A stretch of 64,000 nucleotides of DNA from a phage. Where the stretch lies: sequence record PV636258.1; one strand, written 5' to 3'. The number at the start of each line of letters is the position of its first letter. The stretch's first letter is position 1. The position numbers were made by a program, and so were the translations under genes. Below the pieces are notes generated by a model. It was not told where the DNA came from, ran no database searches, and saw only the letters and a list, made by a program, of their open reading frames with translations. Below, piece by piece: positions 1-64,000 of the stretch.

Positions 1-54
1 GTCAACAACCCAGAGCCGATAACAGACACCATATGGTTAAAACGCACAAACTGA

Positions 55-393
55 TTAAGGTGCGTTGGTATTGGAGCGGTTGGTAATTATTTCAAAATGC
101 GTCAGTAAACGGTACAGTAATTTCCCACCTATTCTATGGACTATGGTGGTTGACTTTAGGTTAACCACCACACCATCTAGTCTCCCCGTCAACACAAATG
201 TTAAACGAATGCGAAGGATATCACTGCCTTCAGAACGCATTATTTGACAGTCATGGATGTACCCTATTTCTTTCCCTTTGAGGACAAGAGGAACATGTGC
301 GCTTTCCTTTAACAGGGTATCTAAATTTTCAAATAAAGGTTCTTCTTTGTTATTGACGGAATACACCGTCTCTAATATCGGGAATTTATACAT
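55..393 (-). CDS. hypothetical protein (112 aa)
   Basis: ATG at 393..391; abuts upstream ORF stop; no recognisable motif. Confidence 0.45.
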   Translation of the reverse strand: MYKFPILETVYSVNNKEEPLFENLDTLLKESAHVPLVLKGKEIGYIHDCQIMRSEGSDILRIRLTFVLTGRLDGVVVNLKSTTIVHRIGGKLLYRLLTHFEIITNRSNTNAP

Positions 394-394
394 A

Positions 395-856
395 TCATGG
401 CACCAACGTAATCACAATCATGTTGAGTACCGTATCAACCGCGACACCAGAATCTTCTTCATGGATAGTTGATGCACGTAAATGAATGTCAGAAATATAA
501 TTGTCTATATGCATCGATGTCAAATAAGGGCGGTGCTGATACACAGGACGGTTGACCTGAACATATTCACGCAGAATGCTAAATGAAAAGTCTTCACATT
601 GAGTGGTGTCAATGCGCAAAAATCTTTGAGCATGGCAGGTCTTTAACTCGGTCACTTTCCCCAAATAATGGAGGTCTCCGGATGAACCGATACGGAACAT
701 CACGTCTACTTCAGATTTGAAAATTTCGCGTTCAATAAGGGTCGCTGGTGCCCAACAAACTTCTTCCTTGTCTTCTGGGAATAACGTATCGATCACTTCA
801 GGCAATTGGATGTAACCGAAGTTGTGACGAGGGTTGGTCAGTAATTTGTTAGACAT
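395..856 (-). CDS. hypothetical protein (153 aa)
   Basis: ATG at 856 with AGGGG Shine-Dalgarno upstream; start overlaps stop of 849..1091 ORF. Confidence 0.5.
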   Translation of the reverse strand: MSNKLLTNPRHNFGYIQLPEVIDTLFPEDKEEVCWAPATLIEREIFKSEVDVMFRIGSSGDLHYLGKVTELKTCHAQRFLRIDTTQCEDFSFSILREYVQVNRPVYQHRPYLTSMHIDNYISDIHLRASTIHEEDSGVAVDTVLNMIVITLVP

Positions 857-1091
857 TTTGTGCCCCTATTACGTGCTCCGAGGCTTGTTCATAAGCTGTA
901 CGGAGTTCAAGATAAGAATCGGCTAACAGAGGAGATTTTTCATTGCTTCGGTTCATGATTATTTGGTGGTTAACGACAGCACGGCGTAATCTGAGTTCTG
1001 CCACCCAGAATGCTTTTTGTTTGGCGTGTCCTGGACGGGCGCGTAGGTCGTGATAATGCATAGAAGCATGATATATTTCAGAGTTGGTCAT
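849..1091 (-). CDS. hypothetical protein (80 aa), first gene after an early promoter
   Basis: ATG at 1091; sigma70-like promoter and hairpin directly upstream. Confidence 0.5.
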   Translation of the reverse strand: MTNSEIYHASMHYHDLRARPGHAKQKAFWVAELRLRRAVVNHQIIMNRSNEKSPLLADSYLELRTAYEQASEHVIGAQNV

Positions 1092-1141
1092 GATGTAGTA
1101 CCCGCTTTCAATTTGTGGCGTTGGCCAATGAATTACTGGGA

Positions 1142-1170
1142 AGTATAAGCGCAGGATTTATAGAAGTAAA
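1142..1170 (-). promoter_or_regulatory. sigma70-like early promoter TTTACT-N17-TATACT
   Basis: minus strand reads TTTACTtctataaatcctgcgctTATACT immediately after hairpin 1171..1187. Confidence 0.4.
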
Positions 1171-1190
1171 GCCCCTCGATGAGGGGCTGG
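1171..1190 (-). terminator. GC hairpin (gcccctcgatgaggggc), putative terminator
   Basis: perfect stem with 3-4 nt loop downstream of 1196..1582 ORF; short T-run follows on minus strand. Confidence 0.4.
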
Positions 1191-1195
1191 TCGGG

Positions 1196-1582
1196 TTACT
1201 TGATGAAGAGTACCAGAGGCAGGTTTGTGCCCTTGTCTACCACGTACAGAGCGTCATCGCCCTTCTTGAACATCAGCTGGTCGTTCTCGTACATCAGCTG
1301 AGCTTTACGGGCGTCGTTTTGGAAATCTTGGTACAGTTCTGGTTCTTCAGATAACAGTTCCGGGTCGATCAGGTGCACTTCTTTAGATCGCAACTCTTCC
1401 TTGGTCAGCGCCGCCCCGTTACGCAGGGCATCACGCAGGGCACGCAGGATAGAGCGCGGGTATCTCTCCCCGTGGACGTTAAACGCAAAGGGGACTTGTT
1501 TAAGGAACGCTCTGGACTTCGCCAGGCCTTGGATAGGGAAAGAGATGGTGGCTTCTAATACGGCTGGTGTGTTCAGATACAT
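1196..1582 (-). CDS. hypothetical protein (128 aa)
   Basis: ATG at 1582; preceded by promoter-like element. Confidence 0.5.
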   Translation of the reverse strand: MYLNTPAVLEATISFPIQGLAKSRAFLKQVPFAFNVHGERYPRSILRALRDALRNGAALTKEELRSKEVHLIDPELLSEEPELYQDFQNDARKAQLMYENDQLMFKKGDDALYVVDKGTNLPLVLFIK

Positions 1583-1630
1583 GATATAGTCCTTCTGGTC
1601 AAATGTGGCGTTGTTGCCGTGACCTAGAAT

Positions 1631-1658
1631 ACTATAAACCAGGTTTTTGAAAAGTAAA
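1631..1658 (-). promoter_or_regulatory. sigma70-like early promoter TTTACT-N16-TATAGT
   Basis: minus strand TTTACTtttcaaaaacctggttTATAGT after hairpin 1659..1675. Confidence 0.4.
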
Positions 1659-1684
1659 GCCCCTGGGTTAGGGGCTTTGAAAGA

Positions 1685-1909
1685 TCAGCGTTTCAAACTT
1701 GCGGCGAGTCCAGTAACGTCGGTCACGGTTTGGTCAGCCAGAACAATCACGGGCATAGACATGCGTTGCTTACCAGTGATTTTCTGTAATTCTTCCAGCT
1801 TGTAGTCTTTGTCTAGCTTCAGAATTTGGTGTTCAATACCGCGAATGCGACAGATGTTTTCAGCTTGTAAACATTGCGCACAACCTTGTTTGGAATAAAT
1901 CGTAATCAT
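1685..1909 (-). CDS. glutaredoxin/NrdH-like redoxin (74 aa)
   Basis: CAQC active-site motif near N-terminus (KQGCAQC); sits directly downstream of nrdB; AGGTGA SD. Confidence 0.75.
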   Translation of the reverse strand: MITIYSKQGCAQCLQAENICRIRGIEHQILKLDKDYKLEELQKITGKQRMSMPVIVLADQTVTDVTGLAASLKR

Positions 1910-1918
1910 TTCTCACCT

Positions 1919-3022
1919 TTAGGCAAATTTCAGACCGTCGGAGACTGATCCAGTAAGGACACCAGTCAGATAATCAGGGGCTTCCGCTTCCTGTAATGCA
2001 TATTGCATTGTTTTATTATCTAGCCACTCATTTATCCATGGCACCGGATTGTCTTTACGGGCTTGTCCTGGATATGGGTGGCCAATAGCTCCCATACGGT
2101 GTGTTGCCAACCAGTCCACCATTTGATGAAGGATATTTGCATTCAGTCCCAGCATTGAGCCGTCTTTGAACAGATAATTCGCCCATTCTTTTTCTTGGTT
2201 GACAACGTCGACATACACCTGGGTCATTTCGCCGCGCAGTTCTTCTCTAATAATGGCAAAATCAGGGTCCATCAGTGGCAGACGGTTCAGGAAAGTCTGG
2301 GTCAGGATGAGGTGATCTTGCTCATCACGAGCAATCTGGCGGATGATTTTAGCGTTGCCTTCCATTTTGTTGAGGAATTGCATGAAAGCCCAAGAACACG
2401 CGAATGAAACATAGAAACGAACGCCTTCGAGGGAGTTAGCAGCAAACAGAGCACGCCAGAATGCACGCTTGGCGTTCATGATGTCTTCACGGGTGAACGC
2501 GCGTCCAGCCATACGCATCCCGCTGTAACGCACCATGTCGTCGTAGTATACGCTGATCTGTCCGGCGCAATCGACGATCTCCTGAACGTCCAGAACATGG
2601 TCAAAAACGATACCAGGATCATTCACTGTGTTACGAAGGATATGCGTGTAAGATAGTGAGTGGATGGCTTCTTGGCGCGTCCACTCCAGAATAGCAAATT
2701 GCGCTTCTGGTGTTGATGCCCATGGGCCAAACGCTTCGAACGGAGCAGCGCCCTGAATAGAGTCCAGCATGGTTTGGCGTTTCAGGTTGCTGAAGTAGAT
2801 GTGTTGTTCCGCAGCGGATAGAGTGGCAAAGTCCGCTTTGTCTTTGGTGACATCCACTTCTTCCGGACGCCAGAATTGGCTGAGGCCTTTTTCATACCAT
2901 TTTTGAACAAAAGGCCAAGCCACTTTGTCATAACGCTGGATACTTACAGGGTCGCCAAAGAACGGCAAACCTGTATTATCTGAAGATGGGTCAAATACTG
3001 AAAATTGCTTTTGTTCGTTCAT
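1919..3022 (-). CDS. nrdB: ribonucleotide reductase class Ia beta subunit
   Basis: 367 aa; strong resemblance to E. coli NrdB throughout; AGGAAA SD before ATG 3022. Confidence 0.95.
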   Translation of the reverse strand: MNEQKQFSVFDPSSDNTGLPFFGDPVSIQRYDKVAWPFVQKWYEKGLSQFWRPEEVDVTKDKADFATLSAAEQHIYFSNLKRQTMLDSIQGAAPFEAFGPWASTPEAQFAILEWTRQEAIHSLSYTHILRNTVNDPGIVFDHVLDVQEIVDCAGQISVYYDDMVRYSGMRMAGRAFTREDIMNAKRAFWRALFAANSLEGVRFYVSFACSWAFMQFLNKMEGNAKIIRQIARDEQDHLILTQTFLNRLPLMDPDFAIIREELRGEMTQVYVDVVNQEKEWANYLFKDGSMLGLNANILHQMVDWLATHRMGAIGHPYPGQARKDNPVPWINEWLDNKTMQYALQEAEAPDYLTGVLTGSVSDGLKFA

Positions 3023-3092
3023 GTTTATTTCCTGATGAATAAGGGGTGACGAATCACCCCTGATATTAAACGATTGTGTGGTATAGACCTAA

Positions 3093-5369
3093 TCAAACAA
3101 CACAGGTGTCACAAATTTCTTCAACTTGTTTCAGCTCCTCGTCTTCCTTGGAGTCTTTGTTGGTGTTGTAATACAGAGTTTTACCACCCCACATGTAGAA
3201 AGACAGAATATCCTGCATCATAAGAGAGCGCGGGATCTTGCCTTCTGGATATTTCTCTGGGTCATACCATGTGTTGGTGCTGATGGATTGATCTACCCAA
3301 CGTTGTATGACCGCCGCCGTCTTCAGGTATTCAATACAATCCAGATTCCATTTCAGGTCATATAGAGGACCAAGGGTTTCTACATCCGGAACGATCTGTT
3401 TATAGACGCCGTCCTTGCTGCCTTTGATGCTGATGAGACCTTTTGGTGGCTCTATACCGTTCGTTGCGTTCAGCACCTGAGAGGAGCTTTCAGTTGGTGC
3501 TACGGCTAACAACGTGGCGTTACGGATCCCATACTCGGATAGGTTCTGCTTCAGACCTTCCCAGTCAAGACCATAGGCTTGCCCAACAGGCTTTTTGCCA
3601 TTGGGTAGGATGTCCAGCGGGAGAGGCTGAAGGTCGGCTGTTACAAATCCGGAATCATGGATAGTTGACTTCTTACAAGATCCGAAACGCATGGCCAGAC
3701 GGTTGGACGCTTTGACCAAGTAGAAATGAAGATGCGCCATCCACTTGTCTAGAAGTTCTAATCCGATAGGCGATCCATAACCCGTGAAATTCTTGGCCAG
3801 GAAATGTGCGACGTTGACGATACCGATACCCAGAGGACGATATTCTTCTACGGCCAAACGGGCTTGGCGAGCTGGATAGTCCTGATATTCCAACAACATA
3901 TCCAAAGCTGAAACCAGAACGAAAGCAACATCTTCCATTTCTGTTGGATCTTCAAATGCCGTCAGGTTAAATGATGCGAGTGTACATAGGGCAATGCGAC
4001 CATCTTCATCATCATACTGTTGGAACTCACGAGTCGGGAGCGCGATTTCTAAACATAGATTAGAGCTATAAATCGTGTCCAAATTGAACGGACTATACTC
4101 GTTCATGTGATCAACGAATGCGATGTAGATCCGGCCAGTGTCAGAACGCTGGTCTAGTAGCATTTGGAACACTTCTTCAGCTTGCAGCTTTTTGGAACGA
4201 CATAATCCGGCGTCGGCGGCCTTGATCATATTGTCGTACATTTCGCGGAATTTATTGACGTCTGCGAAAAATGCTTCATACATTTCGCGGTTGTCTTTTG
4301 GATCAAACAGGTATAGAGGCTGTTTGTTCACCAGGCGCTCGAACATGACGCGGTTAATCTGAATCCCATAGTCGATACGGCGTTCACGGTTCTCTTCCAA
4401 TCCACGGTTGTTTTTGAGAACAACGACATCATCAAATTGATAATGCCAGATGGGAACATAGCATGTTGCCGATCCACCACGGATACCGCCTTGAGAGCAA
4501 GACTTCAGGGCACCAGTCAAATACTTGATGAATGGAACCAGACCTGTATGGACCATTTCCCCTTTACGGATAGGGCTACCGATGCCACGAATTGCCCCAA
4601 CATCGAATCCGATGCCAGCACGTTTGGAAACATAATCCACGATGCTTTTCGCAGTGGCATTAATTGAGTCCAATGTATCACCAGTTTTGATCAATACACA
4701 AGAGCTGAACTGTCGGGTCGGGGTGCGGACGCCGGACATAATAGGTGTTGGAAGACTGAATTTGCCTGTACTGGCGTATTCATAGAACTTCTTCACCATT
4801 GTCAGTCTGCTTTCTTTATCCCACGCTGAGAATAATGCCATAGCGATTGCCATGTACATGACTTGAGGGGTTTCATAATACACTTTGCTGTCAGAAGAAC
4901 GATCACGCAAAAGATATTTTTGAGTCAGCTGGCCCATTGCTGCCCAAGTGAAATTCTTGTCGCGTTTGTGGTTGATGACTGTGTTAAGTTCTTCGAATTC
5001 TTCTTTAGAGTAAAGTTCGAGGAATTCGCGGTCATAAACACCCAGCTTGGTGTTCTTTGCAAAGATATCCAGCAAATGAGGTGGCTTGTATTGACCATAG
5101 ACAACCTTTCGCAGGTCATACGACTTCAGGCGGGCAGCAACATATTGATAATTGGGTTTATCAACAGAAATTAAGGTGGCCGCAGCTTGGATAATGATAT
5201 CCTGAATGCGTTCGGTTTTCATGTTATCGGTGAATTGAATCTTCGATGCAGCTTCCACCTCAGACACCGATACTCCTTCAAGGCCGTCACATGCTCGTTC
5301 AATAACGGTATGGAGTTTTTCAATGTCAAAGGGGACAGAAGATCCGTCCCGCTTTATGATGTTAATCAT
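3093..5369 (-). CDS. nrdA: ribonucleotide reductase class Ia alpha subunit
   Basis: Near-colinear with E. coli NrdA (ATP cone MINIIKRDGS..., SLPTPIMSGVRTPTRQFSSCVLI, NLCLEIALP); start moved to ATG 5369 with GAGGAT SD rather than track start 5420. Confidence 0.95.
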   Translation of the reverse strand: MINIIKRDGSSVPFDIEKLHTVIERACDGLEGVSVSEVEAASKIQFTDNMKTERIQDIIIQAAATLISVDKPNYQYVAARLKSYDLRKVVYGQYKPPHLLDIFAKNTKLGVYDREFLELYSKEEFEELNTVINHKRDKNFTWAAMGQLTQKYLLRDRSSDSKVYYETPQVMYMAIAMALFSAWDKESRLTMVKKFYEYASTGKFSLPTPIMSGVRTPTRQFSSCVLIKTGDTLDSINATAKSIVDYVSKRAGIGFDVGAIRGIGSPIRKGEMVHTGLVPFIKYLTGALKSCSQGGIRGGSATCYVPIWHYQFDDVVVLKNNRGLEENRERRIDYGIQINRVMFERLVNKQPLYLFDPKDNREMYEAFFADVNKFREMYDNMIKAADAGLCRSKKLQAEEVFQMLLDQRSDTGRIYIAFVDHMNEYSPFNLDTIYSSNLCLEIALPTREFQQYDDEDGRIALCTLASFNLTAFEDPTEMEDVAFVLVSALDMLLEYQDYPARQARLAVEEYRPLGIGIVNVAHFLAKNFTGYGSPIGLELLDKWMAHLHFYLVKASNRLAMRFGSCKKSTIHDSGFVTADLQPLPLDILPNGKKPVGQAYGLDWEGLKQNLSEYGIRNATLLAVAPTESSSQVLNATNGIEPPKGLISIKGSKDGVYKQIVPDVETLGPLYDLKWNLDCIEYLKTAAVIQRWVDQSISTNTWYDPEKYPEGKIPRSLMMQDILSFYMWGGKTLYYNTNKDSKEDEELKQVEEICDTCVV

Positions 5370-5453
5370 AGCGATCCTCGGTTTGTGTTTATGCAGGCTG
5401 TTATTATACACCGCCTCCATGGATTGAAGGCGGCGGGGAAGTTCGTGTGGTAT

Positions 5454-6293
5454 TTAAATGTTGTACAGGTCGTTAATTTCTAACATCAGGCGGGTGAAGT
5501 TGCCGCGACCATTACGATCAGACTTATCGAATTCGATGATGCTGAATGGTTGAACCCACTCTGGATATTCATCTCCGATTTCTACACCGTCAATTTGCAA
5601 GGAACCTGTTTCCAGCTTATTGTTGAAGTCTTTAAAGGAATCCACATACGTCTGTAACGCACTGTCACGCAGTCGCTTGTTAGACTGTTTGATATCTCCA
5701 TTCACGAAGATGTACGAAGAATCTGAAGCACGAGTCAACAAGTTTTTCAGCTGCTCCATATCACATTCCTGTGCTTCTTCAATAATCAGGAAACAATCAT
5801 CGAAAGTCATCCCCTTTACAGTTTCAAGGTCTTGAATTTCTATGATGCGTTTCTCCCACAGATAGTTGAAGAAACCGTCGGAACCCGTATCTGTTTTGAG
5901 AACCTTTTTAAATGTCTGTATGAGCGGCATCAAATAAGGCATCAGCTTTTCATATGTGTCACCAGGCCGGAACCCTGCTGTGGTACCAGTTGGAAGGGGA
6001 GAACGTGTGATGATGATCTTGTTGATTGTTTTGTCTATCAGATGTTTTGCTGCAGCAGATGCACCGCAATAGGATTTGCCTGTACCTGCCGGACCGATTG
6101 CGATAGTGAGGTGTTCGTTTAATGCGGATTGATATGCGAGGTTCTGATTTTCTGAGAGGCCATTGAACGGAGCAATTTTGAAATCACCTTTAGAAAATTT
6201 CATCCAGTCTTCTTCTTTCTGGATGGTGTCTTTCTTACGAGCAGATTTTGTCTTCGCTGGCTTCATGGATACAACTTTAGACGCAGATTGCAT
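5454..6293 (-). CDS. phoH: PhoH-like ATPase
   Basis: Walker A GPAGTGKS, PhoH-like layout; track start is GTG at 6329, ATG 6293 with AGGAAGG SD preferred. Confidence 0.85.
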   Translation of the reverse strand: MQSASKVVSMKPAKTKSARKKDTIQKEEDWMKFSKGDFKIAPFNGLSENQNLAYQSALNEHLTIAIGPAGTGKSYCGASAAAKHLIDKTINKIIITRSPLPTGTTAGFRPGDTYEKLMPYLMPLIQTFKKVLKTDTGSDGFFNYLWEKRIIEIQDLETVKGMTFDDCFLIIEEAQECDMEQLKNLLTRASDSSYIFVNGDIKQSNKRLRDSALQTYVDSFKDFNNKLETGSLQIDGVEIGDEYPEWVQPFSIIEFDKSDRNGRGNFTRLMLEINDLYNI

Positions 6294-6370
6294 GTTGAAC
6301 CTTCCTATATCTACAGGGGTTGTCGACACCTTTAATTAAGCGACACGCCCAGCATACCTGTATATCAGAT

Positions 6371-6395
6371 AAAGAAAAAGGCCGTTTCCGGCCTT
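6371..6395 (-). terminator. rho-independent terminator after endolysin gene
   Basis: hairpin aaggccg/cggcctt followed by TTTTCTTT on the minus strand. Confidence 0.55.
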
Positions 6396-6400
6396 GAGAA

Positions 6401-7195
6401 TTAGCAGAAACTCTTGTATGCTGCCGCCAGTTTAGTATCATACTGGTTTTTCGCATATGCCGGACCATTGTACCGACGAGCAAACTCGGCCCAATTCTTG
6501 TTCTTCAGGGCTTTCCACATATTGGCATCTGCCTTGATGAACTTGACAAATGCCAGAAGGTGAGCGCGTTCACCAGTCAGGAAATCAGTGAACATCTCTT
6601 TGGCATTTGAATAGCCACAGATTTGGCAGTTGAACCCCATGATCTGGAATAGGCCGTAGGAAGCACTCTCGTAAGCGCAGTCCTCGTCAAGGGCGATTGC
6701 ACCCTGAAGGCGTTCCAACTCCGCGTCTCCGCCGATATACCCGCCAGAATTGGGGTTAACCAATGTTGGATAGAGTTGGTACAGAGCATTGGCTCTTGCT
6801 TGCCCGAATTTGGCCGTCACCTTTTTGTACATGATGTGGCGCTCAAACAGAGTTTTGATCTTGCCAGTTTTGGTAAAACCCGTGCCACGGGATTCTACCT
6901 GATTCACAGCTTTCATACTGGCCAGCTCAACACCAAGTTCACGTGCTGCGTCAACCAAGTCCGCTTCGGTCAGATGTTCCTGGTGAGCGTCTCCAGCGTT
7001 TCGGATAGCATAGAAGGTCTTTGGCCCAGCAATACCATCAATAACCAATCCAGCACCTGCCTGAACGGATTTGACAGCATTCTCTGTTGCCTTACCAAAT
7101 ATGCCATCGGCTGTAAGAGAGAAACCGATTTTGTTGAGGCTTTGTTGAAGTGCTTTGACTTCAGAACCTCGGTTGCCAAGTTTTAGAATGGCCAT
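6401..7195 (-). CDS. endolysin: N-terminal peptidoglycan-binding domain plus C-terminal muramidase-like (DUF3380-type) domain
   Basis: N-terminus LKLGNRGSEVKALQQSLNKIGF...DGIFGKATENAV matches PG_binding_1; C-terminal domain resembles phage N-acetylmuramidase family; GGAGGT SD before ATG 7195. Confidence 0.8.
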   Translation of the reverse strand: MAILKLGNRGSEVKALQQSLNKIGFSLTADGIFGKATENAVKSVQAGAGLVIDGIAGPKTFYAIRNAGDAHQEHLTEADLVDAARELGVELASMKAVNQVESRGTGFTKTGKIKTLFERHIMYKKVTAKFGQARANALYQLYPTLVNPNSGGYIGGDAELERLQGAIALDEDCAYESASYGLFQIMGFNCQICGYSNAKEMFTDFLTGERAHLLAFVKFIKADANMWKALKNKNWAEFARRYNGPAYAKNQYDTKLAAAYKSFC

Positions 7196-7262
7196 AAGAA
7201 AATACCTCCGCAATGTATGCGAAGGTATTTAAAGTGAAAGTCGAACTTGAGGAACTGCTGGG

Positions 7263-7598
7263 TCACATCTGAGGCAACAAGGCCGCTATTTTCTCGACCT
7301 TTTGGCGTAGATGGATATACGCTTCTGAAGCCGATATGCCACGTCCTTCTAATGAATCCCGCCCGATGATTTTCACCGACCAGAGTTTCTCATACTGGTG
7401 GTAAGTCATCAAAAAAGATCCACGACACATTTTGATGTCTGCGTCCTCTATGTTTCTGAGTACTTTCCAGTCCGCCTGGCCCAAAGAAATTCTGAGTTCA
7501 TACAGAGCGAGCCTTGACAATTCCAAGTTGCTCTTAGGACTTCCTTCTGGGAAGCCTGACTCGGTTATGACCAAAGCCTCTTGTTTTGTCGGTTTCAT
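7263..7598 (-). CDS. hypothetical protein (111 aa)
   Basis: ATG 7598, ATGA overlap with upstream ORF. Confidence 0.5.
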   Translation of the reverse strand: MKPTKQEALVITESGFPEGSPKSNLELSRLALYELRISLGQADWKVLRNIEDADIKMCRGSFLMTYHQYEKLWSVKIIGRDSLEGRGISASEAYIHLRQKVEKIAALLPQM

Positions 7599-7783
7599 CT
7601 TGATACCACCACTGGCATGATTTCGCTGAAGGACGTACGAACTTCGGTGTCGTACCCGTATTTTTCAAATATTTTCAACATTGCTTGTTCCAGTTCCTCT
7701 TGGAACTGAGGAAAGTGCGCGTTGGGAATTCGGTCGGCAACCCATAGAGCGCCAGGAGAGGCTTGGATAATTGCTCTACTCAT
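7595..7783 (-). CDS. hypothetical protein (62 aa)
   Basis: ATG 7783 with AGGAGA SD. Confidence 0.5.
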   Translation of the reverse strand: MSRAIIQASPGALWVADRIPNAHFPQFQEELEQAMLKIFEKYGYDTEVRTSFSEIMPVVVSR

Positions 7784-7838
7784 GTCTCATTCTCCTACCA
7801 AAACTTTGAAAAAGAGGGGAGAAACCTCCCCCTTGCGG

Positions 7839-8327
7839 TTAAGCCAATTTGTTCACCAGAGTTTCTACTGCGTCGGCGCTCAGTTTACCCATTTTGACAT
7901 ACTGGGATTTCGCTTCACCGCCAGCGGCTTTCACGATATCACTGTTGTCATAACCCTTTTTCGGGAATACCATCACGGAGAATGTTCCGTTGTTCAGCGG
8001 GTTCAGCTGAATACGACCTTTACCGACTACGATGGTGCCGTAAGTTTCGGTATTCGCTTCAACAACGTGGATGTCATGGCCCAGGTCTTTCAGCATGCCA
8101 ACTTTGTCAGCAGTCTTGGCAACTACGGCTTTGTCTACGACAACCTGCTCTACCAGGGTGAAGCCGTTGGTTGCTTTCACTTTGCCGTTCAGCAGATTCA
8201 TGAAGGAAGTTTTGCCACCAGTGAATCCAGCTGCCTGAGCGATGCGGAACATCTCAACTTTTGCAACTTCGGTGTTCAGCTCAAAAGAGATGGTGCCGTT
8301 GGTGATCAGAGTTTTGGTAGTAGCCAT
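7839..8327 (-). CDS. hypothetical protein (162 aa), first gene after early promoter
   Basis: ATG 8327 with GAGGA SD; track start 8363 rejected. Confidence 0.6.
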   Translation of the reverse strand: MATTKTLITNGTISFELNTEVAKVEMFRIAQAAGFTGGKTSFMNLLNGKVKATNGFTLVEQVVVDKAVVAKTADKVGMLKDLGHDIHVVEANTETYGTIVVGKGRIQLNPLNNGTFSVMVFPKKGYDNSDIVKAAGGEAKSQYVKMGKLSADAVETLVNKLA

Positions 8328-8404
8328 GATGTAATTCCTCATAATGTAGTTGGGTCGTTTCACTTTTCATTCGGCGGTGTGTTGTGTACCGCCCTATGTG
8401 AACT

Positions 8405-8433
8405 ATAATAGTGCATCATTATTGAAGAGTAAA
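8405..8433 (-). promoter_or_regulatory. sigma70-like early promoter TTTACTcttcaataa...TATTAT
   Basis: minus strand TTTACTcttcaataatgatgcacTATTAT in AT-rich spacer 8400..8520. Confidence 0.45.
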
Positions 8434-8469
8434 GTCTTTTTCAATAAATTTTTAAATTATTTTTGAAGT

Positions 8470-8500
8470 ATTTTAAAAGGCCTCATAGAACGAGGCCTGA
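8470..8500 (-). terminator. rho-independent terminator
   Basis: hairpin aggcctc/gaggcct followed by TTTTAAAATAC on minus strand, downstream of 8527..8736. Confidence 0.5.
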
Positions 8501-8526
8501 AGGGAAATAATTTGAGTTAAAAAGTT

Positions 8527-8736
8527 TTAGGTCGGCTTCTTTTTCAAATACTGGCGAGCCAAATCCATTTGTTCTTCAGTGATAGGACAACCGCCGAAGT
8601 CCACCATTCCATTCCTCCAACCATGGATGAAACTCTTAGATTCTAAGCCAGATAGGACATATCCTTCACGGGCTTGCATATACCCGCGAAGAATCTCTTC
8701 ATCGTCCATACTATTCAGTTCTTTCAAATCCATCAT
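8527..8736 (-). CDS. hypothetical protein (69 aa)
   Basis: ATG 8736, ATGA overlap with primase stop. Confidence 0.5.
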   Translation of the reverse strand: MMDLKELNSMDDEEILRGYMQAREGYVLSGLESKSFIHGWRNGMVDFGGCPITEEQMDLARQYLKKKPT

Positions 8737-9797
8737 ATCTTCCTCAAGTCAGAAAATCGTAAGGACGCCGACAGTCCCTGATATACGTTCTTGGCCATGA
8801 TCTGAAGCAGATCACGTATCGGGATATTTCCCTTGTCGGGGCGAACCATATCATTGATATCCTTCCACGGTATTTCCGGTGGAAACAGAACGACTTTGAC
8901 TCCGCTGTCTATCATCTTCTGTATACCGTCACAAACTTGTTTGTTCCTGTATTGGTTATCGGGGATATAGATGTCCCCCTTAGCACTTAATAAGTCGGCA
9001 TCGGCAGTCGCAAGACAATTAGGTAGAAACAAGCTATCAATTGGACCTTCTACTACCAACTTTGTTTTGTTCCAAATGATGCGCTCTTCCCCGTAAATCT
9101 TAGTGTCTTCGTTCTTAGGCTTGACAGTGGCATACCGTAATACCCCATCAGGAAGGTTATCGCCGAATGCGCGCCCCTGAACTATCTTCATGCGCCCGTC
9201 TTGGGTCCAGAATGGGATTACCAGCCGCTCATCTTCGGGTATCTTCTTCTGCTTCTCAACATCCGTTTCGAAACTCAGAAGATCTTGACGAAAATTTCTG
9301 CTGTAATATAACAAAGATAACGTGCTCTCCGGCATTCCCCTGCCTTCAACATAACGACGGGCGATATGATCACGGTCAAGAAGATCAAGGCGTATCATAT
9401 TCCCAAGGTGCTCTTCATCCCGTTTGGCGACCCGAGAACCGATACGTGCTGTCTGGGTCAGGCGCTGTAGTGGTTTGAGTTTTTGTAACGGGCGGGAACT
9501 GGTATCCCCCATGATTCTGAATTTTTCAAGGTTGTATTCATTATACAGACGCTCGTCAAACTTCTTCAACCAGAATTCAAACGCCCAACCGCTCATTTCA
9601 TTACAGTTGTGGCACTTGAAACGAAACACATCGTCATCACGATCATAAAAGAAGTGACCACGACGCTTGTTAGCACTCTTCTTAGAATCCCCACATAATG
9701 GGCAACGAAATTTGGCGACAGCGCCAACACGTTCCCAGCTGAATTTATCAAGTCGGGGGGCGAGAAAATTGATGTATTGTTCGTCAAGAAATTTCAT
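8733..9797 (-). CDS. 61: DNA primase (T4 gp61-like)
   Basis: N-terminal zinc ribbon CPLCGDSKKS...CHNC followed by TOPRIM-like region with EGPIDSL acidic motif; size 354 aa as T4 gp61. Confidence 0.85.
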   Translation of the reverse strand: MKFLDEQYINFLAPRLDKFSWERVGAVAKFRCPLCGDSKKSANKRRGHFFYDRDDDVFRFKCHNCNEMSGWAFEFWLKKFDERLYNEYNLEKFRIMGDTSSRPLQKLKPLQRLTQTARIGSRVAKRDEEHLGNMIRLDLLDRDHIARRYVEGRGMPESTLSLLYYSRNFRQDLLSFETDVEKQKKIPEDERLVIPFWTQDGRMKIVQGRAFGDNLPDGVLRYATVKPKNEDTKIYGEERIIWNKTKLVVEGPIDSLFLPNCLATADADLLSAKGDIYIPDNQYRNKQVCDGIQKMIDSGVKVVLFPPEIPWKDINDMVRPDKGNIPIRDLLQIMAKNVYQGLSASLRFSDLRKI

Positions 9798-10069
9798 TTA
9801 CCCCACCCGGTCCGGAAAAGGATAGATTTATATTCTTCTACCATGTTCTGGTCATAATGCGTAAGACGAGAATATGCTTTGGCTTCATAACTGTCAGCCC
9901 CAAGTTCAGTCGCCGCCATGGCCGCTTTCATGTTCAATGTGTTTTCATATCTGGATTCCATACCATGGGTTTCCAAATATTCTTTCGCCTGTACAAATCG
10001 GCGCTCACTCGCAAACAAGAAGTCATAATTTATTTCTGAAAATTCTTTGTTGTATGCTGCTAATGACAT
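9794..10069 (-). CDS. hypothetical protein (91 aa)
   Basis: ATG 10069 with AGAGGTG SD; track start 10114 would overlap upstream gene. Confidence 0.5.
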   Translation of the reverse strand: MSLAAYNKEFSEINYDFLFASERRFVQAKEYLETHGMESRYENTLNMKAAMAATELGADSYEAKAYSRLTHYDQNMVEEYKSILFRTGWGK

Positions 10070-10079
10070 AGTACACCTC

Positions 10080-10697
10080 TTAAATCGCGGGCCTCTGGAA
10101 CACTTCTGACACATTATAATCCACCCCGCGACTTTGAGCTATGCAAAGCTGTCTCCATGCACCATATAGAATATTCTGCTCTGCGACTTGATTGCGTTCA
10201 AAGTGGGCGAATTCTTCCAGCATCTGTTTGTACCCCAATAGATAAGGAGGGATATCTGTAGGTCTTCTTTTGCCCAAAGATTTAGACAAATATGATGCAT
10301 AATGTTCCGGTGAAGACAAAGATGAATATTGCATATTTGGAACGTGAACGGGCTTCAAAGATTTTCTAGGGGTGAAGTACAACAAACCCCACTTGGGAGG
10401 GAGGTCTTCAATTTTAATAACATCTGCTGGGCAAACATAGAAACGATATGCTCCCATGCCTATGGAAGGATTCATGCGATGAGGTTTCTTTTTGTCTGTC
10501 AGGAAGTCGGCGCGGGAGACTTTAACTTCCATTAATATAGAACAACCCCCAGGTCTGAACCCGATGGCGTCAGGGGATTCACGATTATCGAATGAATTTG
10601 GTTCTACGAACACAGCACCACAATTCATTTGTTTGTGTAGAAATTTTGCAGCGATTTGACAACCTTCTGAGTGAGAAGGTATAAAGATTTTGCCCAT
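10080..10697 (-). CDS. PD-(D/E)xK-type nuclease-like protein (205 aa)
   Basis: D...EVK arrangement (DAIGF...ILMEVKV) typical of restriction-endonuclease-fold nucleases; assignment by motif only. Confidence 0.5.
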   Translation of the reverse strand: MGKIFIPSHSEGCQIAAKFLHKQMNCGAVFVEPNSFDNRESPDAIGFRPGGCSILMEVKVSRADFLTDKKKPHRMNPSIGMGAYRFYVCPADVIKIEDLPPKWGLLYFTPRKSLKPVHVPNMQYSSLSSPEHYASYLSKSLGKRRPTDIPPYLLGYKQMLEEFAHFERNQVAEQNILYGAWRQLCIAQSRGVDYNVSEVFQRPAI

Positions 10698-10760
10698 TGT
10701 TATCTGTATCCTATTGATGACGAATGGGCAAAATTATAACCTGACGATGATCCTATTGAG

Positions 10761-11114
10761 TTAGGACAGTTGCTTCAGTTTGTAAATCGTTTGATAGCAC
10801 AGAGTCTTGATTTCGTCAAGCGTATTTTGTAAATGGCTATCACACTGATTGTAGATCCCATTAACGTCGATGATCACGCTGTTGATATACGATATCGGTT
10901 CAGGATTGTACAATTTGATGTTCTCGAATCCTGGAATGTATATACCTCCCGCACCAATATACGCTTCCGTAAAGGTGTCCAGCAAGTCCTCCAGTTCCCC
11001 GTAGAACTCCCCGAGTGCCTTGTGCTTGGCATAGGACGTTGTAACGAAGTGGAGGGCATGAGAGTGGGCTATAGCAAGCAGTCCACGGTTGATGAATATA
11101 CTCGCGTTAACCAT
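10761..11114 (-). CDS. hypothetical protein (117 aa), late-promoter context
   Basis: ATG 11114 with GAGGAA SD; CTAAATAC box 31 nt upstream. Confidence 0.55.
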   Translation of the reverse strand: MVNASIFINRGLLAIAHSHALHFVTTSYAKHKALGEFYGELEDLLDTFTEAYIGAGGIYIPGFENIKLYNPEPISYINSVIIDVNGIYNQCDSHLQNTLDEIKTLCYQTIYKLKQLS

Positions 11115-11128
11115 GATTGTTTCCTCAG

Positions 11129-11158
11129 AAAAAGAAATCCCCCTGTATTTAGGGGGAT
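11129..11158 (-). terminator. hairpin terminator containing CTAAATAC box
   Basis: stem atccccc/gggggat followed by TTCTTTTTCT on minus strand. Confidence 0.5.
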
Positions 11159-11163
11159 TGTCA

Positions 11164-11406
11164 TCAAGGCTTGATCAAAGTCAGCTTGACGGTTTCACCC
11201 GTGCTGGTGTTCGTCAGGGTCATAATGTTCTGTGCGTTCACAGACTTCACTTTCCCCTGATGTTTATCCCCGTTGCGATCATAGTAATCAATCAAATCGC
11301 CTTTGTTAGGGCGGCCAACGTCGGTGATGTCATACATGCCCTGCTGTCCAAGACGGCGATGGTCAACCTTTGCTTCCTTCAAGAGGAAGTCCTGGAATCC
11401 TTTCAT
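11164..11406 (-). CDS. hypothetical protein (80 aa)
   Basis: ATG 11406 with AAGGAGG SD. Confidence 0.55.
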   Translation of the reverse strand: MKGFQDFLLKEAKVDHRRLGQQGMYDITDVGRPNKGDLIDYYDRNGDKHQGKVKSVNAQNIMTLTNTSTGETVKLTLIKP

Positions 11407-11415
11407 ACAACCTCC

Positions 11416-11985
11416 TTAGACAGGTTTAACGCCGATATATTTGGCAATGTCCGCAGCTAGGGTTTTTCCCTTACTGATGTCATGCTGTTTGCCAGCGACT
11501 GTGACAATTACATATGGATCGTCTTCTCCGCCGAAGTCGATTGCGACAGGTTTTCCAATACCAGGAATACCGGAATATTCAAACTCTGTACGACCGCTTT
11601 TACGAGATTTGCCAACGCCCAGCGCTTTACCGATCATCTTATCCATGTTCGCCAATTCTTGGGCATAGGATTCTGTGACCTGACCTTTGCTGGCATCTTT
11701 CCCAAAGAAGAACTCAAAACCGTCATGAACGGCAACCACATCTTTACCGACAGAAACTGCATGAACCTGGTCCGGTGTGAGTTTTACTTTGGTGGTGTTG
11801 CCGTTAGTCAATTCCAGATTATAGATGTCGGCCTGATTATCTGGAGTGATCTGGGTTACGGTGGCACCAGTACACCATTGGGTTCCGTCGGCCTGTTTGG
11901 TGATGGTTACACTTTTGCCTTGTATGCCGCCATGAGTTTGCGGTTGTTGAGCTTGTTCTTTAAAATATTCGATAAACGGTTTCAT
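11416..11985 (-). CDS. hypothetical protein (189 aa), late-promoter context
   Basis: ATG 11985 with AGGAGA SD; CTAAATAC 25 nt upstream. Confidence 0.6.
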   Translation of the reverse strand: MKPFIEYFKEQAQQPQTHGGIQGKSVTITKQADGTQWCTGATVTQITPDNQADIYNLELTNGNTTKVKLTPDQVHAVSVGKDVVAVHDGFEFFFGKDASKGQVTESYAQELANMDKMIGKALGVGKSRKSGRTEFEYSGIPGIGKPVAIDFGGEDDPYVIVTVAGKQHDISKGKTLAADIAKYIGVKPV

Positions 11986-12010
11986 CGTGGATCTCCTAAG
12001 GATTTTGATG

Positions 12011-12017
12011 TATTTAG
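12011..12017 (-). promoter_or_regulatory. late-promoter-like box CTAAATA
   Basis: minus strand gggCTAAATACatc 25 nt upstream of ATG 11985. Confidence 0.4.
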
Positions 12018-12036
12018 CCCCCGAAGGGGCTATGAC

Positions 12037-14766
12037 TTATTTCAGACTAATCTGAAGATTACCACCCAGCGATTGTTCATATTCACTGTATGCACTATCA
12101 CCATTACTCATAGCCCATTCGTCGGATTGGCGAGCGCGTTCAAGGGTCATGAGATTTGGCTCGGTAGGATTATAGCCTTTAGATTTCGCGTCGTTGTATA
12201 CCGTTTGCAGGTATTGGTTGGCACGGTTGATCTGATCCTTGAATTCACGATATGCTCCTTCGGTCGTATTGCGACGGAAAGTGATATCCCAAGCAACATT
12301 CAGAACTGTACCATTACTGGCTGTGTATACCTGCCAATCCAGATCTCGTCCATTAGGAGCGCTGTCACGAATGGATTCGGCATAGGTGGCCAGATCACCT
12401 GCATTCTTACCTCCAGCAGCCTGATCTTTAGCCCGAGCCAGAGCATCAATGACTGCTGTGCGGTTCCTGGACTGCGCCAAATCTTTGTCTTGGAACATAA
12501 TCGCGCCAAATTTACTGACAGTGATGTCATTCAGGAACAGATTGTTAGGGTTATAGTTTGATGAACTGAGGTGGCTCAGTTGCGACGCTGCGTCTTTCAG
12601 GCGTCGAGAAATCTCATCCAATGCATCTTGCACTGATTTGACAGACAACGAAATATCATATCCATTGCTGTCTACTACATTTCGACCATTTTCAGTCAAC
12701 ATGGTGGTGATGTTGGCTTTGTTTCGATCGAAGTCGTAAGTTACGTTGGTAACGAATCTTGCGGCTTGCAACTTGCTGCCAGCAGGGAACTGGAAATCCC
12801 ACGCTACAGAGAAGCCATGAACGGTTTCACCAAAAAATTTAGCATTGCTTGGTACTTTGATGTTTGCAGTGATCACTGCATTTTCACTGGAATTGGTGTT
12901 GATTTCACCAAAGATAGTACGCTCGTCGGAAGATTGAACCAACAGAGTATCTTTTCCACGCCAATCATAGCGGACTTTGAATGTTGTACGAGGAAACTCT
13001 TTCATCAGATCAAGTTTGACCGCCTTGCCCAAGGTAAACCGATTCAGCAGAGCGTCAGCGATCTTCAATGTGAAAGAACCGCAATCAACGTAAGAATATC
13101 CCTGAGAACGGGAAATTTTTTGAATCGGATATGGGGCACCGTTAATAGGAACAACACGGCATTCTACTTCTCCTGCAAATTGAGAATCGGCTGCACGGGA
13201 GATTGCGCCCACTATTTCATAAGCGGCGTTTTTCACGTCTCCTTCCAGCATAAGTTGGTCATGACCAGACAAATCTGATACTACTTCTACAGAAAGTTTT
13301 CCGTTGACAATTCCCCAGAAATAAACCTGAATGTCCAGACCACCCGAAGTACGATATTTGCCCGCACCGATTCGTGTTAGTTTCTCACCTGCATACATAC
13401 CGACCTGTTGTGGAGCATATGTATCAACGATACCCAAGATGCGGGCGATATAACCCTGGTTGCGCAGATCATCCATAGAACCGGTTTTTGGAAGAGTTTT
13501 CATGTCGACGGGAGCAGTAGCCCCTATTCCAAATTCAACATATGCCACAATCTTGCCGCCGGACTTCAGTTCCCACCCCATTCCCTGACGGTCAGAAGCT
13601 GCCATGATTTTGCGATCCACTTCACCGCGACCGACATATTCTTTGTTGAATACGGTCACCTGAGCGATAGATTGGGAGCGGGCAATCTTCGCCATTGCGC
13701 CATCTTTGACCATGATGGCCAGATCATTGGAACTCAGAGTCACATCGTTCGCACCGACTACCTTCACAACAGAACTGAAGATACCGTTGGACTTCGCCAT
13801 GATTGAAATGTTCCAGTCAGGATTGGTAGAATCTGAATTGCTGGTGTCAACATCCACAACAAGTACAACCTGCCCGCCTTTCTTGAACGTGTACTGGTCA
13901 TACAACCCTTTCTTCTGTTTAGACATGTCTGCGCCGATTAAGTCCTGGTTGGTGAAACCGCGCTTCATGCTCCAGGATACTTCTGTGCCATCCAGGTATT
14001 TATCAAAATTGTAGCCATAGAAGGTGGCAACTTCACGGGAACCGCTCACCAGTCGGACGTAGTTTCCGCGGATAGGGTCGCGACCATTCTTCAATTCAAG
14101 GCTAGTGTCGGAAGAGTTATACCAATCACGGTTGACTTCAACCTCTGAACTGTTGTAAGAAGATGAAGTCCCCACATCCAGAGTATCGTTCTGAACCGGA
14201 ACGTCACCGACTTTGTCCGGATCATCCCATGTGACACCTTTCATTTTCGGGCCATCAAATACCTGAGCAGGATCCTTACCTTTACGCACAACCCATACAA
14301 ATGCACGATCAGGGATAGGGGTATACGTCAGGTCCATGACATTGAGCTTCTGCTTCAGGCCGGACTGACGGATGATCTTCGGCAGGAGGGTAACACCACG
14401 TTCCAATGCTTTCTTGGAGAAGTTAATTGCAAAGCCGTCAATGGTTTTACCCAAAGGCGTCGCCATGAATTGCTTTGTTGCTTCAATCATGGATGCGATA
14501 ACGCGCATCGGATTCTTGAAACGACCGATGGCATCGGGATATGTGGAACCACGCTTCTGACCGATAAAGACTTGGCGAACATTCTTGCCTAGACCTTGTG
14601 GGGTATAGAATTGAATACGGAATTCTTTTTCGTCTTCATCAACAAATGTGAAGAAAATGTCGCCAGCGTTCTTCTTGCCGAATGTCAATTCATACGGGGA
14701 TGAGTTAAACGCTTCGTCTAATTGTTTAGACTCTTCAAGAAAGTTCAAGAAAGATGGGATGGCCAT
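12037..14766 (-). CDS. large hypothetical protein (909 aa)
   Basis: long uninterrupted ORF, AGGAGA SD; no motif recognised. Confidence 0.7.
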   Translation of the reverse strand: MAIPSFLNFLEESKQLDEAFNSSPYELTFGKKNAGDIFFTFVDEDEKEFRIQFYTPQGLGKNVRQVFIGQKRGSTYPDAIGRFKNPMRVIASMIEATKQFMATPLGKTIDGFAINFSKKALERGVTLLPKIIRQSGLKQKLNVMDLTYTPIPDRAFVWVVRKGKDPAQVFDGPKMKGVTWDDPDKVGDVPVQNDTLDVGTSSSYNSSEVEVNRDWYNSSDTSLELKNGRDPIRGNYVRLVSGSREVATFYGYNFDKYLDGTEVSWSMKRGFTNQDLIGADMSKQKKGLYDQYTFKKGGQVVLVVDVDTSNSDSTNPDWNISIMAKSNGIFSSVVKVVGANDVTLSSNDLAIMVKDGAMAKIARSQSIAQVTVFNKEYVGRGEVDRKIMAASDRQGMGWELKSGGKIVAYVEFGIGATAPVDMKTLPKTGSMDDLRNQGYIARILGIVDTYAPQQVGMYAGEKLTRIGAGKYRTSGGLDIQVYFWGIVNGKLSVEVVSDLSGHDQLMLEGDVKNAAYEIVGAISRAADSQFAGEVECRVVPINGAPYPIQKISRSQGYSYVDCGSFTLKIADALLNRFTLGKAVKLDLMKEFPRTTFKVRYDWRGKDTLLVQSSDERTIFGEINTNSSENAVITANIKVPSNAKFFGETVHGFSVAWDFQFPAGSKLQAARFVTNVTYDFDRNKANITTMLTENGRNVVDSNGYDISLSVKSVQDALDEISRRLKDAASQLSHLSSSNYNPNNLFLNDITVSKFGAIMFQDKDLAQSRNRTAVIDALARAKDQAAGGKNAGDLATYAESIRDSAPNGRDLDWQVYTASNGTVLNVAWDITFRRNTTEGAYREFKDQINRANQYLQTVYNDAKSKGYNPTEPNLMTLERARQSDEWAMSNGDSAYSEYEQSLGGNLQISLK

Positions 14767-14834
14767 TGTAATTCTCCTGATTATAAAATCGGTGCGGTTT
14801 CCCTTAATTAGCGAAAAGAAAGGGGTGCTTCTTA

Positions 14835-15110
14835 TTAACGACGAAACGGGCGAGACGCGTTTTGGCGATTGTTGTAATTCTTATCAAATTGTGCCAACGC
14901 CGCCGGACTCCATTCGCGTTCCCATTCTTTGTCAACTTCGGTTTGGTTGGCAGGTTCAATCATTTCAGCAGTAGGAAAATCGCGTTTCATAATTTCACGC
15001 AATTGTTCAGAAGGGGCGGTTTGGGCGTGGACTAATTCTTCACCGTCGTAAACTTTGGCCATCAACCATTTGCTGCCGTAACGGATATATGCGTCGAGGA
15101 TGATTTTCAT
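14835..15110 (-). CDS. hypothetical protein (91 aa)
   Basis: ATG 15110 with AGGAA SD; early promoter upstream. Confidence 0.5.
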   Translation of the reverse strand: MKIILDAYIRYGSKWLMAKVYDGEELVHAQTAPSEQLREIMKRDFPTAEMIEPANQTEVDKEWEREWSPAALAQFDKNYNNRQNASRPFRR

Positions 15111-15158
15111 AATGTAGTTCCTGCTTTTCAAGTTGGTGTCGTACTGCTTATGTTTAGA

Positions 15159-15186
15159 ATTATACGTGGGTTATTGAAGAAGTAAA
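15159..15186 (-). promoter_or_regulatory. sigma70-like early promoter TTTACTtcttcaataa...TATAAT
   Basis: minus strand TTTACTtcttcaataacccacgTATAAT immediately after hairpin 15187..15200. Confidence 0.5.
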
Positions 15187-15206
15187 GGGGCTTTTGCCCC
15201 TTTTAT
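15187..15206 (-). terminator. hairpin terminator ggggcttttgcccc
   Basis: perfect 5-bp GC stem with flanking A/T runs downstream of 15215..15853. Confidence 0.5.
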
Positions 15207-15214
15207 TGAATAAT

Positions 15215-15853
15215 TTAAGGTGTTGGGTTGACAACGGGAATATGGAACCTGATCCCAGAGACAATGTCCTTCAACTGTGGCTGCCAACCCGTGACCAAAC
15301 GGGGTAGCGCATTAGAACCAGGATAGACAATAATGATATCGCTTCCGGTTACATTATGTTGAGGGAATTGTGACATGTATTGCTCCATCGTCACCCCTGG
15401 GTCTATCAACACAGGACCGACATCCGAAGATGCATATGTTGCCCCCAAACCGTCGACGCCCCATGCTAATATTCCATAATCAGGAATATTGGCTTCAGAA
15501 GTTATGGTGAATCCGAAGATACGATTCAGCGCAGAAAAATCATACACGCCGTGAGCACTGTCATATGTCAGATAACCCTTTGCCAGCATATCGGCGAATA
15601 TCGCGTCTGTGTCACCAGTTGCCGGAGTCGGTATGGTAAACAATAACTCACCAGCAGGAGGTGATGGATACGTGCCGAGCGCATAAAGGCACCAAGCGTC
15701 AATGCATTTCTTGATGAATGCTTCAGGCGCGACATAATCCGCAAGGCGCATTGTACCGGAATATTCTGAAGTAATGATCCCTTCCTTCGCGCCCTGAATA
15801 GCCAGAAACACCATTATGTGTTCATATCCGGTCTGAGATGGAGTGATATTCAT
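15215..15853 (-). CDS. hypothetical protein (212 aa)
   Basis: ATG 15853 overlapping stop of upstream gene (TAATG). Confidence 0.6.
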   Translation of the reverse strand: MNITPSQTGYEHIMVFLAIQGAKEGIITSEYSGTMRLADYVAPEAFIKKCIDAWCLYALGTYPSPPAGELLFTIPTPATGDTDAIFADMLAKGYLTYDSAHGVYDFSALNRIFGFTITSEANIPDYGILAWGVDGLGATYASSDVGPVLIDPGVTMEQYMSQFPQHNVTGSDIIIVYPGSNALPRLVTGWQPQLKDIVSGIRFHIPVVNPTP

Positions 15854-16470
15854 TATCTGGTCCTCTTGAGTTTCTCAATCGTGCGCTTATTCATGGCGAT
15901 CACTCCTGGGTCGACCTTTGGGTTTATTGCCATGCCTTTGAAAGACACACATCGTTGAAGATATTTAGCCTTCTTCACGACGTCGGCTGCATAAGAATTG
16001 GATTTCTGGTTACGATTGAACCCAGCATTGTAAGAGGAAAGGGATTTGCGGATGTTTTGGTTATGATATTCTAGCCAGAAATTCATTTCATCAAGGGCAG
16101 CATTGGCAGCATATTCTTGATTGACCAGTAATTTGATCGCGACATTGGCGTAACACTTCTGCGTTTTGCATCCCTCCCGTTTCCCGACGGTTTGGACGCG
16201 ATTTTGAAATGCCCCCATATTAGCCGATTTGAGGTTATTCCGCATGGATACAACATCTTCTCCGGCGCGGCTTTCCCTCCATGATATTGCGGCGAGAGTG
16301 AAACCAAGGTCTTGTTGTTTTCCCACGTGATAGGCTGTGGCCATGGTTGAAAGTTGTTGATCAGAAAACTCATAATCACATTGGGTGGTACTTTGGGAAG
16401 CGTGCACACTCCCGCTGGCAATGGTAAAGGTCACGGACAAGGCCATGGCCTTCAACGTTGTCATCGTCAT
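15853..16470 (-). CDS. secreted lytic transglycosylase-like protein (SLT domain) with signal peptide
   Basis: N-terminal signal peptide MTMTTLKAMALSVTFTIASGSVHA; catalytic-type ES motif (WRESRAGED) followed by GAFQ; AAGGAA SD. Confidence 0.6.
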   Translation of the reverse strand: MTMTTLKAMALSVTFTIASGSVHASQSTTQCDYEFSDQQLSTMATAYHVGKQQDLGFTLAAISWRESRAGEDVVSMRNNLKSANMGAFQNRVQTVGKREGCKTQKCYANVAIKLLVNQEYAANAALDEMNFWLEYHNQNIRKSLSSYNAGFNRNQKSNSYAADVVKKAKYLQRCVSFKGMAINPKVDPGVIAMNKRTIEKLKRTR

Positions 16471-16548
16471 GATGGCGTTCCTTATGTGTTTGTCGACTTG
16501 CAGCTCGCTGGAGCCTCCTGACAGGGTTAAAAGATAAAGGGCACGTGA

Positions 16549-16555
16549 TATTTAG
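16549..16555 (-). promoter_or_regulatory. late-promoter-like box CTAAATA in hairpin loop
   Basis: minus strand gggcaCTAAATATCacgtgccc, about 78 nt upstream of SLT gene start. Confidence 0.3.
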
Positions 16556-16566
16556 TGCCCTTCACC

Positions 16567-16851
16567 TTATTCGTAGATCAGATGGTATGATTCCTCGATG
16601 CATTCCAACCAACCGTAGACAAATTCCATAGGATCATCCCAAGCTGTATGGGAAGCAATAGTGAAATCCCCGTCCAAGATTTGCATATCAGTATATTTGT
16701 TGAAACCTAACACGGCATCAACGACTATTAAGCCACCTTGCTCTAGATAACGCTTTGGGGTCAACGTTACCTGATAATGTTTGTTTCGCTGATTCCATAA
16801 CTCGACAGCGATATCACAAGCAATCTGAATTTCATCTTTCTCTTCTGACAT
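16567..16851 (-). CDS. hypothetical protein (94 aa)
   Basis: ATG 16851; overlaps end of upstream ORF. Confidence 0.45.
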   Translation of the reverse strand: MSEEKDEIQIACDIAVELWNQRNKHYQVTLTPKRYLEQGGLIVVDAVLGFNKYTDMQILDGDFTIASHTAWDDPMEFVYGWLECIEESYHLIYE

Positions 16852-17161
16852 ATGTTTGTCTCAAATATTCAGTAAAAGATTTACCCAACTTGCGGAATAG
16901 TTTAATACGACCGATCACTTTGACATAAACATCTCCATGACATGGGCGCGGCTTACACCAGCATCCCAAGGTCTTTCCATCTAATTCAAGGAGTTCATCC
17001 TCGGTGATATCCCCTTCAATCAGGCGCACATACAAATCGTCTTCAAACAACTCAATACAGTTTCCCCGCCCGTGGTCTCTGACCTCGAACGGGTTTCCCC
17101 ATTTACCAGGGCGACCAATGTAGACGTCGTATGGCTCCTTCTTGAAGTGGACGACTTTCAT
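16832..17161 (-). CDS. DUF4326-like protein (109 aa)
   Basis: YDVYIGRPGKWGNPF ... GKTLGCWCKPRPCHGDV arrangement characteristic of DUF4326. Confidence 0.55.
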   Translation of the reverse strand: MKVVHFKKEPYDVYIGRPGKWGNPFEVRDHGRGNCIELFEDDLYVRLIEGDITEDELLELDGKTLGCWCKPRPCHGDVYVKVIGRIKLFRKLGKSFTEYLRQTYVRRER

Positions 17162-17466
17162 TCCAGTTCTTCATTGTCAGAGATTCTTACCAGAAACGCC
17201 TGGTCTCTGTTTGCTTCAAGATCAACGAATCTTCGACTTCCGATAGCTTCAATTTTCCACCAATCGAAAGAACACCAATTCTTGATGATACATTTGATAG
17301 CTTTTTGCTGCATACTACAATGAGCGCGGCGATAGCGTTCCTTGTATTTCTTTGTCCAACCGTGGTTGTCCGCCTTGTGATCATAAATAAACATCAGGCG
17401 AATAGCTTTGTACAGGCGCTTTTCAGCGCCCTTAGATTTCTTCGATACCCTGATCATGATATGCAT
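17158..17466 (-). CDS. hypothetical basic protein (102 aa)
   Basis: ATG 17466; ATGA overlap with downstream gene. Confidence 0.5.
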   Translation of the reverse strand: MHIMIRVSKKSKGAEKRLYKAIRLMFIYDHKADNHGWTKKYKERYRRAHCSMQQKAIKCIIKNWCSFDWWKIEAIGSRRFVDLEANRDQAFLVRISDNEELE

Positions 17467-17469
17467 GCG

Positions 17470-19803
17470 TTAATCCTTCTTAATCACTTCGGTCATGCCA
17501 TTACGCAGACCATAACGAATGTTGTGCTGGAAATATTCTTGGAACTCCTGTTCACGCTGACTGATGACAAACAGATTGTTCCCACCAAATTTATGTTTCA
17601 ACATCTCGACGGATTCTTGAACCCCTCGCTCACTCATGTTTTCGAGTATCTCATCCAACACGAAGAGGTTACATTGTACAGACGCCTTCAGGTTAGCGAC
17701 GTCCCGCAGGGCTAATGTCACCGCCAGATTGAGTCGGCTGCGTTGTCCCGTAGACAGGGAGAATATGCTTTGCCCTTTACGACCTGCAGCGCTCATGGTG
17801 ATTTCAAATGTATCATCAACCGCAATATCCAAGAACATATTGAGTGCTTCAAGATACTCGTTTATTTTACTATTGAGGAAAGGCAAATACAGGCTGATAA
17901 TTCGAGCCTTGGTCTGATCATCTTTTAGGAAGAACAGAAGATGGTTCAGGTCTTGCAATTTCTCATCCAACTCTACGCGCCGCGCATTCAGATCTTCCAT
18001 TAATGCCGTGATGCGAGCGATCTCTCCTTCCAGGGCGTCAGTTGGTGTCGGCTTAACCGCCAATTTACGCTCTAAATCGGCAATGGATGCCTCCAGAGGG
18101 GCACGGCGTGATTTCAGGCTGGTGAGTTTATCAGCCGTGTCGTTGATACTCTTAGAGAGCTGCTCACGGGCTTGGCGAATAGAAGTTGTGATATCTTCAT
18201 AACGGGTGTCTACGGCCTTGAGGACGTCGTTAATTTTGGACTGTTGTTCCCGCTGTAAAGATGTTTTCTCAACAGCAGCGACATCATAGAATCCTTGGAT
18301 GTCGCGTTTTAATGTAGTGATCGCTGATTCCGCTTCTCGGATTTCATTGCGCAAAGCATCCAGTTCTTTGTCAATAACCGAAATTTGAGAAGATAATTCT
18401 GAATCTCTGACATTGTAATTCTCAATCAGGGAATTCACTTCTTCTAGGGCTGTATCAACCTGAAGAATCTTGTCAGTCAGTTCACTGATTTGTGGATAAT
18501 ATTGACTTTCAATGCGTGATTTGGTATCGTCCGACACTAATTGCGTACACGTAGGGCAAGTGCCCATATCGTGGAAACGTTTGATGGCAGATTCATGTCC
18601 TTCCATTTCTGTTACGAATTTGATACGGAAGTTCTCACCCTGCTGACGCCGCGCTAATGCTTTGTTCAGTTCATCCAGGTTAGCATTCCGTTGGCTGACC
18701 AGATCATTTTTACGTTCCGCGACTACCGCCATTCTCTCCCGAATTTCTTGTAATGAACGTTCTCCATCAGACACCTCGATACGCTCATAGTCTTCAGCCT
18801 TGGTATCAGCCTCATCCTGAACCGCTTGGATTTTGGCCGCATACTCTTCATTGATGGCATCGATATCCCCTTTCATTTCGGCATTCAGTCTATTTCGAAC
18901 ATCTGATAATTCTGATTCCAATTTAGAGTCTTGAGCACGGGACTCTGTCAGTTGTTCCTGCACTGCGCCGATATCTGAATTCAGGCTATTCAGACGTTCC
19001 TTCTCTTGGACAAGAATATCCGCAGATTGTTGCTGGATCATCGCATTGGAATTATTGATCTGTTCCAACTGCGCTTGCTGGCCTTTTAGATTCACATCAT
19101 GAAAGGCGTAATCATTGGTGACCGTCGTGAGTTCATTCGTTACTGTCTTGATAGATGCTTTTACATCTTCATTCATCAGACTGAAGAACCCCAAATCCCA
19201 GATTGTCTCTACCATAGCGCGACGGTCGGCAGTGTACATTTCCGTGAATGGGATGAACTTCTCTTTGCCTAGAACCAGGGAGTTCTCAAACATCTTCTGG
19301 TCTACGCCAATCAGGTTCACGATATATTTGTTCATGTCGGCTTTGGCCGCATCATTCACGACCTGCTTCCACTGACCGTCTACCATCTGATAGACTTCTA
19401 CGAAATCAGGTTTGATACCACGACGGACTTTCCATTCACTTCCTCGAGTGGAGAACTCAACTTCACCCACGCATTCCTTTTTGTTTTGAGAGTTAACCAA
19501 TCCGGCTTTCTTTTCTTTCTTACTGTATGTGTCGTTGTACAGAACGAAGAATAACAACCAAACAAGCATGGTAGATTTACCAGCGCCATTGTCATCGGAT
19601 GTAACCAAGGTTGCCGAATTGCGTTGGTAATCAATTTCCATGAATTCATTACCGATGGAACGGAAGTTTTTAGCGCGACCGCGATGGAAAGTCAGTTTGT
19701 GGGTAATTTCCCCACGGATTTCAAATGGTGCTTCAACAGAAACAGGAGTGTCCGCTTCTTTCAACAGCGAACCAAATTTTGATAATAGGTCTACATTGCT
19801 CAT
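17470..19803 (-). CDS. 46: recombination endonuclease subunit, Rad50/SbcC-like (T4 gp46-like)
   Basis: Walker A DDNGAGKST, long coiled-coil, zinc hook CPTC, C-terminal signature and D-loop (LFVLDE); 777 aa. Confidence 0.9.
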   Translation of the reverse strand: MSNVDLLSKFGSLLKEADTPVSVEAPFEIRGEITHKLTFHRGRAKNFRSIGNEFMEIDYQRNSATLVTSDDNGAGKSTMLVWLLFFVLYNDTYSKKEKKAGLVNSQNKKECVGEVEFSTRGSEWKVRRGIKPDFVEVYQMVDGQWKQVVNDAAKADMNKYIVNLIGVDQKMFENSLVLGKEKFIPFTEMYTADRRAMVETIWDLGFFSLMNEDVKASIKTVTNELTTVTNDYAFHDVNLKGQQAQLEQINNSNAMIQQQSADILVQEKERLNSLNSDIGAVQEQLTESRAQDSKLESELSDVRNRLNAEMKGDIDAINEEYAAKIQAVQDEADTKAEDYERIEVSDGERSLQEIRERMAVVAERKNDLVSQRNANLDELNKALARRQQGENFRIKFVTEMEGHESAIKRFHDMGTCPTCTQLVSDDTKSRIESQYYPQISELTDKILQVDTALEEVNSLIENYNVRDSELSSQISVIDKELDALRNEIREAESAITTLKRDIQGFYDVAAVEKTSLQREQQSKINDVLKAVDTRYEDITTSIRQAREQLSKSINDTADKLTSLKSRRAPLEASIADLERKLAVKPTPTDALEGEIARITALMEDLNARRVELDEKLQDLNHLLFFLKDDQTKARIISLYLPFLNSKINEYLEALNMFLDIAVDDTFEITMSAAGRKGQSIFSLSTGQRSRLNLAVTLALRDVANLKASVQCNLFVLDEILENMSERGVQESVEMLKHKFGGNNLFVISQREQEFQEYFQHNIRYGLRNGMTEVIKKD

Positions 19804-19805
19804 TA

Positions 19806-20921
19806 TTATGCATCCAATGTGTTCAGGCGTTGTTGGGCAGCATTATAAAATTGTTCTGCAAGTTTGCAAACATTTTCAGGGCGCTGGATATTGTTGGCTG
19901 CGCGGATATCATTTTTCAAGACTTCCACCGCATCAGTAGCCACCATCTCTTCAGTGACTTCTACCTTCTCGGAAGCAACAGTAATCGTCCGATCGATGAA
20001 GTTGTAATCGATGCATTTACAGCGCTTCAATGCGTCACAGAACTTTTCATAATGCTTGGCATTGTCACGGTTCTGTACAATCACCTTAACGATTTGCCCT
20101 TCAATACCCAAAACATTGTTTAACCAATCGGGGTCGATCCAATTACCTTCAGTATCAGAAGACATTTGTGTGTAGTCGTATTCCACGAACCGGAACAACG
20201 TTTGTTGTTCGTTGTTGGGGATAAACAATTCCCCGCCATTCATGTCGTCTACATAGAATCCTCGGTTCGTCCCGTCTTTGTGGTCTTCCCAGGTAAGGTG
20301 ATAAGGAGTCCCAATATACTGAATGTTACCTTCCATCGAACGGGTATGGAAATGTCCGGTATCCACGCGCTCGAATTTCGAAAGGAGCGCCAAGTCGATC
20401 TGACCTTTATCACATACAGAGGACTGGTACATTTTGAACCCTGCCAACTCCAGATGCGCAAAACAGTACTTGGCGTCTGTATCTTGTATCGCTTTAATGG
20501 ACGCATCATAGTTCTCTTTGTTAATCCACGGCAGTAGGAGGGTCTTGACACCTTCAATCATTACTTCAGTTGGTTCACTGTAATAATGATAAACATCTGG
20601 TGCCAATTCATTAAGATAAGAAGGCCAGTTAATGCGATTGGACTCTTCTAACGTGATATCATGGTTGCCGACGATGCCATTCCATTTAATACCTGCTTTG
20701 CGCAGCGCTGGCGTCAATTCATCTTTCAACCAATCTTTATCGCGACCATACATGAATTTGCGAACATCAAACGTATCACCAAATTGCCACACTTCTTTAA
20801 TATCGGCGTCAACCAATTCTGGAATAAAATAATTGATGAGATAATTCTTTATGAATTCTCGAACGTAACGGGAACCATTACGGCTCCCGATATGTAAATC
20901 ACCAATTTTAGCAATCGCCAT
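19806..20921 (-). CDS. 47: recombination endonuclease subunit, Mre11/SbcD-like (T4 gp47-like)
   Basis: calcineurin-like phosphoesterase motifs (GDLH, GDTFD, GNHD, GHFH) colinear with T4 gp47. Confidence 0.9.
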   Translation of the reverse strand: MAIAKIGDLHIGSRNGSRYVREFIKNYLINYFIPELVDADIKEVWQFGDTFDVRKFMYGRDKDWLKDELTPALRKAGIKWNGIVGNHDITLEESNRINWPSYLNELAPDVYHYYSEPTEVMIEGVKTLLLPWINKENYDASIKAIQDTDAKYCFAHLELAGFKMYQSSVCDKGQIDLALLSKFERVDTGHFHTRSMEGNIQYIGTPYHLTWEDHKDGTNRGFYVDDMNGGELFIPNNEQQTLFRFVEYDYTQMSSDTEGNWIDPDWLNNVLGIEGQIVKVIVQNRDNAKHYEKFCDALKRCKCIDYNFIDRTITVASEKVEVTEEMVATDAVEVLKNDIRAANNIQRPENVCKLAEQFYNAAQQRLNTLDA

Positions 20922-21699
20922 TATTTTGTTGCTCCCGTTCTAATGCTCGTTTCTTTGCTTCTTCCCAATCTGGTTCCATAGAACATATTTCGTCTTCCAG
21001 ATTGAATTGAGTAGAGCCGAAGTCATAGTCTGAATTATCTTCGGCGTCGGCGGTAATGGTATTTTCACTCTTTGTGAGACATTGAAGTATACCGCGTGGA
21101 ATTTTCTTATTCTTTTCCTCTTCTTTGATGGCGATTTGCTTTTGGCGTTCCTTTTCGCGCTGGGCTTCTTTCTTAGTTTCAAAATTTCCGATACGCTCAC
21201 GAAAGTCCATTGTTATACCAGTGCTGTCTACGAACGTCTGTTGCTGGAAGTCTGGGTCATCTGATAATGCAGCGAAACCACCTGCTTCTTCAAATGAACG
21301 CAACTTGATATAATTGTGTTCTTCTTCACTGGTGAGTTTCTTGGCGAATGAACGGTCGGCGCACATCGTTACCCAAGAGAAGAAATTGATTTTTCCTTTC
21401 TTGCCGATATGACTGACGTCAAATGTATGGAGGTAACGAAGAATGTTAACAACGGCCTCACTGACCATGTCTTCGCGGTATGGATAATCACGATAGTTGT
21501 AGCGCATACTCATGTTCTTAATAATCATCTGAACATTCATGGCCACATAATTGGGGATTCTTGGTAGGGGTGTTCCTTCGGCCAAAGCCTTTTTGCGAGC
21601 CGGAATCCAATCTCTCAATATTCCAACAACACGGTCATTATCTTCGTCTGTGAAATATTTGGTGACGTTATCACCCCTGTCTACAAAATTCATACCCAT
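20908..21699 (-). CDS. 55: late-transcription sigma factor gp55-like, with C-terminal acidic extension
   Basis: central region resembles T4 gp55 (LHTFD...FFSWVTMCADRSF); start set at ATG 21699 with GAGGA SD (track start is TTG). Confidence 0.65.
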   Translation of the reverse strand: MGMNFVDRGDNVTKYFTDEDNDRVVGILRDWIPARKKALAEGTPLPRIPNYVAMNVQMIIKNMSMRYNYRDYPYREDMVSEAVVNILRYLHTFDVSHIGKKGKINFFSWVTMCADRSFAKKLTSEEEHNYIKLRSFEEAGGFAALSDDPDFQQQTFVDSTGITMDFRERIGNFETKKEAQREKERQKQIAIKEEEKNKKIPRGILQCLTKSENTITADAEDNSDYDFGSTQFNLEDEICSMEPDWEEAKKRALEREQQNNGDC

Positions 21700-21710
21700 C
21701 GTGATAATCC

Positions 21711-22238
21711 TCAAATACCAATGAATTCATTGAAAGAACCAACGACTTTCTTGACCGAGAAACGGTTATTTTCAAGAACCATTGAACTATCTTCTTTGGC
21801 TCTAACGCTCCACTGATCCGCAATTTCGTTGCCCATCGTTCCTGCATGACCTTTCACCCATTTTAATTCAAGTTCACAAATTGAACAAACTTTGTCATAA
21901 TAATCGAACAACTCGAGCAGAAGTTCTGTGTTCTTAGGCGGCATTCCTTCATATTCCCATTTACGACGCCACTCCAAAACGCTATTGATAACATATTGGC
22001 TGTCGGATATGATGCGGGCTGGGGGAATGCAGCGTTTACCGCAATTAGAGAATTTCCATAGGATCTTCATTGCGTTTATAACCCCGAGTAACTCAGCTAT
22101 ATTGTTCGTTGACGGCGGGGGTAAATACCCATAAAACACTTTCCATTGCTCTCCAGTGATTGGACTGATGGCAAATGCCCAACCAGCGGCTCGTGTCTTC
22201 TGAGGGGACGATGCCCCGTCAGTGTATATTTCAATCAT
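21711..22238 (-). CDS. ribonuclease HI (RnhA-type)
   Basis: IEIYTDGAS, NNIAEL, DSQYV, W.KGHAGTMGNEIAD catalytic motifs; ATG 22238 chosen over TTG 22253. Confidence 0.85.
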   Translation of the reverse strand: MIEIYTDGASSPQKTRAAGWAFAISPITGEQWKVFYGYLPPPSTNNIAELLGVINAMKILWKFSNCGKRCIPPARIISDSQYVINSVLEWRRKWEYEGMPPKNTELLLELFDYYDKVCSICELELKWVKGHAGTMGNEIADQWSVRAKEDSSMVLENNRFSVKKVVGSFNEFIGI

Positions 22239-22280
22239 GTATAAGTATCCCAAACTGGTTTTATCGATGAGGAACGAATC

Positions 22281-23048
22281 ATGTCAGAACGCGCATATCG
22301 TTTCAGTCTGACCGCCCCAGAAATTGAGCGTTTGCTCTTGTCTATAAATGATTCCATACAAAAGCTGGACATCATTTATGACTACACGGCGGGTGGGACT
22401 GAAGGTCAAGTCGCAGCTGCGTCAGCTGTCAAAAACATGTGGCTAAAACTTAATGAGATGGTCACAGGTGAAGGTCTTAAAGACGCAATCAATGCAGCTA
22501 ACGACAGCAACGTATTCACCGATTATTATAAGTCTATTTTAGATCGCGAAACCTGGAAATTTATTGGTTCTCCGGCAGATTTATTAGCAAGGGACGATAT
22601 AGACACTTCCAATTTTGAAGGCGGTGAAGTAATCCTCCTACAAAAGAACGCTTCGGGCAACCCAGAATTCCAATACTGGAAAAGAACTCCTGTGGCAGGA
22701 GGTGATCCAATATTTGGTTGGGGATCTGTTTATGAAGGAAACTCCAACGACTCTTCTATTGATATTCCGGTTGTTGGGACCAGCATACTGAAGACCATCC
22801 CAAAAGCATTGTTTCATATGGTCGAATTCCGAGTACATGCTCGAGAGTCTACCCTCGGTCATTGGCAGGACACTGATGGCAAAATCGGTTATCGTGGTGA
22901 AGATCTGATTTATAGCCTGTATAATCATGTTCAAACCAAACCGATCGCAAATATATCTTTCAGCCAAGATGTGGACAATATGATTATCACGATAACGACA
23001 CTTGAACCAAATATCAAGTGCCATTTATCGTTTATTGCGGGTTATTAA
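22281..23048 (+). CDS. hypothetical protein (255 aa) on opposite strand
   Basis: ATG 22281 with GAGGA SD 8 nt upstream; fills a gap with no convincing minus-strand gene; convergent overlap with helicase stop. Confidence 0.5.
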   Translation: MSERAYRFSLTAPEIERLLLSINDSIQKLDIIYDYTAGGTEGQVAAASAVKNMWLKLNEMVTGEGLKDAINAANDSNVFTDYYKSILDRETWKFIGSPADLLARDDIDTSNFEGGEVILLQKNASGNPEFQYWKRTPVAGGDPIFGWGSVYEGNSNDSSIDIPVVGTSILKTIPKALFHMVEFRVHARESTLGHWQDTDGKIGYRGEDLIYSLYNHVQTKPIANISFSQDVDNMIITITTLEPNIKCHLSFIAGY

Positions 23049-24766
23049 ACCTCAAACACTGCATCGGTGAACCAGGTTGGGAAGAATTCTGGGTTGCGCA
23101 TCATAAGAGATTCAAAGGATGAATCAATGATGTATGTCGCAGCCCAGTCATCAACACCCCTGACCGAACGCCCACACATTTGAACAATGCGCAGTACTGC
23201 ATTGCGGAAATATGCCGACGGATCCACTGAATTGATATGTGCTATCAGTGGATCGCCCAGATAATCATAAGGGACTTTGATCAGTATTTGGAAACGGCTG
23301 TAATCCCCTTTGAAATCATAACCTTCTTCCATAGCCGGACTGGCAATGACGCATGGGGACTTTGTTCTAAAAGCATTTTCCATAATATCCATCAACGCCT
23401 TTCGGGTGCGCGGAACATGGATAAAATTCTGATATTTACTGAATTTTTGTATTGCCAAGGCGCGATCATAACTCACTGTATGGATAATGCCGGACTGACC
23501 TGGGTGGAACGCGATTATTTCATCAATATATTCCGTCAACCTTTTCATTTCATAGTCGCCCATATTGTTAGTCATCTTCACTATGGGCATATAGTTGACT
23601 TTTCTGTTTTCAATTGGGATAGGGTTGCCGATCTGAATGGAATGATAATCCCCCTGTCGAATACCCAATGAACGAGCATAAGAATCTATGCCGCAGATCG
23701 TTGCTGACATATGAACGTGATAATCGGCTTTTCGGAATAACCCGAATTCACTTACATCAGAAGGCATAACAGGTTTAAACCGAATAAAATCTTCCCCCTT
23801 TTCTTGCACAATAAATGTACTTGCTTGGGTTTGTGACATAATACCGCAATAATCACTCAAGTTGTGCAAGACATCTATAATGTCTGCGAGTTTCATCACT
23901 TGGCTTTCACTCAAGCGATCATCTTCGACCAATTCTTCAAGGACTTCCAACAAATTTTCTACTTTGAGATGGAGGTCTTCAAACATTGAATGTAGTTCAC
24001 CAGACAAAGAATATAACTTGCCCAGGACATAGTCCTTGGTACGTTCTACGATATCACCAATGGTAGAGACGATCTCCTTGCCCTCAGGGATAGAACGCAG
24101 CCCCTCCACGGCCTTTGTATTGTATTCCATGATCGTGTGCTCTAGGAGCGTAGAGGGCATTTTATGGCACTCGTCAAGAATCAGCATATCGGAACGGTTT
24201 TCGGGCTTCATGCAGATGGTTGTACACATTTCGATCATCATGGCAGCATTAGTACAACGCAATGATGAAATATCCGTCCACAAATTACGCGCCTGTACAT
24301 AAGGACAGCGGCGTTTGCTACAATGCCCGTCACGGCATGCTATACGGCATTGGACAGCATTGTAATACACATCTGGATGTACGTGGCAACGATAATTCTT
24401 CTTGCCTTTTAGGATATCGATTGATACTGCTTTTTCAGCAGCATACTGATCTTGCAGACCTTTGGTCGGGGTGCTGATAGAAGTGCGAAATTGCCCATAA
24501 GGATCAGCCTGTAAAACTAGATGGCGAATCACTTTATGAATGGTAGTTCCAATCAAAGATTTACCGACGCCTGTCGGAGCTTCAATGATGACATGTTTAA
24601 CCTTTTTGTTGATAAGCGCATCTATGGCTTCGATGATGCATTCCATCTGGCCTGGGTTCGCTTTGTCATATGGGAATTCATCTTTGGCAAGGCGTTGTAT
24701 TTCTTCCATAGGAACCTTACGGCCTATGGCGTCAATCGCCTTTCGGTGTTGATTAAATGCTGTCAC
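23045..24766 (-). CDS. DinG/XPD (Rad3)-family Fe-S helicase-like protein
   Basis: Walker A APTGVGKS, DECH box, four-Cys cluster region CHVHPD...CRIACRDGHC...CPY between them; GTG start 24766 with AAGGAGG SD. Confidence 0.75.
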   Translation of the reverse strand: MTAFNQHRKAIDAIGRKVPMEEIQRLAKDEFPYDKANPGQMECIIEAIDALINKKVKHVIIEAPTGVGKSLIGTTIHKVIRHLVLQADPYGQFRTSISTPTKGLQDQYAAEKAVSIDILKGKKNYRCHVHPDVYYNAVQCRIACRDGHCSKRRCPYVQARNLWTDISSLRCTNAAMMIEMCTTICMKPENRSDMLILDECHKMPSTLLEHTIMEYNTKAVEGLRSIPEGKEIVSTIGDIVERTKDYVLGKLYSLSGELHSMFEDLHLKVENLLEVLEELVEDDRLSESQVMKLADIIDVLHNLSDYCGIMSQTQASTFIVQEKGEDFIRFKPVMPSDVSEFGLFRKADYHVHMSATICGIDSYARSLGIRQGDYHSIQIGNPIPIENRKVNYMPIVKMTNNMGDYEMKRLTEYIDEIIAFHPGQSGIIHTVSYDRALAIQKFSKYQNFIHVPRTRKALMDIMENAFRTKSPCVIASPAMEEGYDFKGDYSRFQILIKVPYDYLGDPLIAHINSVDPSAYFRNAVLRIVQMCGRSVRGVDDWAATYIIDSSFESLMMRNPEFFPTWFTDAVFEV

Positions 24767-24815
24767 GTTGTTCCTCCTTTGGATTCTGTTATAGTTTACC
24801 CGAATCCCAACAACG

Positions 24816-24850
24816 AAAAAGCCGAGGCATTAACCTCGGCTTTCTCTTTT
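24816..24850 (-). terminator. bidirectional rho-independent terminator
   Basis: hairpin gccgagg/cctcggc flanked by A-run and T-run. Confidence 0.6.
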
Positions 24851-24901
24851 AGCCTTGCGCCGCTGCACTGCAGACATGCGCTGGGCCGACGCCTGGTGTG
24901 A

Positions 24902-25180
24902 TTACTGGCCGTTGGCAGCAGCTTTCAGACCTTCACCGACTTTGAATTTAACTACATTTTTCGCTTCGATCTGGATCTGTTGTCCGTTCAGCGGGTTGCG
25001 GCCAGTGCGCGCTTCCTGATGTTTAACTTCGAACGCGCCGAAGCCTACGAATTGGACAGATTGGCCAGCCGCGACTGCAGTTTTCACGCCATTGATAAAA
25101 GATGCAACGATTTTCTCAGCTTCGCCTTTGGTCATACCCTGAGTCTGGGCGATGTGAGCGATAAAATCAGTACGGTTCAT
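24902..25180 (-). CDS. HU/IHF-family DNA-binding protein
   Basis: MNRTDFIAHIA...GFGAFEV...RNPLNGQ typical of HU; ATG 25180 with GGAGT SD. Confidence 0.85.
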   Translation of the reverse strand: MNRTDFIAHIAQTQGMTKGEAEKIVASFINGVKTAVAAGQSVQFVGFGAFEVKHQEARTGRNPLNGQQIQIEAKNVVKFKVGEGLKAAANGQ

Positions 25181-25263
25181 TCGGATTACTCCAGTTGGTT
25201 GTTTACGATGTTTCACTACAAGAGGACTACAGCTTACCTAACAAATATTATTGAATAAAGCGT

Positions 25264-26055
25264 TTATTTGCCGACGTTCAGAATTTTACCTGAGCCGGAT
25301 CCGTCAACGATCAGAGTACATTTCCCGCTGTTGGCGCAAGATTGCAACACCATGTTATATTCGTGTTGTAAATATTCAGATGTCAGAGATGTCGTCAGTT
25401 TCTGATTCGCCTTGGCTTCTTGGTCGCGAATTTCAACGTTCTTTCTTGCTGTATCCAAACGTTTGTCAGCCATGACATTATCACGGATAGATTGCTCAAT
25501 CGAAGGATCTGTCAGCGCCTTTTTCACCAACACGCGTGTGATTGTGAACATGCCAGGCGCAGCAGTTTCCAATTGCTGCTGGGTGCGTTCCTTGATCATC
25601 TTTTCTAACTCAGCCCGTTGGGTGTGAATTGTCATAGAATCCAAAGAAGAAACGGCGTCCATCGTTGAGGATGCTGCGGCGGTTTTAACCAGGTTGAATC
25701 CCACCGCTATCGTGCCGTCACCGAGTTCAGCGCTCTGACCTGCAAATTTGGTATGGAACCAAGGAACCTTCGCGACGTTCGGTGTGTAATAAACGTCCAC
25801 ATCCAGATCTTCCAAGGTCAGGTTGTCTTTGGCCTTTGGCGTCATTTTCGTCAGACTCACGACGGCTTCTTTAGTCGTATAGACATCTACACTTGAAACG
25901 AAACTGGTGTAGATACCTGCGGTTACAGGGTTCATGTCCACTTCACCCCATTGGGTTCGAACACCGACGTTTCCTTCATCGATAACACCGCCGCAGCCTG
26001 AAAGAAGGCTTGTTGCTAGGACCATAATTGCGCCAAATACCAGTTTCTTGAACAT
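25264..26055 (-). CDS. SPFH (band-7/stomatin-prohibitin)-domain lipoprotein
   Basis: lipobox LLSGC after hydrophobic leader; SPFH-like core (EGNVGV...TKEAV...KDNLTLEDLDVDVYYT); AAGGAG SD; ATGA-coupled to upstream small membrane ORF. Confidence 0.65.
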   Translation of the reverse strand: MFKKLVFGAIMVLATSLLSGCGGVIDEGNVGVRTQWGEVDMNPVTAGIYTSFVSSVDVYTTKEAVVSLTKMTPKAKDNLTLEDLDVDVYYTPNVAKVPWFHTKFAGQSAELGDGTIAVGFNLVKTAAASSTMDAVSSLDSMTIHTQRAELEKMIKERTQQQLETAAPGMFTITRVLVKKALTDPSIEQSIRDNVMADKRLDTARKNVEIRDQEAKANQKLTTSLTSEYLQHEYNMVLQSCANSGKCTLIVDGSGSGKILNVGK

Positions 26056-26264
26056 CAATGTACTCCTTCAAAAATGTAAATATAAGCACCCAATGTGAGT
26101 GCAGTTATTGTAACCGAAGAAATCAGCAGTAGGAAAGTTACTCTCACCCGTTTGCGCCAACGTTTACTTCGGTAGATTTTAGTCTCTTTCAAGTATTTGA
26201 AAAAGAAAAATAAAATGAATGTTGAAATTACGAATATGAACAGATAACGGATTAACCCGATCAT
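26055..26264 (-). CDS. small two-helix membrane protein (69 aa)
   Basis: two hydrophobic segments separated by a basic loop (RSKRWRKRVR); translationally coupled to SPFH gene. Confidence 0.5.
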   Translation of the reverse strand: MIGLIRYLFIFVISTFILFFFFKYLKETKIYRSKRWRKRVRVTFLLLISSVTITALTLGAYIYIFEGVH

Positions 26265-26581
26265 ATTTCCCACCCTGTGCTACGCAGATGATCAAAATAA
26301 TCGTTGAGTTCGTCAATATCTTCGATATCAACCCAACGATCATCCAGTCCCATATCATTTAGATCTTCTTCAGTCAGATCATGTTGATAAATCTGAATGC
26401 CCGAAGCATTACAATAATCCGGCTTGATATTGTTGTTGAACTGGAACAAATCATAATCAGCCAGAGTATTCTTCAGGCGCTGCGCTTCTTCAAATGTTGG
26501 AACCTCAACATGAAAAGCGATCCCAGGAACCTGGGGAATATGCCAAACACGAAATTTAAGTTCAAATGGTTTATTCGACAT
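26261..26581 (-). CDS. hypothetical acidic protein (106 aa)
   Basis: ATG 26581. Confidence 0.5.
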   Translation of the reverse strand: MSNKPFELKFRVWHIPQVPGIAFHVEVPTFEEAQRLKNTLADYDLFQFNNNIKPDYCNASGIQIYQHDLTEEDLNDMGLDDRWVDIEDIDELNDYFDHLRSTGWEI

Positions 26582-26858
26582 GTTGTTCTTCCTGCGCCAA
26601 TATTACTTTCATTTGCTCACGAGTAATGATGGTTTCAACAAGATTCTCGTCAATCATCATTTCGTTTAACAGTTCACAACCCAGCACGTGTGGTCGCGCC
26701 ATATACGGTATGGCGTTGAGTTTTTCTTCTATGTCAAGAACGCGCTTGACAGTCAGACCCATAGAAGAAAAGGGAACAGGATAAAAGAATGAAATGATCT
26801 GATTATCCATCCCGTTTGAAAATCTTACCAACAATACATCACACCATACGCCGGACAT
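26571..26858 (-). CDS. hypothetical protein (95 aa)
   Basis: ATG 26858 with GGAGGTG SD. Confidence 0.45.
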   Translation of the reverse strand: MSGVWCDVLLVRFSNGMDNQIISFFYPVPFSSMGLTVKRVLDIEEKLNAIPYMARPHVLGCELLNEMMIDENLVETIITREQMKVILAQEEQHVE

Positions 26859-26859
26859 A

Positions 26860-27528
26860 TTACACCTCCAGACGGTTACAATGAGAAAGCGCGTTATCAA
26901 TCTGTTCCCGAGACAGATATTCCAACGGGTTGCGAGAATACGCGTCTAACAGCAGCAGTTGGAGCACAGCGCGATTACGAGTTTCACTCTCCATCATGAT
27001 ACCGTTCATATGTGGTGAACGGGCTGTCCATACAACATACTGACCTAAATCGTCGTTGGCAGTCAGGCTAATGCGAAACTGATTACACAATTTGTCGATT
27101 AACGCATAATCATATGTGAACGTCCCTTCAGTTTTCCAGCTTGATTTCTTCACCTGAAGAGCTTCACCACGAGTTCTGAATTCTAACGTCACTCCATGAG
27201 TTTCATTGTCGAAATGAACAACTCTCTGAGTTTCATTTTTCAGAGTCCGGTTCATATTATATGCGAAGAAACGGGCGTCGATCTCCCTATTGCTCATGGA
27301 ATTAAAATCGATCGGCCAAAAACGAGCGCGCATAATCGCGCCTTCTGGCAATACAATTAGTCCATTTTCACGGGAGACATAGCAAAGACGTTTAACTGCA
27401 GGGTCAGGATGTTCCACACAATAAACGGAAATTCCAGTGGGAAGGATAGCGTGGGCGACAACACCAGATCTTTCAAAATATAAATTACCCTGGTCAGCCC
27501 CGATGATAATACGGCTCTTGTTGTTCAT
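26860..27528 (-). CDS. hypothetical protein (222 aa)
   Basis: ATG 27528; preceded by hairpin+ATTTGAGA element. Confidence 0.6.
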   Translation of the reverse strand: MNNKSRIIIGADQGNLYFERSGVVAHAILPTGISVYCVEHPDPAVKRLCYVSRENGLIVLPEGAIMRARFWPIDFNSMSNREIDARFFAYNMNRTLKNETQRVVHFDNETHGVTLEFRTRGEALQVKKSSWKTEGTFTYDYALIDKLCNQFRISLTANDDLGQYVVWTARSPHMNGIMMESETRNRAVLQLLLLDAYSRNPLEYLSREQIDNALSHCNRLEV

Positions 27529-27584
27529 AATATAGATCTCTCAAATAAAGGCGGTTTAATAATAACCGCCCTTGTATTATAGAA

Positions 27585-28376
27585 TTATTTTATATCACCG
27601 ACATACATGTTCAAACTTTCATCCCATTCTAAACGAACGCGGATGGTTCCGGAATCGTTAGGGAAAGACAACTTACTAGACATATGTTTGTTGGCATACG
27701 TTCCGCTCTTGTTTACAGGATAATCTTTACCTTCACCGATTGCGAATCGTTTGAAGTTCCGACTCACCATCATATTAATGTTAGGCCACTGCAATTGTTC
27801 CCGTAGGGTTTTGCACAATATAATCTTCCCATTAGACCGGAAAGACACGAATAAATCATTTGGTGAAGAAAATCGCCTTTCTTGCGGGCATAATTGCCTG
27901 ATTGAAATAAACTCAGATTCTTCTTTATTCTCAACTGGAGACTTCACGGGTTCTTCTTTTCGTTTTTCTGCATATTGCTCAACAGCCTTTTGGCTGATAG
28001 GCGGCAGATCAATAGAAGGGGAGATGACTGCGGGCTTAACGACTGGTGAAGTACGAGCGACTCGAAGTTTTTCCTGAGCCTCTAAAATCCTTTCTTGGCG
28101 GGTTTTGGGTTTAGTTTCAACCTTAGAGCTGAAATCGCAGACTGTAACCCAATCACCCTGATCATTGCGCTTGGCAACCAGAGTCAATTTATAGATGATG
28201 CCCTGCAGCTTGCTTTCGCGCATAGTATCTGCGAACCAGAAAGCGCAACCCTGCTCGAACTTTTCAGCGAAGATGACGCGCCCATCTTCGTGAATCAGAA
28301 TGACCTTTGCTTTGTTGGGTGCGAACATCTTATTCTTTTCAATGATCGATTCGGCGATCTTTTTGGTAATAATCAT
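27585..28376 (-). CDS. hypothetical protein (263 aa)
   Basis: ATG 28376. Confidence 0.6.
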   Translation of the reverse strand: MIITKKIAESIIEKNKMFAPNKAKVILIHEDGRVIFAEKFEQGCAFWFADTMRESKLQGIIYKLTLVAKRNDQGDWVTVCDFSSKVETKPKTRQERILEAQEKLRVARTSPVVKPAVISPSIDLPPISQKAVEQYAEKRKEEPVKSPVENKEESEFISIRQLCPQERRFSSPNDLFVSFRSNGKIILCKTLREQLQWPNINMMVSRNFKRFAIGEGKDYPVNKSGTYANKHMSSKLSFPNDSGTIRVRLEWDESLNMYVGDIK

Positions 28377-28426
28377 CACGAAGTATTTCCTTTCAGTTCA
28401 ATGGAAGTTAAATTTTAACCTGAAAA

Positions 28427-28747
28427 TTATCTTTGATTTCCAACGAAATTAGTTGCAATTTCACGGCACATAGTCAGATCTTTAATAGTCTGTTTGCTGT
28501 TGTCTGCGGCAGATTCCATCATAGATAAATCAAGCGCATTCTCTATCTGGTCCACACTATAGAGATCAAGGCGTTTCAATTCACCTTCATAATCAGATAA
28601 AAGAATTGATGTATCCTTATCATCCGGATGGAATTGTTGATATGTAGACAACCAAGCAGCACAAATATTCAACTTACTGGCCGGAGCTGCCAATACTTGG
28701 GAAGACATGAAAGTGCACAGGAATAACAATAAGATTTTGATTTTCAT
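28427..28747 (-). CDS. secreted protein with signal peptide (106 aa)
   Basis: MKIKILLLFLCTFMSSQVLAAP signal peptide; AAGGAG SD. Confidence 0.55.
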   Translation of the reverse strand: MKIKILLLFLCTFMSSQVLAAPASKLNICAAWLSTYQQFHPDDKDTSILLSDYEGELKRLDLYSVDQIENALDLSMMESAADNSKQTIKDLTMCREIATNFVGNQR

Positions 28748-29433
28748 CTTTCGTTCTCCTTCATCATATTATCACAGTCAATTCTTGTTTGCTTGAGTTC
28801 ACGGGAAAGCCTTGGATCATCAAGATTGACAGACAAATTAGTGGAAAGATCTTTCAAACCATTCTGAACACGGTCTTCATAATAATGATCATTTTCCACC
28901 AGCCATGCTCTCAGGCCAAGGGCGCGAGTCCGCCATTCCTTTTTCAAACGTCGATCAGATTCTTGATCAGCACTGTATTCAAATACTCGGATACATTGGT
29001 TGCCATCATTGATGAGATCCAGCTGACGTCGGCCAACCTGCACACCTTTTTGTAATGCTGGAGAAGGAAGAGAACGGCACTGTCTTACGGTCATTCGTCC
29101 TTGTGTGACCATACGACCAGTCATGATGAGATCGCCAGCCTCCATGCCTCCTCGGTTAAATTCTTCGTCGTTCATATATCCTTTCAGGTTGAATGCGCCT
29201 TGCTTATATCGATTAAACTCGATACCAGCATTTACAACGGCATCTGTGACATTACCTGTGGCCCAGAGTTCAGCAAAGTTCTCTATGGAACCAGTTTTGT
29301 CTATAGCCACGGCTTGGGAGAACCCAGCACAGTAGGAAAGATCAGACCACAGTTTTTCACCTGTGGAATTCAGCTTGGCTGTGGCAGGAAGTGCCAGACC
29401 AGCCAGCACAACCGCGATGATTAAACGTTTCAT
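28744..29433 (-). CDS. secreted/periplasmic protein with signal peptide (229 aa)
   Basis: MKRLIIAVVLAGLALPATA signal peptide from ATG 29433 with AAGGAG SD; early-type promoter upstream. Confidence 0.55.
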   Translation of the reverse strand: MKRLIIAVVLAGLALPATAKLNSTGEKLWSDLSYCAGFSQAVAIDKTGSIENFAELWATGNVTDAVVNAGIEFNRYKQGAFNLKGYMNDEEFNRGGMEAGDLIMTGRMVTQGRMTVRQCRSLPSPALQKGVQVGRRQLDLINDGNQCIRVFEYSADQESDRRLKKEWRTRALGLRAWLVENDHYYEDRVQNGLKDLSTNLSVNLDDPRLSRELKQTRIDCDNMMKENER

Positions 29434-29461
29434 GGTGATTCTCCTTATTTCATTGGATAAA

Positions 29462-29490
29462 ATGATAGGGCTGTCACCATGTTGAGTAAA
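29462..29490 (-). promoter_or_regulatory. sigma70-like early promoter TTTACT-N17-TATCAT
   Basis: minus strand TTTACTcaacatggtgacagcccTATCAT upstream of 29433. Confidence 0.35.
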
Positions 29491-29517
29491 GGGTTTCAAT
29501 AAACTATCGTATTCAGA

Positions 29518-29967
29518 TCAGTATCGACTATCACTGACCGTTCTGTATCGCACACCCTGAAACTGTTTAGCGAGTTTAACAAATTCCATCGCTGGCAAAT
29601 CAACTTTGTAGACCTTCATGCGCTGTTTGCCGTCCATGTTCAACGCAGCGACAAATCGGTGAGAACCGTCAACAACGTAATTGTCAGAAGACACCCAAAC
29701 TCGACCCATGGGCTTCTTATTTCTGATCTGCTTCATAATCTTCCAGACCTTCATTTTATTGATTTCGTTCTGGGTAAGACGAAGCATTTTGATAGGCACT
29801 TGCGCAGCATCTATAGACACGCCGTTGTCTTCAAGATATTTGTGAAAATCTTCTTGTTTGTCGGCATCGATTTGCGGCATCGAAGAACGAGAAAGCCCGA
29901 GGTTCCCAACAGGAATCCTCAGGCCATTTATGATATTCATCCAGTCAATAAAGGATGTAAGGAACAT
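29518..29967 (-). CDS. ParB/sulfiredoxin-like nuclease-domain protein
   Basis: YVVDGSHRFVAAL motif resembling ParB N-terminal DGHHR box. Confidence 0.5.
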   Translation of the reverse strand: MFLTSFIDWMNIINGLRIPVGNLGLSRSSMPQIDADKQEDFHKYLEDNGVSIDAAQVPIKMLRLTQNEINKMKVWKIMKQIRNKKPMGRVWVSSDNYVVDGSHRFVAALNMDGKQRMKVYKVDLPAMEFVKLAKQFQGVRYRTVSDSRY

Positions 29968-30004
29968 GACACACCTCGGGATATAGGGTTATCCCTTAGT
30001 TAGT

Positions 30005-30283
30005 TCATTCGGACTTAAACAGCAATTCGCGAACAGAAGTCCCAACGATATTCTGGGTGTTCAACAAACGAGTTAAATCATCCATGTCATATGCTGAATT
30101 GGTGATATGACGCAAGATAATCGCCAACATTCCCTCCAGCGCTCTCCGATTGTTATTCTCTTCAATGTCAAACTTAATTTCAACAAATCGAGATAGCATT
30201 CTGGATTGAGCATTTGTTTCGTTGGTTTTGCTCTGTATAATATCTTTGATTTCCGAACGAGCAATACTTCTTTGATCTGTCAT
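30005..30283 (-). CDS. hypothetical protein (92 aa)
   Basis: ATG 30283; hairpin+ATTTGAAA element directly upstream. Confidence 0.5.
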   Translation of the reverse strand: MTDQRSIARSEIKDIIQSKTNETNAQSRMLSRFVEIKFDIEENNNRRALEGMLAIILRHITNSAYDMDDLTRLLNTQNIVGTSVRELLFKSE

Positions 30284-30335
30284 GATATAGTTCCTTCATT
30301 TCAAATGGGCGGGGCAAAGATACCCCGCCGTGGGT

Positions 30336-30842
30336 TTATAGGGTAATAAGTGATACGGTAAAAACCATCGTCCCATCTGTTGCCATTTTTCTTGAAACTG
30401 GGAAGACGCGAGGCTGGCAGAATATCCATTCTTTCTCCATGGACGCCAAGTCCAGCATATCCATTTCTGATTCATCGTCTTTGTTCACAAATTTTTCTAG
30501 AGAACCAAAGACATTAAGCCCCTCTGGGAGTCCGTTTCGATGTTTGTAACAAATGCGAGCAACAGCTCTGGTTCCATACGATTTAGAAAATTGTTTGGCC
30601 ACATGCTTCAATTCACTGAAGCTGAGACAAGAATCCCATGTCTGGAACATGTCGCCTCGTTCAAACATCATCTCTAAACGCACAACGTCCTCTTTAGGCA
30701 ACCCACGATAAAGTGTGGTCATCTGCGGTTCGCGAAATTCTTGCACCAGATCACGGACGACAGGAGAAACAGTGCCAGGGCGCATAATATGGGACTTATC
30801 ATGGACGAGGTAAAATAAATCTTGAATTTGTTGATCGGTCAT
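30336..30842 (-). CDS. hypothetical protein (168 aa)
   Basis: ATG 30842 with AGGAA SD; hairpin+ATTTGAAA element upstream. Confidence 0.55.
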   Translation of the reverse strand: MTDQQIQDLFYLVHDKSHIMRPGTVSPVVRDLVQEFREPQMTTLYRGLPKEDVVRLEMMFERGDMFQTWDSCLSFSELKHVAKQFSKSYGTRAVARICYKHRNGLPEGLNVFGSLEKFVNKDDESEMDMLDLASMEKEWIFCQPRVFPVSRKMATDGTMVFTVSLITL

Positions 30843-30901
30843 GGTGTAGTTCCTGCATTTCAAATCGACGGGGTAATCATACCCCGCCCTAAGTTATAGA
30901 A

Positions 30902-31141
30902 TTAACTGACGTGCTTCAGAAGAGCGAAGAGGATCACGGCCTTGGCTTTCACCTTGCCGACGATGCCTGTCTCAACATCGACTTCTTCCGCAACCCACTC
31001 TTTACCCTTCTTGCTAATGATGACGTCGCGGCGCTGGACGTATACCTCTTTCGTCGCATACACACGACGGAACCCTTTAGCGCGGAGCAAGCCCCAATTA
31101 CGGTCAATCTCCACTGAAGTTTCTACCATTTTGTTCTTCAT
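30902..31141 (-). CDS. hypothetical protein (79 aa)
   Basis: ATG 31141; early promoter upstream. Confidence 0.5.
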   Translation of the reverse strand: MKNKMVETSVEIDRNWGLLRAKGFRRVYATKEVYVQRRDVIISKKGKEWVAEEVDVETGIVGKVKAKAVILFALLKHVS

Positions 31142-31192
31142 GATATAATCTTACCTTTCAACCTGGTGAACCCATCGTTCGCCAGTTATTGA

Positions 31193-31221
31193 ATAATACG
31201 CATTTGCCTTATAGAAGTAAA
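31193..31221 (-). promoter_or_regulatory. sigma70-like early promoter TTTACT-N17-TATTAT
   Basis: minus strand TTTACTtctataaggcaaatgcgTATTAT after hairpin 31237..31258. Confidence 0.4.
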
Positions 31222-31264
31222 CCCCTAAAAGTAAAAATCCCCAACGTTTGTTGGGGATCTTCAG

Positions 31265-31582
31265 TTACTTGCGCAGGGCAACGACGAGTTCAGCTAACTC
31301 TCCGAGGGTAGGATCATCTCCATGTTTACCCACCCACTCGTCACTAATTTCTACATCGTACTCTTCTTCGATTTCCATGACCAGCTCAATCATGTCAAGA
31401 TCGTCACCGCCGAGATCATTCTTAACCCGTAACGGCGCTAAAGCATCGATATTATCATCAATGTTATCAAACTTGTCCTTGTGATCCCCGTTGCGCCAAG
31501 TTTCCATGTTCAGGTTGTCACAAGCGTACTGAGCCAGAACACGCATTACTTCAACATAAGTTGGTTTGTTTGACATAAGCAT
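31265..31582 (-). CDS. acyl-carrier-protein-like protein with Asp in place of the phosphopantetheine-attachment Ser
   Basis: DLGGDDLDMIELVMEIEEEYDVEISDE aligns with ACP helix II ([27 protein letters not shown]); codons GAC GAT CTT GAC verified on the DNA. Confidence 0.7.
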   Translation of the reverse strand: MLMSNKPTYVEVMRVLAQYACDNLNMETWRNGDHKDKFDNIDDNIDALAPLRVKNDLGGDDLDMIELVMEIEEEYDVEISDEWVGKHGDDPTLGELAELVVALRK

Positions 31583-31619
31583 ATCTCAAAATGAAGGCGG
31601 GTTTCCCCGCCAGTTGAAT

Positions 31620-33836
31620 TTAGATTTTGACTTCTTTTTCAGCCAGTTCGGCAGTGACGGTGTATTTCACCCCATCAACTTCCACATCCATAGTGGATTC
31701 TTCCAAATCCAGGTCGGTAAACCAACCATGGCCTGCAACAATCCCATAAACTACCTTGGACAGCGTTTTGTTCAGGGCGCGGACTTCGTTGATAGCTGCT
31801 TTTGCTGCGTCTCCGATCCAACTTTCGATCAGCTTTTTCTGAGTCTCTTCCGGTACGCTGGTGATCATCGGTGATTTAACGAATGCATTGTATTCAGCCA
31901 GGGCATTAGCGATCAGCTGATCAGCGACATTCAGTTTTTTACCGTCCGTCTGTTTTTTGATAACAGACGCGATGCTCGGCAGTGAAGATGCGCCTTTGAT
32001 TTTCACATTCAATTCACGACTCATATAGACATCGGTTGATTCTACAGAAGAAGTCTTCGGTGAAAATCCATAGTCGCGAATGCCGTTTGCTGACAGGAAA
32101 TCAGCCGCTTCTTTGCCATATTTTGAAGCCAGACCAGTAGCGTTGCCTTTGCCAACCAGTTCATCACGGTAGAATTTCAGAACTTTCTGTTTTGCCTTCA
32201 ATGCTTCACGGCGCACATTGTCTGCAAAGAATTCAGCAGCACTGATATTCTTTGTCATGGCGCGGTTAACCATTGGGACACTTTCCAGATTTACAATGAA
32301 GACTTCCGGCCCACCAAACACATGAACACCCATGGCAGTCAAATCCTGTGCCACCTTAGCCCGAACAATCGGAGAATCTGCAGTGATAGGCATTGTTTTC
32401 AGGTTGATGATACCATCCTTGACAATAGTGTAATTACGATAACGCCAGGTTCCCAGCTCTTCAGGAAGTTCATATTTCTTCTGTACAAACTCAGGCACAA
32501 CAACCGTTCCGTGTTGAACTGTCTGCACACTGATGTTAGGACGTTCTGAATTATAGACCAAATTGCTGATCGGGACAATCCCTTTATCATCTGCTGGATT
32601 GAATTCGGGGGTCCAATCTTCGTGCTCGGCCAGTTTGAGCGCCAGGGCTTTACGCTCTTCTTTAGAAGTCGCATTCGCAATCTCTTCGGCCAACTTGTCT
32701 TCGGTGTCATCAACTTTCTGTACAGTACCGCGCCCAATGCTCTTGTAAGAGAATAGCGGATGCTTGGTGACGATAGAGACATCTGCTTCAGCCAGATACG
32801 TCAGAACATCAACAATGGTGGTGGCGTCTTCAGCCGGAACCATATTATAATCGATGCCATCAACTCCTCGCAGAGATTCGTCTACGATAGCCTGAGTCAG
32901 ATCGACTTTGATGTTGGAATAGTCCTGCTTGGTGAAACAGTTGCTGTATTGTTTGATGAAGCGGACGTCACCCGTCTTCTTCAGCGCGGCCCAGACCAAA
33001 TCGGCGTCCATGGTGTACACGCCATAGAATGCCAGCACGTATGCCGCCTGGGTGTCTGCCAGATTATCCAGCTGGTCGATCATGTTGGGGTTTACAACCC
33101 ACAGCTGAGAAACGCTTTCAGGGATGCTGACGTGGCCAATAGGGTGCTCTTCATCAGGATGCACGGCTAAAACAGTCGCCACACCATTTTCAACATAAAT
33201 GGCATGGGTGTAAACCAGGGGAACATCGACCACCACTTTCGGTGAAGAAGTTTTCAGCACGTTTTCCAATTCGGTCTGATATTCATTCTGGCCTTCGGCG
33301 AATACGTGGGTCGCACCAGAACGTTCTGCCATTAGCCCCAGCAGTTCGCGATTACAATACCAACCGTATTCGATGAAGGTAATGTTATCAAACGCTTTGG
33401 GCAGTACTTCAGCGGCATCCAGGATTTCATTAGAACGCCAGCAGTTGTCATATCCGTCGGTCATGAATGCCAGGTTATTAACATAACCAGGTTTATTCAG
33501 GCTAATGGCAGTTTCCGCAGCCAATTTCAGCGGCTCAACAAAACCAGTACAACCAGAAGGCTTCAGGAAACGGTCAATTAGATTATTGATCTCACTGAGA
33601 TCAGTTGCACTGTTAATCTGACGTCCGGCAAATACCGTTCCGAAATCACCGCGAGATGAAAAGTAAAGGATGCTCACAGTATCTTCCGGTTTCACCAGGG
33701 AAGGCAGGTTCTCCTTCAGATGCTTACGGACTTCTGGAAGTGAACGATACATGGAACCGGAGATATCCACAACGATTACATGGTTAGACGGCGCGACGGT
33801 CGCAACCGCATTCTTAAATGTTAATGATTCAATCAT
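31620..33836 (-). CDS. von Willebrand factor A-domain protein (738 aa)
   Basis: N-terminal vWA with MIDAS DISGS (VIVVDISGSM); long C-terminal region unassigned; ATG 33836 preferred to track start 33974 (TTG). Confidence 0.75.
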   Translation of the reverse strand: MIESLTFKNAVATVAPSNHVIVVDISGSMYRSLPEVRKHLKENLPSLVKPEDTVSILYFSSRGDFGTVFAGRQINSATDLSEINNLIDRFLKPSGCTGFVEPLKLAAETAISLNKPGYVNNLAFMTDGYDNCWRSNEILDAAEVLPKAFDNITFIEYGWYCNRELLGLMAERSGATHVFAEGQNEYQTELENVLKTSSPKVVVDVPLVYTHAIYVENGVATVLAVHPDEEHPIGHVSIPESVSQLWVVNPNMIDQLDNLADTQAAYVLAFYGVYTMDADLVWAALKKTGDVRFIKQYSNCFTKQDYSNIKVDLTQAIVDESLRGVDGIDYNMVPAEDATTIVDVLTYLAEADVSIVTKHPLFSYKSIGRGTVQKVDDTEDKLAEEIANATSKEERKALALKLAEHEDWTPEFNPADDKGIVPISNLVYNSERPNISVQTVQHGTVVVPEFVQKKYELPEELGTWRYRNYTIVKDGIINLKTMPITADSPIVRAKVAQDLTAMGVHVFGGPEVFIVNLESVPMVNRAMTKNISAAEFFADNVRREALKAKQKVLKFYRDELVGKGNATGLASKYGKEAADFLSANGIRDYGFSPKTSSVESTDVYMSRELNVKIKGASSLPSIASVIKKQTDGKKLNVADQLIANALAEYNAFVKSPMITSVPEETQKKLIESWIGDAAKAAINEVRALNKTLSKVVYGIVAGHGWFTDLDLEESTMDVEVDGVKYTVTAELAEKEVKI

Positions 33837-34005
33837 CGTTTTGACCTTTTTGGGCTTTGGAGTGTTTGGAGTTCGCGTCGGCGTTCTCCAGCATAGTTTC
33901 AATGAAATCCCGGTTGTTTTCCATTTGGGCGACCAGAACATCACTGGGACGGAATGAATTGTCAAGACAATCAAGTCCGGCGCGTTTTAATTTGTTGTCG
34001 GTCAT
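33829..34005 (-). CDS. small hypothetical protein (58 aa)
   Basis: ATG 34005 downstream of promoter-like TTGGCA...TATAAT; stop 2 nt before vWA ATG. Confidence 0.35.
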   Translation of the reverse strand: MTDNKLKRAGLDCLDNSFRPSDVLVAQMENNRDFIETMLENADANSKHSKAQKGQNDD

Positions 34006-34155
34006 CAGGCTCTCGTGAGTTATATTTCCCAACTATTTCAACATGGGACTATTATATTACGACAGGCGGTATTGATGCCAATTAATATAATAAAAATGCC
34101 CGATTGAATATAACCGGGCATTATATTATTGACAGGTTGAAATATTATTCAGAGC

Positions 34156-35028
34156 TTATTTAAAGGAGTCTACAATGGATTTGAAAATATAATCTTTGGA
34201 GCGTTGTTGTACCGGGAGTTCTCCATACGGAACCATGCAAGGGTGTTGCTTGGTCTGAGGGTCTTTGACTGGGCCATACACCCATCCCTCAGCCTCCTTC
34301 TCCGCCATCCAGCTCTCATGCGATTCGCTGGGCTTACGATCACCAGTGAGATGGAAGATAACACCTTTGCAAGCGCTCTCACGCTGCCAGGCCGGAGATT
34401 GTTCCCAAGGCAGTTGAGAGTCGTCACCAACAGACTTGCAGTATGCGCGGTTGGCTTCATGACAAATCTTGGCGATGCGCAGAACCAATGGCGAATAAGT
34501 GAGATTGAGTTTGGAGTTGGCGCGCAGGAAATCACTAACAGCCTTACGAGATTTGGCGTTGTGAGAGTCAACAACAAGTTCCATGTCATCCGGCCCACAA
34601 ACGAAAGACGCCAAGAAGCGCTCGCCATTTTCCGCTCTGAACATCACGTCCTGAATCATCACATTGAAGCCGAGGTGATAGGCCGGGCAGAGGGCGCTAC
34701 GTTCAACAGCGTATTGATCGATCCGGATCTCTGCCGTTTCCGTGGCTTTGGCCAACAGATCTTGTTCAACAAGCGCCCGGTACGCCTCCAGCTGCCACAG
34801 CTGGTCGAAGGTGTTATTGTAGGAAATCTCTTTGCCCAGGGCTTCATCGAAGTTGGCCGGGTCTATGGATGTGCTGGGCTTGGTGCCGTGAACGACGAAG
34901 CCGTTATCCATCTTGAAATGACAAGTGATAGCCCGGTGACCGCCGACTTCGCGGTCTTCGTAAATCACCTCAGCGATATGTGACTTCAGGACTTCAGGAG
35001 TGAGTTTGATGCCAGTACGAGTTGTCAT
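34156..35028 (-). CDS. RyR-domain protein (290 aa)
   Basis: C-terminal HESWMAEKEAEGWVYGPVKDPQTKQHPCMVPYGELP matches ryanodine-receptor (RyR) domain signature; AGGAT SD. Confidence 0.65.
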   Translation of the reverse strand: MTTRTGIKLTPEVLKSHIAEVIYEDREVGGHRAITCHFKMDNGFVVHGTKPSTSIDPANFDEALGKEISYNNTFDQLWQLEAYRALVEQDLLAKATETAEIRIDQYAVERSALCPAYHLGFNVMIQDVMFRAENGERFLASFVCGPDDMELVVDSHNAKSRKAVSDFLRANSKLNLTYSPLVLRIAKICHEANRAYCKSVGDDSQLPWEQSPAWQRESACKGVIFHLTGDRKPSESHESWMAEKEAEGWVYGPVKDPQTKQHPCMVPYGELPVQQRSKDYIFKSIVDSFK

Positions 35029-35036
35029 GTGTTATC

Positions 35037-35411
35037 CTATGATATTTGTTTACAGACCTCCACTACTTTACGGCACATGACGATATCGAACAAGCCGATA
35101 TGGCAATCGCGCTTCTTGATCCCCAGATTATGAGCCAGCCAGCTGTAAGCATCACTCCTGCTCCTCTGCCCACTTTTCCAGATAGGGTCAAACGACCTAT
35201 GAGCTTCCTGCTTAGCAGCACGGAGAGCGGCATTCGCCATCCTTCCCAGAGGTTGTCTACCATCCCCATGGGTATGGCAACCCACACGAGCGTCGCATGG
35301 CGAGCATCCCCAGAACTTCAGTTTGTGTAGATCTGGGCGATGAGGGTAGAGTACATCACCACTGACGTATTTGGCAGGAAGACCGCAATAATCACAAATA
35401 ACTTGTTTCAT
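35037..35411 (-). CDS. Cys-rich zinc-ribbon protein (124 aa)
   Basis: CDYCG...CSPCDARVGCHTH cysteine cluster. Confidence 0.55.
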   Translation of the reverse strand: MKQVICDYCGLPAKYVSGDVLYPHRPDLHKLKFWGCSPCDARVGCHTHGDGRQPLGRMANAALRAAKQEAHRSFDPIWKSGQRSRSDAYSWLAHNLGIKKRDCHIGLFDIVMCRKVVEVCKQIS

Positions 35412-35422
35412 ATTCTTTACCT

Positions 35423-35447
35423 AAAAGAAACCCCGCACACGGCGGGG
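35423..35447 (-). terminator. rho-independent terminator
   Basis: hairpin ccccgc/gcgggg followed by TTTCTTTT on minus strand. Confidence 0.55.
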
Positions 35448-35470
35448 TTGCTCAGGCCGGAGCCGACAGA

Positions 35471-35842
35471 TTATTTCAGGAGTTTTTCCAGTTCTTCAAC
35501 AGAGAGACCTTCCAGTTCCTGCTGTTTCTTACGCTGGATCAGTTCCATGATCGCCTGGTTATTCGCTTTACGTTCGGCGGCGGTTGCGCTTTCGTCACGT
35601 TCTTTCAGTTTAACACCGATGATCGCTTTCACGATATCGAAACGCAGTTGTAACTGAGAGTCGACTGCGCTTTTCACGCCGATGAAATCTTCTTCATCGC
35701 TGGCGGCTTCCTTCACCTGACGGCTGAGGTCTTTCGCCAGTTCGTTTAGGGCATTCAGGTTCAGATCCCAAACCTGCTCAACAGACAGCAGACCTTTGTT
35801 AGAGTTGAAACGCAGTTTTAAACGGGTTGCTTGATCAAACAT
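35471..35842 (-). CDS. hypothetical coiled-coil protein (123 aa)
   Basis: ATG 35842 with AAGGAA SD. Confidence 0.55.
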   Translation of the reverse strand: MFDQATRLKLRFNSNKGLLSVEQVWDLNLNALNELAKDLSRQVKEAASDEEDFIGVKSAVDSQLQLRFDIVKAIIGVKLKERDESATAAERKANNQAIMELIQRKKQQELEGLSVEELEKLLK

Positions 35843-35880
35843 TTCTTTGTTCCTTATTACGAATTTGTGGTCAAAATCAA

Positions 35881-37899
35881 TTAGAAAATGACTTTTACAG
35901 TACGGTTAAACGCGCCGGACACTTTGACGAACACGTGGTTGCGTTGCGTCGTTGAGAATCCCAGACCGGACAGTTGGTTTTCATTCGGCTGGACTTTCAT
36001 TTTACTACCCAACATTTCAAAAACCTTACGATGTTTATCCAGTTCTGGCTTCAGATATTCGTTGTAGAAACCACGAGTACCTTCAGGATTAGCACAGCCT
36101 TCAAGAATGAAGAACACGTGCTTGTTACCAGTTTGCTCCCCATCCCAATGGTTTGGTGAATTCAGGACCAGCTGTACTTTCTGGAAGGTCGCAGTCTTGA
36201 TACCCCAAACTTCTTTAGACTTATCAACATTAGCCAGTTCGGACTTAATGCCAACAACTTGTTTGTCTTTAACAGTCAGGATGACTGCAGTGATACGCCC
36301 CTGATCTTTCAGGCCAGGATGGCTGAAACGATGCGTTGCGCCTTTGTATTCTACTTCGACTTCAAACCCTTCGTCGATTTTTTCACGTTGATTGTAGTTG
36401 TGGATTTCGAAACGGTATTCACCATCGCGCAGCTTGCTTTCATCTGTAAAGATGATATTTTCCACCGGAGCGCGGTTTGGATCAATACCATCCATACCGT
36501 TCATATCGATATCCAGATGGGCACCTGTCATAGAGCGGCGATCGCGGAAGTAAACGTGCTCCATGTTGTTGAACATATGCAGATCGAGGTCGTCGTTATT
36601 GTGCCACGCCAAGGAAACGCGCAGATACCCGTCAACTTTACCACCAGCAGCCTTTACACGTTCTTTAATGGAATCGGTCACTTCACCGTTGTAAGACCAG
36701 GAGAAACCGTTGTTCCACTTGAACAGGTTAGGCGCATCTGGGTTCGCCGGAGCAACCAGGGACATCAGGTTGCTAGTGTGAGAATTCTCTACAAGCACTT
36801 CCATTGAATGCGCTTTTGGCAGAACATTGCTCAGGAAATCATCAACGCTGATCTCTTCAACTTTTTCCAGGGACTTGGTCGGAGTTTTCACTTCGGCGGC
36901 CAGCTGAGCAAACGGATCCATCGCTTTCTGAGCAGCCAGGTCGGCAAACAGAACGTTGTTGATGGTCAGATCATCGTAAACCGCATAACGACGCGCCAGT
37001 GAGTCTTCCAAACCCAGAGCAATAACTTCTTTCTGAGCGTTTTCGATCATGGATTTTGAAACCAGCGCTGTCGGACGTTTGTAGTTCGCCGGAGCAACTT
37101 TGGATTCAAACGATTTAACAGCCTTTTCCAGTTCCACGCCTTCGCTGATATCTGTCAGCAGAGTGCCGATAACTGTGTTACGGATGCCGTGTGGAACATG
37201 ATTGTTTGAACGGTATCCAGTATGCCATGCCCAAAGAGAACGGGCTGATTCGGGGACTTGTTCATATGCCTTTTTGGTTTCAACAAATCCCTTCACTGCT
37301 GCTTTGTGTTCTGCGCCGCGATACAGAGAATTCTGGTCAATCAGTTCCAGAACGATTTCAGCTGATTCCAGAGTAATTTCACGCAGACCGCGTTCAAACA
37401 ATTCAATAGCCTGGCGGATTTCACCTTTTTTCGAAGCGATTGCGTCCGGACGCAGAACATAGCTACCAAGTAATTGGGTATGGAAATGATTGTAAGTACG
37501 GATTTTGCCATCTTCACCAGATTCGTGATTGTGAGACAGGCCGACTTTGGCAGAATCGTTAAAATAAACATCGACGATTGCGTGTTGTTTGACATAAGCG
37601 GAAAGAGCCGCAGCCACCACGTCATATTCATTACCCAGATCAATGTTGTCCCAGATGGAAATCACGTTCAGCTCTGAATCGATGGTGACAACACCGCCGA
37701 TGTTACGGATGAATTGTTTACAGCAGGTGCAATCGTGTTCAGTACGTTCGCGGTACAGCGGGTTAGTACCAGCAGGGAAAGATGCCAGATACAGATCCCA
37801 AAGAGCATCTTTATCGATATTGGTCATGAACAGACCAGTTGCGGACATCGCCAGCACGTTGTTATTAACTGCCGTTGCGAAGGGTTTGAATTCTGCCAT
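35881..37899 (-). CDS. large hypothetical protein (672 aa)
   Basis: ATG 37899 with AGGAAG SD; no family-B polymerase, P-loop or other recognisable motif. Confidence 0.7.
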   Translation of the reverse strand: MAEFKPFATAVNNNVLAMSATGLFMTNIDKDALWDLYLASFPAGTNPLYRERTEHDCTCCKQFIRNIGGVVTIDSELNVISIWDNIDLGNEYDVVAAALSAYVKQHAIVDVYFNDSAKVGLSHNHESGEDGKIRTYNHFHTQLLGSYVLRPDAIASKKGEIRQAIELFERGLREITLESAEIVLELIDQNSLYRGAEHKAAVKGFVETKKAYEQVPESARSLWAWHTGYRSNNHVPHGIRNTVIGTLLTDISEGVELEKAVKSFESKVAPANYKRPTALVSKSMIENAQKEVIALGLEDSLARRYAVYDDLTINNVLFADLAAQKAMDPFAQLAAEVKTPTKSLEKVEEISVDDFLSNVLPKAHSMEVLVENSHTSNLMSLVAPANPDAPNLFKWNNGFSWSYNGEVTDSIKERVKAAGGKVDGYLRVSLAWHNNDDLDLHMFNNMEHVYFRDRRSMTGAHLDIDMNGMDGIDPNRAPVENIIFTDESKLRDGEYRFEIHNYNQREKIDEGFEVEVEYKGATHRFSHPGLKDQGRITAVILTVKDKQVVGIKSELANVDKSKEVWGIKTATFQKVQLVLNSPNHWDGEQTGNKHVFFILEGCANPEGTRGFYNEYLKPELDKHRKVFEMLGSKMKVQPNENQLSGLGFSTTQRNHVFVKVSGAFNRTVKVIF

Positions 37900-38018
37900 G
37901 GTATAGTCTTCCTGTTTCAGTTCAAATGTGCGCCCCGTTTGCCAGGGCGCTTCGTTTAAGTGAGGTCAATAATACGTTGAAAAGAGTTATTGAAGAATGA
38001 AGTAAAGGGAATCTTTAT

Positions 38019-38243
38019 TCAGACGATCTTACCGCCGTCACAAGGCCGAGTATCACCGGAGTTGTATGCCAGCATCCCCTGCTTCATCAAACGTCTCGGC
38101 CCAGAAACTGATTTCTGTTTCCTCAGCGTGTTGCAAAACCGAGTATTGCCTGGGTAAGGAGTGTACACGAGACGTCCTTCCATACGGGCTTTCAGAAGAA
38201 ACTCATCAGTCGCTTTACACAGTTTGAACAATTTCCAGCTCAT
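38019..38243 (-). CDS. hypothetical protein (74 aa)
   Basis: ATG 38243, ATGA overlap with HNH gene stop. Confidence 0.4.
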   Translation of the reverse strand: MSWKLFKLCKATDEFLLKARMEGRLVYTPYPGNTRFCNTLRKQKSVSGPRRLMKQGMLAYNSGDTRPCDGGKIV

Positions 38244-39169
38244 TTTTCACCCTTGTATCTTTTTAACCATTTTACGCATTTTAATGGTTCCCAGCCTTTA
38301 TTGAAACGTTCGATTATCCCACTGGTGGCATTAAACGCCTTCAGATCTTTTGTTCCATACACGAACAAGAGGGCTTCTGAACGTTTCATCGTATTCAGGG
38401 CTTCAAGGAATTGATCAGCTTTCTCCCAATATACGTCATTGTCGGGGTTCCATTTACCCTTCTCCCAAGGCATCTTAGCCAACATGCCTTTCTGAGCGTT
38501 TTCTTTCTGTTTGGCGCGTTGCTCTGGTGTGAATGAGTTGGTTAAGTCCTTCCCATAATTGGGATTGAGTTCCCCAAGTTTAGCTTTCCTGGCACGTTCA
38601 GAAAATTGTTCTAAATCCATGTTGGCGCGGCGTTTCTCTAAAACCCGCCTTTTATATTCAGGATCAGAAGCCATCCTTTCATGGATTTTCATCAATCCTT
38701 TGGTAATTTTCTTGACTTGCTCTGGAGTTCTCTTATACCCATATTGGGGATTATTCTTTCCTCTTCTCCCATACATTGGGTTGTTTGCCCCGACGCATTT
38801 AGAGACACCCTTTGTGAGTTTGGATATTCTTTGTCCAAATTCTTTCCTTAACTTTTCGTAAAGGTGAGAATTAAATTTTATGCCCGTTGGTGTATACCTA
38901 CCCCCACGGCTCATCAAAAGAACAGCATATACCATATCAGAATTCGGGAAAGCCAAGGCCAAACACACATGGGCAAGATAATGTTGCCTGCCAGTAAGTC
39001 TTGCCAAATTGATCTTGTCTTTGGAATATTCAGGGAACATGCTCTTGGGAAGGATGTGGTGTAATTCGGTGTAGTCACCATCAGGATATTTGAAAGATTG
39101 AATCATCCTCAAATACTTCTTGATAAAATGCGGTTTACCGCCTTTAGAAATCAATAATTCGTAAAACAT
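38240..39169 (-). CDS. HNH homing endonuclease with NUMOD-like repeats (free-standing)
   Basis: ELHHILPK...HYLAH His-Me finger motif; repeated NPMYG/NPQYG/NPNYG motifs; GGAG SD. Confidence 0.7.
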   Translation of the reverse strand: MFYELLISKGGKPHFIKKYLRMIQSFKYPDGDYTELHHILPKSMFPEYSKDKINLARLTGRQHYLAHVCLALAFPNSDMVYAVLLMSRGGRYTPTGIKFNSHLYEKLRKEFGQRISKLTKGVSKCVGANNPMYGRRGKNNPQYGYKRTPEQVKKITKGLMKIHERMASDPEYKRRVLEKRRANMDLEQFSERARKAKLGELNPNYGKDLTNSFTPEQRAKQKENAQKGMLAKMPWEKGKWNPDNDVYWEKADQFLEALNTMKRSEALLFVYGTKDLKAFNATSGIIERFNKGWEPLKCVKWLKRYKGEK

Positions 39170-39228
39170 AACAGGAACTCCAAATGAAAGTTCCTGTTAT
39201 AATATACTTTCTTAACTCACAAAGTAAG

Positions 39229-40431
39229 TTACTTTTTAAATAAATTTAGTAGGTTTTTAGAACCAGATGTCGTCGCTTTAGGTTGTCCTTCCCCATCGTA
39301 TCCAACCTTCCCGCGCGGTTTTTTACCTTGCTGTAAAGCCTCTACACAACGGGTGTATTTCTGAAGTTCACAAAACATATTTTCTCCTGCCATTATATTT
39401 AAATGGTGATCCCAAGGCTCTTCCGCAGACCAAAATTCTTCCCTGTTATACCCAAGAGGACCATAAACTGCGTCCTGATTATCCCGTAGCCAGAATATGC
39501 ATTCTTCATGAGTCATGCCGTCCTTATCCAGGAACATCAGGTCAATACCCGCACGGCAACCTGGACCAGCGATAGTGAAATGATTCTCACTGAATGGATA
39601 CTCAGGGATGTATGTGAAGTCCACCCAGATCTGATATGCCAGGAATGGCCCAAGCCCCTCAATGTCGTCATACATCGCCTGGTAAACAGAGTCGGGACGG
39701 CTAAATTCCCTGAGGCGATCAAAGTAATGAGGGTGTTTGTTGACGAATGCCTTCAAAGAGCGGATGACTCGCATTGGCATGTACGGCTCCCAACCCTCAA
39801 TCGTGTACTCCCCAGGATTCTCTTCAACCAGCTTCTTGGCGACCTTGTAATCCAATTCATCCACGACACCCTGGCCAACACGGTGTACCTTAACCATCAT
39901 GCCACCGAAGCGCTGCTCCTTGTGGTTGACAACCAGCTCAGGAAAAGCCAGGCATTGCTTCAGACCGCCCGTGTTGAAGGCATTGGTGAATACCTTACCA
40001 CCGTCGGCCTCGAACTTCTGAAGACGGGCGCGGGTCTCGTCCAGGTTGATTTTAGCAAAGTCTGAAATCGTCATAGCGCCCTCGAGCGCCACCTTGATCG
40101 GATCCCAGAGATTGAACATGCGGAACAGAACACAGTTGAACATTTTGTCGGCCATGCTCAGAGCGTCGTTCTTGACGATGTTGTTGATCAGGTTGAGGGA
40201 CTGCCTGTCGTGCTCTCTCCGGACGTTACAGAACTTGACCTGCCGTAGTATAGGATTATTCGTCCAAGGAGCAGGAAGACGCTGGACGTCCTTCTTGACG
40301 TGGATCTGGTAACGATCGTGCATCCATTCGTAAGACCACTTTACAATCTGCTGGTCCAGGACGGGTTTGGCAGATTTAATTTTAGCTTCCCGAACACCGC
40401 AATAAGGAATGTCACACGGTTTATCTTTCAT
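39229..40431 (-). CDS. hypothetical protein (400 aa)
   Basis: ATG 40431 with GAGGAT SD; own terminator upstream; no motif recognised. Confidence 0.65.
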   Translation of the reverse strand: MKDKPCDIPYCGVREAKIKSAKPVLDQQIVKWSYEWMHDRYQIHVKKDVQRLPAPWTNNPILRQVKFCNVRREHDRQSLNLINNIVKNDALSMADKMFNCVLFRMFNLWDPIKVALEGAMTISDFAKINLDETRARLQKFEADGGKVFTNAFNTGGLKQCLAFPELVVNHKEQRFGGMMVKVHRVGQGVVDELDYKVAKKLVEENPGEYTIEGWEPYMPMRVIRSLKAFVNKHPHYFDRLREFSRPDSVYQAMYDDIEGLGPFLAYQIWVDFTYIPEYPFSENHFTIAGPGCRAGIDLMFLDKDGMTHEECIFWLRDNQDAVYGPLGYNREEFWSAEEPWDHHLNIMAGENMFCELQKYTRCVEALQQGKKPRGKVGYDGEGQPKATTSGSKNLLNLFKK

Positions 40432-40448
40432 GGTATCCTCTCTAGAAT

Positions 40449-40477
40449 ACAAAAACAGAGGCCATTATAGCCTCTGT
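40449..40477 (-). terminator. rho-independent terminator
   Basis: hairpin cagagg/cctctg followed by TTTTTG on minus strand. Confidence 0.55.
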
Positions 40478-40500
40478 TGTTTAGTGAATAACGGATTATA

Positions 40501-41370
40501 TTAATCGAAGCGAGAGAGGTGTGTCACAGTGTTTTGAACAGGTGCGCACGCGTATACGCGAACATTAGCACCCCACACCCCACACAGCTTAGGCATATTG
40601 GTATCGTTAATGATATACGCTGGCACATAACTTTCAATTTGGCCGTTAACATCTACGGGTCGAGAAGATTTTTCAACTGCCATAGAAAGAATTACTTCCA
40701 ACGTTTTTGGAGATACCAATGCCACGCCGTTCAGATCATCAACAAATACCTGTCCTTCTTCAATTGCCATGCTGACAACGATGTCATTGATCTGACGGGA
40801 AGGGGTATTCGTCAGCATATCAGAGAAATCAGGCTCTTTGAACACAGCCATGTTTTTCAGGAATTTTCCTTTCGGATATTCTTTGCCATTCCACATCACA
40901 GTCTCATTCACTTTGATGCATGCCTGAGGGAATTCACCTTCAACGCGTAACTGGCCAACTGGGAAACCGCGTGAATAATAATATTCCAGTGCCGGACCGA
41001 CTTCATCTTCAGAGCGAATAAATTTGCTCATGTTGGAGGCATAAACACGCTGCAAGCACTCATCGCCGTTGAAACCAGCAATGTGTGCCACGCCGTCATT
41101 GACTGTTGTGATGTCGCCCTGAGCGTCCAAAATCTGGCGCATAATGTCTTTGATGTCGACAACAGCAGGTTCTTTCAGGACTCGCGGAGATGCAGTGAAC
41201 TCAATTTTCACCTCGTGGTCGAAATAAGCCGCTTCCAGTAATTCGCGGGTCTCTTCCAGAACCAGTTTGGCCTGATTGCGAATTTTACCGAAGTCAGGGG
41301 CTGTAATATCTCCAGCCGCATTACCAAAAGCCAAATTCAATCTCACGTTTTTATTAAATGTAGTTGTCAT
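40501..41370 (-). CDS. hypothetical protein (289 aa)
   Basis: ATG 41370 with TGGAG SD; follows regA. Confidence 0.6.
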   Translation of the reverse strand: MTTTFNKNVRLNLAFGNAAGDITAPDFGKIRNQAKLVLEETRELLEAAYFDHEVKIEFTASPRVLKEPAVVDIKDIMRQILDAQGDITTVNDGVAHIAGFNGDECLQRVYASNMSKFIRSEDEVGPALEYYYSRGFPVGQLRVEGEFPQACIKVNETVMWNGKEYPKGKFLKNMAVFKEPDFSDMLTNTPSRQINDIVVSMAIEEGQVFVDDLNGVALVSPKTLEVILSMAVEKSSRPVDVNGQIESYVPAYIINDTNMPKLCGVWGANVRVYACAPVQNTVTHLSRFD

Positions 41371-41386
41371 AATATAGCGACTCCAG

Positions 41387-41782
41387 TTATTCGCTTTTTG
41401 CCCGACTTGGGCGAATAGTGTATTTTGGAACCAATTTCCACTCAGAAACTTGGTCATGTTTTACAACTTTGATCCGAGACATGTCAGCCACTTCGGTTAT
41501 TTGTTCCGGATGCAAGATCTTAACCATATTCCATTGCTCCAGAAGCCGTATAATCCGATTCATACGCAGGACATCTTCACGCGTAAAGCCGTTGTAGTGC
41601 CCATCTAGCATGAACAAATGCTTGAAATGCACGATGTGATATCTGCCAAATTTATGCAGAATATGGCACGTTTGATACAAGGTGTTAGGCTCTTGACGAG
41701 TGTTAACCCCTATCCGACTCAGCGTTTCCTTGATACCCAGGAAAATCCCTGGTTTGTCTTGGTTCAATTGAACTTCAACCAT
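41387..41782 (-). CDS. regA: translational repressor RegA
   Basis: LYQTCHILHKFG...HFKH...EWKLVPKYTI closely parallels T4 RegA; start at internal ATG 41782. Confidence 0.8.
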   Translation of the reverse strand: MVEVQLNQDKPGIFLGIKETLSRIGVNTRQEPNTLYQTCHILHKFGRYHIVHFKHLFMLDGHYNGFTREDVLRMNRIIRLLEQWNMVKILHPEQITEVADMSRIKVVKHDQVSEWKLVPKYTIRPSRAKSE

Positions 41783-41880
41783 ACAGTCAACAATGCTGGC
41801 CTCATCGTTGACAGCTGAAAGTTTTAAGATGTCCAGCGTATTACGCGCCATGACTCATACCCCTTTAACAATTATTTGAA

Positions 41881-42303
41881 TTACTTAGCCTTGCGCGGTT
41901 TGGCTTTTTCGTTGCTGTTGGAACGTTCGACCTTCGCCTTGATTTCAGCCAGGACTTCTTTCGGCAGGAATCGAACATATTCTGAAGCCTTTTCAGGACT
42001 GATGTAATAATACTCAGAAATCAATTTTACATCAGGATCCATAGCTCCCTTCTTAGACCACTTGTCATAGCGACGTTTTGCCGGAATGCTATGAAACGCC
42101 AGGTTCCATTGCATCCAAGGAGTAATGGCATGGAAGCGGTTCATTTGTTCAGCAACCACAAGCGTGTCTTTACTCTGAGCAAGGCCGCGCCGAGTCATGA
42201 AAGGATCAAATGCCTTTCTGATTTCGGGGTCTTCGGTCATCAACAGATTCTCTTTGGTGCTATTCAACGCACCGAGGTAATCGAACAGTGACGGAGCGGC
42301 CAT
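41881..42303 (-). CDS. 62: clamp-loader small subunit (gp62-like)
   Basis: position between 44 and regA; IPAKRRYDKWSKK resembles T4 gp62 VPRGKRYGKWAK. Confidence 0.65.
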   Translation of the reverse strand: MAAPSLFDYLGALNSTKENLLMTEDPEIRKAFDPFMTRRGLAQSKDTLVVAEQMNRFHAITPWMQWNLAFHSIPAKRRYDKWSKKGAMDPDVKLISEYYYISPEKASEYVRFLPKEVLAEIKAKVERSNSNEKAKPRKAK

Positions 42304-42307
42304 AATA

Positions 42308-43297
42308 TTACTTCCATTTGATGTTGAGCATGACGTTAGTCAAGAAGTAAACGCCGTGTAACCAGACGTCGCCGACGGAACGATGTTCAATCTGAGACTG
42401 ACCACAGACACATACCAGATCAGGGATTGACTCTTTTTGAATCAAAGGAGCCTTTTCCTTGTTCTGGGGAACGCAGAAATGGAAGAAACGGGAATAAAAA
42501 TCTTCAGTGATGTAGTTTTGGTTGTCGGTCACCCACTGCTTCATCCCAGCCCAATCATTGGTTTTCAGGAAATCAACCAACGCTTGGAATTCCCCTGCTT
42601 TAACCTGTGCCAGAGCGCGTTCATCGATTTTACCAAACGTGGTGGCATTATCCTGAAGAGTTCCCATAATTTTGCGATTATCTGGGAAATATGATTTCAC
42701 AATGGAAGCAATTACACCAGCTTCATACGGAATACCTTCCTCTGTCAGGATAGTTGCGCAACGACGCATGAATTGGAGTTTAACTTCATCTGCTTCCTTT
42801 TCGGACCAGATAAAATCAATTTCACGACAGCGGGAACGCAGAGGTTCGTTAACGCGCTGTTTCGCATTAGTCGTCAGGATGAAGGAGCAGTTTTTGGAGA
42901 CTTTCTCTACGATGCCTTTCAGGGATTCCTGCGCCGCCATGGAAAGTCGCTCAACTTCATCGAGGATAACGACTTTGCGGCCACCGAAAACACTGACGCC
43001 AGTTGCGTATTGAATAACACGGTCACGGATGACATCAATGCTGTTATCCAGTGACGCATTGATCATCAACGGTTTGATGCAACCGATTTCGTTACACACA
43101 GCCAGAGCAGAAGTAGTCTTGCCCGTACCAGGCTGAGGGGAATAGAACAGCATTGAGGGGATGTTTCCATTGCCTGATGTAACATAGCCATGGATTTTTG
43201 CACGGACGTCTGAAGGGAGGACGATCTCATCCAGATTGTCAGGGCGATATTTGTTTTCCCACGCGTATTGATCTGTGACGATAGTGATGTTAGACAT
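42308..43297 (-). CDS. 44: clamp-loader large subunit, AAA+ ATPase (gp44-like)
   Basis: Walker A PQPGTGKTT, Walker B ILDEVE, SRC-like motif SRC (PLRSRCREI). Confidence 0.9.
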   Translation of the reverse strand: MSNITIVTDQYAWENKYRPDNLDEIVLPSDVRAKIHGYVTSGNGNIPSMLFYSPQPGTGKTTSALAVCNEIGCIKPLMINASLDNSIDVIRDRVIQYATGVSVFGGRKVVILDEVERLSMAAQESLKGIVEKVSKNCSFILTTNAKQRVNEPLRSRCREIDFIWSEKEADEVKLQFMRRCATILTEEGIPYEAGVIASIVKSYFPDNRKIMGTLQDNATTFGKIDERALAQVKAGEFQALVDFLKTNDWAGMKQWVTDNQNYITEDFYSRFFHFCVPQNKEKAPLIQKESIPDLVCVCGQSQIEHRSVGDVWLHGVYFLTNVMLNIKWK

Positions 43298-43375
43298 TGC
43301 AGCCTCTTTAGATAAAACGTTTCAAAGGGCGGGGAAACCCCCGCCACCGATAATAAAGCGCCGAATCGTTATTGA

Positions 43376-44044
43376 TTAATCCAGCTGCATGCCGACGTAA
43401 TAGTTGATGGTGCCGTCTGCGGATTGGAAGTTAACCAGTTGCATTTCGGCACAGGCGCGGATCACGTAGTTGCCTTCGATCATTTTCAGGTTGACCACAT
43501 CAACAGGCATAGCAAAATCACCCAGAGTTGTTTCACCCAACTCAACAGTGTAATCGTTGGAATTGTCGATAGTAGTGGTCGTGCCCACCAGACGAGTTTT
43601 ACCGCCGCTGGCAACCAGACGTACAGTTTTGTGACCCAGAGTAGAACAGGCGCGAGTCAGCTCTTTCATTTTTTCAGGAGTGACCGTTGCTTCAAATTCT
43701 ACAGACGGAAGATCGATGCTGTCTGCCGGAACGACAGTCAGTTCTTTAGCGGAACGCCAGAATTGCAGTTGGGAGTTTTCACCTTTCAGCAAAATGTGGT
43801 CTTCTGACATTTCAATTTTACCGCCTTTAAAACTCGGCAGACGCTGGATTGCCAGCAATTTGGTCAGATCCAGAATCGGGAATTCGAACGGGAAGTCTTC
43901 GTCGATGTCGGCAATAGCGATAACTGTACTGGAATCGTTAACAGTGCGCAACTTTTTACCAGGTGCCAGAACGATAGAGGGGCAGATGGTTTCAAAGTTA
44001 GCCAGCAGTTGTAAAGTGCGTTCGGAGAGAGTGATCTCTTGCAT
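43376..44044 (-). CDS. 45: sliding clamp (gp45-like)
   Basis: 222 aa; N-terminus LSERTLQLLANFETI parallels T4 gp45 LSKDTTALLKNFATI; GAGGA SD before ATG 44044. Confidence 0.8.
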   Translation of the reverse strand: MQEITLSERTLQLLANFETICPSIVLAPGKKLRTVNDSSTVIAIADIDEDFPFEFPILDLTKLLAIQRLPSFKGGKIEMSEDHILLKGENSQLQFWRSAKELTVVPADSIDLPSVEFEATVTPEKMKELTRACSTLGHKTVRLVASGGKTRLVGTTTTIDNSNDYTVELGETTLGDFAMPVDVVNLKMIEGNYVIRACAEMQLVNFQSADGTINYYVGMQLD

Positions 44045-44382
44045 TAGTTGTATCCTCAAAATATAGTGGGGTTCAAGTCATATTTGACGCAAATTAGTAT
44101 CGCGTGTTTGTAGTTATAGAACAAGTAATAAATTGCCCTACGCGCGATAAATAAATGCCTGACGGCATTTATAATATTCTGTTTTAATAAAACCTTTCTT
44201 TATCAGTCTACTCGCTTCGCTCGTGATAATACTCGTTGCTCGCAAAGCTCACAACTCGTATATTACGCACGGATTGTTCAACAAGAAAGCGATTTTTATT
44301 CAACAATTAAAATATTTTATTTGGTCTAAACAGAGCATGACATTATTATGTAGCCAAGTTTGCTAACACGCGAGAAATACAT

Positions 44383-44748
44383 ATGAAGCAATTTGTTGGT
44401 TTATACGCAGTAGGGGAAGACCAAGAAGCAATTCTTTCCATATCAGAACAACGTTCGTCATTAAAAGGCGTTTATTTACAAAGCCTTTTCTGTACATCGG
44501 GGTTTGTTGTGACACCGATGATGGTGATACCATTACTCCCAAATAACAAAGGTCTGTATGTTGGTATTATTCAACAAGGCCAGGCGCGGGAAGTGAAAGT
44601 TGTTCCATTGCTGGCATCTAATGAAGAATTGTTTTCTCAGATTCTTGAGCCGAAAGTGCTACAACAATGTATTGGCACGATCGACTGTTTATTTGGTTCC
44701 AACAAAGAAGGCGAGGCAACCCCCGCCTATGTGAACCAAGATCTTTGA
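44383..44748 (+). CDS. hypothetical protein (121 aa) on opposite strand
   Basis: only long ORF in the AT-rich divergent region; weak SD. Confidence 0.3.
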   Translation: MKQFVGLYAVGEDQEAILSISEQRSSLKGVYLQSLFCTSGFVVTPMMVIPLLPNNKGLYVGIIQQGQAREVKVVPLLASNEELFSQILEPKVLQQCIGTIDCLFGSNKEGEATPAYVNQDL

Positions 44749-44753
44749 AATAG

Positions 44754-46253
44754 TTAGAGCGCCACTTTTTTCATTTTAACAGGGTGGCGCTCCATAAGAT
44801 AAAATTTATATCTCTCATGAGAATGCCTGAGAGCATGGTTGTAGGAACCGTTGTAGCGCAGGTTGTCTACCAGGTCCCAGATTCGCGCAACATCCTTAGA
44901 GGAATGCTGACGCATCAAACGCCCCAATGTCTGTATAACACGGATATAAGATTTGCTGGGATGGGCCAATATCAGATGATGGAGTTTTTTGATAGATACG
45001 CCCTGTTGCATAGTACCATATGATGCTAACAGTGTTATATCTTCCCCTTCTTCCATAGCAGCCTGAATCTGTTTACGAACTTCTGTCTTGACTTCCCCGT
45101 TGATGACGAATACGTTTTTCTTGACTGCCGATAGCATTTCATAAACCAACATCATGTGTGCATCGATACGTTCGAACATTACTGCGACGTTCCCTTTCAA
45201 AGATAGAGCCATTCGGGCTATCAATTCATTGCGGCGTTCGTTAGCAATGAGGAATTCTATTTCCTTTTGATACTCAGCACCGTGCATTTCAATACAGTCT
45301 GCCATAGGATGTATGACTTCAATCATATTAACATTGATGTCCGCCGCATATCCTAGATCGATTAAATCGCGCGCTGTAATAATTTTATGATATGCACCAA
45401 AGTGAGCAACGACTTGTAACCCTGCGACCTTTGTATTCGCCAGGGTTCCGGTTACTCCCAAACGTTGATCAGCGTTAATACAGTTGTTCAAGATGTAAGA
45501 CAATTTATCTGATTTTGATGTATGTACTTCGTCGACGACGATATCTCCAAATTGATGGAACCACTCTTTGGGTTGGTTCTGGATACCTTGCCAAGTTGAA
45601 ATAACTATGGGTTTGAAAATCTCTTTCGTTGCCCCTTCGTATATTGTCTGGACGTTCATCAATGGCTTCCATTCTGTCCCGTGGCTATATTCTTCGAAGT
45701 TGTCATACAACTGAGTCACCAAATGAATGGATGGTACAACGATTAACGTTCTCAGATTACTTTCGAGGGCATCTCTGCGTTGCCTGTAGTAACGAGCCAT
45801 GATGTACAAAATAAAGGATTTGCCGGCACTCGTGGCAGCTTCGAGGACACATCTGCTTTGGCGTATTGCTGTGGAAACAGAATCAAATTGATAATCGCGG
45901 ACAATCGCTTTTTGATATTGTTTGTTTTCGTCTCGGTACACCGCATTCAATGTATCGATGAACGCATGAATTTCTTCATCCGGAATATCTTGAATATATT
46001 TTAAGGCCGGATCTAATTTGATGGTGTAACCGTTCATCTTACAGAATTTGAACACCTCAAATAACAGGCCGATGTCGATAAGCCCAGAACTCTTTGTGAA
46101 CAGCCGCACTACGCCGTCCCATTTACTGAACGGATTCGGTTGGAAATTAGGATCTTCAAATTTGAAGTAATCGTTGAGTTCTTCACGGATATAATCCTCG
46201 GCGAGGATCCGCATTCTAACTTCGTTCACTTTGACTATTTGGATCTCAGACAT
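44754..46253 (-). CDS. uvsW: UvsW-like DNA/RNA helicase
   Basis: colinear with T4 UvsW (TSAGKS, DEVH, SGEV..E.R, LHHLILAH, QTLGR); CTAAATAC box 26 nt upstream of ATG 46253. Confidence 0.9.
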   Translation of the reverse strand: MSEIQIVKVNEVRMRILAEDYIREELNDYFKFEDPNFQPNPFSKWDGVVRLFTKSSGLIDIGLLFEVFKFCKMNGYTIKLDPALKYIQDIPDEEIHAFIDTLNAVYRDENKQYQKAIVRDYQFDSVSTAIRQSRCVLEAATSAGKSFILYIMARYYRQRRDALESNLRTLIVVPSIHLVTQLYDNFEEYSHGTEWKPLMNVQTIYEGATKEIFKPIVISTWQGIQNQPKEWFHQFGDIVVDEVHTSKSDKLSYILNNCINADQRLGVTGTLANTKVAGLQVVAHFGAYHKIITARDLIDLGYAADINVNMIEVIHPMADCIEMHGAEYQKEIEFLIANERRNELIARMALSLKGNVAVMFERIDAHMMLVYEMLSAVKKNVFVINGEVKTEVRKQIQAAMEEGEDITLLASYGTMQQGVSIKKLHHLILAHPSKSYIRVIQTLGRLMRQHSSKDVARIWDLVDNLRYNGSYNHALRHSHERYKFYLMERHPVKMKKVAL

Positions 46254-46279
46254 CACTAATTTCCCCCAATATTATGGAG

Positions 46280-46286
46280 TATTTAG
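46280..46286 (-). promoter_or_regulatory. late-promoter-like box CTAAATA upstream of uvsW
   Basis: minus strand cgCTAAATACtcc overlapping stop of upstream gene. Confidence 0.45.
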
Positions 46287-47029
46287 CGATCCGCCCAGAT
46301 TCCTTTCTGTTCTTTATCCATTTTGTGATACAGACGGACACGGTCAAACATTTTAGAAATAACGTCTTTGCGATCGAATTCGATTATGGTGGGAACAAGG
46401 GCATTTTCGTTGGATATAATATTGATTAAACGCTCTATCTTGACATTAAACATTTGTTGAAACATGACTGAGTATAGACACAATTGAATACTATAATCTT
46501 CTATCATGCTTCGAGTTTTTAGGGTGTTAGATGTTTTGAAATCGATTATGCTTGGAATTCCTTCGTAAACCCCGATGAGGTCAACACGACCAGCAAGACC
46601 CAGGACTTCGCTATATAATGGAATCTCTTGTGCATATATCTTGCTCATTTTGTTAAGGTAGGGGAAAACCTGTTTGAACATAAACACGTATTCCCCTGCA
46701 GCTTCCAGAACTTCCTTCATTGGTCTGTTTTTGAGATACAACTCACAAGCCAAATGAAGTTTTTCCCCACGGTCTGCGCAACGATGTGTTTCTATATCAG
46801 CAGCTTCATGCCCCAACTTGTCCCGCCAGGCTTCTAACCATGTATGGTCACCAGTACGCCCTAACATGGTCGTCACTGAAGTTAGTTTGACTCCAGTGGG
46901 AGAAACATAGTGACGACCATTTTCGGTAGTTACGCAAGTCAGTTCCTTAAACGGCAAGGAATATTGCTGAAATGTATGATGACGATTTTCAAAGTCATTA
47001 AGTTTGCGCAAAGCCTGTAGAGAAACCAT
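46283..47029 (-). CDS. RecB-family PD-(D/E)xK nuclease-like protein
   Basis: GRVDLIGVYEG...IIDFKTS matches D / E.K-type RecB nuclease motifs; TAATG coupling with upstream gene. Confidence 0.55.
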   Translation of the reverse strand: MVSLQALRKLNDFENRHHTFQQYSLPFKELTCVTTENGRHYVSPTGVKLTSVTTMLGRTGDHTWLEAWRDKLGHEAADIETHRCADRGEKLHLACELYLKNRPMKEVLEAAGEYVFMFKQVFPYLNKMSKIYAQEIPLYSEVLGLAGRVDLIGVYEGIPSIIDFKTSNTLKTRSMIEDYSIQLCLYSVMFQQMFNVKIERLINIISNENALVPTIIEFDRKDVISKMFDRVRLYHKMDKEQKGIWADR

Positions 47030-47484
47030 TACATCCCATCCAAATATTTTCGCCAATCAATAGCATTCTTCACTTCATATCCGAGTTTGTTCAAACGATC
47101 TAAGCAACTTTCGATGAACTTGACTTTGGCTTTCTGCTCTTGAAGCATGCTAGACAATTCGATATAATCATCATCTGCTTTTACCCATACGTCTATATCA
47201 GATTTCAGGGGTCGAACTTTTAATGGGCGTTCAACATAAACGTTGGGCGGCAATTCCCCTGCATAAAATCGGCGTAAATAGAGATCTATTTGGCGGAATT
47301 TGCCAGTTAGATACTCCAGATATCTTCCTTCACGAATATAATGGCGTTGCACAGTCATCCACGAACGACCAATTTTCAATGACATTTGGTCTAAGTTCAT
47401 GTCTTCAGGATTTACCGAAATAAGAGGTTCCAATTCTACCATTATATCTTCGGTTTTCATCGTTTCAAGTTTTGTTTCGCTCAT
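47029..47484 (-). CDS. possible UvsY-like recombination mediator (151 aa)
   Basis: weak resemblance to T4 UvsY (LRRFYAGE vs LDYYSG) and proximity to uvsW; AGGGAA SD. Confidence 0.4.
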   Translation of the reverse strand: MSETKLETMKTEDIMVELEPLISVNPEDMNLDQMSLKIGRSWMTVQRHYIREGRYLEYLTGKFRQIDLYLRRFYAGELPPNVYVERPLKVRPLKSDIDVWVKADDDYIELSSMLQEQKAKVKFIESCLDRLNKLGYEVKNAIDWRKYLDGM

Positions 47485-47522
47485 GATTTATTCCCTGCTG
47501 TTTCAACTCTCTGTATTATAAC

Positions 47523-48020
47523 TTATTGTTTATCAATTTCGCGGGTGACGCGAGTCGGAGTCAGTTTCAAATATTTGAACGTGACAGTCGTGACCAGTTG
47601 GGGAACCGCAGCATCCACATCCACCAATACGTTATCCAAAGCTGTGGGACGGGCTTCTTCCAACAACAATTGTAGACCAACAGGTCGATTCATGTTATCA
47701 AGAAGGTCGATGGTGATGTCGCGGCTGACAGCTAAATCAGATCCAGCATTAGACGCAATCCAATTGTAAATCTGTTCCCAGTTGTACCAACTCTCATCGA
47801 TAACGAACGTAAATACGATGGGGTCATACGTGAGACGTTCTGAAGGTATGGAGTTGAGCACATCGCCAGGGGATGGTCCCTCGATACCTTCAGAATACAC
47901 TCCAGGAATACTGAAGTCATGTATTGAACGAGTAAGCAATATCAGGTCTCCGATAGTTAAGCGCCATTTATCGGAAGCCGCGAAATTAGGATTTTCGTTT
48001 TTGAATTGTACACCTGTCAT
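47523..48020 (-). CDS. tail-tube-family protein (gp19 paralogue; possibly tail tube terminator)
   Basis: pattern shared with the window's gp19 (DKWRLT vs QHRWRVT; PIVFTFV vs LPVTFINV; DLLDN vs ELLDAN). Confidence 0.45.
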   Translation of the reverse strand: MTGVQFKNENPNFAASDKWRLTIGDLILLTRSIHDFSIPGVYSEGIEGPSPGDVLNSIPSERLTYDPIVFTFVIDESWYNWEQIYNWIASNAGSDLAVSRDITIDLLDNMNRPVGLQLLLEEARPTALDNVLVDVDAAVPQLVTTVTFKYLKLTPTRVTREIDKQ

Positions 48021-48083
48021 GTTAGCACCTTTGCTGTGGAGAACGTTTTAGTGTTCCTGATACGCGGATTCAGAAAATGGATC

Positions 48084-48704
48084 ATGACGATGATAATGGT
48101 GCTTGCACTCACAAGTTGCCGTATCTTTGTCACGTCCGTCATTTCTGTAACCGACCTCTGGGATCCTGAAATCAGAACCATACCTGTTAACATCTCAGCC
48201 GACATTGATAAATGCAATAAAAATATTCTGAATCAAGTAGTATCTGATTTTCAGAACTTCCAGACTCTTCAAGCTGTTGGTTGTTTTGATGATAACAACC
48301 AGTCACTGAGACCATACTGGAAAACCACGATTCCCCTATTGAGGAAAGGTGACGAAGGAAAGATCCCATATCTATCCGCAAGTATTTATTACTCTCAGAA
48401 TAATAGCATCATAGCGACTTTCAATCCTTCTTTCTTTGACAAACTTAGAAGGAATACTCAAGCAAGGGACGTAGAAATCACCAGAGACGTTGCAATATCA
48501 TTTCAGATAGTTAATAACACCAAATCTCCGATCCGAATTGCCACTCAGGGTGTTTTCGTTAATGGATCTGCTGTGGGTAATGAAATGAACATCTATGAAA
48601 TAAGACCAGGCGGTAAAGTATGGATTCGAATGAGTGATGTTGGGGTGAACTCCCTGGTGATGGAAGGTATCGAACCAGTGGGAGTTCTCCCCGCTAGACA
48701 TTGA
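48084..48704 (+). CDS. putative lipoprotein (206 aa) on opposite strand
   Basis: MTMIMVLALTSC lipobox-type signal peptide; divergent from 47523..48020; abuts stop of 48705..49433. Confidence 0.4.
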   Translation: MTMIMVLALTSCRIFVTSVISVTDLWDPEIRTIPVNISADIDKCNKNILNQVVSDFQNFQTLQAVGCFDDNNQSLRPYWKTTIPLLRKGDEGKIPYLSASIYYSQNNSIIATFNPSFFDKLRRNTQARDVEITRDVAISFQIVNNTKSPIRIATQGVFVNGSAVGNEMNIYEIRPGGKVWIRMSDVGVNSLVMEGIEPVGVLPARH

Positions 48705-49433
48705 TTATTTCAGGGACTCTTTTAATTCTGGAGTCCCTATTTTATCAATAACGCCTCCAGCACAGAGATCTTTGGCCCATTCTCCAAGAACATTCGCAAA
48801 AGAGAAGTTTAGACATTCTTTGATCATACTTTCAATATGAGCAAGTTCTGCAGCTATCCCATCGGTGATATCGTTTATAACTCCATTGACGGCGGTTATT
48901 GCCTCATTGATATGTCCTGTTACTTCAGCAGCCAATTGCTGTAGTTTTGCCATACCTTCTGAGGCACCTTCCATAATCATGTCATACAATTCCGATATCT
49001 TGTTAGTCACAGTCTGGAGAGCGCCTTCCATAGCGTTTAACCATTGGCGGCCTAGATCCTGAACAACACCGAATGCTTTGTTGATCAGGTCACAATTGTT
49101 TGGTTCCCGTGATATACTTTTCAAACCTGATTTATATGAAACGGAAGTCCCAATTCTTGAATACGCTTCATTTATGCTCTGGTCGCCATATGTGTTCAGT
49201 GTCGTTATCCCCGTGTTGGCAGAGCTATACATGTTTGTGGCTGCTGTAAGTTTATCTGGTGTTAATCCACCTGCTGACATAGCCAACTGCATTTCCGGAG
49301 TCGCGTTGGCAGTTATCAATGGTATATTGGTACTACCACTGGTGATTAAATCCTGTGAGGGACCGGAGAGGGACGGAAGCGGGTTGCTAAATGCGTTACC
49401 AGAGGAAAGGACATCGTAGATTTGTGCGTTCAT
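48705..49433 (-). CDS. hypothetical protein (242 aa), late gene
   Basis: ATG 49433 preceded by TATAAATACCCCC embedded in 26-nt palindrome. Confidence 0.6.
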   Translation of the reverse strand: MNAQIYDVLSSGNAFSNPLPSLSGPSQDLITSGSTNIPLITANATPEMQLAMSAGGLTPDKLTAATNMYSSANTGITTLNTYGDQSINEAYSRIGTSVSYKSGLKSISREPNNCDLINKAFGVVQDLGRQWLNAMEGALQTVTNKISELYDMIMEGASEGMAKLQQLAAEVTGHINEAITAVNGVINDITDGIAAELAHIESMIKECLNFSFANVLGEWAKDLCAGGVIDKIGTPELKESLK

Positions 49434-49455
49434 AAAATACCCCCAATTTTGGGGG

Positions 49456-49463
49456 TATTTATA
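49456..49463 (-). promoter_or_regulatory. T4-type late promoter box TATAAATA within perfect palindrome 49435..49460
   Basis: minus strand TATAAATACCCCCAAAATTGGGGGTATTT, 22 nt upstream of ATG 49433. Confidence 0.5.
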
Positions 49464-49464
49464 A

Positions 49465-49635
49465 TCATGGAAGATGATAGATAAAATTCTCGCAGAACTT
49501 TTTGGTGTATTTCTTTAGAAATATAAATTTAGGTTCGCGTGGTGTATTTTTCAGATCATTTAGTGTGATATAACTGATTCGCGCCAGAAAGTACATGGTA
49601 AAAGCGACGCAAAGAATCAAAATTAATTGCAGCAT
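49465..49635 (-). CDS. small membrane protein (56 aa)
   Basis: hydrophobic helix LILILCVAFTMYFLA; GGAG SD; TATAAATA box at 49667..49674. Confidence 0.45.
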   Translation of the reverse strand: MLQLILILCVAFTMYFLARISYITLNDLKNTPREPKFIFLKKYTKKFCENFIYHLP

Positions 49636-49666
49636 AGCTAACTCCATATGGGTGTGAAGGCAAACA

Positions 49667-49674
49667 TATTTATA
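49667..49674 (-). promoter_or_regulatory. late promoter box TATAAATA
   Basis: exact T4 late consensus on minus strand upstream of small membrane ORF. Confidence 0.45.
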
Positions 49675-50092
49675 ACAATCGTTTGGTTTTGGGTTTGCCC
49701 ATGAGAGTGATATTGACATTGACTCCTGCTTTTTTCATGCGGGTAATCATGTCTTGCGTCCCAGTAGACGAACCATCCCATAACGCAATTCCAAAGACCT
49801 CAAGACCTTTTTGTTTGGCCAGGGTTGTAGCTTTGTCTAACATATCTTTGTTACGTTGGTTTCCTGCGCCTTTCCCATATATCGTGTGATAATCCTTAGG
49901 GATCCCCATTGGCGTAACATGGACATAATTGATTTCACACCAATCACGAGATATCAAGTCCACACCAACCGCTTCACCTTCTATAAAAGTTTCGATCTCG
50001 TGGGGATCTAACAGTTCATCCAGTTTGGCGAAGATTTTATCCCGCTCGGTTATTGAGCGGGAACCTGTAATGAGCACGACATATTTCTTCAT
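49670..50092 (-). CDS. SLOG/DprA-like (DUF2493-type) protein
   Basis: YVVLITGSR and WDGSSTGT motifs. Confidence 0.45.
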   Translation of the reverse strand: MKKYVVLITGSRSITERDKIFAKLDELLDPHEIETFIEGEAVGVDLISRDWCEINYVHVTPMGIPKDYHTIYGKGAGNQRNKDMLDKATTLAKQKGLEVFGIALWDGSSTGTQDMITRMKKAGVNVNITLMGKPKTKRLL

Positions 50093-50097
50093 AGAAC

Positions 50098-50415
50098 TCA
50101 CAGCGCCCCAAGATTGCCGATGACATAAAGGGAGCACAGGGGAGTCCCTGACGAGCGGGGTTCGATTGTCATCCCACTCAGGCGGATCAGTTCCAGCAAG
50201 CCGTCGGTGGTCTGATACGCACGAGTCGAACCGTTTGGACGATATAGCTCCAACTCGGTTCGCCCTTCCTTTAATGCGTTACGGATGCGTGTGAATACGC
50301 TGTGGGCTTGATATTTTTGACGTAGAATATCTAAACGGGTGATGAGATTTCGACTGCGGCTGCGACGCCCCTTTGAAGAAACAACTAATTTCATTTCTGG
50401 TGTTTTACAAGCCAT
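50098..50415 (-). CDS. hypothetical basic protein (105 aa)
   Basis: ATG 50415. Confidence 0.5.
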   Translation of the reverse strand: MACKTPEMKLVVSSKGRRSRSRNLITRLDILRQKYQAHSVFTRIRNALKEGRTELELYRPNGSTRAYQTTDGLLELIRLSGMTIEPRSSGTPLCSLYVIGNLGAL

Positions 50416-50483
50416 GTTATAGTCCTCTATTTGTAGGGGTTGGGTATGATTTTAACATACCCGTTCAAATGGTTTAGAACAAA

Positions 50484-50948
50484 TTACAGATCTTGGCACT
50501 GATCGCAATATTCGTCGTATGTGAATGTCTCATCACACAGGCCATCACGCATCATATCGGCCTTGGCTTCGCCAAACATTTTCAGGGTGATAACGTTGCC
50601 GTCTAAATCTTTACGAAGTTCGTTCGGCTTGGTTTCTATGAAGTCGAACACCACAAAGAACCCTTCGGTGACATATTTGATGGTTTTGTTGCTCAGCTTA
50701 CGGATGCCACCATTCTTTTTGAAGATAGAGGTGCGGAGGTTTTCGAATTCAGCCAGATTGTCATCGTGATTCTTGATGGCGTTCAGCATTGCGTCAAGGT
50801 CGATTTCAGGACGAAGCATTTTGACCTGATCTTCGCGGTCATAAGAAGTGAAAGATTCTATGTTGGTGATGCCCAGAGCGTTTTTAACAAACGCGTCAAA
50901 TTTGGTGAAATTGTTGAATGCCCAGACGGAGATTTTTACGGTTGTCAT
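50484..50948 (-). CDS. hypothetical protein (154 aa)
   Basis: ATG 50948 downstream of early promoter. Confidence 0.55.
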   Translation of the reverse strand: MTTVKISVWAFNNFTKFDAFVKNALGITNIESFTSYDREDQVKMLRPEIDLDAMLNAIKNHDDNLAEFENLRTSIFKKNGGIRKLSNKTIKYVTEGFFVVFDFIETKPNELRKDLDGNVITLKMFGEAKADMMRDGLCDETFTYDEYCDQCQDL

Positions 50949-50997
50949 GATGTAGATCCTTCATTTCAGAGTCAGTGTTGTGCTGCTTATGGAATGA

Positions 50998-51025
50998 AGT
51001 ATACGGGGTTTATTGAAGAAGTAAA
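50998..51025 (-). promoter_or_regulatory. sigma70-like early promoter TTTACTtcttcaataa...TATACT
   Basis: minus strand TTTACTtcttcaataaaccccgTATACT overlapping hairpin 51004..51030. Confidence 0.5.
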
Positions 51026-51051
51026 CCCCGTTTATTGAATAAATTTTAAAT

Positions 51052-51306
51052 TTATTTGAAGCGATCAGGAAGAGTGTCGTGAACCTCAGCGCTCAGCACC
51101 AGGAACTTGCCGTCTTTAGTAGGGAAGCAGTAGTCTTTCTTGATGTGGCGCATGTGTTCAGCCGTAGCCGCTACACAGTCGTTAGTCACGTCGGTCTTCT
51201 CACCTACCCACATACTGGTTTTGGTATTCAATGTACCTTGGAAGATAGTGCCCGTCAACGGGCTTGCTCCAATCTTTTTGATTCTCATAATTTCTCCCAA
51301 GTCCAT
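51052..51306 (-). CDS. hypothetical protein (84 aa)
   Basis: ATG 51306 with AAGG SD. Confidence 0.45.
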   Translation of the reverse strand: MDLGEIMRIKKIGASPLTGTIFQGTLNTKTSMWVGEKTDVTNDCVAATAEHMRHIKKDYCFPTKDGKFLVLSAEVHDTLPDRFK

Positions 51307-51659
51307 GTTTGCGCCTTGGCTTTTCCGACTACTGGAACGTTACGGTGCATGTTTCTGAAGCTGCCTGTCTGATAAAAACAGATCCTGATGCGTTCATTTT
51401 CGGTATGCTGTGCCCAAACATGATGACCGTCTGGGTATGGGTCGTGACCAGCGCTACCTCCTTGTAGAGCTGTTTTGGTAACGACATAATGCCCTTGCAT
51501 GTAACCGAAGAATCCCTCAGGGGTGATATAACCAGAGTCCGTTTGCCAATCTCCCTTGCAATTAGAATACAAGAAATGCTTAGGCACCTGAGTTTCAATG
51601 GTCATTTCTTCTGTGAGAACGAACACATCGCCGACTTGAAGCAGTGGTAAATTGCTCAT
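51285..51659 (-). CDS. hypothetical protein (124 aa)
   Basis: ATG 51659 with GAGAG SD. Confidence 0.5.
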   Translation of the reverse strand: MSNLPLLQVGDVFVLTEEMTIETQVPKHFLYSNCKGDWQTDSGYITPEGFFGYMQGHYVVTKTALQGGSAGHDPYPDGHHVWAQHTENERIRICFYQTGSFRNMHRNVPVVGKAKAQTWTWEKL

Positions 51660-51670
51660 ATATTAATCTC

Positions 51671-52117
51671 TCACATGTTGCTGATTTTAAATAAAGTCGG
51701 AACATAGCACGGGTGTTGTTCACAGGACATGAAGGTATCAAAACGGGAACCTTTAACCAAGCCAGGCAGTTCGCCTTTCTTCAGGAGATCACGCACTAAC
51801 TCTTGCGTGTCATACCAACTTTTTGCCGGATTGGATTGGACTTCTGAAACTCGGATTTTCAACTCCCCAGTCGAATAATATTTACCGCTTTCCTTCATAT
51901 AATAAAGGTTGACGGTCAGATATTGAGGAGAATCTATTTCTTCCCAACCGTTATCAACCAAGTCTTGGCGGTCATTGTCGTGACTTTGATAATCAATGCC
52001 ACCGCTGGCCAATTTATAGCATTTGAAAATGCGAAAACCTTCGATAGGTGTATCGATGTCGCTACGAAAAAACTGGGAACGTCCTGGACTAATAAAGATA
52101 TAATTTTGTTTAGACAT
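51671..52117 (-). CDS. hypothetical protein (148 aa)
   Basis: ATG 52117 with GAGAG SD. Confidence 0.55.
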   Translation of the reverse strand: MSKQNYIFISPGRSQFFRSDIDTPIEGFRIFKCYKLASGGIDYQSHDNDRQDLVDNGWEEIDSPQYLTVNLYYMKESGKYYSTGELKIRVSEVQSNPAKSWYDTQELVRDLLKKGELPGLVKGSRFDTFMSCEQHPCYVPTLFKISNM

Positions 52118-52132
52118 GATGTAGTTCTCTCT

Positions 52133-52366
52133 TCAAAGTGATAAATGGTTGCATGAGTCTTCTTGACTTGCCAACTCCCAACGAATGATCGTGCCGTCCA
52201 TTTGGGTTATGTCGCAATTCAAATTACTTCCTGGGAGATAAAGGTCTGGCTTCAGATAATATCTCGTTTCACCGTCTTCAAATATTTTTTGAGCCGTGAA
52301 AACTTCGATTTTAGATTCCAAATAGTTCTTATCCAGATATATCTTACGGATTAGAGTCGGCATCAT
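52133..52366 (-). CDS. hypothetical protein (about 77 aa)
   Basis: ATG pair at 52366/52363; N-terminal part of track ORF overlaps neighbouring gene. Confidence 0.4.
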   Translation of the reverse strand: MMPTLIRKIYLDKNYLESKIEVFTAQKIFEDGETRYYLKPDLYLPGSNLNCDITQMDGTIIRWELASQEDSCNHLSL

Positions 52367-52538
52367 CCCACCCCCATTCGTCTTCCCAAGCCTGACGTGG
52401 AGTTTTGCCAGATTCATAATCTTCACGCCAAGCATCTGCATCAGCGGCAGAACCATGTTGAGAACGGGCAACGCGCTCTAATTCGGTATGCCATTCTGCA
52501 AAGTTGGAGTTTTCATTGTTAAGAGTTTCTTTTGCCAT
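52344..52538 (-). CDS. small acidic Trp-rich protein (64 aa)
   Basis: ATG 52538 with AGGAAT SD. Confidence 0.4.
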   Translation of the reverse strand: MAKETLNNENSNFAEWHTELERVARSQHGSAADADAWREDYESGKTPRQAWEDEWGWDDADSNP

Positions 52539-52599
52539 GAGTTGTATTCCTATTGTGAAAGTTGGGTAATGATGGTTCATTACCCATTTATTGAAAATA

Positions 52600-52914
52600 T
52601 TAACAATTATCTTTAGACTCGTTTTCACAATTTGGGTGATAAAACGTTCCCAGTTTAGTATGGATGACGTCCATGTGGGCATTGATTCTATCGATGATAT
52701 CGTCCTGCTCTCCTTGTATGTTAAGGATAGCACCAACAAGACCTGGATTGTGTGTTGATTTTTCTTCAGAATCAGATTCGGGAAATTCACCATCTAATTG
52801 TCGACGAATATTGATCACATTAGTAAGGATGTCAAAAAGACGTTCTTTTTGGGTGCGGGAATTAATGAGGATTTGTGACACGGATTGTTCAGAGGTAATA
52901 TTTCGGGTTGTCAT
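52600..52914 (-). CDS. hypothetical protein (104 aa)
   Basis: ATG 52914 with AGGAG SD. Confidence 0.5.
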   Translation of the reverse strand: MTTRNITSEQSVSQILINSRTQKERLFDILTNVINIRRQLDGEFPESDSEEKSTHNPGLVGAILNIQGEQDDIIDRINAHMDVIHTKLGTFYHPNCENESKDNC

Positions 52915-53001
52915 GACTGATACTCCTGTTGTAAGAAAGTTATATCGTACAACAGGAATTGTTATTGAACTATTCGCGTATTAAATCGTTACGATAAACA
53001 A

Positions 53002-53238
53002 TCACGTATTTTGAGAAACATATTTCAGATATGCGTATTTGTAACCTTCCTCGGTGAGTACACACAGATGTGTATCTCGACCTTTTGGTACGTTTTTAAC
53101 ATCAACTCGTTTACAAAACCCCAGGGATGCCAATTCGGCTTCTCCAGATTTAGCAGGTATTTCCCCAGCTTCACGAGGTCCAAACCAGAAAAGAACGAAT
53201 AGAGTATCGATGGCACCGCCGGATAATTGATGAGACAT
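53002..53238 (-). CDS. hypothetical protein (78 aa)
   Basis: ATG 53238 with AAGGAGG SD, just downstream of gp23 terminator. Confidence 0.5.
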   Translation of the reverse strand: MSHQLSGGAIDTLFVLFWFGPREAGEIPAKSGEAELASLGFCKRVDVKNVPKGRDTHLCVLTEEGYKYAYLKYVSQNT

Positions 53239-53284
53239 TTTAACCTCCTTTGATAAATGAGGCTTTATTATCTTACATATCCCT

Positions 53285-53311
53285 ATAAAGAAAAACCCCG
53301 CCGAAGCGGGG
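53285..53311 (-). terminator. rho-independent terminator after major capsid gene
   Basis: hairpin ccccgc-cgaa-gcgggg followed by TTTTTCTTT on minus strand; identical hairpin recurs at 59652..59667. Confidence 0.65.
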
Positions 53312-53332
53312 TTTGTTATCAAAACCTGTCGA

Positions 53333-54655
53333 TTAGAACAGAGATTTGATCAGACCTTTGCGGAAATACGGGTTGCTGTCTTGAGCAATACCGTCAGCAG
53401 TCACGTAAACCTGCGGGTCTTGGTTCGCCGGAATCTGTACGAACGGGTTAGCACAGATGCCGTAACGGGTTTTGAACGCCATACGCGGAGCGAAGGTGGT
53501 TTCACCCTGGGTGCGGTACATTTCCAGCGGCACATACGGCGCGAAGAAGATACCAGCATCCAGCGCAGTTGCGCCTTTGTATGCCAGAGTGATATATTCT
53601 GCTACAGCATACGGGTCAACATAGACGCGCATACCGTTGGACAGAACACCAGCGAAGGTCTGGCCAGTCGGGTCAACAGCCAGTTTAGTGTTTTCCTGCA
53701 GAACCGGAGCATAGTCCAGCATGCCAGACATCGCCAGAGCGGATGCCACGTTCGGAGAACACAGAACACGGTTGCCTTTACCACGACGGGTGTCAACACC
53801 GATACCGTTCGCTTCAACTTCCAGCATGAAAGTCAGGAACTTCCATTTTTCCAGCGCCCAACGACCGGAGATGTCCTGCGCGATATCAACAACACCGTTG
53901 GTACCGAATTTTTTGAAGCGAACAGCACTGAAGTTCATGGTACGGATGAATTCACGGTTCATTTCCGCCTGAATTTCAGTTACCATCACGTCAGACAGGA
54001 TATTATCCACGTCTTCGCCGTGAATCGCCATCATGTCCTGACGCAGTTCGTGGCTGTAATCAGCGTACAGGCCGCGAGACTTGGCAGTAACGGTCGCTTT
54101 CTGAACAGTGATACCAACACGCGCCCAAGGGTTGGTGGTAGTACCCAGCAGTTCAGCGTCACTTGACGGCATACCTTTACCGATAGTGGTCACGCCAGAG
54201 CCAGAACCTTCGATTTCAGCCTGACTAAAGCCAGACGGGTCGCCAGCCTGTACAGTACCATCACCGGAATAGCCGGAATCGGCTTCCTGCATGAACAGTT
54301 CTTTACGAGACTGTGCGGTGTTGGAACTGTCGCCAACGCCCTGGCGAGCGCGCAGTGCAAAGATCTGACCGTCAGGACCAGACAGCGGCTGAACACCGAA
54401 GAAGTCCATCGCGATGTTGATCGGCGCCAGACGTTTTGCCATGTCGATCAGAACTGGCTGCCATTTACCGACAGTGCTGTTCACAGAACCAGGTGCGTCA
54501 GATTCGCCCAGGTTTTTTGCGTTCCATTCAGCCTGGTTCTGCATCAGACGGATGGTTACGTTTTCGACAGACAGAGGTTGAATAGCTTCAGATTCTTTTT
54601 GGAGAACTGGCAGCCACTGTTTGCGCATTTCTTCGGTTACAAGTTTCTTAGTCAT
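53333..54655 (-). CDS. 23: major capsid protein (gp23-like)
   Basis: FFGVQPLSGPDGQIFALRAR and KTRYGICANPF blocks parallel T4 gp23; AAGGAA SD. Confidence 0.92.
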   Translation of the reverse strand: MTKKLVTEEMRKQWLPVLQKESEAIQPLSVENVTIRLMQNQAEWNAKNLGESDAPGSVNSTVGKWQPVLIDMAKRLAPINIAMDFFGVQPLSGPDGQIFALRARQGVGDSSNTAQSRKELFMQEADSGYSGDGTVQAGDPSGFSQAEIEGSGSGVTTIGKGMPSSDAELLGTTTNPWARVGITVQKATVTAKSRGLYADYSHELRQDMMAIHGEDVDNILSDVMVTEIQAEMNREFIRTMNFSAVRFKKFGTNGVVDIAQDISGRWALEKWKFLTFMLEVEANGIGVDTRRGKGNRVLCSPNVASALAMSGMLDYAPVLQENTKLAVDPTGQTFAGVLSNGMRVYVDPYAVAEYITLAYKGATALDAGIFFAPYVPLEMYRTQGETTFAPRMAFKTRYGICANPFVQIPANQDPQVYVTADGIAQDSNPYFRKGLIKSLF

Positions 54656-54746
54656 GATGCTCGTTCCTTACATTGATATTCAGTTAAGTTGAAATTACTT
54701 AGTAGTTCAAAATCAAGCCCCCTTTCGAGGGCTGTGGCTGCTAAAA

Positions 54747-55586
54747 TTAGCCGTTCAGCAAAGCACTGATCTGGCGACGGACGGCTTCGTTGACTTCTTT
54801 GCCAACTTCGTCTTTGTCATCATCGTCATCGTCATCATCGTCGGCTTCACCTTCTTTCTTCGGTTTTTTACCTTCTTTGATGTCTTTTTCAGACTTGTCG
54901 CCATCCGGCTTGCCTTTTTCATTGTCTTTGCCGACTTTATCAGAGAAGTCATCTTTGCCTTCTACCAGGTTACGGAAGGTGCGCACACGGGATTCAAATT
55001 CAGACTCGGTCTGGAATTCAATACCTTCCAGCAGGTTGACAACAGTGTCTTTCTTGGTGTCAACCATACCTTCACAAATACGATCAATGACATCATTGCG
55101 CTGGCGTTTGGTTTCACTTTCTTTGAGCTGAGCCAATTCAGTATTGGCAATGCTGGCGCGTTTCTCTGCTTCAGCCAGGCGGTTGGTGAGAGCTGCAATC
55201 TGACCGTCTGGGTCAGTGGCGAAACTAACACCTGCTTCTTTCAGAACATTAGAGAAACCAGTGAGGAAGCGTTCAGCAGCTTCGGTTTTGATCTGAGCGT
55301 CAATAGCTGGGGCATTTTTGTTAGCCCATTCTTCAACAACCGCGTTGAGGAACGAATCAACTTTTTCCGCCAACTGAAGAGTGAAATTTTCTTTAAGGTC
55401 TGCGACTTCTTTCTGGTGAGCTTCTACCAGAGTCAGGCGCTCAACGTTACCAGCCGCTTCAGTTTCTTGAATAGCTTGCAGACGGGCGGCTTCAACTTTA
55501 GATTCCAGCAGACCAGATACTTTGTCCAAGAAATCGGTGCTGAGGCCATTAACGCCTTCAAACAGTTTTTGCAATTCAGGTTTCAT
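54747..55586 (-). CDS. 22: prohead scaffold protein (gp22-like)
   Basis: alpha-helical, acidic C-terminal poly-Asp run; position between gp21 and gp23; CTAAATAC box 28 nt upstream. Confidence 0.8.
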   Translation of the reverse strand: MKPELQKLFEGVNGLSTDFLDKVSGLLESKVEAARLQAIQETEAAGNVERLTLVEAHQKEVADLKENFTLQLAEKVDSFLNAVVEEWANKNAPAIDAQIKTEAAERFLTGFSNVLKEAGVSFATDPDGQIAALTNRLAEAEKRASIANTELAQLKESETKRQRNDVIDRICEGMVDTKKDTVVNLLEGIEFQTESEFESRVRTFRNLVEGKDDFSDKVGKDNEKGKPDGDKSEKDIKEGKKPKKEGEADDDDDDDDDKDEVGKEVNEAVRRQISALLNG

Positions 55587-55614
55587 GATAGTTTCCTTCT
55601 GAACGATTTTTCAG

Positions 55615-55621
55615 TATTTAG
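55615..55621 (-). promoter_or_regulatory. late-promoter-like box CTAAATA upstream of gp22
   Basis: minus strand cactaaatactg, 28 nt before ATG 55586. Confidence 0.45.
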
Positions 55622-55632
55622 TGAGCTGAATT

Positions 55633-56301
55633 TCAGCCCAGATGATTCAATGCTGCATCAAGGCGGCGCAGGAAGTCGTCTTCTACTTGAATATTGGCTT
55701 TCACCAACTGATCAACAACGTTTCCTTTAACATCCCGAGGCATCCAAATACCAGAAGCCTCATCAAGCTGCCATTCAACAGATTCACTCACAGCCTTAAC
55801 ATAACAAACTTGTCCAGAAGGACGGTCGACTGCATCAACAGCGGTGAGCATAAAGCCAGGCTGAACGTCATCATAACCGTTTACTGACTTGGTCTCACCC
55901 AGGCCACGTGTAGACACGGCCAGATTGAAGTCTGCTTCAGCCAATGCACGTATGATTTGGCCTTTTGGTGTATTTAAAATTCGCGCCCGACCGATGGCAT
56001 TAGTGCCTTCCCAGCGAAGGGATTCGGTTTTGAGCGCTGCTTCCACCAGATTAGGGAAAGGATAGTCAGGATGTGTGACTTCACCGATTGCGCGACGATC
56101 TTGGATATACTCTTTGTCGTATGCTTCGACAGCAGGAATACCCACTTTCTGCAGATCATAGTTACGCCCGTTACGGTTGACTTGGTTACACATCACAAAC
56201 GGACCTTCGATGAACATGGCCTTCCCACCAGTTGAGGTTGTGGCCTCACCGATTTGAAGATCCTTCCCTATCGCTGTGATCTCACGCAACAGTTTCATCA
56301 T
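55633..56301 (-). CDS. 21: prohead protease (gp21-like)
   Basis: size and position as T4 gp21; GEVTHPDYP and catalytic-type Ser/His regions; AAGGAG SD. Confidence 0.85.
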   Translation of the reverse strand: MMKLLREITAIGKDLQIGEATTSTGGKAMFIEGPFVMCNQVNRNGRNYDLQKVGIPAVEAYDKEYIQDRRAIGEVTHPDYPFPNLVEAALKTESLRWEGTNAIGRARILNTPKGQIIRALAEADFNLAVSTRGLGETKSVNGYDDVQPGFMLTAVDAVDRPSGQVCYVKAVSESVEWQLDEASGIWMPRDVKGNVVDQLVKANIQVEDDFLRRLDAALNHLG

Positions 56302-56308
56302 AAACTCC

Positions 56309-56626
56309 TTACTTGTTCTTACTCAGTCCCATCATTTTGCGGAACTTCATAGCCTTTTTCTTACGACGCTCGATTTTACGTTGATAGCCCATTCCCATAC
56401 GCTTTTTAGAGCGGAGGGCTTTGCGGTTGCCGATCTTGCGAACACGACGTTCGCTGGCATCCATGACTTCACAACGTGAACCATCAGCCGACAATTTGAA
56501 CCCAGGGGCACATTTCAGACGGCGGCGGCGTTTACCACGAGCGTTCACTTTATCGATGACTCGCTGCTCGTCCATACGAGAGGCCAGGAAATCAGCGAAC
56601 GTGGCGATCTCTGTGATTTCCATCAT
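56309..56626 (-). CDS. prohead core protein-like (very basic C-terminus)
   Basis: position between portal and protease as T4 gp67/gp68; Arg/Lys-rich tail; AAGGAG SD. Confidence 0.45.
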   Translation of the reverse strand: MMEITEIATFADFLASRMDEQRVIDKVNARGKRRRRLKCAPGFKLSADGSRCEVMDASERRVRKIGNRKALRSKKRMGMGYQRKIERRKKKAMKFRKMMGLSKNK

Positions 56627-56634
56627 GCATCTCC

Positions 56635-56805
56635 TTACTGGCCGTTGTTGTTTGAATTCATATCAGCTGCGATAGAATCCAGAACATATGCTGTGCCTTG
56701 GTTTAATAGTTCTTGACTACGTGCATCAAGTTCCATGTTGCATTCTGCAACAGCAGTTTCAGTGTCACCGTCAATTACTGCACGAACGATATCAATTGCG
56801 CTCAT
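56635..56805 (-). CDS. small acidic protein (56 aa), possible prohead core component
   Basis: ORF below track cutoff found by hand: ATG 56805 with GGAGAT SD and CTAAATAT box 27 nt upstream. Confidence 0.35.
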   Translation of the reverse strand: MSAIDIVRAVIDGDTETAVAECNMELDARSQELLNQGTAYVLDSIAADMNSNNNGQ

Positions 56806-56832
56806 GATTTTGATCTCCGAATTAATTTTCTA

Positions 56833-56839
56833 TATTTAG
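56833..56839 (-). promoter_or_regulatory. late-promoter-like box CTAAATA
   Basis: minus strand aactaaatatag immediately after portal stop. Confidence 0.4.
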
Positions 56840-56846
56840 TTGAACT

Positions 56847-58529
56847 TTAAATACTATCGTCTGTTGAACCGGAGAATGGGATAGTCTCAGGTTTAAACTT
56901 CAACGGACTAACATCTGAACCGCTATAATTGCCAGTTTCATCTGCTTGAACCTTCGGATAGAGACCTTTCTTCTTCTCTTCCGCGATCTTCGTTTGTTGT
57001 TCTTTAACTTCTTCATCAGACATACGCAATACATTTCTCATGACGTAGTCTATGGAGAAAATGGAACCAACGAATGGCTCAACAGTGTTCAATGAAGCCA
57101 GACGATCATTCAAGATAGCGTTTTCTTGTTGTTCACGAATGTAACTATCTGATGTGAATTCAAACTTTATAAACGGTTTGATCTTCTCATTCCAATCCTT
57201 TTCATCCGTAACGCCTTTCAAAATTAACTGGCGGCGCAAGAATTCCATAAAGAAATGGGAGTAACGGCGTCGTAACCCAGCACAGAACTTGCTGAAGCGC
57301 AGCTCTTCCTGTGTAATCTCCGCAAGGTTAGAACCCCCAATGTTAATGGAACCTTCTTCCTGAAGACGGCTCTTGGGGATCATCAGTGCATCATAGAGTT
57401 TTTCACGGAAATAATTCACATGGTCCATTTCACCCAATTGATTCCCACCACCAACAGTTGCAATTTCTGTGGCGTTTTGGCCTTCACGACGAGGCAACCA
57501 ATAATCTTCTGCAATCCCCATGAGGTGGGCGTTGCCTGTAATTTTACCAGTGGTCCTGTCGTATGCATTACGGTTTTTGAATTTACCCATCATCATAGTC
57601 ATGTATTCTTCAGCAGATTTCTTGCCGAGAGTACCGACGTCGAGATAGAATGCGCGTTTCTCGGGGGCACGAGTGATGGCATAAATTACTGTTGCGTCTT
57701 CAGTCGTAACCAAGTTGTTCAACGGACGGATTGCAGGATTTAAAAGCCCTGGGACAATACCGTTAGCCAATGGTTCTTCACCACTATCGATATAAACGAT
57801 ACTTTCATCATCAAACACGAGTTCTTGTTGTGAAGGTTGGAAGTTTTGAGAAGTACCTGATTGACCAGTGAATTGATTCCGGTTGTAATTCGGATTGTAA
57901 TAGTATTTCAGCGTTACAGATTCGATCGCTTCTATACCACCTTCACGCATTGCCTTTTCAACGATGTACACAGGACGAATACAACGAGAATCCAGCATGA
58001 CCAATTTCTTGATCCCACCCTTCTTATTCGTTGGGTCAACAATCACATGATACGCTTGTCGACCATCTACATACCATTTCCGAATTTTTTGATACGCCGT
58101 ATTTTCAAAATCCATCAAATGAATCACTTCTTTGAAACATTCGGTGATAGATTCTTTGACTGATTCAGAAATACCATCAACTTTGTCAAGATTGACTGTC
58201 ACCGGAGTTTCGTCTTCCTCACATGTGACAACGTCATTAACAATGATGTCCACAGCTTTGCGTATTTCTGGCTGCTGGGCCATGGACTGATATTCTTCCA
58301 CAACTGTTTTAACGCTGAGAAGTTCACTCTCAACGCCAACATAGTTGTAGGTGTTTGCACCGCCCTGAAGGATTATAGAACCGTCTTGAGCATCGTCCAG
58401 AGCAACAACTGTCGCCTTGGTGAGCAACAATTCATCTTGTTTTTGGGCTAACTTATCGGTGTCGACTTTGGCATTGACTAAACCGCCGCCACCAAACAAA
58501 CCGAAGAACCCTCTGCCGTATCCAGCCAT
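56847..58529 (-). CDS. 20: portal vertex protein (gp20-like)
   Basis: 560 aa; position upstream of prohead core/protease/scaffold/capsid; GAGGAC SD. Confidence 0.88.
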   Translation of the reverse strand: MAGYGRGFFGLFGGGGLVNAKVDTDKLAQKQDELLLTKATVVALDDAQDGSIILQGGANTYNYVGVESELLSVKTVVEEYQSMAQQPEIRKAVDIIVNDVVTCEEDETPVTVNLDKVDGISESVKESITECFKEVIHLMDFENTAYQKIRKWYVDGRQAYHVIVDPTNKKGGIKKLVMLDSRCIRPVYIVEKAMREGGIEAIESVTLKYYYNPNYNRNQFTGQSGTSQNFQPSQQELVFDDESIVYIDSGEEPLANGIVPGLLNPAIRPLNNLVTTEDATVIYAITRAPEKRAFYLDVGTLGKKSAEEYMTMMMGKFKNRNAYDRTTGKITGNAHLMGIAEDYWLPRREGQNATEIATVGGGNQLGEMDHVNYFREKLYDALMIPKSRLQEEGSINIGGSNLAEITQEELRFSKFCAGLRRRYSHFFMEFLRRQLILKGVTDEKDWNEKIKPFIKFEFTSDSYIREQQENAILNDRLASLNTVEPFVGSIFSIDYVMRNVLRMSDEEVKEQQTKIAEEKKKGLYPKVQADETGNYSGSDVSPLKFKPETIPFSGSTDDSI

Positions 58530-58596
58530 GATCTAAGTCCTCAACATTTTCTTGTAATTAGTGAGGGGGAATAACATTCCCCCAGCACCGAGGACA

Positions 58597-59130
58597 TTAC
58601 AATGACTTGTCAGAAACGGCTTGGAAATAACGCAAGTCGACAGTGAACTGTGTGTAAGAGTCCATTGCCGACATATCGAGTTCCAGTTGGCCGAGGTTTT
58701 GAGGCCAGCCGCCCTGTAAAGTCCATGTCTTAGTCACGTTGTCATTCGCGTCCAGAAGTTCCATGATGATATCACGGAAATAATCATCTGGATTCGCGCT
58801 GGCGCGGTTGTTTTCACTACCGTTGATGAATTGCTGCCACACTTCAAAAGCATTGTATGGAGCGTTGTTCACCACGTTAATGAACGTCACAGGAAGCGCT
58901 TCGAAACGACGATCCCCTGGGAACGGAAGTTCACGACCACCCCAGGGCACCAGAATTTCGCCCAGCTGACCTGTTGGGGTGTTGGTGGTTACAGCCAGCA
59001 AGGACACGTCACGAATTGTGTCGGAACCAGCAACAAAAGAAGGAAAGTTTACAGTCACACGCCAGCGGTGTTGGCGTTGTACGCCGCCCCCTCGTGACAT
59101 GGCTGCGCGAAACTCATTGACTGTCGCCAT
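58597..59130 (-). CDS. 19: tail tube protein (gp19-like)
   Basis: 177 aa immediately downstream of sheath gene region; GGAGAT SD. Confidence 0.8.
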   Translation of the reverse strand: MATVNEFRAAMSRGGGVQRQHRWRVTVNFPSFVAGSDTIRDVSLLAVTTNTPTGQLGEILVPWGGRELPFPGDRRFEALPVTFINVVNNAPYNAFEVWQQFINGSENNRASANPDDYFRDIIMELLDANDNVTKTWTLQGGWPQNLGQLELDMSAMDSYTQFTVDLRYFQAVSDKSL

Positions 59131-59160
59131 TTTTATATCTCCAAATAAGAGTACACAATT

Positions 59161-59619
59161 CTAATTAGTCGTCAATCTTTTAATCTTCATGGAAGAAAAA
59201 TCAAATCCGTGGTCAACATTGCTTAAAACGGGTTCGATTTCACACAATTCCCAACGGGGATCTATGAGAGAAACAAGACCAATGTGTTCACCTGTGGATG
59301 TCAATTTTGCTGCAGTTTTACCCAGCATATGACTTCCATCATTACCGCCTTTATTCATGTTGTAACCCATCTCATAAGAATTATATTGAGCGATGAGTTG
59401 CTTCTCTAATTCCCATTTATGGACTTCATCGGTCTGAGCAATTACAACGAAAGTAAATCCAGATGTTCCATACTTACGCATAGCATCATACAATTCACTT
59501 TGGACTCCATGATGAAAAGCATTCGCAAAATGCTGATCATATCTTCGTTGTGGGTGATTGGTCACACCGATGTAGACCTTTCCATTAGTTATCGTTTCAA
59601 TTTTGTATGCGTATATCAT
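59161..59619 (-). CDS. GIY-YIG homing endonuclease (free-standing, between genes 18 and 19)
   Basis: N-terminal IYAYKIETITNGKVYIGVT...RRYDQH GIY-YIG motif. Confidence 0.8.
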   Translation of the reverse strand: MIYAYKIETITNGKVYIGVTNHPQRRYDQHFANAFHHGVQSELYDAMRKYGTSGFTFVVIAQTDEVHKWELEKQLIAQYNSYEMGYNMNKGGNDGSHMLGKTAAKLTSTGEHIGLVSLIDPRWELCEIEPVLSNVDHGFDFSSMKIKRLTTN

Positions 59620-59640
59620 TCAATAACTCAAATCAATAAG

Positions 59641-59667
59641 ACAAAGGAAAACCCCGCCGAAGCGGGG
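59641..59667 (-). terminator. rho-independent terminator after tail sheath gene
   Basis: hairpin ccccgc-cgaa-gcgggg followed by TTTTCCTTTG on minus strand. Confidence 0.65.
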
Positions 59668-59675
59668 TTGGTCAT

Positions 59676-61571
59676 TTATGAAGCAGCAACGATGCCGCCA
59701 CCGGATTCGATTTCCGAGAATTCCATGTCCGGACGAACGGCAGCAAAGTCAAGATACACCCAATTTATGCTGTATTCCGGTTTCAACCAAATGCCTGCAA
59801 CCATTTGGTTTGCCGCAATGACATCAGCAGTGTTGTTGTCTTCATCACATTTGACTTTACCATCGTAAATCGCGCCCATATTTGCCAGCTGGCGAATATA
59901 TGGACGAACCGCATTGCTGAACAGACCACGTGTAAACGCGTCATTGTTCTCACCAAGATAGTATTTGGCGATTGCGGCGATGTTCTGCTCAGCCATGATG
60001 AACAGACCACGAACGTTGATGCGGTCAAACGCCGACGGGCGGGTCAAGCCAGTTTTGTCACCATACAGGACGATGCCTTCATTGGAGAAGGTTACGATGC
60101 TGTTGATCTGATTGCGGTACAACACAGCACGTTCATCAGAAGACGCGGACCACGCCATTCGATTATAGTTGTTGTATTTACCACGGTTGTGGAACGCCGG
60201 AGATTTGTAGATACCCGCGATTTCAATGCTTCGCGCCCAAACACCTGCGGTGCCACCACAAGCCGGAATCCAACGCATTTTGTCGTTGTACTTGTCGTAC
60301 ACGTATGCCCAGTTATCATCCATGAAGAAATAAGAAGAGTCGCGAACAAGGCTTTCACGCCAAGCAACGACATCATCCATTTCACGACCACGGTTGCCAA
60401 CAACCGTATCACGGAGCGGGGATACGAAAGATACGGTATCTTTTCGCTCAGTAGATAAGTCGATCAATGCTTGTTGCTCAATCAGTTCTTCACAGTACGC
60501 AAATACTGGCTTCGCATCATATGCTTCAGCGTTGTTCAAGACTTGGATAGCTGCCACGCGGTTGATGTTATAATCGTCTACGCCGCCTTCTAATTCAACG
60601 ACACCTGCTACCAGTTCACTCGCGAAGGTATACACCCAATTTGAAGTATCGTTGATCACGTCTTTGAAGTACGCATTCGCACCATCGGATTTTTTAGAAC
60701 CCTGGGTATTCTGCATCAGTTCGTATTTTTCAATGATGGAACCAGAAGCGCCAACAGTAGTGATTACGGCTGTTGCAGTCAGTCCTTTATCATCAGGAAC
60801 GATAGCTGTAACGGCCTGAGGACCGATAGCTTTATGGGTCACGATGACAGTGTTGGACTTCACGACAACAGAAGAATAAACACTTGTCAGGGAAGTCAGC
60901 GCTGTACCGATTTTGGTTGCCAAAGTGGCTGGAGTATCAGTATCCAGATATGCGATATCTTCACCCGCCACACTGATGGTGCCAGCAGCAGTAGCCGTAC
61001 CAGAAACGGAGATACGGTCAACCTGACCGACCGCGCCAGCAGAGTCGGTAATGCGACCAACTTTGTCTACGACAACTACATGGAATTCACCAGACTGAGG
61101 TGCGTATGCAAAGTTATTACGGAATTCCCAAGTCGAGAACCCAGCAGCATCACAAACATTGATAGCAATATCATTGCCCAGGGAACCTGGATAACGACCA
61201 GTCCAAGTGATGGACGCCGAAGGACTTGCTGTTTCAAAATCCAGTTTGTTTTTGATCGCAATCGCTGTCTGACCTTTGGTAACAGAGTTCTTGGCTAGAG
61301 GACCAACAACACGGGTCACCCATGCCATAGAGCTGTAAGACAAAAAGTCCGCGATTACGAGAAAATCGGTCGCAGTACTGTCGTTGGGTTTGAAGAATTT
61401 CTTCACCAAACCTGTCTCACCACCAGTCACCAGCACTGGAAGTTCAACTTCACCCCATTGAAATTTGCCGACGGTCGCGCCCTGAACAACAACGGACGGA
61501 GACGTCTGAAGCGTGGCATCACGCTCAGTCCACTGAACGGACGGCGCAACGCTGAAGCTTTGAGTTGCCAT
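59676..61571 (-). CDS. 18: tail sheath protein (gp18-like)
   Basis: 631 aa; ATG 61571 with GAAGGAA SD; track start is non-ATG; CTAAATAT box upstream. Confidence 0.9.
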   Translation of the reverse strand: MATQSFSVAPSVQWTERDATLQTSPSVVVQGATVGKFQWGEVELPVLVTGGETGLVKKFFKPNDSTATDFLVIADFLSYSSMAWVTRVVGPLAKNSVTKGQTAIAIKNKLDFETASPSASITWTGRYPGSLGNDIAINVCDAAGFSTWEFRNNFAYAPQSGEFHVVVVDKVGRITDSAGAVGQVDRISVSGTATAAGTISVAGEDIAYLDTDTPATLATKIGTALTSLTSVYSSVVVKSNTVIVTHKAIGPQAVTAIVPDDKGLTATAVITTVGASGSIIEKYELMQNTQGSKKSDGANAYFKDVINDTSNWVYTFASELVAGVVELEGGVDDYNINRVAAIQVLNNAEAYDAKPVFAYCEELIEQQALIDLSTERKDTVSFVSPLRDTVVGNRGREMDDVVAWRESLVRDSSYFFMDDNWAYVYDKYNDKMRWIPACGGTAGVWARSIEIAGIYKSPAFHNRGKYNNYNRMAWSASSDERAVLYRNQINSIVTFSNEGIVLYGDKTGLTRPSAFDRINVRGLFIMAEQNIAAIAKYYLGENNDAFTRGLFSNAVRPYIRQLANMGAIYDGKVKCDEDNNTADVIAANQMVAGIWLKPEYSINWVYLDFAAVRPDMEFSEIESGGGIVAAS

Positions 61572-61613
61572 AATATCATTCCTTCTCGGTAGAGTTTCGC
61601 TCAATTTGAAAGA

Positions 61614-61620
61614 TATTTAG
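61614..61620 (-). promoter_or_regulatory. late-promoter-like box CTAAATA upstream of gp18
   Basis: minus strand cactaaatatc between terminase stop and sheath start. Confidence 0.45.
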
Positions 61621-61623
61621 TGA

Positions 61624-63834
61624 TCAATTCTTAAACCACTCATCCATGGTCATCCCTGACATTTCGTTGAAAACTTGAATACCCCCGAAACCAGGCAAAT
61701 GCTCAGTTTCGGATGGGGTGTCTCCAACGACTAAACCGCCAAATGGGAATACCTGCTGAGATTCAGTTGAAGACATTCGGTTTCTCATGTCCTGAGAAAT
61801 ACTTGTAGACGTCAAGTCACTGAACCATTCTTGTTTTACCGCCCATGAATATAAGACCAACGGCATGACACAGTCATCGTGACAACCGTCATCGGCTTCA
61901 TACCGAGCGCCTTTGAACACAAATGTACTGAGTTCATCTATCGTGTCCTGGTCTTCTATCACCAACATTTCTTTCTCAATGAGCGCTTTCAAGTTAGCAC
62001 AACCGATAGATCGGACTTTTCTGTTGGTATTGATACCAGGTTCCGGTTTACGCCCACCAATCCGTTTCCCCGTCCCTTTGTTATCTGTTGATGTGAATAT
62101 GATTTCTGGATATTCTATCTCTTGATAAAGAATTGTAATAACCTGACCGCCGACGTCGTTGTTTGTTTCAACAAGGACAGGACATTCCCCGTATTCGGTG
62201 CACATATCAGCTATCGTGTATGCATACATCATAGGAGGTATCGTATTATTCCTGTACTTGGCTGCTATGACATGCGGATATTCAGTTATATCCAGAATTG
62301 TTAAGACGGAATAATCTCCTTCCACTCCCTTCCCAGTGTCCGCAATCCCAAAGTAGAGACGTTGTGGGTCGTATTCCTTATAAATCTTGGTGAATTCATT
62401 AGGTTCCCGATACAACTTGGACGTCATTTTATCTAAGCATTTGGCCGGAATCAATGAACCCACGGAACCACGGAACTTAATGCCAAATTCTTGATCGAAA
62501 CGAGCATCCCCCAGACGGGCACGTTGTTTGGTTTCCCAATCTGGATCTTTGGTATATGCCGGAACCTTATACCATGGGACTTCAGTTAGGTGGAAGTCGT
62601 TGTATTGTGGATGGCGTGGATCTGCTTTGGTGACAATATCATAGAACAACCCTCGCTGGCCTTTCGGAGTACTTGTCAAAATACAGCGTGATGTATCGGC
62701 AGATGCAATGGCTGGGAAAGTTGATTCCCAAAATTCAAAGTCGTTTTCGATAAACGCGACTTCGTCAACATACAAGAGCGATACAGAACGACCACGGATG
62801 GAGTCCGAAGACGTGGCATAAGCGTATATCTTAGAACCATTCTCAAACTCTATCAGGGTAGAACCAAACTTCTCACAACCCTGCTGAAGGAAGAATGGAA
62901 GGTCTTGGTATGCCTTTCTGATACGATCAAGAATTTCTATCGCTTGTTTCTCTTTGTTTGCCAGTACTGCGATTTCCTTATCAGAATGGAACATCGCGTA
63001 CCAAAGAAGAAACGCCGCCACCACGGTCGTGTTATGACTGAGAAAGCCATTCGTGTAATAACGTTGATCACTAGATTTGACCTGCAGATCGTACATATGG
63101 TGATATTCACCAGTCTGCCAAATCTCACGGATTTCTTCTGGACCTTCTGTCGTCATGATGTATGACCCAGCATTCAGGTCTTTGGCAAATATCTCCTTCA
63201 TGTCCGAAGTGAAGAACATATGTTCATCGGCCACGTTAATTCGCCTTCCGGTAACGGTGACAATAACGAATTCCGCATATTTCTTCGTCTTATGCGCTGC
63301 GATAACCGGAACCCAGCCACTATCGGATTGTACAAAGTAACGTTTGCCGAAGCGGCTGTCCACGAACTTGTCATGGTTGCCAATGGTATTCAGCGGCACA
63401 GCGTGGTTGACGTCCTCGAAGCGGCTGTGAAGCTCCCCTATGGTCAGGAGCAACTCCTCTTGGCTGAGAGTATCGTAAACTGTGACAAGCGTGTCGCCTT
63501 TTACACATTTTCCAGACTGACGAGCCTGGACGACCGCATTAAATCGATAGTCCTGAAAGTCATGGAACAACTGTTTCTGATAATCATGCATATCGAAAAG
63601 GATAAAGCCTTTATCGATCGTGGTTATCTTGTAATAGTTGGCGGCGAAGTAGTGTGCATCCATAGAACATTCAACGAATTCGTCTTCTTGTTCATCTGTC
63701 AGCATTAACTCGACTCGAGGAGCACGCACAGAAGGTTTGCGCATAAACGTTTGGTCCATACGCAATTTCACATCGTCTATTTTGAACCCCGTTTTAATTG
63801 GGGCATATTCTATATCACGCTTCTGATACGCCAT
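61624..63834 (-). CDS. 17: terminase large subunit (gp17-like) interrupted by an in-frame mini-intein
   Basis: 736 aa; Walker A region VVQARQSGK / TT split by insertion; C-terminal nuclease region colinear with T4-type terminases. Confidence 0.9.
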   Translation of the reverse strand: MAYQKRDIEYAPIKTGFKIDDVKLRMDQTFMRKPSVRAPRVELMLTDEQEDEFVECSMDAHYFAANYYKITTIDKGFILFDMHDYQKQLFHDFQDYRFNAVVQARQSGKCVKGDTLVTVYDTLSQEELLLTIGELHSRFEDVNHAVPLNTIGNHDKFVDSRFGKRYFVQSDSGWVPVIAAHKTKKYAEFVIVTVTGRRINVADEHMFFTSDMKEIFAKDLNAGSYIMTTEGPEEIREIWQTGEYHHMYDLQVKSSDQRYYTNGFLSHNTTVVAAFLLWYAMFHSDKEIAVLANKEKQAIEILDRIRKAYQDLPFFLQQGCEKFGSTLIEFENGSKIYAYATSSDSIRGRSVSLLYVDEVAFIENDFEFWESTFPAIASADTSRCILTSTPKGQRGLFYDIVTKADPRHPQYNDFHLTEVPWYKVPAYTKDPDWETKQRARLGDARFDQEFGIKFRGSVGSLIPAKCLDKMTSKLYREPNEFTKIYKEYDPQRLYFGIADTGKGVEGDYSVLTILDITEYPHVIAAKYRNNTIPPMMYAYTIADMCTEYGECPVLVETNNDVGGQVITILYQEIEYPEIIFTSTDNKGTGKRIGGRKPEPGINTNRKVRSIGCANLKALIEKEMLVIEDQDTIDELSTFVFKGARYEADDGCHDDCVMPLVLYSWAVKQEWFSDLTSTSISQDMRNRMSSTESQQVFPFGGLVVGDTPSETEHLPGFGGIQVFNEMSGMTMDEWFKN
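63031..63507 (-). mobile_element. mini-intein (about 159 aa) inserted in terminase P-loop
   Basis: insertion begins CVKGDTLV (Cys1) and ends FLSHN followed by Thr +1; interrupts GK|T of Walker A. Confidence 0.75.
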
Positions 63835-64000
63835 CGTCTTCTTCCTTCACATCAACTGTTTCACCATCAATGATTTCATCTTCTGGTTGTTGTGCGGCCT
63901 TTGCTTGTGCTCTTTCTTCAGCGCGACGACGGGCATCTTCAATCGTCTTCAATAAATCGCGAGAAGATCGCGCCTTTTTCCCAACCGATACTGTTGTTGT
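63815..64000 (-). CDS. partial CDS, probable terminase small subunit C-terminus
   Basis: open frame running off window end; stop TGA at 63817..63815 overlaps gp17 start as in T4 gene 16/17. Confidence 0.4.
   Translation of the reverse strand, partial: TTTVSVGKKARSSRDLLKTIEDARRRAEERAQAKAAQQPEDEIIDGETVDVKEEDDGVSEA

Follow-up and report, generated by a model that had tools for sequence, protein, structure and literature searches.

The spacer between the tail sheath and tail tube genes of this phage is a hotspot for homing endonuclease genes, with at least six occupancy states and fixed breakpoints among related genomes. The window, which is the whole 64,000-nucleotide stretch of DNA analysed here, belongs to a Kuttervirus (Ackermannviridae, ViI-like) and shows 99.9% identity with Salmonella phage vB-SalM-PM10. 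About 170 other Kuttervirus genomes are 90–99% identical to the window, and the Klebsiella Taipeivirus phages are about 81% identical. Its sheath-tube spacer holds a 152-residue GIY-YIG gene, and a 309-residue HNH-type gene occupies a second spacer. We consider it likely that both are free-standing homing endonuclease genes of the T4 Seg/Mob kind lying in short spacers, that the short form of the GIY-YIG enzyme is still functional, and that the intein in the large terminase is a fixed element without an endonuclease. Patchy presence, absence and replacement of both nuclease genes in about 270 relatives indicate that they behave as mobile genes.

Identity of the GIY-YIG gene

The order on the minus strand is large terminase, tail sheath, the 152-residue ORF, tail tube and portal. 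The features of this region are as follows.

61624..63834, minus strand: large terminase gene, carrying a mini-intein
59676..61571, minus strand: tail sheath gene (gp18-like), upstream flank of the GIY-YIG gene (phrog_23, E=1e-113)
59650..59669, minus strand: sheath-gene intrinsic terminator, forming the upstream limit of the insertion spacer (8-bp stem, 6 GC pairs, T tail; terminator scan)
59161..59619, minus strand: free-standing GIY-YIG endonuclease gene, short form, 152 aa (ORF, Pfam PF01541, phrog_5123)
59344..59619, minus strand: GIY-YIG catalytic domain, aa 1–92 (I-TevI alignment, invariant columns, Foldseek)
59152..59168, minus strand: conserved motif CTAATTAGAATTGTGTA ahead of the tube gene, where every cassette has its downstream breakpoint; found in empty as well as occupied alleles
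58597..59130, minus strand: tail tube gene (gp19-like), downstream flank of the GIY-YIG gene (phrog_45, E=6e-57)
56847..58529, minus strand: portal gene

The sheath gene starts at an ATG that gives 631 residues, the same as in relatives. The 152-residue protein matches the Pfam GIY-YIG family PF01541 with E=1e-10 and 42.2 bits (cut-off 22.6) and phrog_5123, ‘homing endonuclease with GIY-YIG motif’, with E=2e-93 over 152 of 152 positions. In the alignment with I-TevI, residues Tyr5, Tyr16, Arg26, His30, Glu72 and Asn87 correspond to Tyr6, Tyr17, Arg27, His31, Glu75 and Asn90, and all six catalytic residues are invariant across relatives. I-TevI alone is matched in a PDB sequence search. The top Foldseek match is also the I-TevI catalytic domain (PDB entry 1LN0), with probability 1.0 and TM 0.70 for a low-confidence AlphaFold model, which was built from nine sequences in the alignment, has a pLDDT of 56.5 and is uninterpretable in its C-terminal half. 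The exact ORF, the Pfam and phrog_5123 matches, the six retained residues and the fold match together confirm the preliminary description, which had placed a GIY-YIG endonuclease with a canonical catalytic motif between the tail sheath and tail tube genes. It had also put both nuclease genes in spacers between conserved genes, and this is what we find: sheath and tube for the one, the 5-hmdU DNA kinase gene and a 672-residue gene for the other. The G+C content of the GIY-YIG gene is 38%, against 49–51% in its flanks.

Occupancy and breakpoints of the sheath-tube spacer

Ag3, EspM4VN and Erwinia phage Bue1 have an empty spacer of about 78 bp. Most Kuttervirus and Taipeivirus genomes, such as Vi01, PhaxI, Marshall, S117, May and XDRKpn-1, carry the 152-residue gene there, and PhaxI has in addition a second gene on the opposite strand for a GIY-YIG-like protein of 262 residues. 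Full-length GIY-YIG genes of 230–243 residues occupy the spacer in KE27, barely, CAU_YEP3 and K5lambda5. Tandem GIY-YIG forms of 225 and 156 residues are found in phiMAM1, and Hef-like genes of about 590 residues lie on the opposite strand in maane and JA15 (F-LimVIII). An ortholog of the 152-residue protein at 80% protein identity or more is present in about 198 records; the sampled orthologs each align as one unbroken match, with the exception of SE14. Mobility of the gene had been expected to look weaker if all relatives carried it at this locus with no empty sites; it holds, with empty sites in Ag3, EspM4VN and Bue1 and other endonuclease genes elsewhere. Among the sampled Kuttervirus records themselves no empty sheath-tube site was seen, and without empty Kuttervirus alleles homing within the genus possibly has no current substrate.

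Both edges of the spacer are well defined. At the upstream edge, the type of sheath terminator co-varies with the type of endonuclease gene among relatives. At the downstream edge, the stop codon of the GIY-YIG gene (59161–59163) falls within the conserved motif CTAATTAGAATTGTGTA. The shared cassette end reads CTAA[A/T]TAGAATTGTGTA(A) and lies about 30 nt ahead of the tube start codon; the form found in both occupied and empty alleles is CTAA[A/T]TAGA. The full-length GIY-YIG genes translate this end motif as their final codons, QLIRIV*, and the 152-residue gene stops inside it. In KE27 and barely the right breakpoint is exactly at the conserved motif, and the first approximately 100 nt of the tube gene are identical across Kutterviruses with different endonuclease genes. 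Because the motif is also found in empty alleles, it is probably a native signal of the tube gene rather than a scar, and the endonuclease ORFs would simply run into it. The Ag3 spacer was considered as a deletion scar, as it keeps CTAATTAGAATTGTGTAA, which corresponds to the last six codons of the full-length gene; this was dropped, since the empty sites of EspM4VN and Bue1 show CTAAATAGA. JA15 retains a longer, genuine remnant of the full-length gene, TTGWQLIRIV*.

Sequence exchange and selection

Different endonuclease genes are found between nearly identical flanks. In the Taipeiviruses XDRKpn-1 and K5lambda5 the sheath and tube genes are 98% identical at the nucleotide level, and the endonuclease genes are only 59% identical. 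The sheath gene of KE27 differs from that of the window by 1.8% mismatches in the first 1840 nt and by 22% in the last 55 nt, and that of barely differs by about 17% over the last 175 sheath positions. The tube genes of the two phages differ from that of the window at 3 (KE27) and 1 (barely) of 534 positions. The sheath 3′ tract exchanged along with the cassette thus covers the last 55–175 nt, and its breakpoints are sharp. Divergence of the sheath 3′ end next to a near-identical tube gene in KE27 and barely indicates that the cassette moved together with the sheath 3′ end and terminator and that the exchange stopped at the conserved motif.

In six divergent Kuttervirus pairs, dS of the 152-residue gene is 0.07–0.13, while that of the portal, sheath and terminase genes is 0.3–1.1, so that synonymous divergence of the GIY-YIG gene is 3- to 10-fold below that of flanking genes. 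Identity to Vi01 peaks at 98–100% at positions 59000–59500 over a background of about 85%. If T4 Seg and Mob are a guide, the enzyme would act during mixed infection and cut, near the spacer, a related phage's allele in which the endonuclease gene is missing. The break would then be repaired by recombination with the genome bearing the endonuclease gene as template, and repair would copy the gene along with a stretch of flanking sequence. The low dS could instead stem from ordinary recombination sweeps or from constraint at the nucleotide level.

The dN/dS ratio of the 152-residue gene is 0.09 at a dS of 1.26 in comparison with the Taipeivirus ortholog and 0.08–0.22 across comparisons. The gene is under purifying selection and shows no decay. 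Purifying selection together with near-fixation in Kuttervirus and Taipeivirus suggests that it still has some function.

The short form and the DPRW module

In the alignment, the 152-residue protein lacks about 80 C-terminal residues of its 225–243-residue relatives. Among the missing residues are a G-x-KN-x-NAKRF stretch and another that weakly resembles an HTH. What short and long forms have in common is the catalytic domain and a strongly conserved segment, STGEHIGLVSLxDPRW...EI. No recognised NUMOD or HTH is detected in the 152-residue protein, and Pfam gives no match past residue 87. The short form most likely arose by deletion of the approximately 80-residue HTH-like C-terminal domain found in same-site relatives, because the longer forms show greater diversity and the architecture typical of GIY-YIG homing enzymes. 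As the 3′ motif is present in empty alleles too, this choice of deletion over acquisition is one of parsimony, not proof. The 152-residue protein is most likely still a low-complexity, site-selective nuclease and would skew the inheritance of the sheath-tube region, and we infer that the short form would be active in homing at present.

Between the catalytic domain and the C-terminus lies one further conserved element.

59230..59322, minus strand: single DPRW module of about 31 aa, aa 100–130, GKTAAKLTSTGEHIGLVSLIDPRWELCEIEP (conservation, repeats in profile matches, local HMM)

The DPRW module is the most conserved part of the 152-residue protein, with the consensus G..AA....TGE.LG.V...DPRW.TGEI. 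In a profile search of 1.84 billion representative proteins, residues 95–137 match repeatedly within single proteins. A local HMM finds the module in 66 of 239 retrieved proteins, 49 of which contain two to seven copies. In these 49 proteins, which are metagenomic, the multi-copy array always follows a nuclease domain, SegE-like GIY-YIG in 30 and HNH in 7, the N-termini of the other 12 being left untyped by a simple motif test. One array protein, on a 363-kb phage-like contig, is encoded on the strand opposite to its neighbours. Among isolated phages, the module occurs in Ackermannviridae endonucleases only and as a single copy. The AlphaFold model of a five-copy protein has a pLDDT of 86, and each module in it forms a β-hairpin, a short helix at DPRW and a short strand. 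No Pfam-A model matched the module, and a literature search for the motif found nothing. The module may allow the short protein to contact DNA, and we regard it as a putative DNA-contact module. A tentative extension, which we hold to be possible though somewhat short of probable, is that DPRW represents an undescribed class of nuclease-associated DNA-binding repeat and that the 152-residue protein would be a minimised, still active homing endonuclease consisting of a catalytic domain and one module.

The HNH locus

The second nuclease gene lies between the 5-hmdU DNA kinase gene and a conserved 672-residue gene. The features of this locus are as follows.

39229..40452: 5-hmdU DNA kinase gene, neighbour of the 309-aa gene
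39167..39201, minus strand: 15-bp RNA hairpin predicted to sequester the Shine-Dalgarno sequence GGAG and the AUG of the HNH gene (MFE −20.4 kcal/mol, z=−6.1)
38240..39169, minus strand: free-standing HNH-type homing endonuclease gene, 309 aa (ORF, phrog_655, phrog_12434)
38969..39067, minus strand: HNH motif region, aa 35–67, E-x-HH-x2-PK ... N ... H-x3-H (near-invariant columns, P0010 alignment)
38705..38764, minus strand: NUMOD3 motif, aa 136–155 (Pfam PF07460, 22.9 bits, cut-off 20.4)
38243..38590, minus strand: C-terminal domain of about 115 aa in common with LIMEstone1 F-LimVI (about 85–90% identity; 81.6% nucleotide match)
38019..38243, minus strand: 74-aa companion ORF in the same insert as the HNH gene (phrog_19743, unknown function)

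The 309-residue protein matches phrog_655, ‘homing endonuclease’, at 8e-64 and phrog_12434, ‘HNH endonuclease’, at 1e-17 (aa 16–92). NUMOD3 is the sole Pfam call on it, and neither Pfam nor NCBIfam calls an HNH motif on the protein itself. Its residues Glu35, His37, His38, Asn54, His63 and His67 align with the homolog P0010, and the aligned stretch of P0010 passes Pfam HNH (PF01844) with 25.7 bits against a cut-off of 21.4. We take the HNH motif to be real because of this alignment and the PHROG match; on the 309-residue protein it is too divergent for Pfam. An HNH endonuclease with a canonical motif had been proposed here, and the ORF, its location and the HNH motif (through PHROGs and P0010) stand, but the word canonical does not, since the motif is below threshold in Pfam. 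A PDB sequence search with the protein returned only spurious SMC matches.

The hairpin over the start of the HNH gene is more stable than expected, with none of 200 shuffled sequences as stable, and it is conserved in STP07. Translational masking by a hairpin over the ribosome-binding site is known for T4 endonuclease genes. Downstream, the start of the 74-residue ORF overlaps the HNH stop codon (ATGA). This ORF accompanies the HNH gene in STP07 and is absent from Vi01, where the site is empty.

Coverage of at least 80% of the HNH region is found in 42 of 270 related records (about 15%). The site is empty in Vi01, which has a 112-bp spacer, and in most Kutterviruses; it holds the same cassette in STP07, a different ORF for a 135-residue zinc-ribbon protein in Mutine, and F-LimVI in LIMEstone1. 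The mobility proposed for the HNH gene agrees with this patchy presence at a fixed site. With a length of about 1.2 kb, the insert contains the HNH gene, the coupled 74-residue ORF and, in a version of its own, the C-terminal tail of the kinase. Its right breakpoint is at TGAATAAAGA, where the Vi01 kinase gene stops. The G+C content of the HNH gene is 41%, against 47–49% in the flanks. No known family was matched by the C-terminal domain of the 309-residue protein. According to Pfam the N-terminus of F-LimVI is GIY-YIG, whereas that of the 309-residue protein is HNH, and comparison of the two proteins indicates that the nuclease domain at this locus was recently exchanged while the C-terminal domain stayed conserved.

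The terminase intein

The large terminase is interrupted in its Walker A motif.

63031..63507, minus strand: mini-intein, 159 aa, Cys110–Asn268, in the Walker A motif of the large terminase (junction residues, Marshall annotation)

The junctions read ARQSGK/CVKGDTLV...VADEH...FLSHN/TTVV (slashes mark the boundaries) and split Walker A, with an N-terminal Cys, the block B His, a C-terminal His-Asn and a +1 Thr. The intein models score below cut-off (Pfam Intein_splicing, 30.5 bits; TIGR01445/01443). The record of phage Marshall annotates identical boundaries, and the intein indicated by the preliminary description is thus present at its place. It is found in 285 phage records and in every Ackermannviridae genus sampled, and the Kuttervirus intein falls into two allele classes, one at 95% identity or more and the other at about 79%. 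We infer that it splices out of the terminase P-loop, because these 285 records retain it within an essential protein. An endonuclease domain is absent from its 159 residues, and no intein-less terminase allele was seen in the sampled records of Ackermannviridae. These two observations suggest that the intein is a fixed passenger.

The HNH gene, the GIY-YIG gene and the intein-bearing terminase together span 38240..63834, about 25.6 kb. The statement that three selfish elements occur within 26 kb is therefore right as to their number and distance, but the intein is selfish by origin only, being fixed and without an endonuclease. No additional homing endonuclease gene was detected in the window beyond the two, using phmmer with 12 homing endonuclease queries and motif regular expressions.

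Alternative roles of the GIY-YIG protein

The 152-residue protein could have been domesticated as a general or modification-dependent nuclease which, like T4 EndoII (DenA), cuts host or competitor DNA without thymidine hypermodification. Its small size and the lack of a recognised DNA-binding domain would fit such a role, as would strong purifying selection with near-fixation in two genera and the presence in the genome of a 5-hmdU DNA kinase, which marks thymidine hypermodification. However, the closest relatives are full-length Seg-like homing endonuclease genes in the same spacer, I-TevI is the best match by both structure and sequence with EndoII not among the top 50 Foldseek matches, the gene is placed behind the sheath terminator in the late structural operon, and its dS is far under that of the flanks. 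We judge a nuclease of this kind unlikely. The best match to I-TevI, together with relatives and a locus of the homing endonuclease kind, led to its rejection as the primary reading. An inactive relic, kept only because its DNA holds signals for tail tube expression, is a still weaker candidate and in our view very improbable. The stop codon inside the conserved motif ahead of the tube gene and the loss of the C-terminal domain of the relatives are what one would expect of it, but dN/dS is not near 1, the catalytic residues are all invariant, the sampled orthologs other than SE14 are unbroken, and phages with an empty site express the tube gene with just the spacer of about 78 bp. The dN/dS values and the intact orthologs also rule out a decaying pseudogene.

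The proximity of the intein raises collaborative homing, in which the GIY-YIG enzyme would act in trans for the endonuclease-less terminase mini-intein about 3.4 kb away. An intein of 159 residues with no endonuclease domain and a nuclease gene less than 4 kb from it are the makings of such an arrangement, but every genus sampled has the intein, Ag3 too, whose spacer lacks a GIY-YIG gene, and no intein-less terminase allele is seen in the family. The co-conversion-like tract is centred on the 5′ end of the tube gene and the endonuclease gene and does not reach toward the terminase. We consider collaboration extremely improbable, as neither Ag3, nor the distribution of the intein, nor the direction of the tract supports it. 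Independent free-standing homing endonuclease genes next to a fixed intein remain our preferred reading.

Implications

Most of these findings match the textbook behaviour of phage homing endonuclease genes. Both elements are known in kind and are already annotated in GenBank and PHROGs: the Vi01 record labels the ortholog of the 152-residue protein ‘GIY-YIG endonuclease’, and the PM10 record labels the 309-residue gene ‘homing endonuclease’. Our literature search returned no biochemical test of cleavage or homing by these enzymes. In Ackermannviridae, a family of therapeutic and biocontrol phages, insertions are naturally tolerated at two places, between the sheath and tube genes and downstream of the 5-hmdU kinase gene, and recombination around both makes the phylogeny of structural genes mosaic. 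Three points are modestly new, namely a short GIY-YIG form that has no recognised DNA-binding domain and is kept by purifying selection, a repeat module common to GIY-YIG and HNH enzymes that lies outside Pfam coverage, and the recent exchange, at a single locus, of the nuclease domain joined to a conserved C-terminal domain. If true, they bear on the minimum size of a site-selective nuclease and on modular nuclease engineering.

Comparison with known systems

T4 SegA–G and I-TevI resemble the 152-residue gene in having an I-TevI-like catalytic domain and in lying free-standing in a spacer between conserved genes, and the T4 Seg genes also in an exchange of flanking sequence like marker exclusion. 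Unlike Seg and I-TevI, the 152-residue form has no recognised NUMOD/HTH C-terminal DNA-binding domain but one uncharacterised DPRW module only. T4 endonuclease II is likewise a small GIY-YIG protein with no separate DNA-binding domain; however, it is not the closest by sequence or fold, and the locus and relatives of the 152-residue gene are of the homing endonuclease kind.

T4 Mob and I-HmuI share with the 309-residue protein an N-terminal HNH motif followed by NUMOD3, but its HNH motif is too divergent for Pfam and it has no PDB sequence match. As is generally known of T4 homing endonuclease genes, the ribosome-binding site and AUG of the HNH gene are masked by a hairpin. Inteins of phage terminase large subunits agree with that of the window in Cys1, the penultimate His-Asn, the +1 Thr and the in-frame position in the ATPase P-loop; the window intein differs in being a 159-residue mini-intein without a homing endonuclease domain, fixed in the sampled Ackermannviridae genera.

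A parallel by locus is LIMEstone1, for which 14 homing endonucleases have been described (PMC3296691). Eleven are free-standing, among them F-LimVI and, next to the tube gene, F-LimVIII. These two are from the same phage family as the window genes and occupy the same two loci, with F-LimVI directly downstream of the 5-hmdU kinase homolog and F-LimVIII between the sheath and tube genes. F-LimVI has a GIY-YIG rather than an HNH N-terminus, and its C-terminal stretch of about 115 residues is near-identical to that of the 309-residue protein. F-LimVIII is Hef-like and lies on the opposite strand, in contrast to the GIY-YIG gene that fills the sheath-tube spacer of the window.

HNH locus and a probable nuclease-domain exchange

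The C-terminal region of about 115 residues in the window HNH protein (38243..38590, minus strand) is nearly identical to that of the GIY-YIG protein F-LimVI of LIMEstone1 (L007, 2486..3271). Downstream of the 5-hmdU kinase gene, the two genes also occupy one and the same site. The near-identical C-terminus together with the common locus points to the nuclease domain having been exchanged recently while the C-terminal domain was conserved. The C-terminal tail of the kinase, encoded by the 3' end of its gene (39229..39330), is not the same in genomes that carry the HNH cassette (...GEGQPKATTSGSKNLLNLFKK*) as in the empty-site phage Vi01, and the cassette appears to have replaced the end of this upstream gene. 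The Shine-Dalgarno sequence and AUG of the HNH gene are buried in a 15-bp hairpin (39167..39201, minus strand; −20.4 kcal/mol, z = −6.1), which is conserved in phage STP07. A small ORF accompanies the HNH gene, with an ATG that overlaps the stop codon of that gene, and is missing from the empty-site genomes:

38019..38243, minus strand: 74-aa ORF, phrog_19743 (function unknown)

GIY-YIG gene in other records

The same GIY-YIG gene as in the window is present in GenBank entry OR844942.1 ('Enterococcus phage Efm 3-10', 111 kb), which is 97.7% identical to the window across the sheath-tube region; this entry appears to be a Kuttervirus record that is either mislabelled or contaminated. In Salmonella phage SE14 (NC_049512.1, 90980..91434), the only sampled row with a split ortholog, the GIY-YIG alignment falls into two pieces across 455 nt, the result either of a frameshift in this copy or of an error in sequencing. 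Serratia phage phiMAM1 (L012, 1822..2971) carries tandem GIY-YIG genes within this same sheath-tube spacer, one full-length (225 aa) and one short (156 aa). The C-terminal end of the short protein (...ELNRIV*) is in frame with the conserved downstream motif, the site upstream of the tube gene where the spacer cassettes end.

Mosaic structural genes and intein alleles

Strong mosaicism is observed in the structural genes (56847..63834) when the window is compared with the corresponding regions of its relatives L016, L019, L020 and L002. S117 has an identical tube gene, yet the sheath gene shows a dS of 0.30. The terminase dS is 0.03 against PhaxI and 1.1 against Vi01. The terminase intein (63031..63507) falls into two allele classes among Kutterviruses, with at least 95% and about 78.6% identity to the window, and few records lie between them.

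DPRW module

The 152-aa GIY-YIG protein contains a single copy of a short module:

59230..59322, minus strand: 'DPRW' module, about 31 aa, G..AA....TGE.LG.V...DPRW.TGEI

No Pfam model covers this module, and a fold search against the PDB gave no match. An AlphaFold prediction folds each copy into a β-hairpin, a short helix and a short strand. Tandem arrays of 2–7 copies are found in 49 metagenomic proteins (P0026, P0030 and P0033 among them), where they are positioned behind GIY-YIG or HNH domains.

What the first reader, a model, noticed from the sequence alone, without database searches (positions are those of the whole stretch)
63031..63507. Mini-intein in the Walker A P-loop of the large terminase
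The gp17-like ORF is about 160 aa longer than expected. An in-frame insert starts with Cys (CVKGDTLV) and ends with His-Asn followed by Thr, splitting the Walker A lysine from the following threonine (QSGK|intein|TT). Its size suggests a Hint-only mini-intein without an endonuclease domain. Splicing would be obligatory for packaging ATPase activity.
Basis: partly seen in the sequence, partly recalled or inferred. Interest (0 to 1): 0.68.

Follow-up and report, generated by a model that had tools for sequence, protein, structure and literature searches.

The report
Known mini-intein in phage terminase P-loop

Summary
The ORF at 61624..63834 (-) encodes a 736-aa T4 gp17-type large terminase. Residues 110-268 (window 63031..63507) are an in-frame insert, CVKGDTLV...FLSHN, between the Walker A Lys and Thr (ARQSGK|intein|TTVVAAF).

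It is a genuine class-1 mini-intein:
- Pfam Intein_splicing scores above its curated cut-off on the excised segment.
- An AlphaFold model (pLDDT 95.5) has solved inteins and intein-like HINT domains as all of its top 50 PDB matches.
- Cys1, the block-B His, the block-F Asp, the terminal His-Asn and the +1 Thr are invariant across 24 homologues.
- Removing the insert gives a gap-free alignment to T4 gp17 (SRQLGKTTVVAIFL).
- Erwinia phage Bue1, from the same family, and metagenomic relatives have the uninterrupted RQSGKTTVVAAFLLWYA.
- No endonuclease domain is present.

It is already known. Genome announcements for phages Marshall and Maynard (2013), Mooltan and Magnus (2019) report it. The Mooltan and Magnus GenBank records annotate an intein mat_peptide with the same boundaries. 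K|T in the P-loop is the "classic" intein site.

Small additions from this work: the intein seems fixed in enterobacterial Ackermannviridae; it is under purifying selection; and it shows mosaic gene-conversion tracts between lineages. Splicing itself is inferred, not shown.

The parts
61624..63834 (-). TerL precursor CDS (736 aa, 84.5 kDa; stop codon included), a T4 gp17-type large terminase
   Evidence: ORF list. Pfam Terminase_6N and Terminase_6C match. The protein is 100% identical to TerL of Salmonella phages SJ3, PM10 and dinky, and 99.9% to CBA120.
63508..63834 (-). N-extein (aa 1-109), ending in the first part of Walker A, ARQSGK
   Evidence: It aligns to T4 gp17 up to K of SRQLGK.
63031..63507 (-). 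Class-1 mini-intein, 159 aa (18.3 kDa), HINT domain only, no endonuclease
   Evidence: Coordinates are. Pfam PF14890 scores 37.1 bits against a cut-off of 35.8. The AF2 model has pLDDT 95.5. All top 50 Foldseek PDB matches are solved inteins or intein-like HINT (BIL) domains; the best is VidaL 6vgv at E=1.3e-12. A family HMM matches only this site in the window.
63505..63507 (-). Block A catalytic Cys1 (protein C110); the only Cys in the intein
   Evidence: Invariant in the 24-sequence alignment.
63220..63231 (-). Block B motif ADEH (intein A93-D94-E95-H96). The His is invariant, and Ala replaces the usual Thr of TxxH.
   Evidence: Translation. A93, D94 and H96 are invariant across 24 homologues. 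VidaL has AFNH at the aligned place.
63031..63096 (-). Blocks F and G: MYDLQVKSSDQRYYTNGFLSHN, with D140, the penultimate H158 and the terminal N159
   Evidence: Translation. M138, D140, T152, L156, S157, H158 and N159 are invariant. Gln148 replaces the His seen in non-Ackermannviridae relatives.
63028..63030 (-). +1 nucleophile Thr (protein T269), which is the Walker A Thr of GKT
   Evidence: It aligns to the Thr of GKT in T4 gp17's SRQLGKT after in-silico splicing.
61624..63030 (-). C-extein (aa 269-736, plus stop): the rest of the ATPase domain and the RNaseH-like nuclease domain
   Evidence: Pfam Terminase_6N and 6C. Alignment to T4 gp17 3ezk residues 85-563.

Best explanation
Window 63031..63507 (-) encodes a canonical class-1 mini-intein: a HINT splicing domain without a homing endonuclease. 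It is inserted between Lys and Thr of the Walker A P-loop (GK|T) of the large terminase of a Kuttervirus (Ackermannviridae).

The gene is translated as an 84.5-kDa precursor in which the ATP-binding loop is broken. The intein then excises itself in four steps:
1. An N-to-S acyl shift at Cys1.
2. Transesterification to the hydroxyl of Thr+1.
3. Cyclisation of the terminal Asn159, assisted by His158, the block-B His96 and the block-F Asp140.
4. An O-to-N shift that creates a normal Lys-Thr peptide bond.

This yields the 66.2-kDa active TerL with an intact ARQSGKTT P-loop and a free 18.3-kDa intein.

What is shown here: the anatomy, the fold, the catalytic residues, the exact indel, purifying selection and the distribution. 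What is inferred from the well-studied intein mechanism: the chemical steps and the need for splicing.

The element has no endonuclease of its own. It looks fixed in the enterobacterial Ackermannviridae genera, and it is still shuffled between lineages by homologous recombination.
For: - Exact coordinates and junction sequences.
- Profile match: Pfam Intein_splicing E=3.4e-9, 37.1 bits against a cut-off of 35.8 on the excised segment. PDB sequence hits are only inteins: CatC, VidaL, CDC21, gp41-1 and Mxe GyrA.
- Fold: an AF2 model built from a 24-sequence alignment has mean pLDDT 95.5 and pTM 0.87. All top 50 Foldseek PDB matches are solved inteins or intein-like HINT (BIL) domains; the best is VidaL 6vgv with E=1.3e-12 and TM 0.75/0.82.
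- Catalytic residues: C1, A93-D94-x-H96, D140 and S157-H158-N159 are invariant across 24 homologues that are only 29-79% identical. The +1 residue is Thr, or Ser in one case.
- Host restored: the spliced sequence aligns gap-free to T4 gp17 through the P-loop, E=1.4e-76.
- Intein-less alleles carry identical flanks, RQSGK|TTVVAAFLLWYA. They occur in Erwinia phage Bue1 (Ackermannviridae, 78% identical), P0015 (84-85%), P0016-P0019 and Vibrio phages.
- Selection: intein pN 0.143 against pS 0.766 versus phage Mooltan. This is purifying selection, but looser than in the exteins (pN 0-0.01, pS 0.54-0.57).
- Occurrence: the insert is present in about 280 deposited phage genomes at 60% identity or more. 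These are viable phages, so TerL must be functional.
- Independent annotation: an intein mat_peptide with the same boundaries is annotated in Mooltan and Magnus, and the intein is reported for Marshall and Maynard.
- The K|T site in the P-loop is described as the 'classic' intein site (PMC5050341).
Against: - No experimental evidence of splicing for this intein was found in the searchable literature. The virion proteomics paper gives no junction peptide.
- On the full-length protein the Pfam intein hit (30.5 bits) is below the 35.8-bit cut-off.
- Two departures from the textbook consensus occur: Ala instead of Thr in block B (ADEH), and Gln148 where relatives have the block-F His. Neither position is universally required, but they could slow some steps.
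- Thr is a less common +1 nucleophile than Cys or Ser.
Confidence: 0.93

Rival explanations
1. The intein does more than parasitise the gene. Splicing is conditional (on temperature, redox state, substrate or assembly state) and acts as a post-translational timer or switch for the packaging ATPase.
For: - The intein sits in the catalytic P-loop, so unspliced TerL should be inactive (inference).
- It seems fixed in enterobacterial Ackermannviridae and is under purifying selection.
- Kelley et al. discuss such roles for ATPase inteins (PMC5050341).
Against: - Fixation and purifying selection are equally expected for a parasite that cannot be deleted imprecisely from an essential motif.
- The intein has a single Cys (Cys1), so an internal disulfide trap like those of known redox-regulated inteins is impossible.
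- The related Erwinia and Vibrio phages do without it.
- No data on splicing kinetics exist.
Confidence: 0.07
2. The segment is a degenerate, non-splicing HINT domain that stays in the mature terminase as an inserted domain.
For: - There is no direct proof of splicing.
- Block B and block F each carry one non-consensus residue.
Against: - All residues needed for the four splicing steps are invariant over homologues down to 29% identity.
- A 159-aa domain between the K and T of GKT would break the phosphate-binding loop.
- Intein-less relatives have the uninterrupted loop.
- pN/pS is about 0.19, which shows the intein sequence itself is maintained.
Confidence: 0.03
3. It is a bacterial intein-like (BIL) or other HINT module that only cleaves, producing two terminase fragments rather than a ligated protein.
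For: BIL2 structures appear among the fold matches, at ranks 39-48. Pfam PT-HINT gives a weak hit, E=0.0065 and below its cut-off.
Against: - Genuine inteins score better than the BIL structures in the fold search.
- The segment has the His-Asn C-terminus, a +1 Thr nucleophile and a position inside a conserved catalytic motif. These are intein features, not BIL features.
- Cleavage without ligation would leave the P-loop broken.
Confidence: 0.02
4. It is an assembly or annotation artefact, or a nucleic-acid-level element such as an intron that happens to read in frame.
For: None found.
Against: - The same 477-nt in-frame segment is present in about 280 independently sequenced genomes.
- Its substitution pattern is that of a protein-coding sequence.
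- No Rfam family, including intron families, reaches threshold anywhere in the window.
Confidence: 0.01

Closest known systems
TerL intein of Kuttervirus/Taipeivirus phages Marshall, Maynard, Mooltan and Magnus (Genome Announc 2013, PMC3853055 and PMC3868846; MRA 2019, PMC6486243 and PMC6763660; GenBank MH688040, MN045230)
   Same: It is the same element at the same site. Mooltan and Magnus both annotate an intein mat_peptide that starts 109 codons into a 2211-nt TerL CDS and is 477 nt long. The Marshall/Maynard intein is 79% identical over 159 aa. About 90 phage records carry it at 95% identity or more.
   Different: The window carries the CBA120/SJ3-type allele. It is 78.6% identical in protein and 72.7% in DNA to the Mooltan-type allele, while the exteins are 99% identical in protein. 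Most GenBank records of this allele, such as CBA120 and SPTD1, annotate only 'terminase large subunit' without the intein.
Mycobacteriophage TerL1-a P-loop inteins (Kelley et al. 2016, mBio, PMC5050341)
   Same: [quoted passage not shown] The paper calls this the 'classic' P-loop insertion.
   Different: The host protein belongs to a different TerL family (terminase_1 rather than terminase_6/gp17). I tested no sequence relationship between the inteins. In that paper the TerL6 intein sits in the C-motif, not the P-loop, and some mycobacteriophage TerL inteins have active endonucleases. This one has none.
Homologous P-loop inteins in other T4-like TerL proteins (Vibrio phage VAP7; Campylobacter phages CP20, CP21 and IBB_35; metagenomic P0020-P0027, P0050, P0062, P0067 and others)
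   Same: They occupy the same K|T site and share the same block signatures: C-x-x-x-(D/N)T, CADDH, MYDLQV and HRYYTNGILSHN|TT. They are 30-41% identical. An intein in the Campylobacter phage TerL was reported in 2012 (PMC3322345).
   Different: They differ in size (150-183 aa) and in their loops. They keep a His where the Ackermannviridae clade has Gln148. In Campylobacter phage IBB_35 the gene also contains an intron with an HNH endonuclease.
VidaL intein (PDB 6vgv), the closest solved structure
   Same: HINT fold, with TM-score 0.75 (query-normalised) and 0.82 (target-normalised). It also has Ala in place of the block-B Thr (AFNH against ADEH), and its C-terminal block is similar: RYYGDGIVSH against RYYTNGFLSH.
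   Different: It is only 20% identical. From my own recollection, not checked here, VidaL is described as a naturally split intein; this one is contiguous.
T4 gp17 (PDB 3ezk, 3cpe, 2o0h), the intein-less reference terminase
   Same: After in-silico splicing the protein aligns to gp17 residues 85-563 at E=1.4e-76, with the Walker A sequence SRQLGKTTVVAIFL against ARQSGKTTVVAAFL.
   Different: T4 gp17 has no intein. The N- and C-terminal ends differ.

Membership tests
Intein (class 1), HINT superfamily | HINT (Hedgehog/intein) horseshoe beta fold | tested here: met
   The AF2 model has pLDDT 95.5 and pTM 0.87. All top 50 Foldseek PDB matches are solved inteins or intein-like HINT (BIL) domains, with E down to 1.3e-12.
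Intein (class 1), HINT superfamily | Profile match to a curated intein family above its cut-off | tested here: met
   Pfam PF14890 Intein_splicing scores 37.1 bits against a cut-off of 35.8 (E=3.4e-9) on the excised 160-aa segment. On the full precursor it scores 30.5 bits, below the cut-off.
Intein (class 1), HINT superfamily | Block A: Cys or Ser as the first intein residue (the class-1 nucleophile) | tested here: met
   Cys1 is protein C110. It is invariant in 24 homologues.
Intein (class 1), HINT superfamily | Block B TxxH motif, with the conserved His | tested here: met
   The motif is ADEH. H96 is invariant. The Thr position is an invariant Ala in this family, as in VidaL. This is a tolerated variant rather than the consensus.
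Intein (class 1), HINT superfamily | Blocks F and G: block-F Asp, penultimate His, terminal Asn | tested here: met
   The sequence is MYDLQV...SHN. D140, H158 and N159 are invariant. The second block-F His is Gln148 in this clade.
Intein (class 1), HINT superfamily | +1 extein residue is Cys, Ser or Thr | tested here: met
   Thr269 follows Asn268. The +1 residue is Thr, or Ser in one case (P0098), in the homologues whose C-terminal junction was parsed.
Intein (class 1), HINT superfamily | Precise in-frame insertion relative to intein-less homologues, at a conserved site of the host protein | tested here: met
   There is a residue-exact 159-aa gap in Bue1, P0015, P0016 and Vibrio phage K440. 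The spliced sequence aligns gap-free to T4 gp17 through Walker A.
Intein (class 1), HINT superfamily | Autocatalytic excision with ligation of the exteins | not testable with these tools
   No experimental report was found. It is inferred from phage viability and the conserved catalytic residues.
Mini-intein (no homing endonuclease) | No LAGLIDADG, HNH or other endonuclease domain between blocks B and F; size about 130-200 aa | tested here: met
   It is 159 aa. The model is a single HINT domain with no low-confidence segment. Pfam at E up to 10 gave no endonuclease family.
Homing (endonuclease-bearing, autonomously mobile) intein | An embedded homing endonuclease domain | tested here: not met
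   None was found. Among the best 120 TerL relatives, the large variants at this site (420-447 aa) also give no Pfam endonuclease hit.
Large terminase, T4 gp17 / Terminase_6 family (host protein) | N-terminal ATPase with Walker A G-K-T/S, plus a C-terminal RNaseH-like nuclease | tested here: met
   On the spliced sequence Terminase_6N scores 77.5 bits against a cut-off of 22. Terminase_6C scores 21.7 bits, just below its cut-off of 22.6. T4 gp17 3ezk matches at E=1.4e-76 over both domains, with GKT restored.
Bacterial intein-like (BIL) domain | A HINT domain in variable or secreted proteins, not at conserved catalytic sites, and usually without the intein-type His-Asn plus +1 nucleophile pair | tested here: not met
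   The segment lies inside Walker A and has HN|T. BIL2 structures rank below genuine inteins in the fold search.

The most novel reading that the evidence does not exclude
This may be an endonuclease-less intein family that is nevertheless still mobile. Alleles move between Ackermannviridae lineages as short gene-conversion tracts: a 227-nt patch in phage LPST94, and a tract of about 480 nt in fGh-Ecl02. They might be mobilised in trans by free-standing GIY-YIG (Seg-like) endonucleases encoded next to or inside terminase genes. That would be 'collaborative homing' of an intein, by analogy with intron plus free-standing endonuclease pairs. A second, less likely reading is that splicing is conditional and times the onset of DNA packaging.
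Probability: 0.12. Interest if true: 0.45.

Novelty: already known. Interest (0 to 1): 0.12.

Why it matters
Practically, it matters little, because this is a correct re-discovery.
- **Annotation:** most GenBank records of this allele, including the reference phage CBA120, call the 736-aa product simply 'terminase large subunit'. TerL is a standard phylogenetic marker, so the intein should be removed before building trees. The recombinant tracts inside it would otherwise mislead them.
- **Protein engineering:** it is a compact 159-aa intein with a single Cys that naturally splices at a Lys/Thr-Thr junction. That could be of modest interest as a tool, but its activity is untested.
- **Evolution:** the mosaic alleles show that an endonuclease-less intein can still be exchanged among co-infecting phages. 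This is a small addition to what is known about the intein life cycle.

Tried and rejected
- **First structure prediction:** with only two sequences the model had pLDDT 51 and was unusable. I repeated it with 24 trimmed homologues.
- **Homologue search with the intein alone:** The search for homologous proteins returned only two proteins. The search with the full precursor was needed to get the family.
- **An endonuclease in larger relatives:** I looked for one in the 420-447 aa inteins at the same site (P0054, P0058, P0065). Pfam found none, and the extra about 270-290 aa is a charged, low-complexity stretch. So I have no evidence that this mini-intein derives from a homing-endonuclease-bearing ancestor.
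- **Two Kuttervirus alleles as proof of horizontal transfer:** I considered that the two intein alleles (78.6% identical in protein, with 99% identical exteins) proved transfer, and rejected it as proof. Synonymous divergence is high in the exteins too (pS 0.54-0.57 against 0.77), so relaxed constraint on the intein explains most of the contrast. Only the LPST94 and fGh-Ecl02 tracts are clear recombination signals.
- **Experimental evidence of splicing:** I searched the literature and a Vi01-like phage proteomics paper and found none.
- **VidaL:** I searched for the origin of the VidaL intein and did not pursue it.
- **Other elements in the window:** there are no further inteins of this family, no tRNAs and no Rfam families.
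- **Not run:** the 1.84-billion-protein representative search. The verdict did not depend on it.
Full report
**1. The observation**

The window's last complete gene is an ORF at 61624..63834 on the minus strand, 736 aa long. In its product the string CVKGDTLV begins at residue 110 and FLSHN ends at residue 268. This 159-aa segment maps to window 63031..63507, exactly the coordinates given. Direct translations of the two junctions read QARQSGK|CVKGDTLV and FLSHN|TTV.

**2. Where the sequence comes from**

The protein is 100% identical to the large terminase of Salmonella phages vB-SalM-SJ3, PM10, dinky and others, and 99.9% identical to that of E. coli O157 phage CBA120. The surrounding 24 kb is 97-99% identical to Kuttervirus genomes (Ackermannviridae). 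It has the T4-like order: small terminase, large terminase, sheath, a GIY-YIG endonuclease, tube, portal.

**3. Is the host protein a terminase, and is the insert in the P-loop?**

- On the full protein, Pfam finds Terminase_6N only downstream of the insert (residues 269-460). It also finds a sub-threshold Intein_splicing hit inside the insert.
- When the 159 aa are removed in silico, the Terminase_6N score rises from 60 to 77.5 bits and now starts upstream of the junction.
- The 577-aa product matches T4 gp17 (PDB 3ezk, 3cpe) at E=1.4e-76 over both the ATPase and nuclease domains. There is no gap at the junction: ARQSGKTTVVAAFL against T4 SRQLGKTTVVAIFL.

**4. Is the insert an intein?**

- *Profile.* The excised segment scores 37.1 bits (E=3.4e-9) against Pfam Intein_splicing, above the curated 35.8-bit cut-off. 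The only solved proteins it hits by sequence are inteins: CatC, VidaL, a CDC21 intein, gp41-1 and Mxe GyrA.
- *Fold.* A first AlphaFold run with two sequences was poor, with pLDDT 51. A second run used 24 homologous inteins trimmed from TerL relatives and gave pLDDT 95.5 and pTM 0.87, with no low-confidence segment.
- *Fold search.* Foldseek against the PDB returned only solved inteins and intein-like HINT (BIL) domains among the top 50. VidaL (6vgv) was best, at E=1.3e-12 and TM 0.75/0.82.
- *Catalytic residues.* In the 24-sequence alignment, whose members are 29-79% identical to the window intein, these columns are invariant: Cys1; Ala93-Asp94-x-His96 (block B, ADEH here); Met138 and Asp140 (block F); and Ser157-His158-Asn159 (block G). 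The next residue is Thr, or Ser in one case (P0098), in the homologues whose C-terminal junction was parsed.
- *Departures from the textbook motifs.* There are two. Ala replaces Thr in block B, as also seen in VidaL (AFNH). Gln148 sits where non-Ackermannviridae relatives have His (DQRYY against DHRYY).
- *No endonuclease.* The whole 159 aa belongs to the HINT domain, and Pfam at E up to 10 lists no endonuclease family.

**5. Do relatives lack it?**

Yes, and the boundaries are exact.

- Among the best 120 TerL relatives in the 5.8-billion-protein database, P0015 (576 aa, 84-85% identical in the exteins) and P0016-P0019 (575-581 aa, 74-77% identical) read RQSGK|TTVVAAFLLWYA with no insert.
- In a multiple alignment, Erwinia phage vB_EamM-Bue1 (Ackermannviridae, genus Nezavisimistyvirus, TerL 580 aa, 78% identical), P0015, P0016 and Vibrio phage K440 show a clean 159-column gap.
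- I searched the phage collection with a 28-aa peptide spanning the spliced junction. It can only match uninterrupted genes. The closest hits were Erwinia phages Bue1 and phiEa2809 (88.9%) and then Vibrio phages. No record matched at 90% or more, so no Kuttervirus, Taipeivirus, Limestonevirus or Agtrevirus genome in the collection has an intein-less allele.
- Conversely, the intein itself is found at 60% identity or more in about 280 records, from phages of Salmonella, Escherichia, Klebsiella, Dickeya, Serratia, Shigella and Enterobacter.
- More distant T4-like terminases carry homologous inteins at the same K|T site, 30-41% identical and 150-183 aa long. Examples are Vibrio phage VAP7, Campylobacter phages CP20 and CP21, and many metagenomic proteins.
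- This sporadic distribution at one conserved site is the usual signature of an intein.

**6. Is it maintained?**

- Against phage Mooltan, the intein has pN 0.143 and pS 0.766. The exteins have pN 0-0.01 and pS 0.54-0.57.
- The intein is thus under purifying selection (pN/pS about 0.19), but much less tightly than the terminase. This explains why the intein is 78.6% identical in protein while the exteins are 99% identical.
- The intein's third-position GC is 56%, against 45-47% in the exteins.

**7. Recombination**

- *LPST94.* Phage LPST94 has a TerL gene that differs from the window's at only 11 of 1981 positions outside a 227-nt patch, but at 70 of 227 positions inside it. The patch is CDS nt 571-797, window 63038..63264, and lies wholly inside the intein. 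Within the patch LPST94 is identical to Mooltan at 227 of 227 positions.
- *fGh-Ecl02.* Enterobacter phage fGh-Ecl02 differs from the window at 23.4% of TerL positions overall. In a tract covering the last about 90 nt of the N-extein and most of the intein (CDS nt 241-720, window 63115..63594) it differs at only 4.4% (Fisher p=1e-25). Intein dS is 0.30, against 1.17 or saturation in the exteins.
- The intein alleles are therefore exchanged between lineages by homologous recombination, even though the intein encodes no endonuclease.
- A free-standing GIY-YIG gene (SegD-like, Pfam E=1e-10) lies about 2 kb downstream of TerL at 59161..59619. I have no evidence that it is involved.

**8. Mechanism**

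- The anatomy is that of a class-1 intein. The best-supported mechanism is the canonical four-step pathway: an N-S acyl shift at Cys1, transesterification to Thr+1, Asn159 cyclisation, and an O-N shift.
- This converts the 84.5-kDa precursor into a 66.2-kDa TerL with an intact GKT loop and an 18.3-kDa free intein (masses).
- These steps are inferred from intein biochemistry, not shown here.
- That splicing is required for packaging follows from the position of the insert and from the essential role of Walker A in gp17.
- The intein has a single Cys. That excludes an internal disulfide switch and lowers, but does not exclude, the idea of regulated splicing.

**9. Comparison with what is known**

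- The same intein was reported in the genome announcements of Salmonella phages Marshall and Maynard in 2013. [quoted passage not shown]
- It was reported again for Mooltan and for Klebsiella phage Magnus in 2019.
- The GenBank records of Mooltan and Magnus annotate an intein mat_peptide 109 codons into the CDS and 477 nt long, which are the boundaries found here.
- The protein database holds a separate 'intein [Salmonella phage Maynard/Marshall]' entry that is 79% identical.
- More generally, terminases are described as a common intein target. K|T in the P-loop is described as the 'classic' insertion point. Terminase_6 inteins are tabulated among bacterial prophages (PMC5050341 and PMC4760082).
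- The finding is therefore a correct re-discovery of a known element.
- Not found in the papers I could search: the allele mosaicism, the apparent fixation in the enterobacterial genera with absence in Nezavisimistyvirus, and the Gln148 substitution. These are small increments.

**10. Verdict**

- Observation: confirmed.
- Interpretation: supported.
- Novelty: already known.
- Interest: low (0.12).
- Main open point: nobody appears to have shown splicing of this particular intein experimentally.

Noticed in passing
window 59161..59619 (-): A free-standing 152-aa GIY-YIG homing-endonuclease gene lies between the tail sheath and tail tube genes, about 2 kb downstream of TerL. Pfam GIY-YIG gives E=1e-10, and CBA120 and SPTD1 annotate it as SegD-like. 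It is a possible trans-acting driver of local gene conversion, but I did not test that.
   Followed up: partly
L005 (Salmonella phage LPST94) 2674-4884; corresponds to window 63038..63264: LPST94 TerL is window-type, with 11 differences in 1981 nt, except for a 227-nt patch inside the intein. The patch is 100% identical to the Mooltan-type allele and differs from the window at 70 of 227 positions. This is a clean gene-conversion tract between two intein alleles.
   Followed up: yes
L004 (Enterobacter phage fGh-Ecl02) 2674-4884; corresponds to window 63115..63594: A tract of about 480 nt covers the end of the N-extein and most of the intein. It is 95.6% identical to the window, while the rest of TerL is 76.6% identical. 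Intein dS is 0.30, against more than 1 in the exteins. This indicates a recent lateral exchange of the intein between divergent lineages.
   Followed up: yes
window 63064..63066 (-), intein residue Gln148: In the Ackermannviridae clade the block-F position that is His in nearly all other homologues at this site (DHRYY) is Gln (DQRYY), or Ala in P0014. This may affect the rate of Asn cyclisation.
   Followed up: no
P0054, P0058, P0065 (metagenomic TerL proteins, 948-987 aa): These carry large inteins (420-447 aa) at the same K|T site. The extra about 270-290 aa lies between block A and the rest of the N-terminal splicing region. It is a charged, low-complexity stretch with no Pfam endonuclease hit, so its nature is unclear: a disordered insert, or a mis-called nested element.
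   Followed up: partly
P0052, P0061, P0063 (Vibrio phage VP-1 TerL, 738 aa), P0081, P0094: These are TerL-like proteins in which a GIY-YIG (SegE-like) domain follows the ATPase domain. P0052 and P0063 were scanned: both also carry the P-loop intein, and neither has a Terminase_6C hit. This suggests terminase genes split by, or fused to, a homing endonuclease gene.
   Followed up: no
window 63031..63507 compared with 61627..63030 and 63508..63834: The intein has a higher GC3 (56.0%) than the N-extein (46.8%) and the C-extein (44.7%). The whole window has 45.0% GC.
   Followed up: no
window 63815..63834 (-): The small-terminase ORF overlaps the start of TerL by 20 nt, as annotated in CBA120, SPTD1 and Mooltan. 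The small-terminase gene runs off the end of the window.
   Followed up: no
GenBank MN871475.1 (hits H21 and H165): A record named 'Pseudomonas phage Pa-sanjiao' (host P. aeruginosa PAO1) has a TerL that is 99.9% identical, and it is 97.7% identical to the window over 24 kb. It looks like a Kuttervirus, so the host label is doubtful.
   Followed up: no
window 1..64000: No tRNA genes (ARAGORN) and no Rfam family at gathering threshold occur anywhere in the window. No second intein of this family was found in a six-frame scan.
   Followed up: yes
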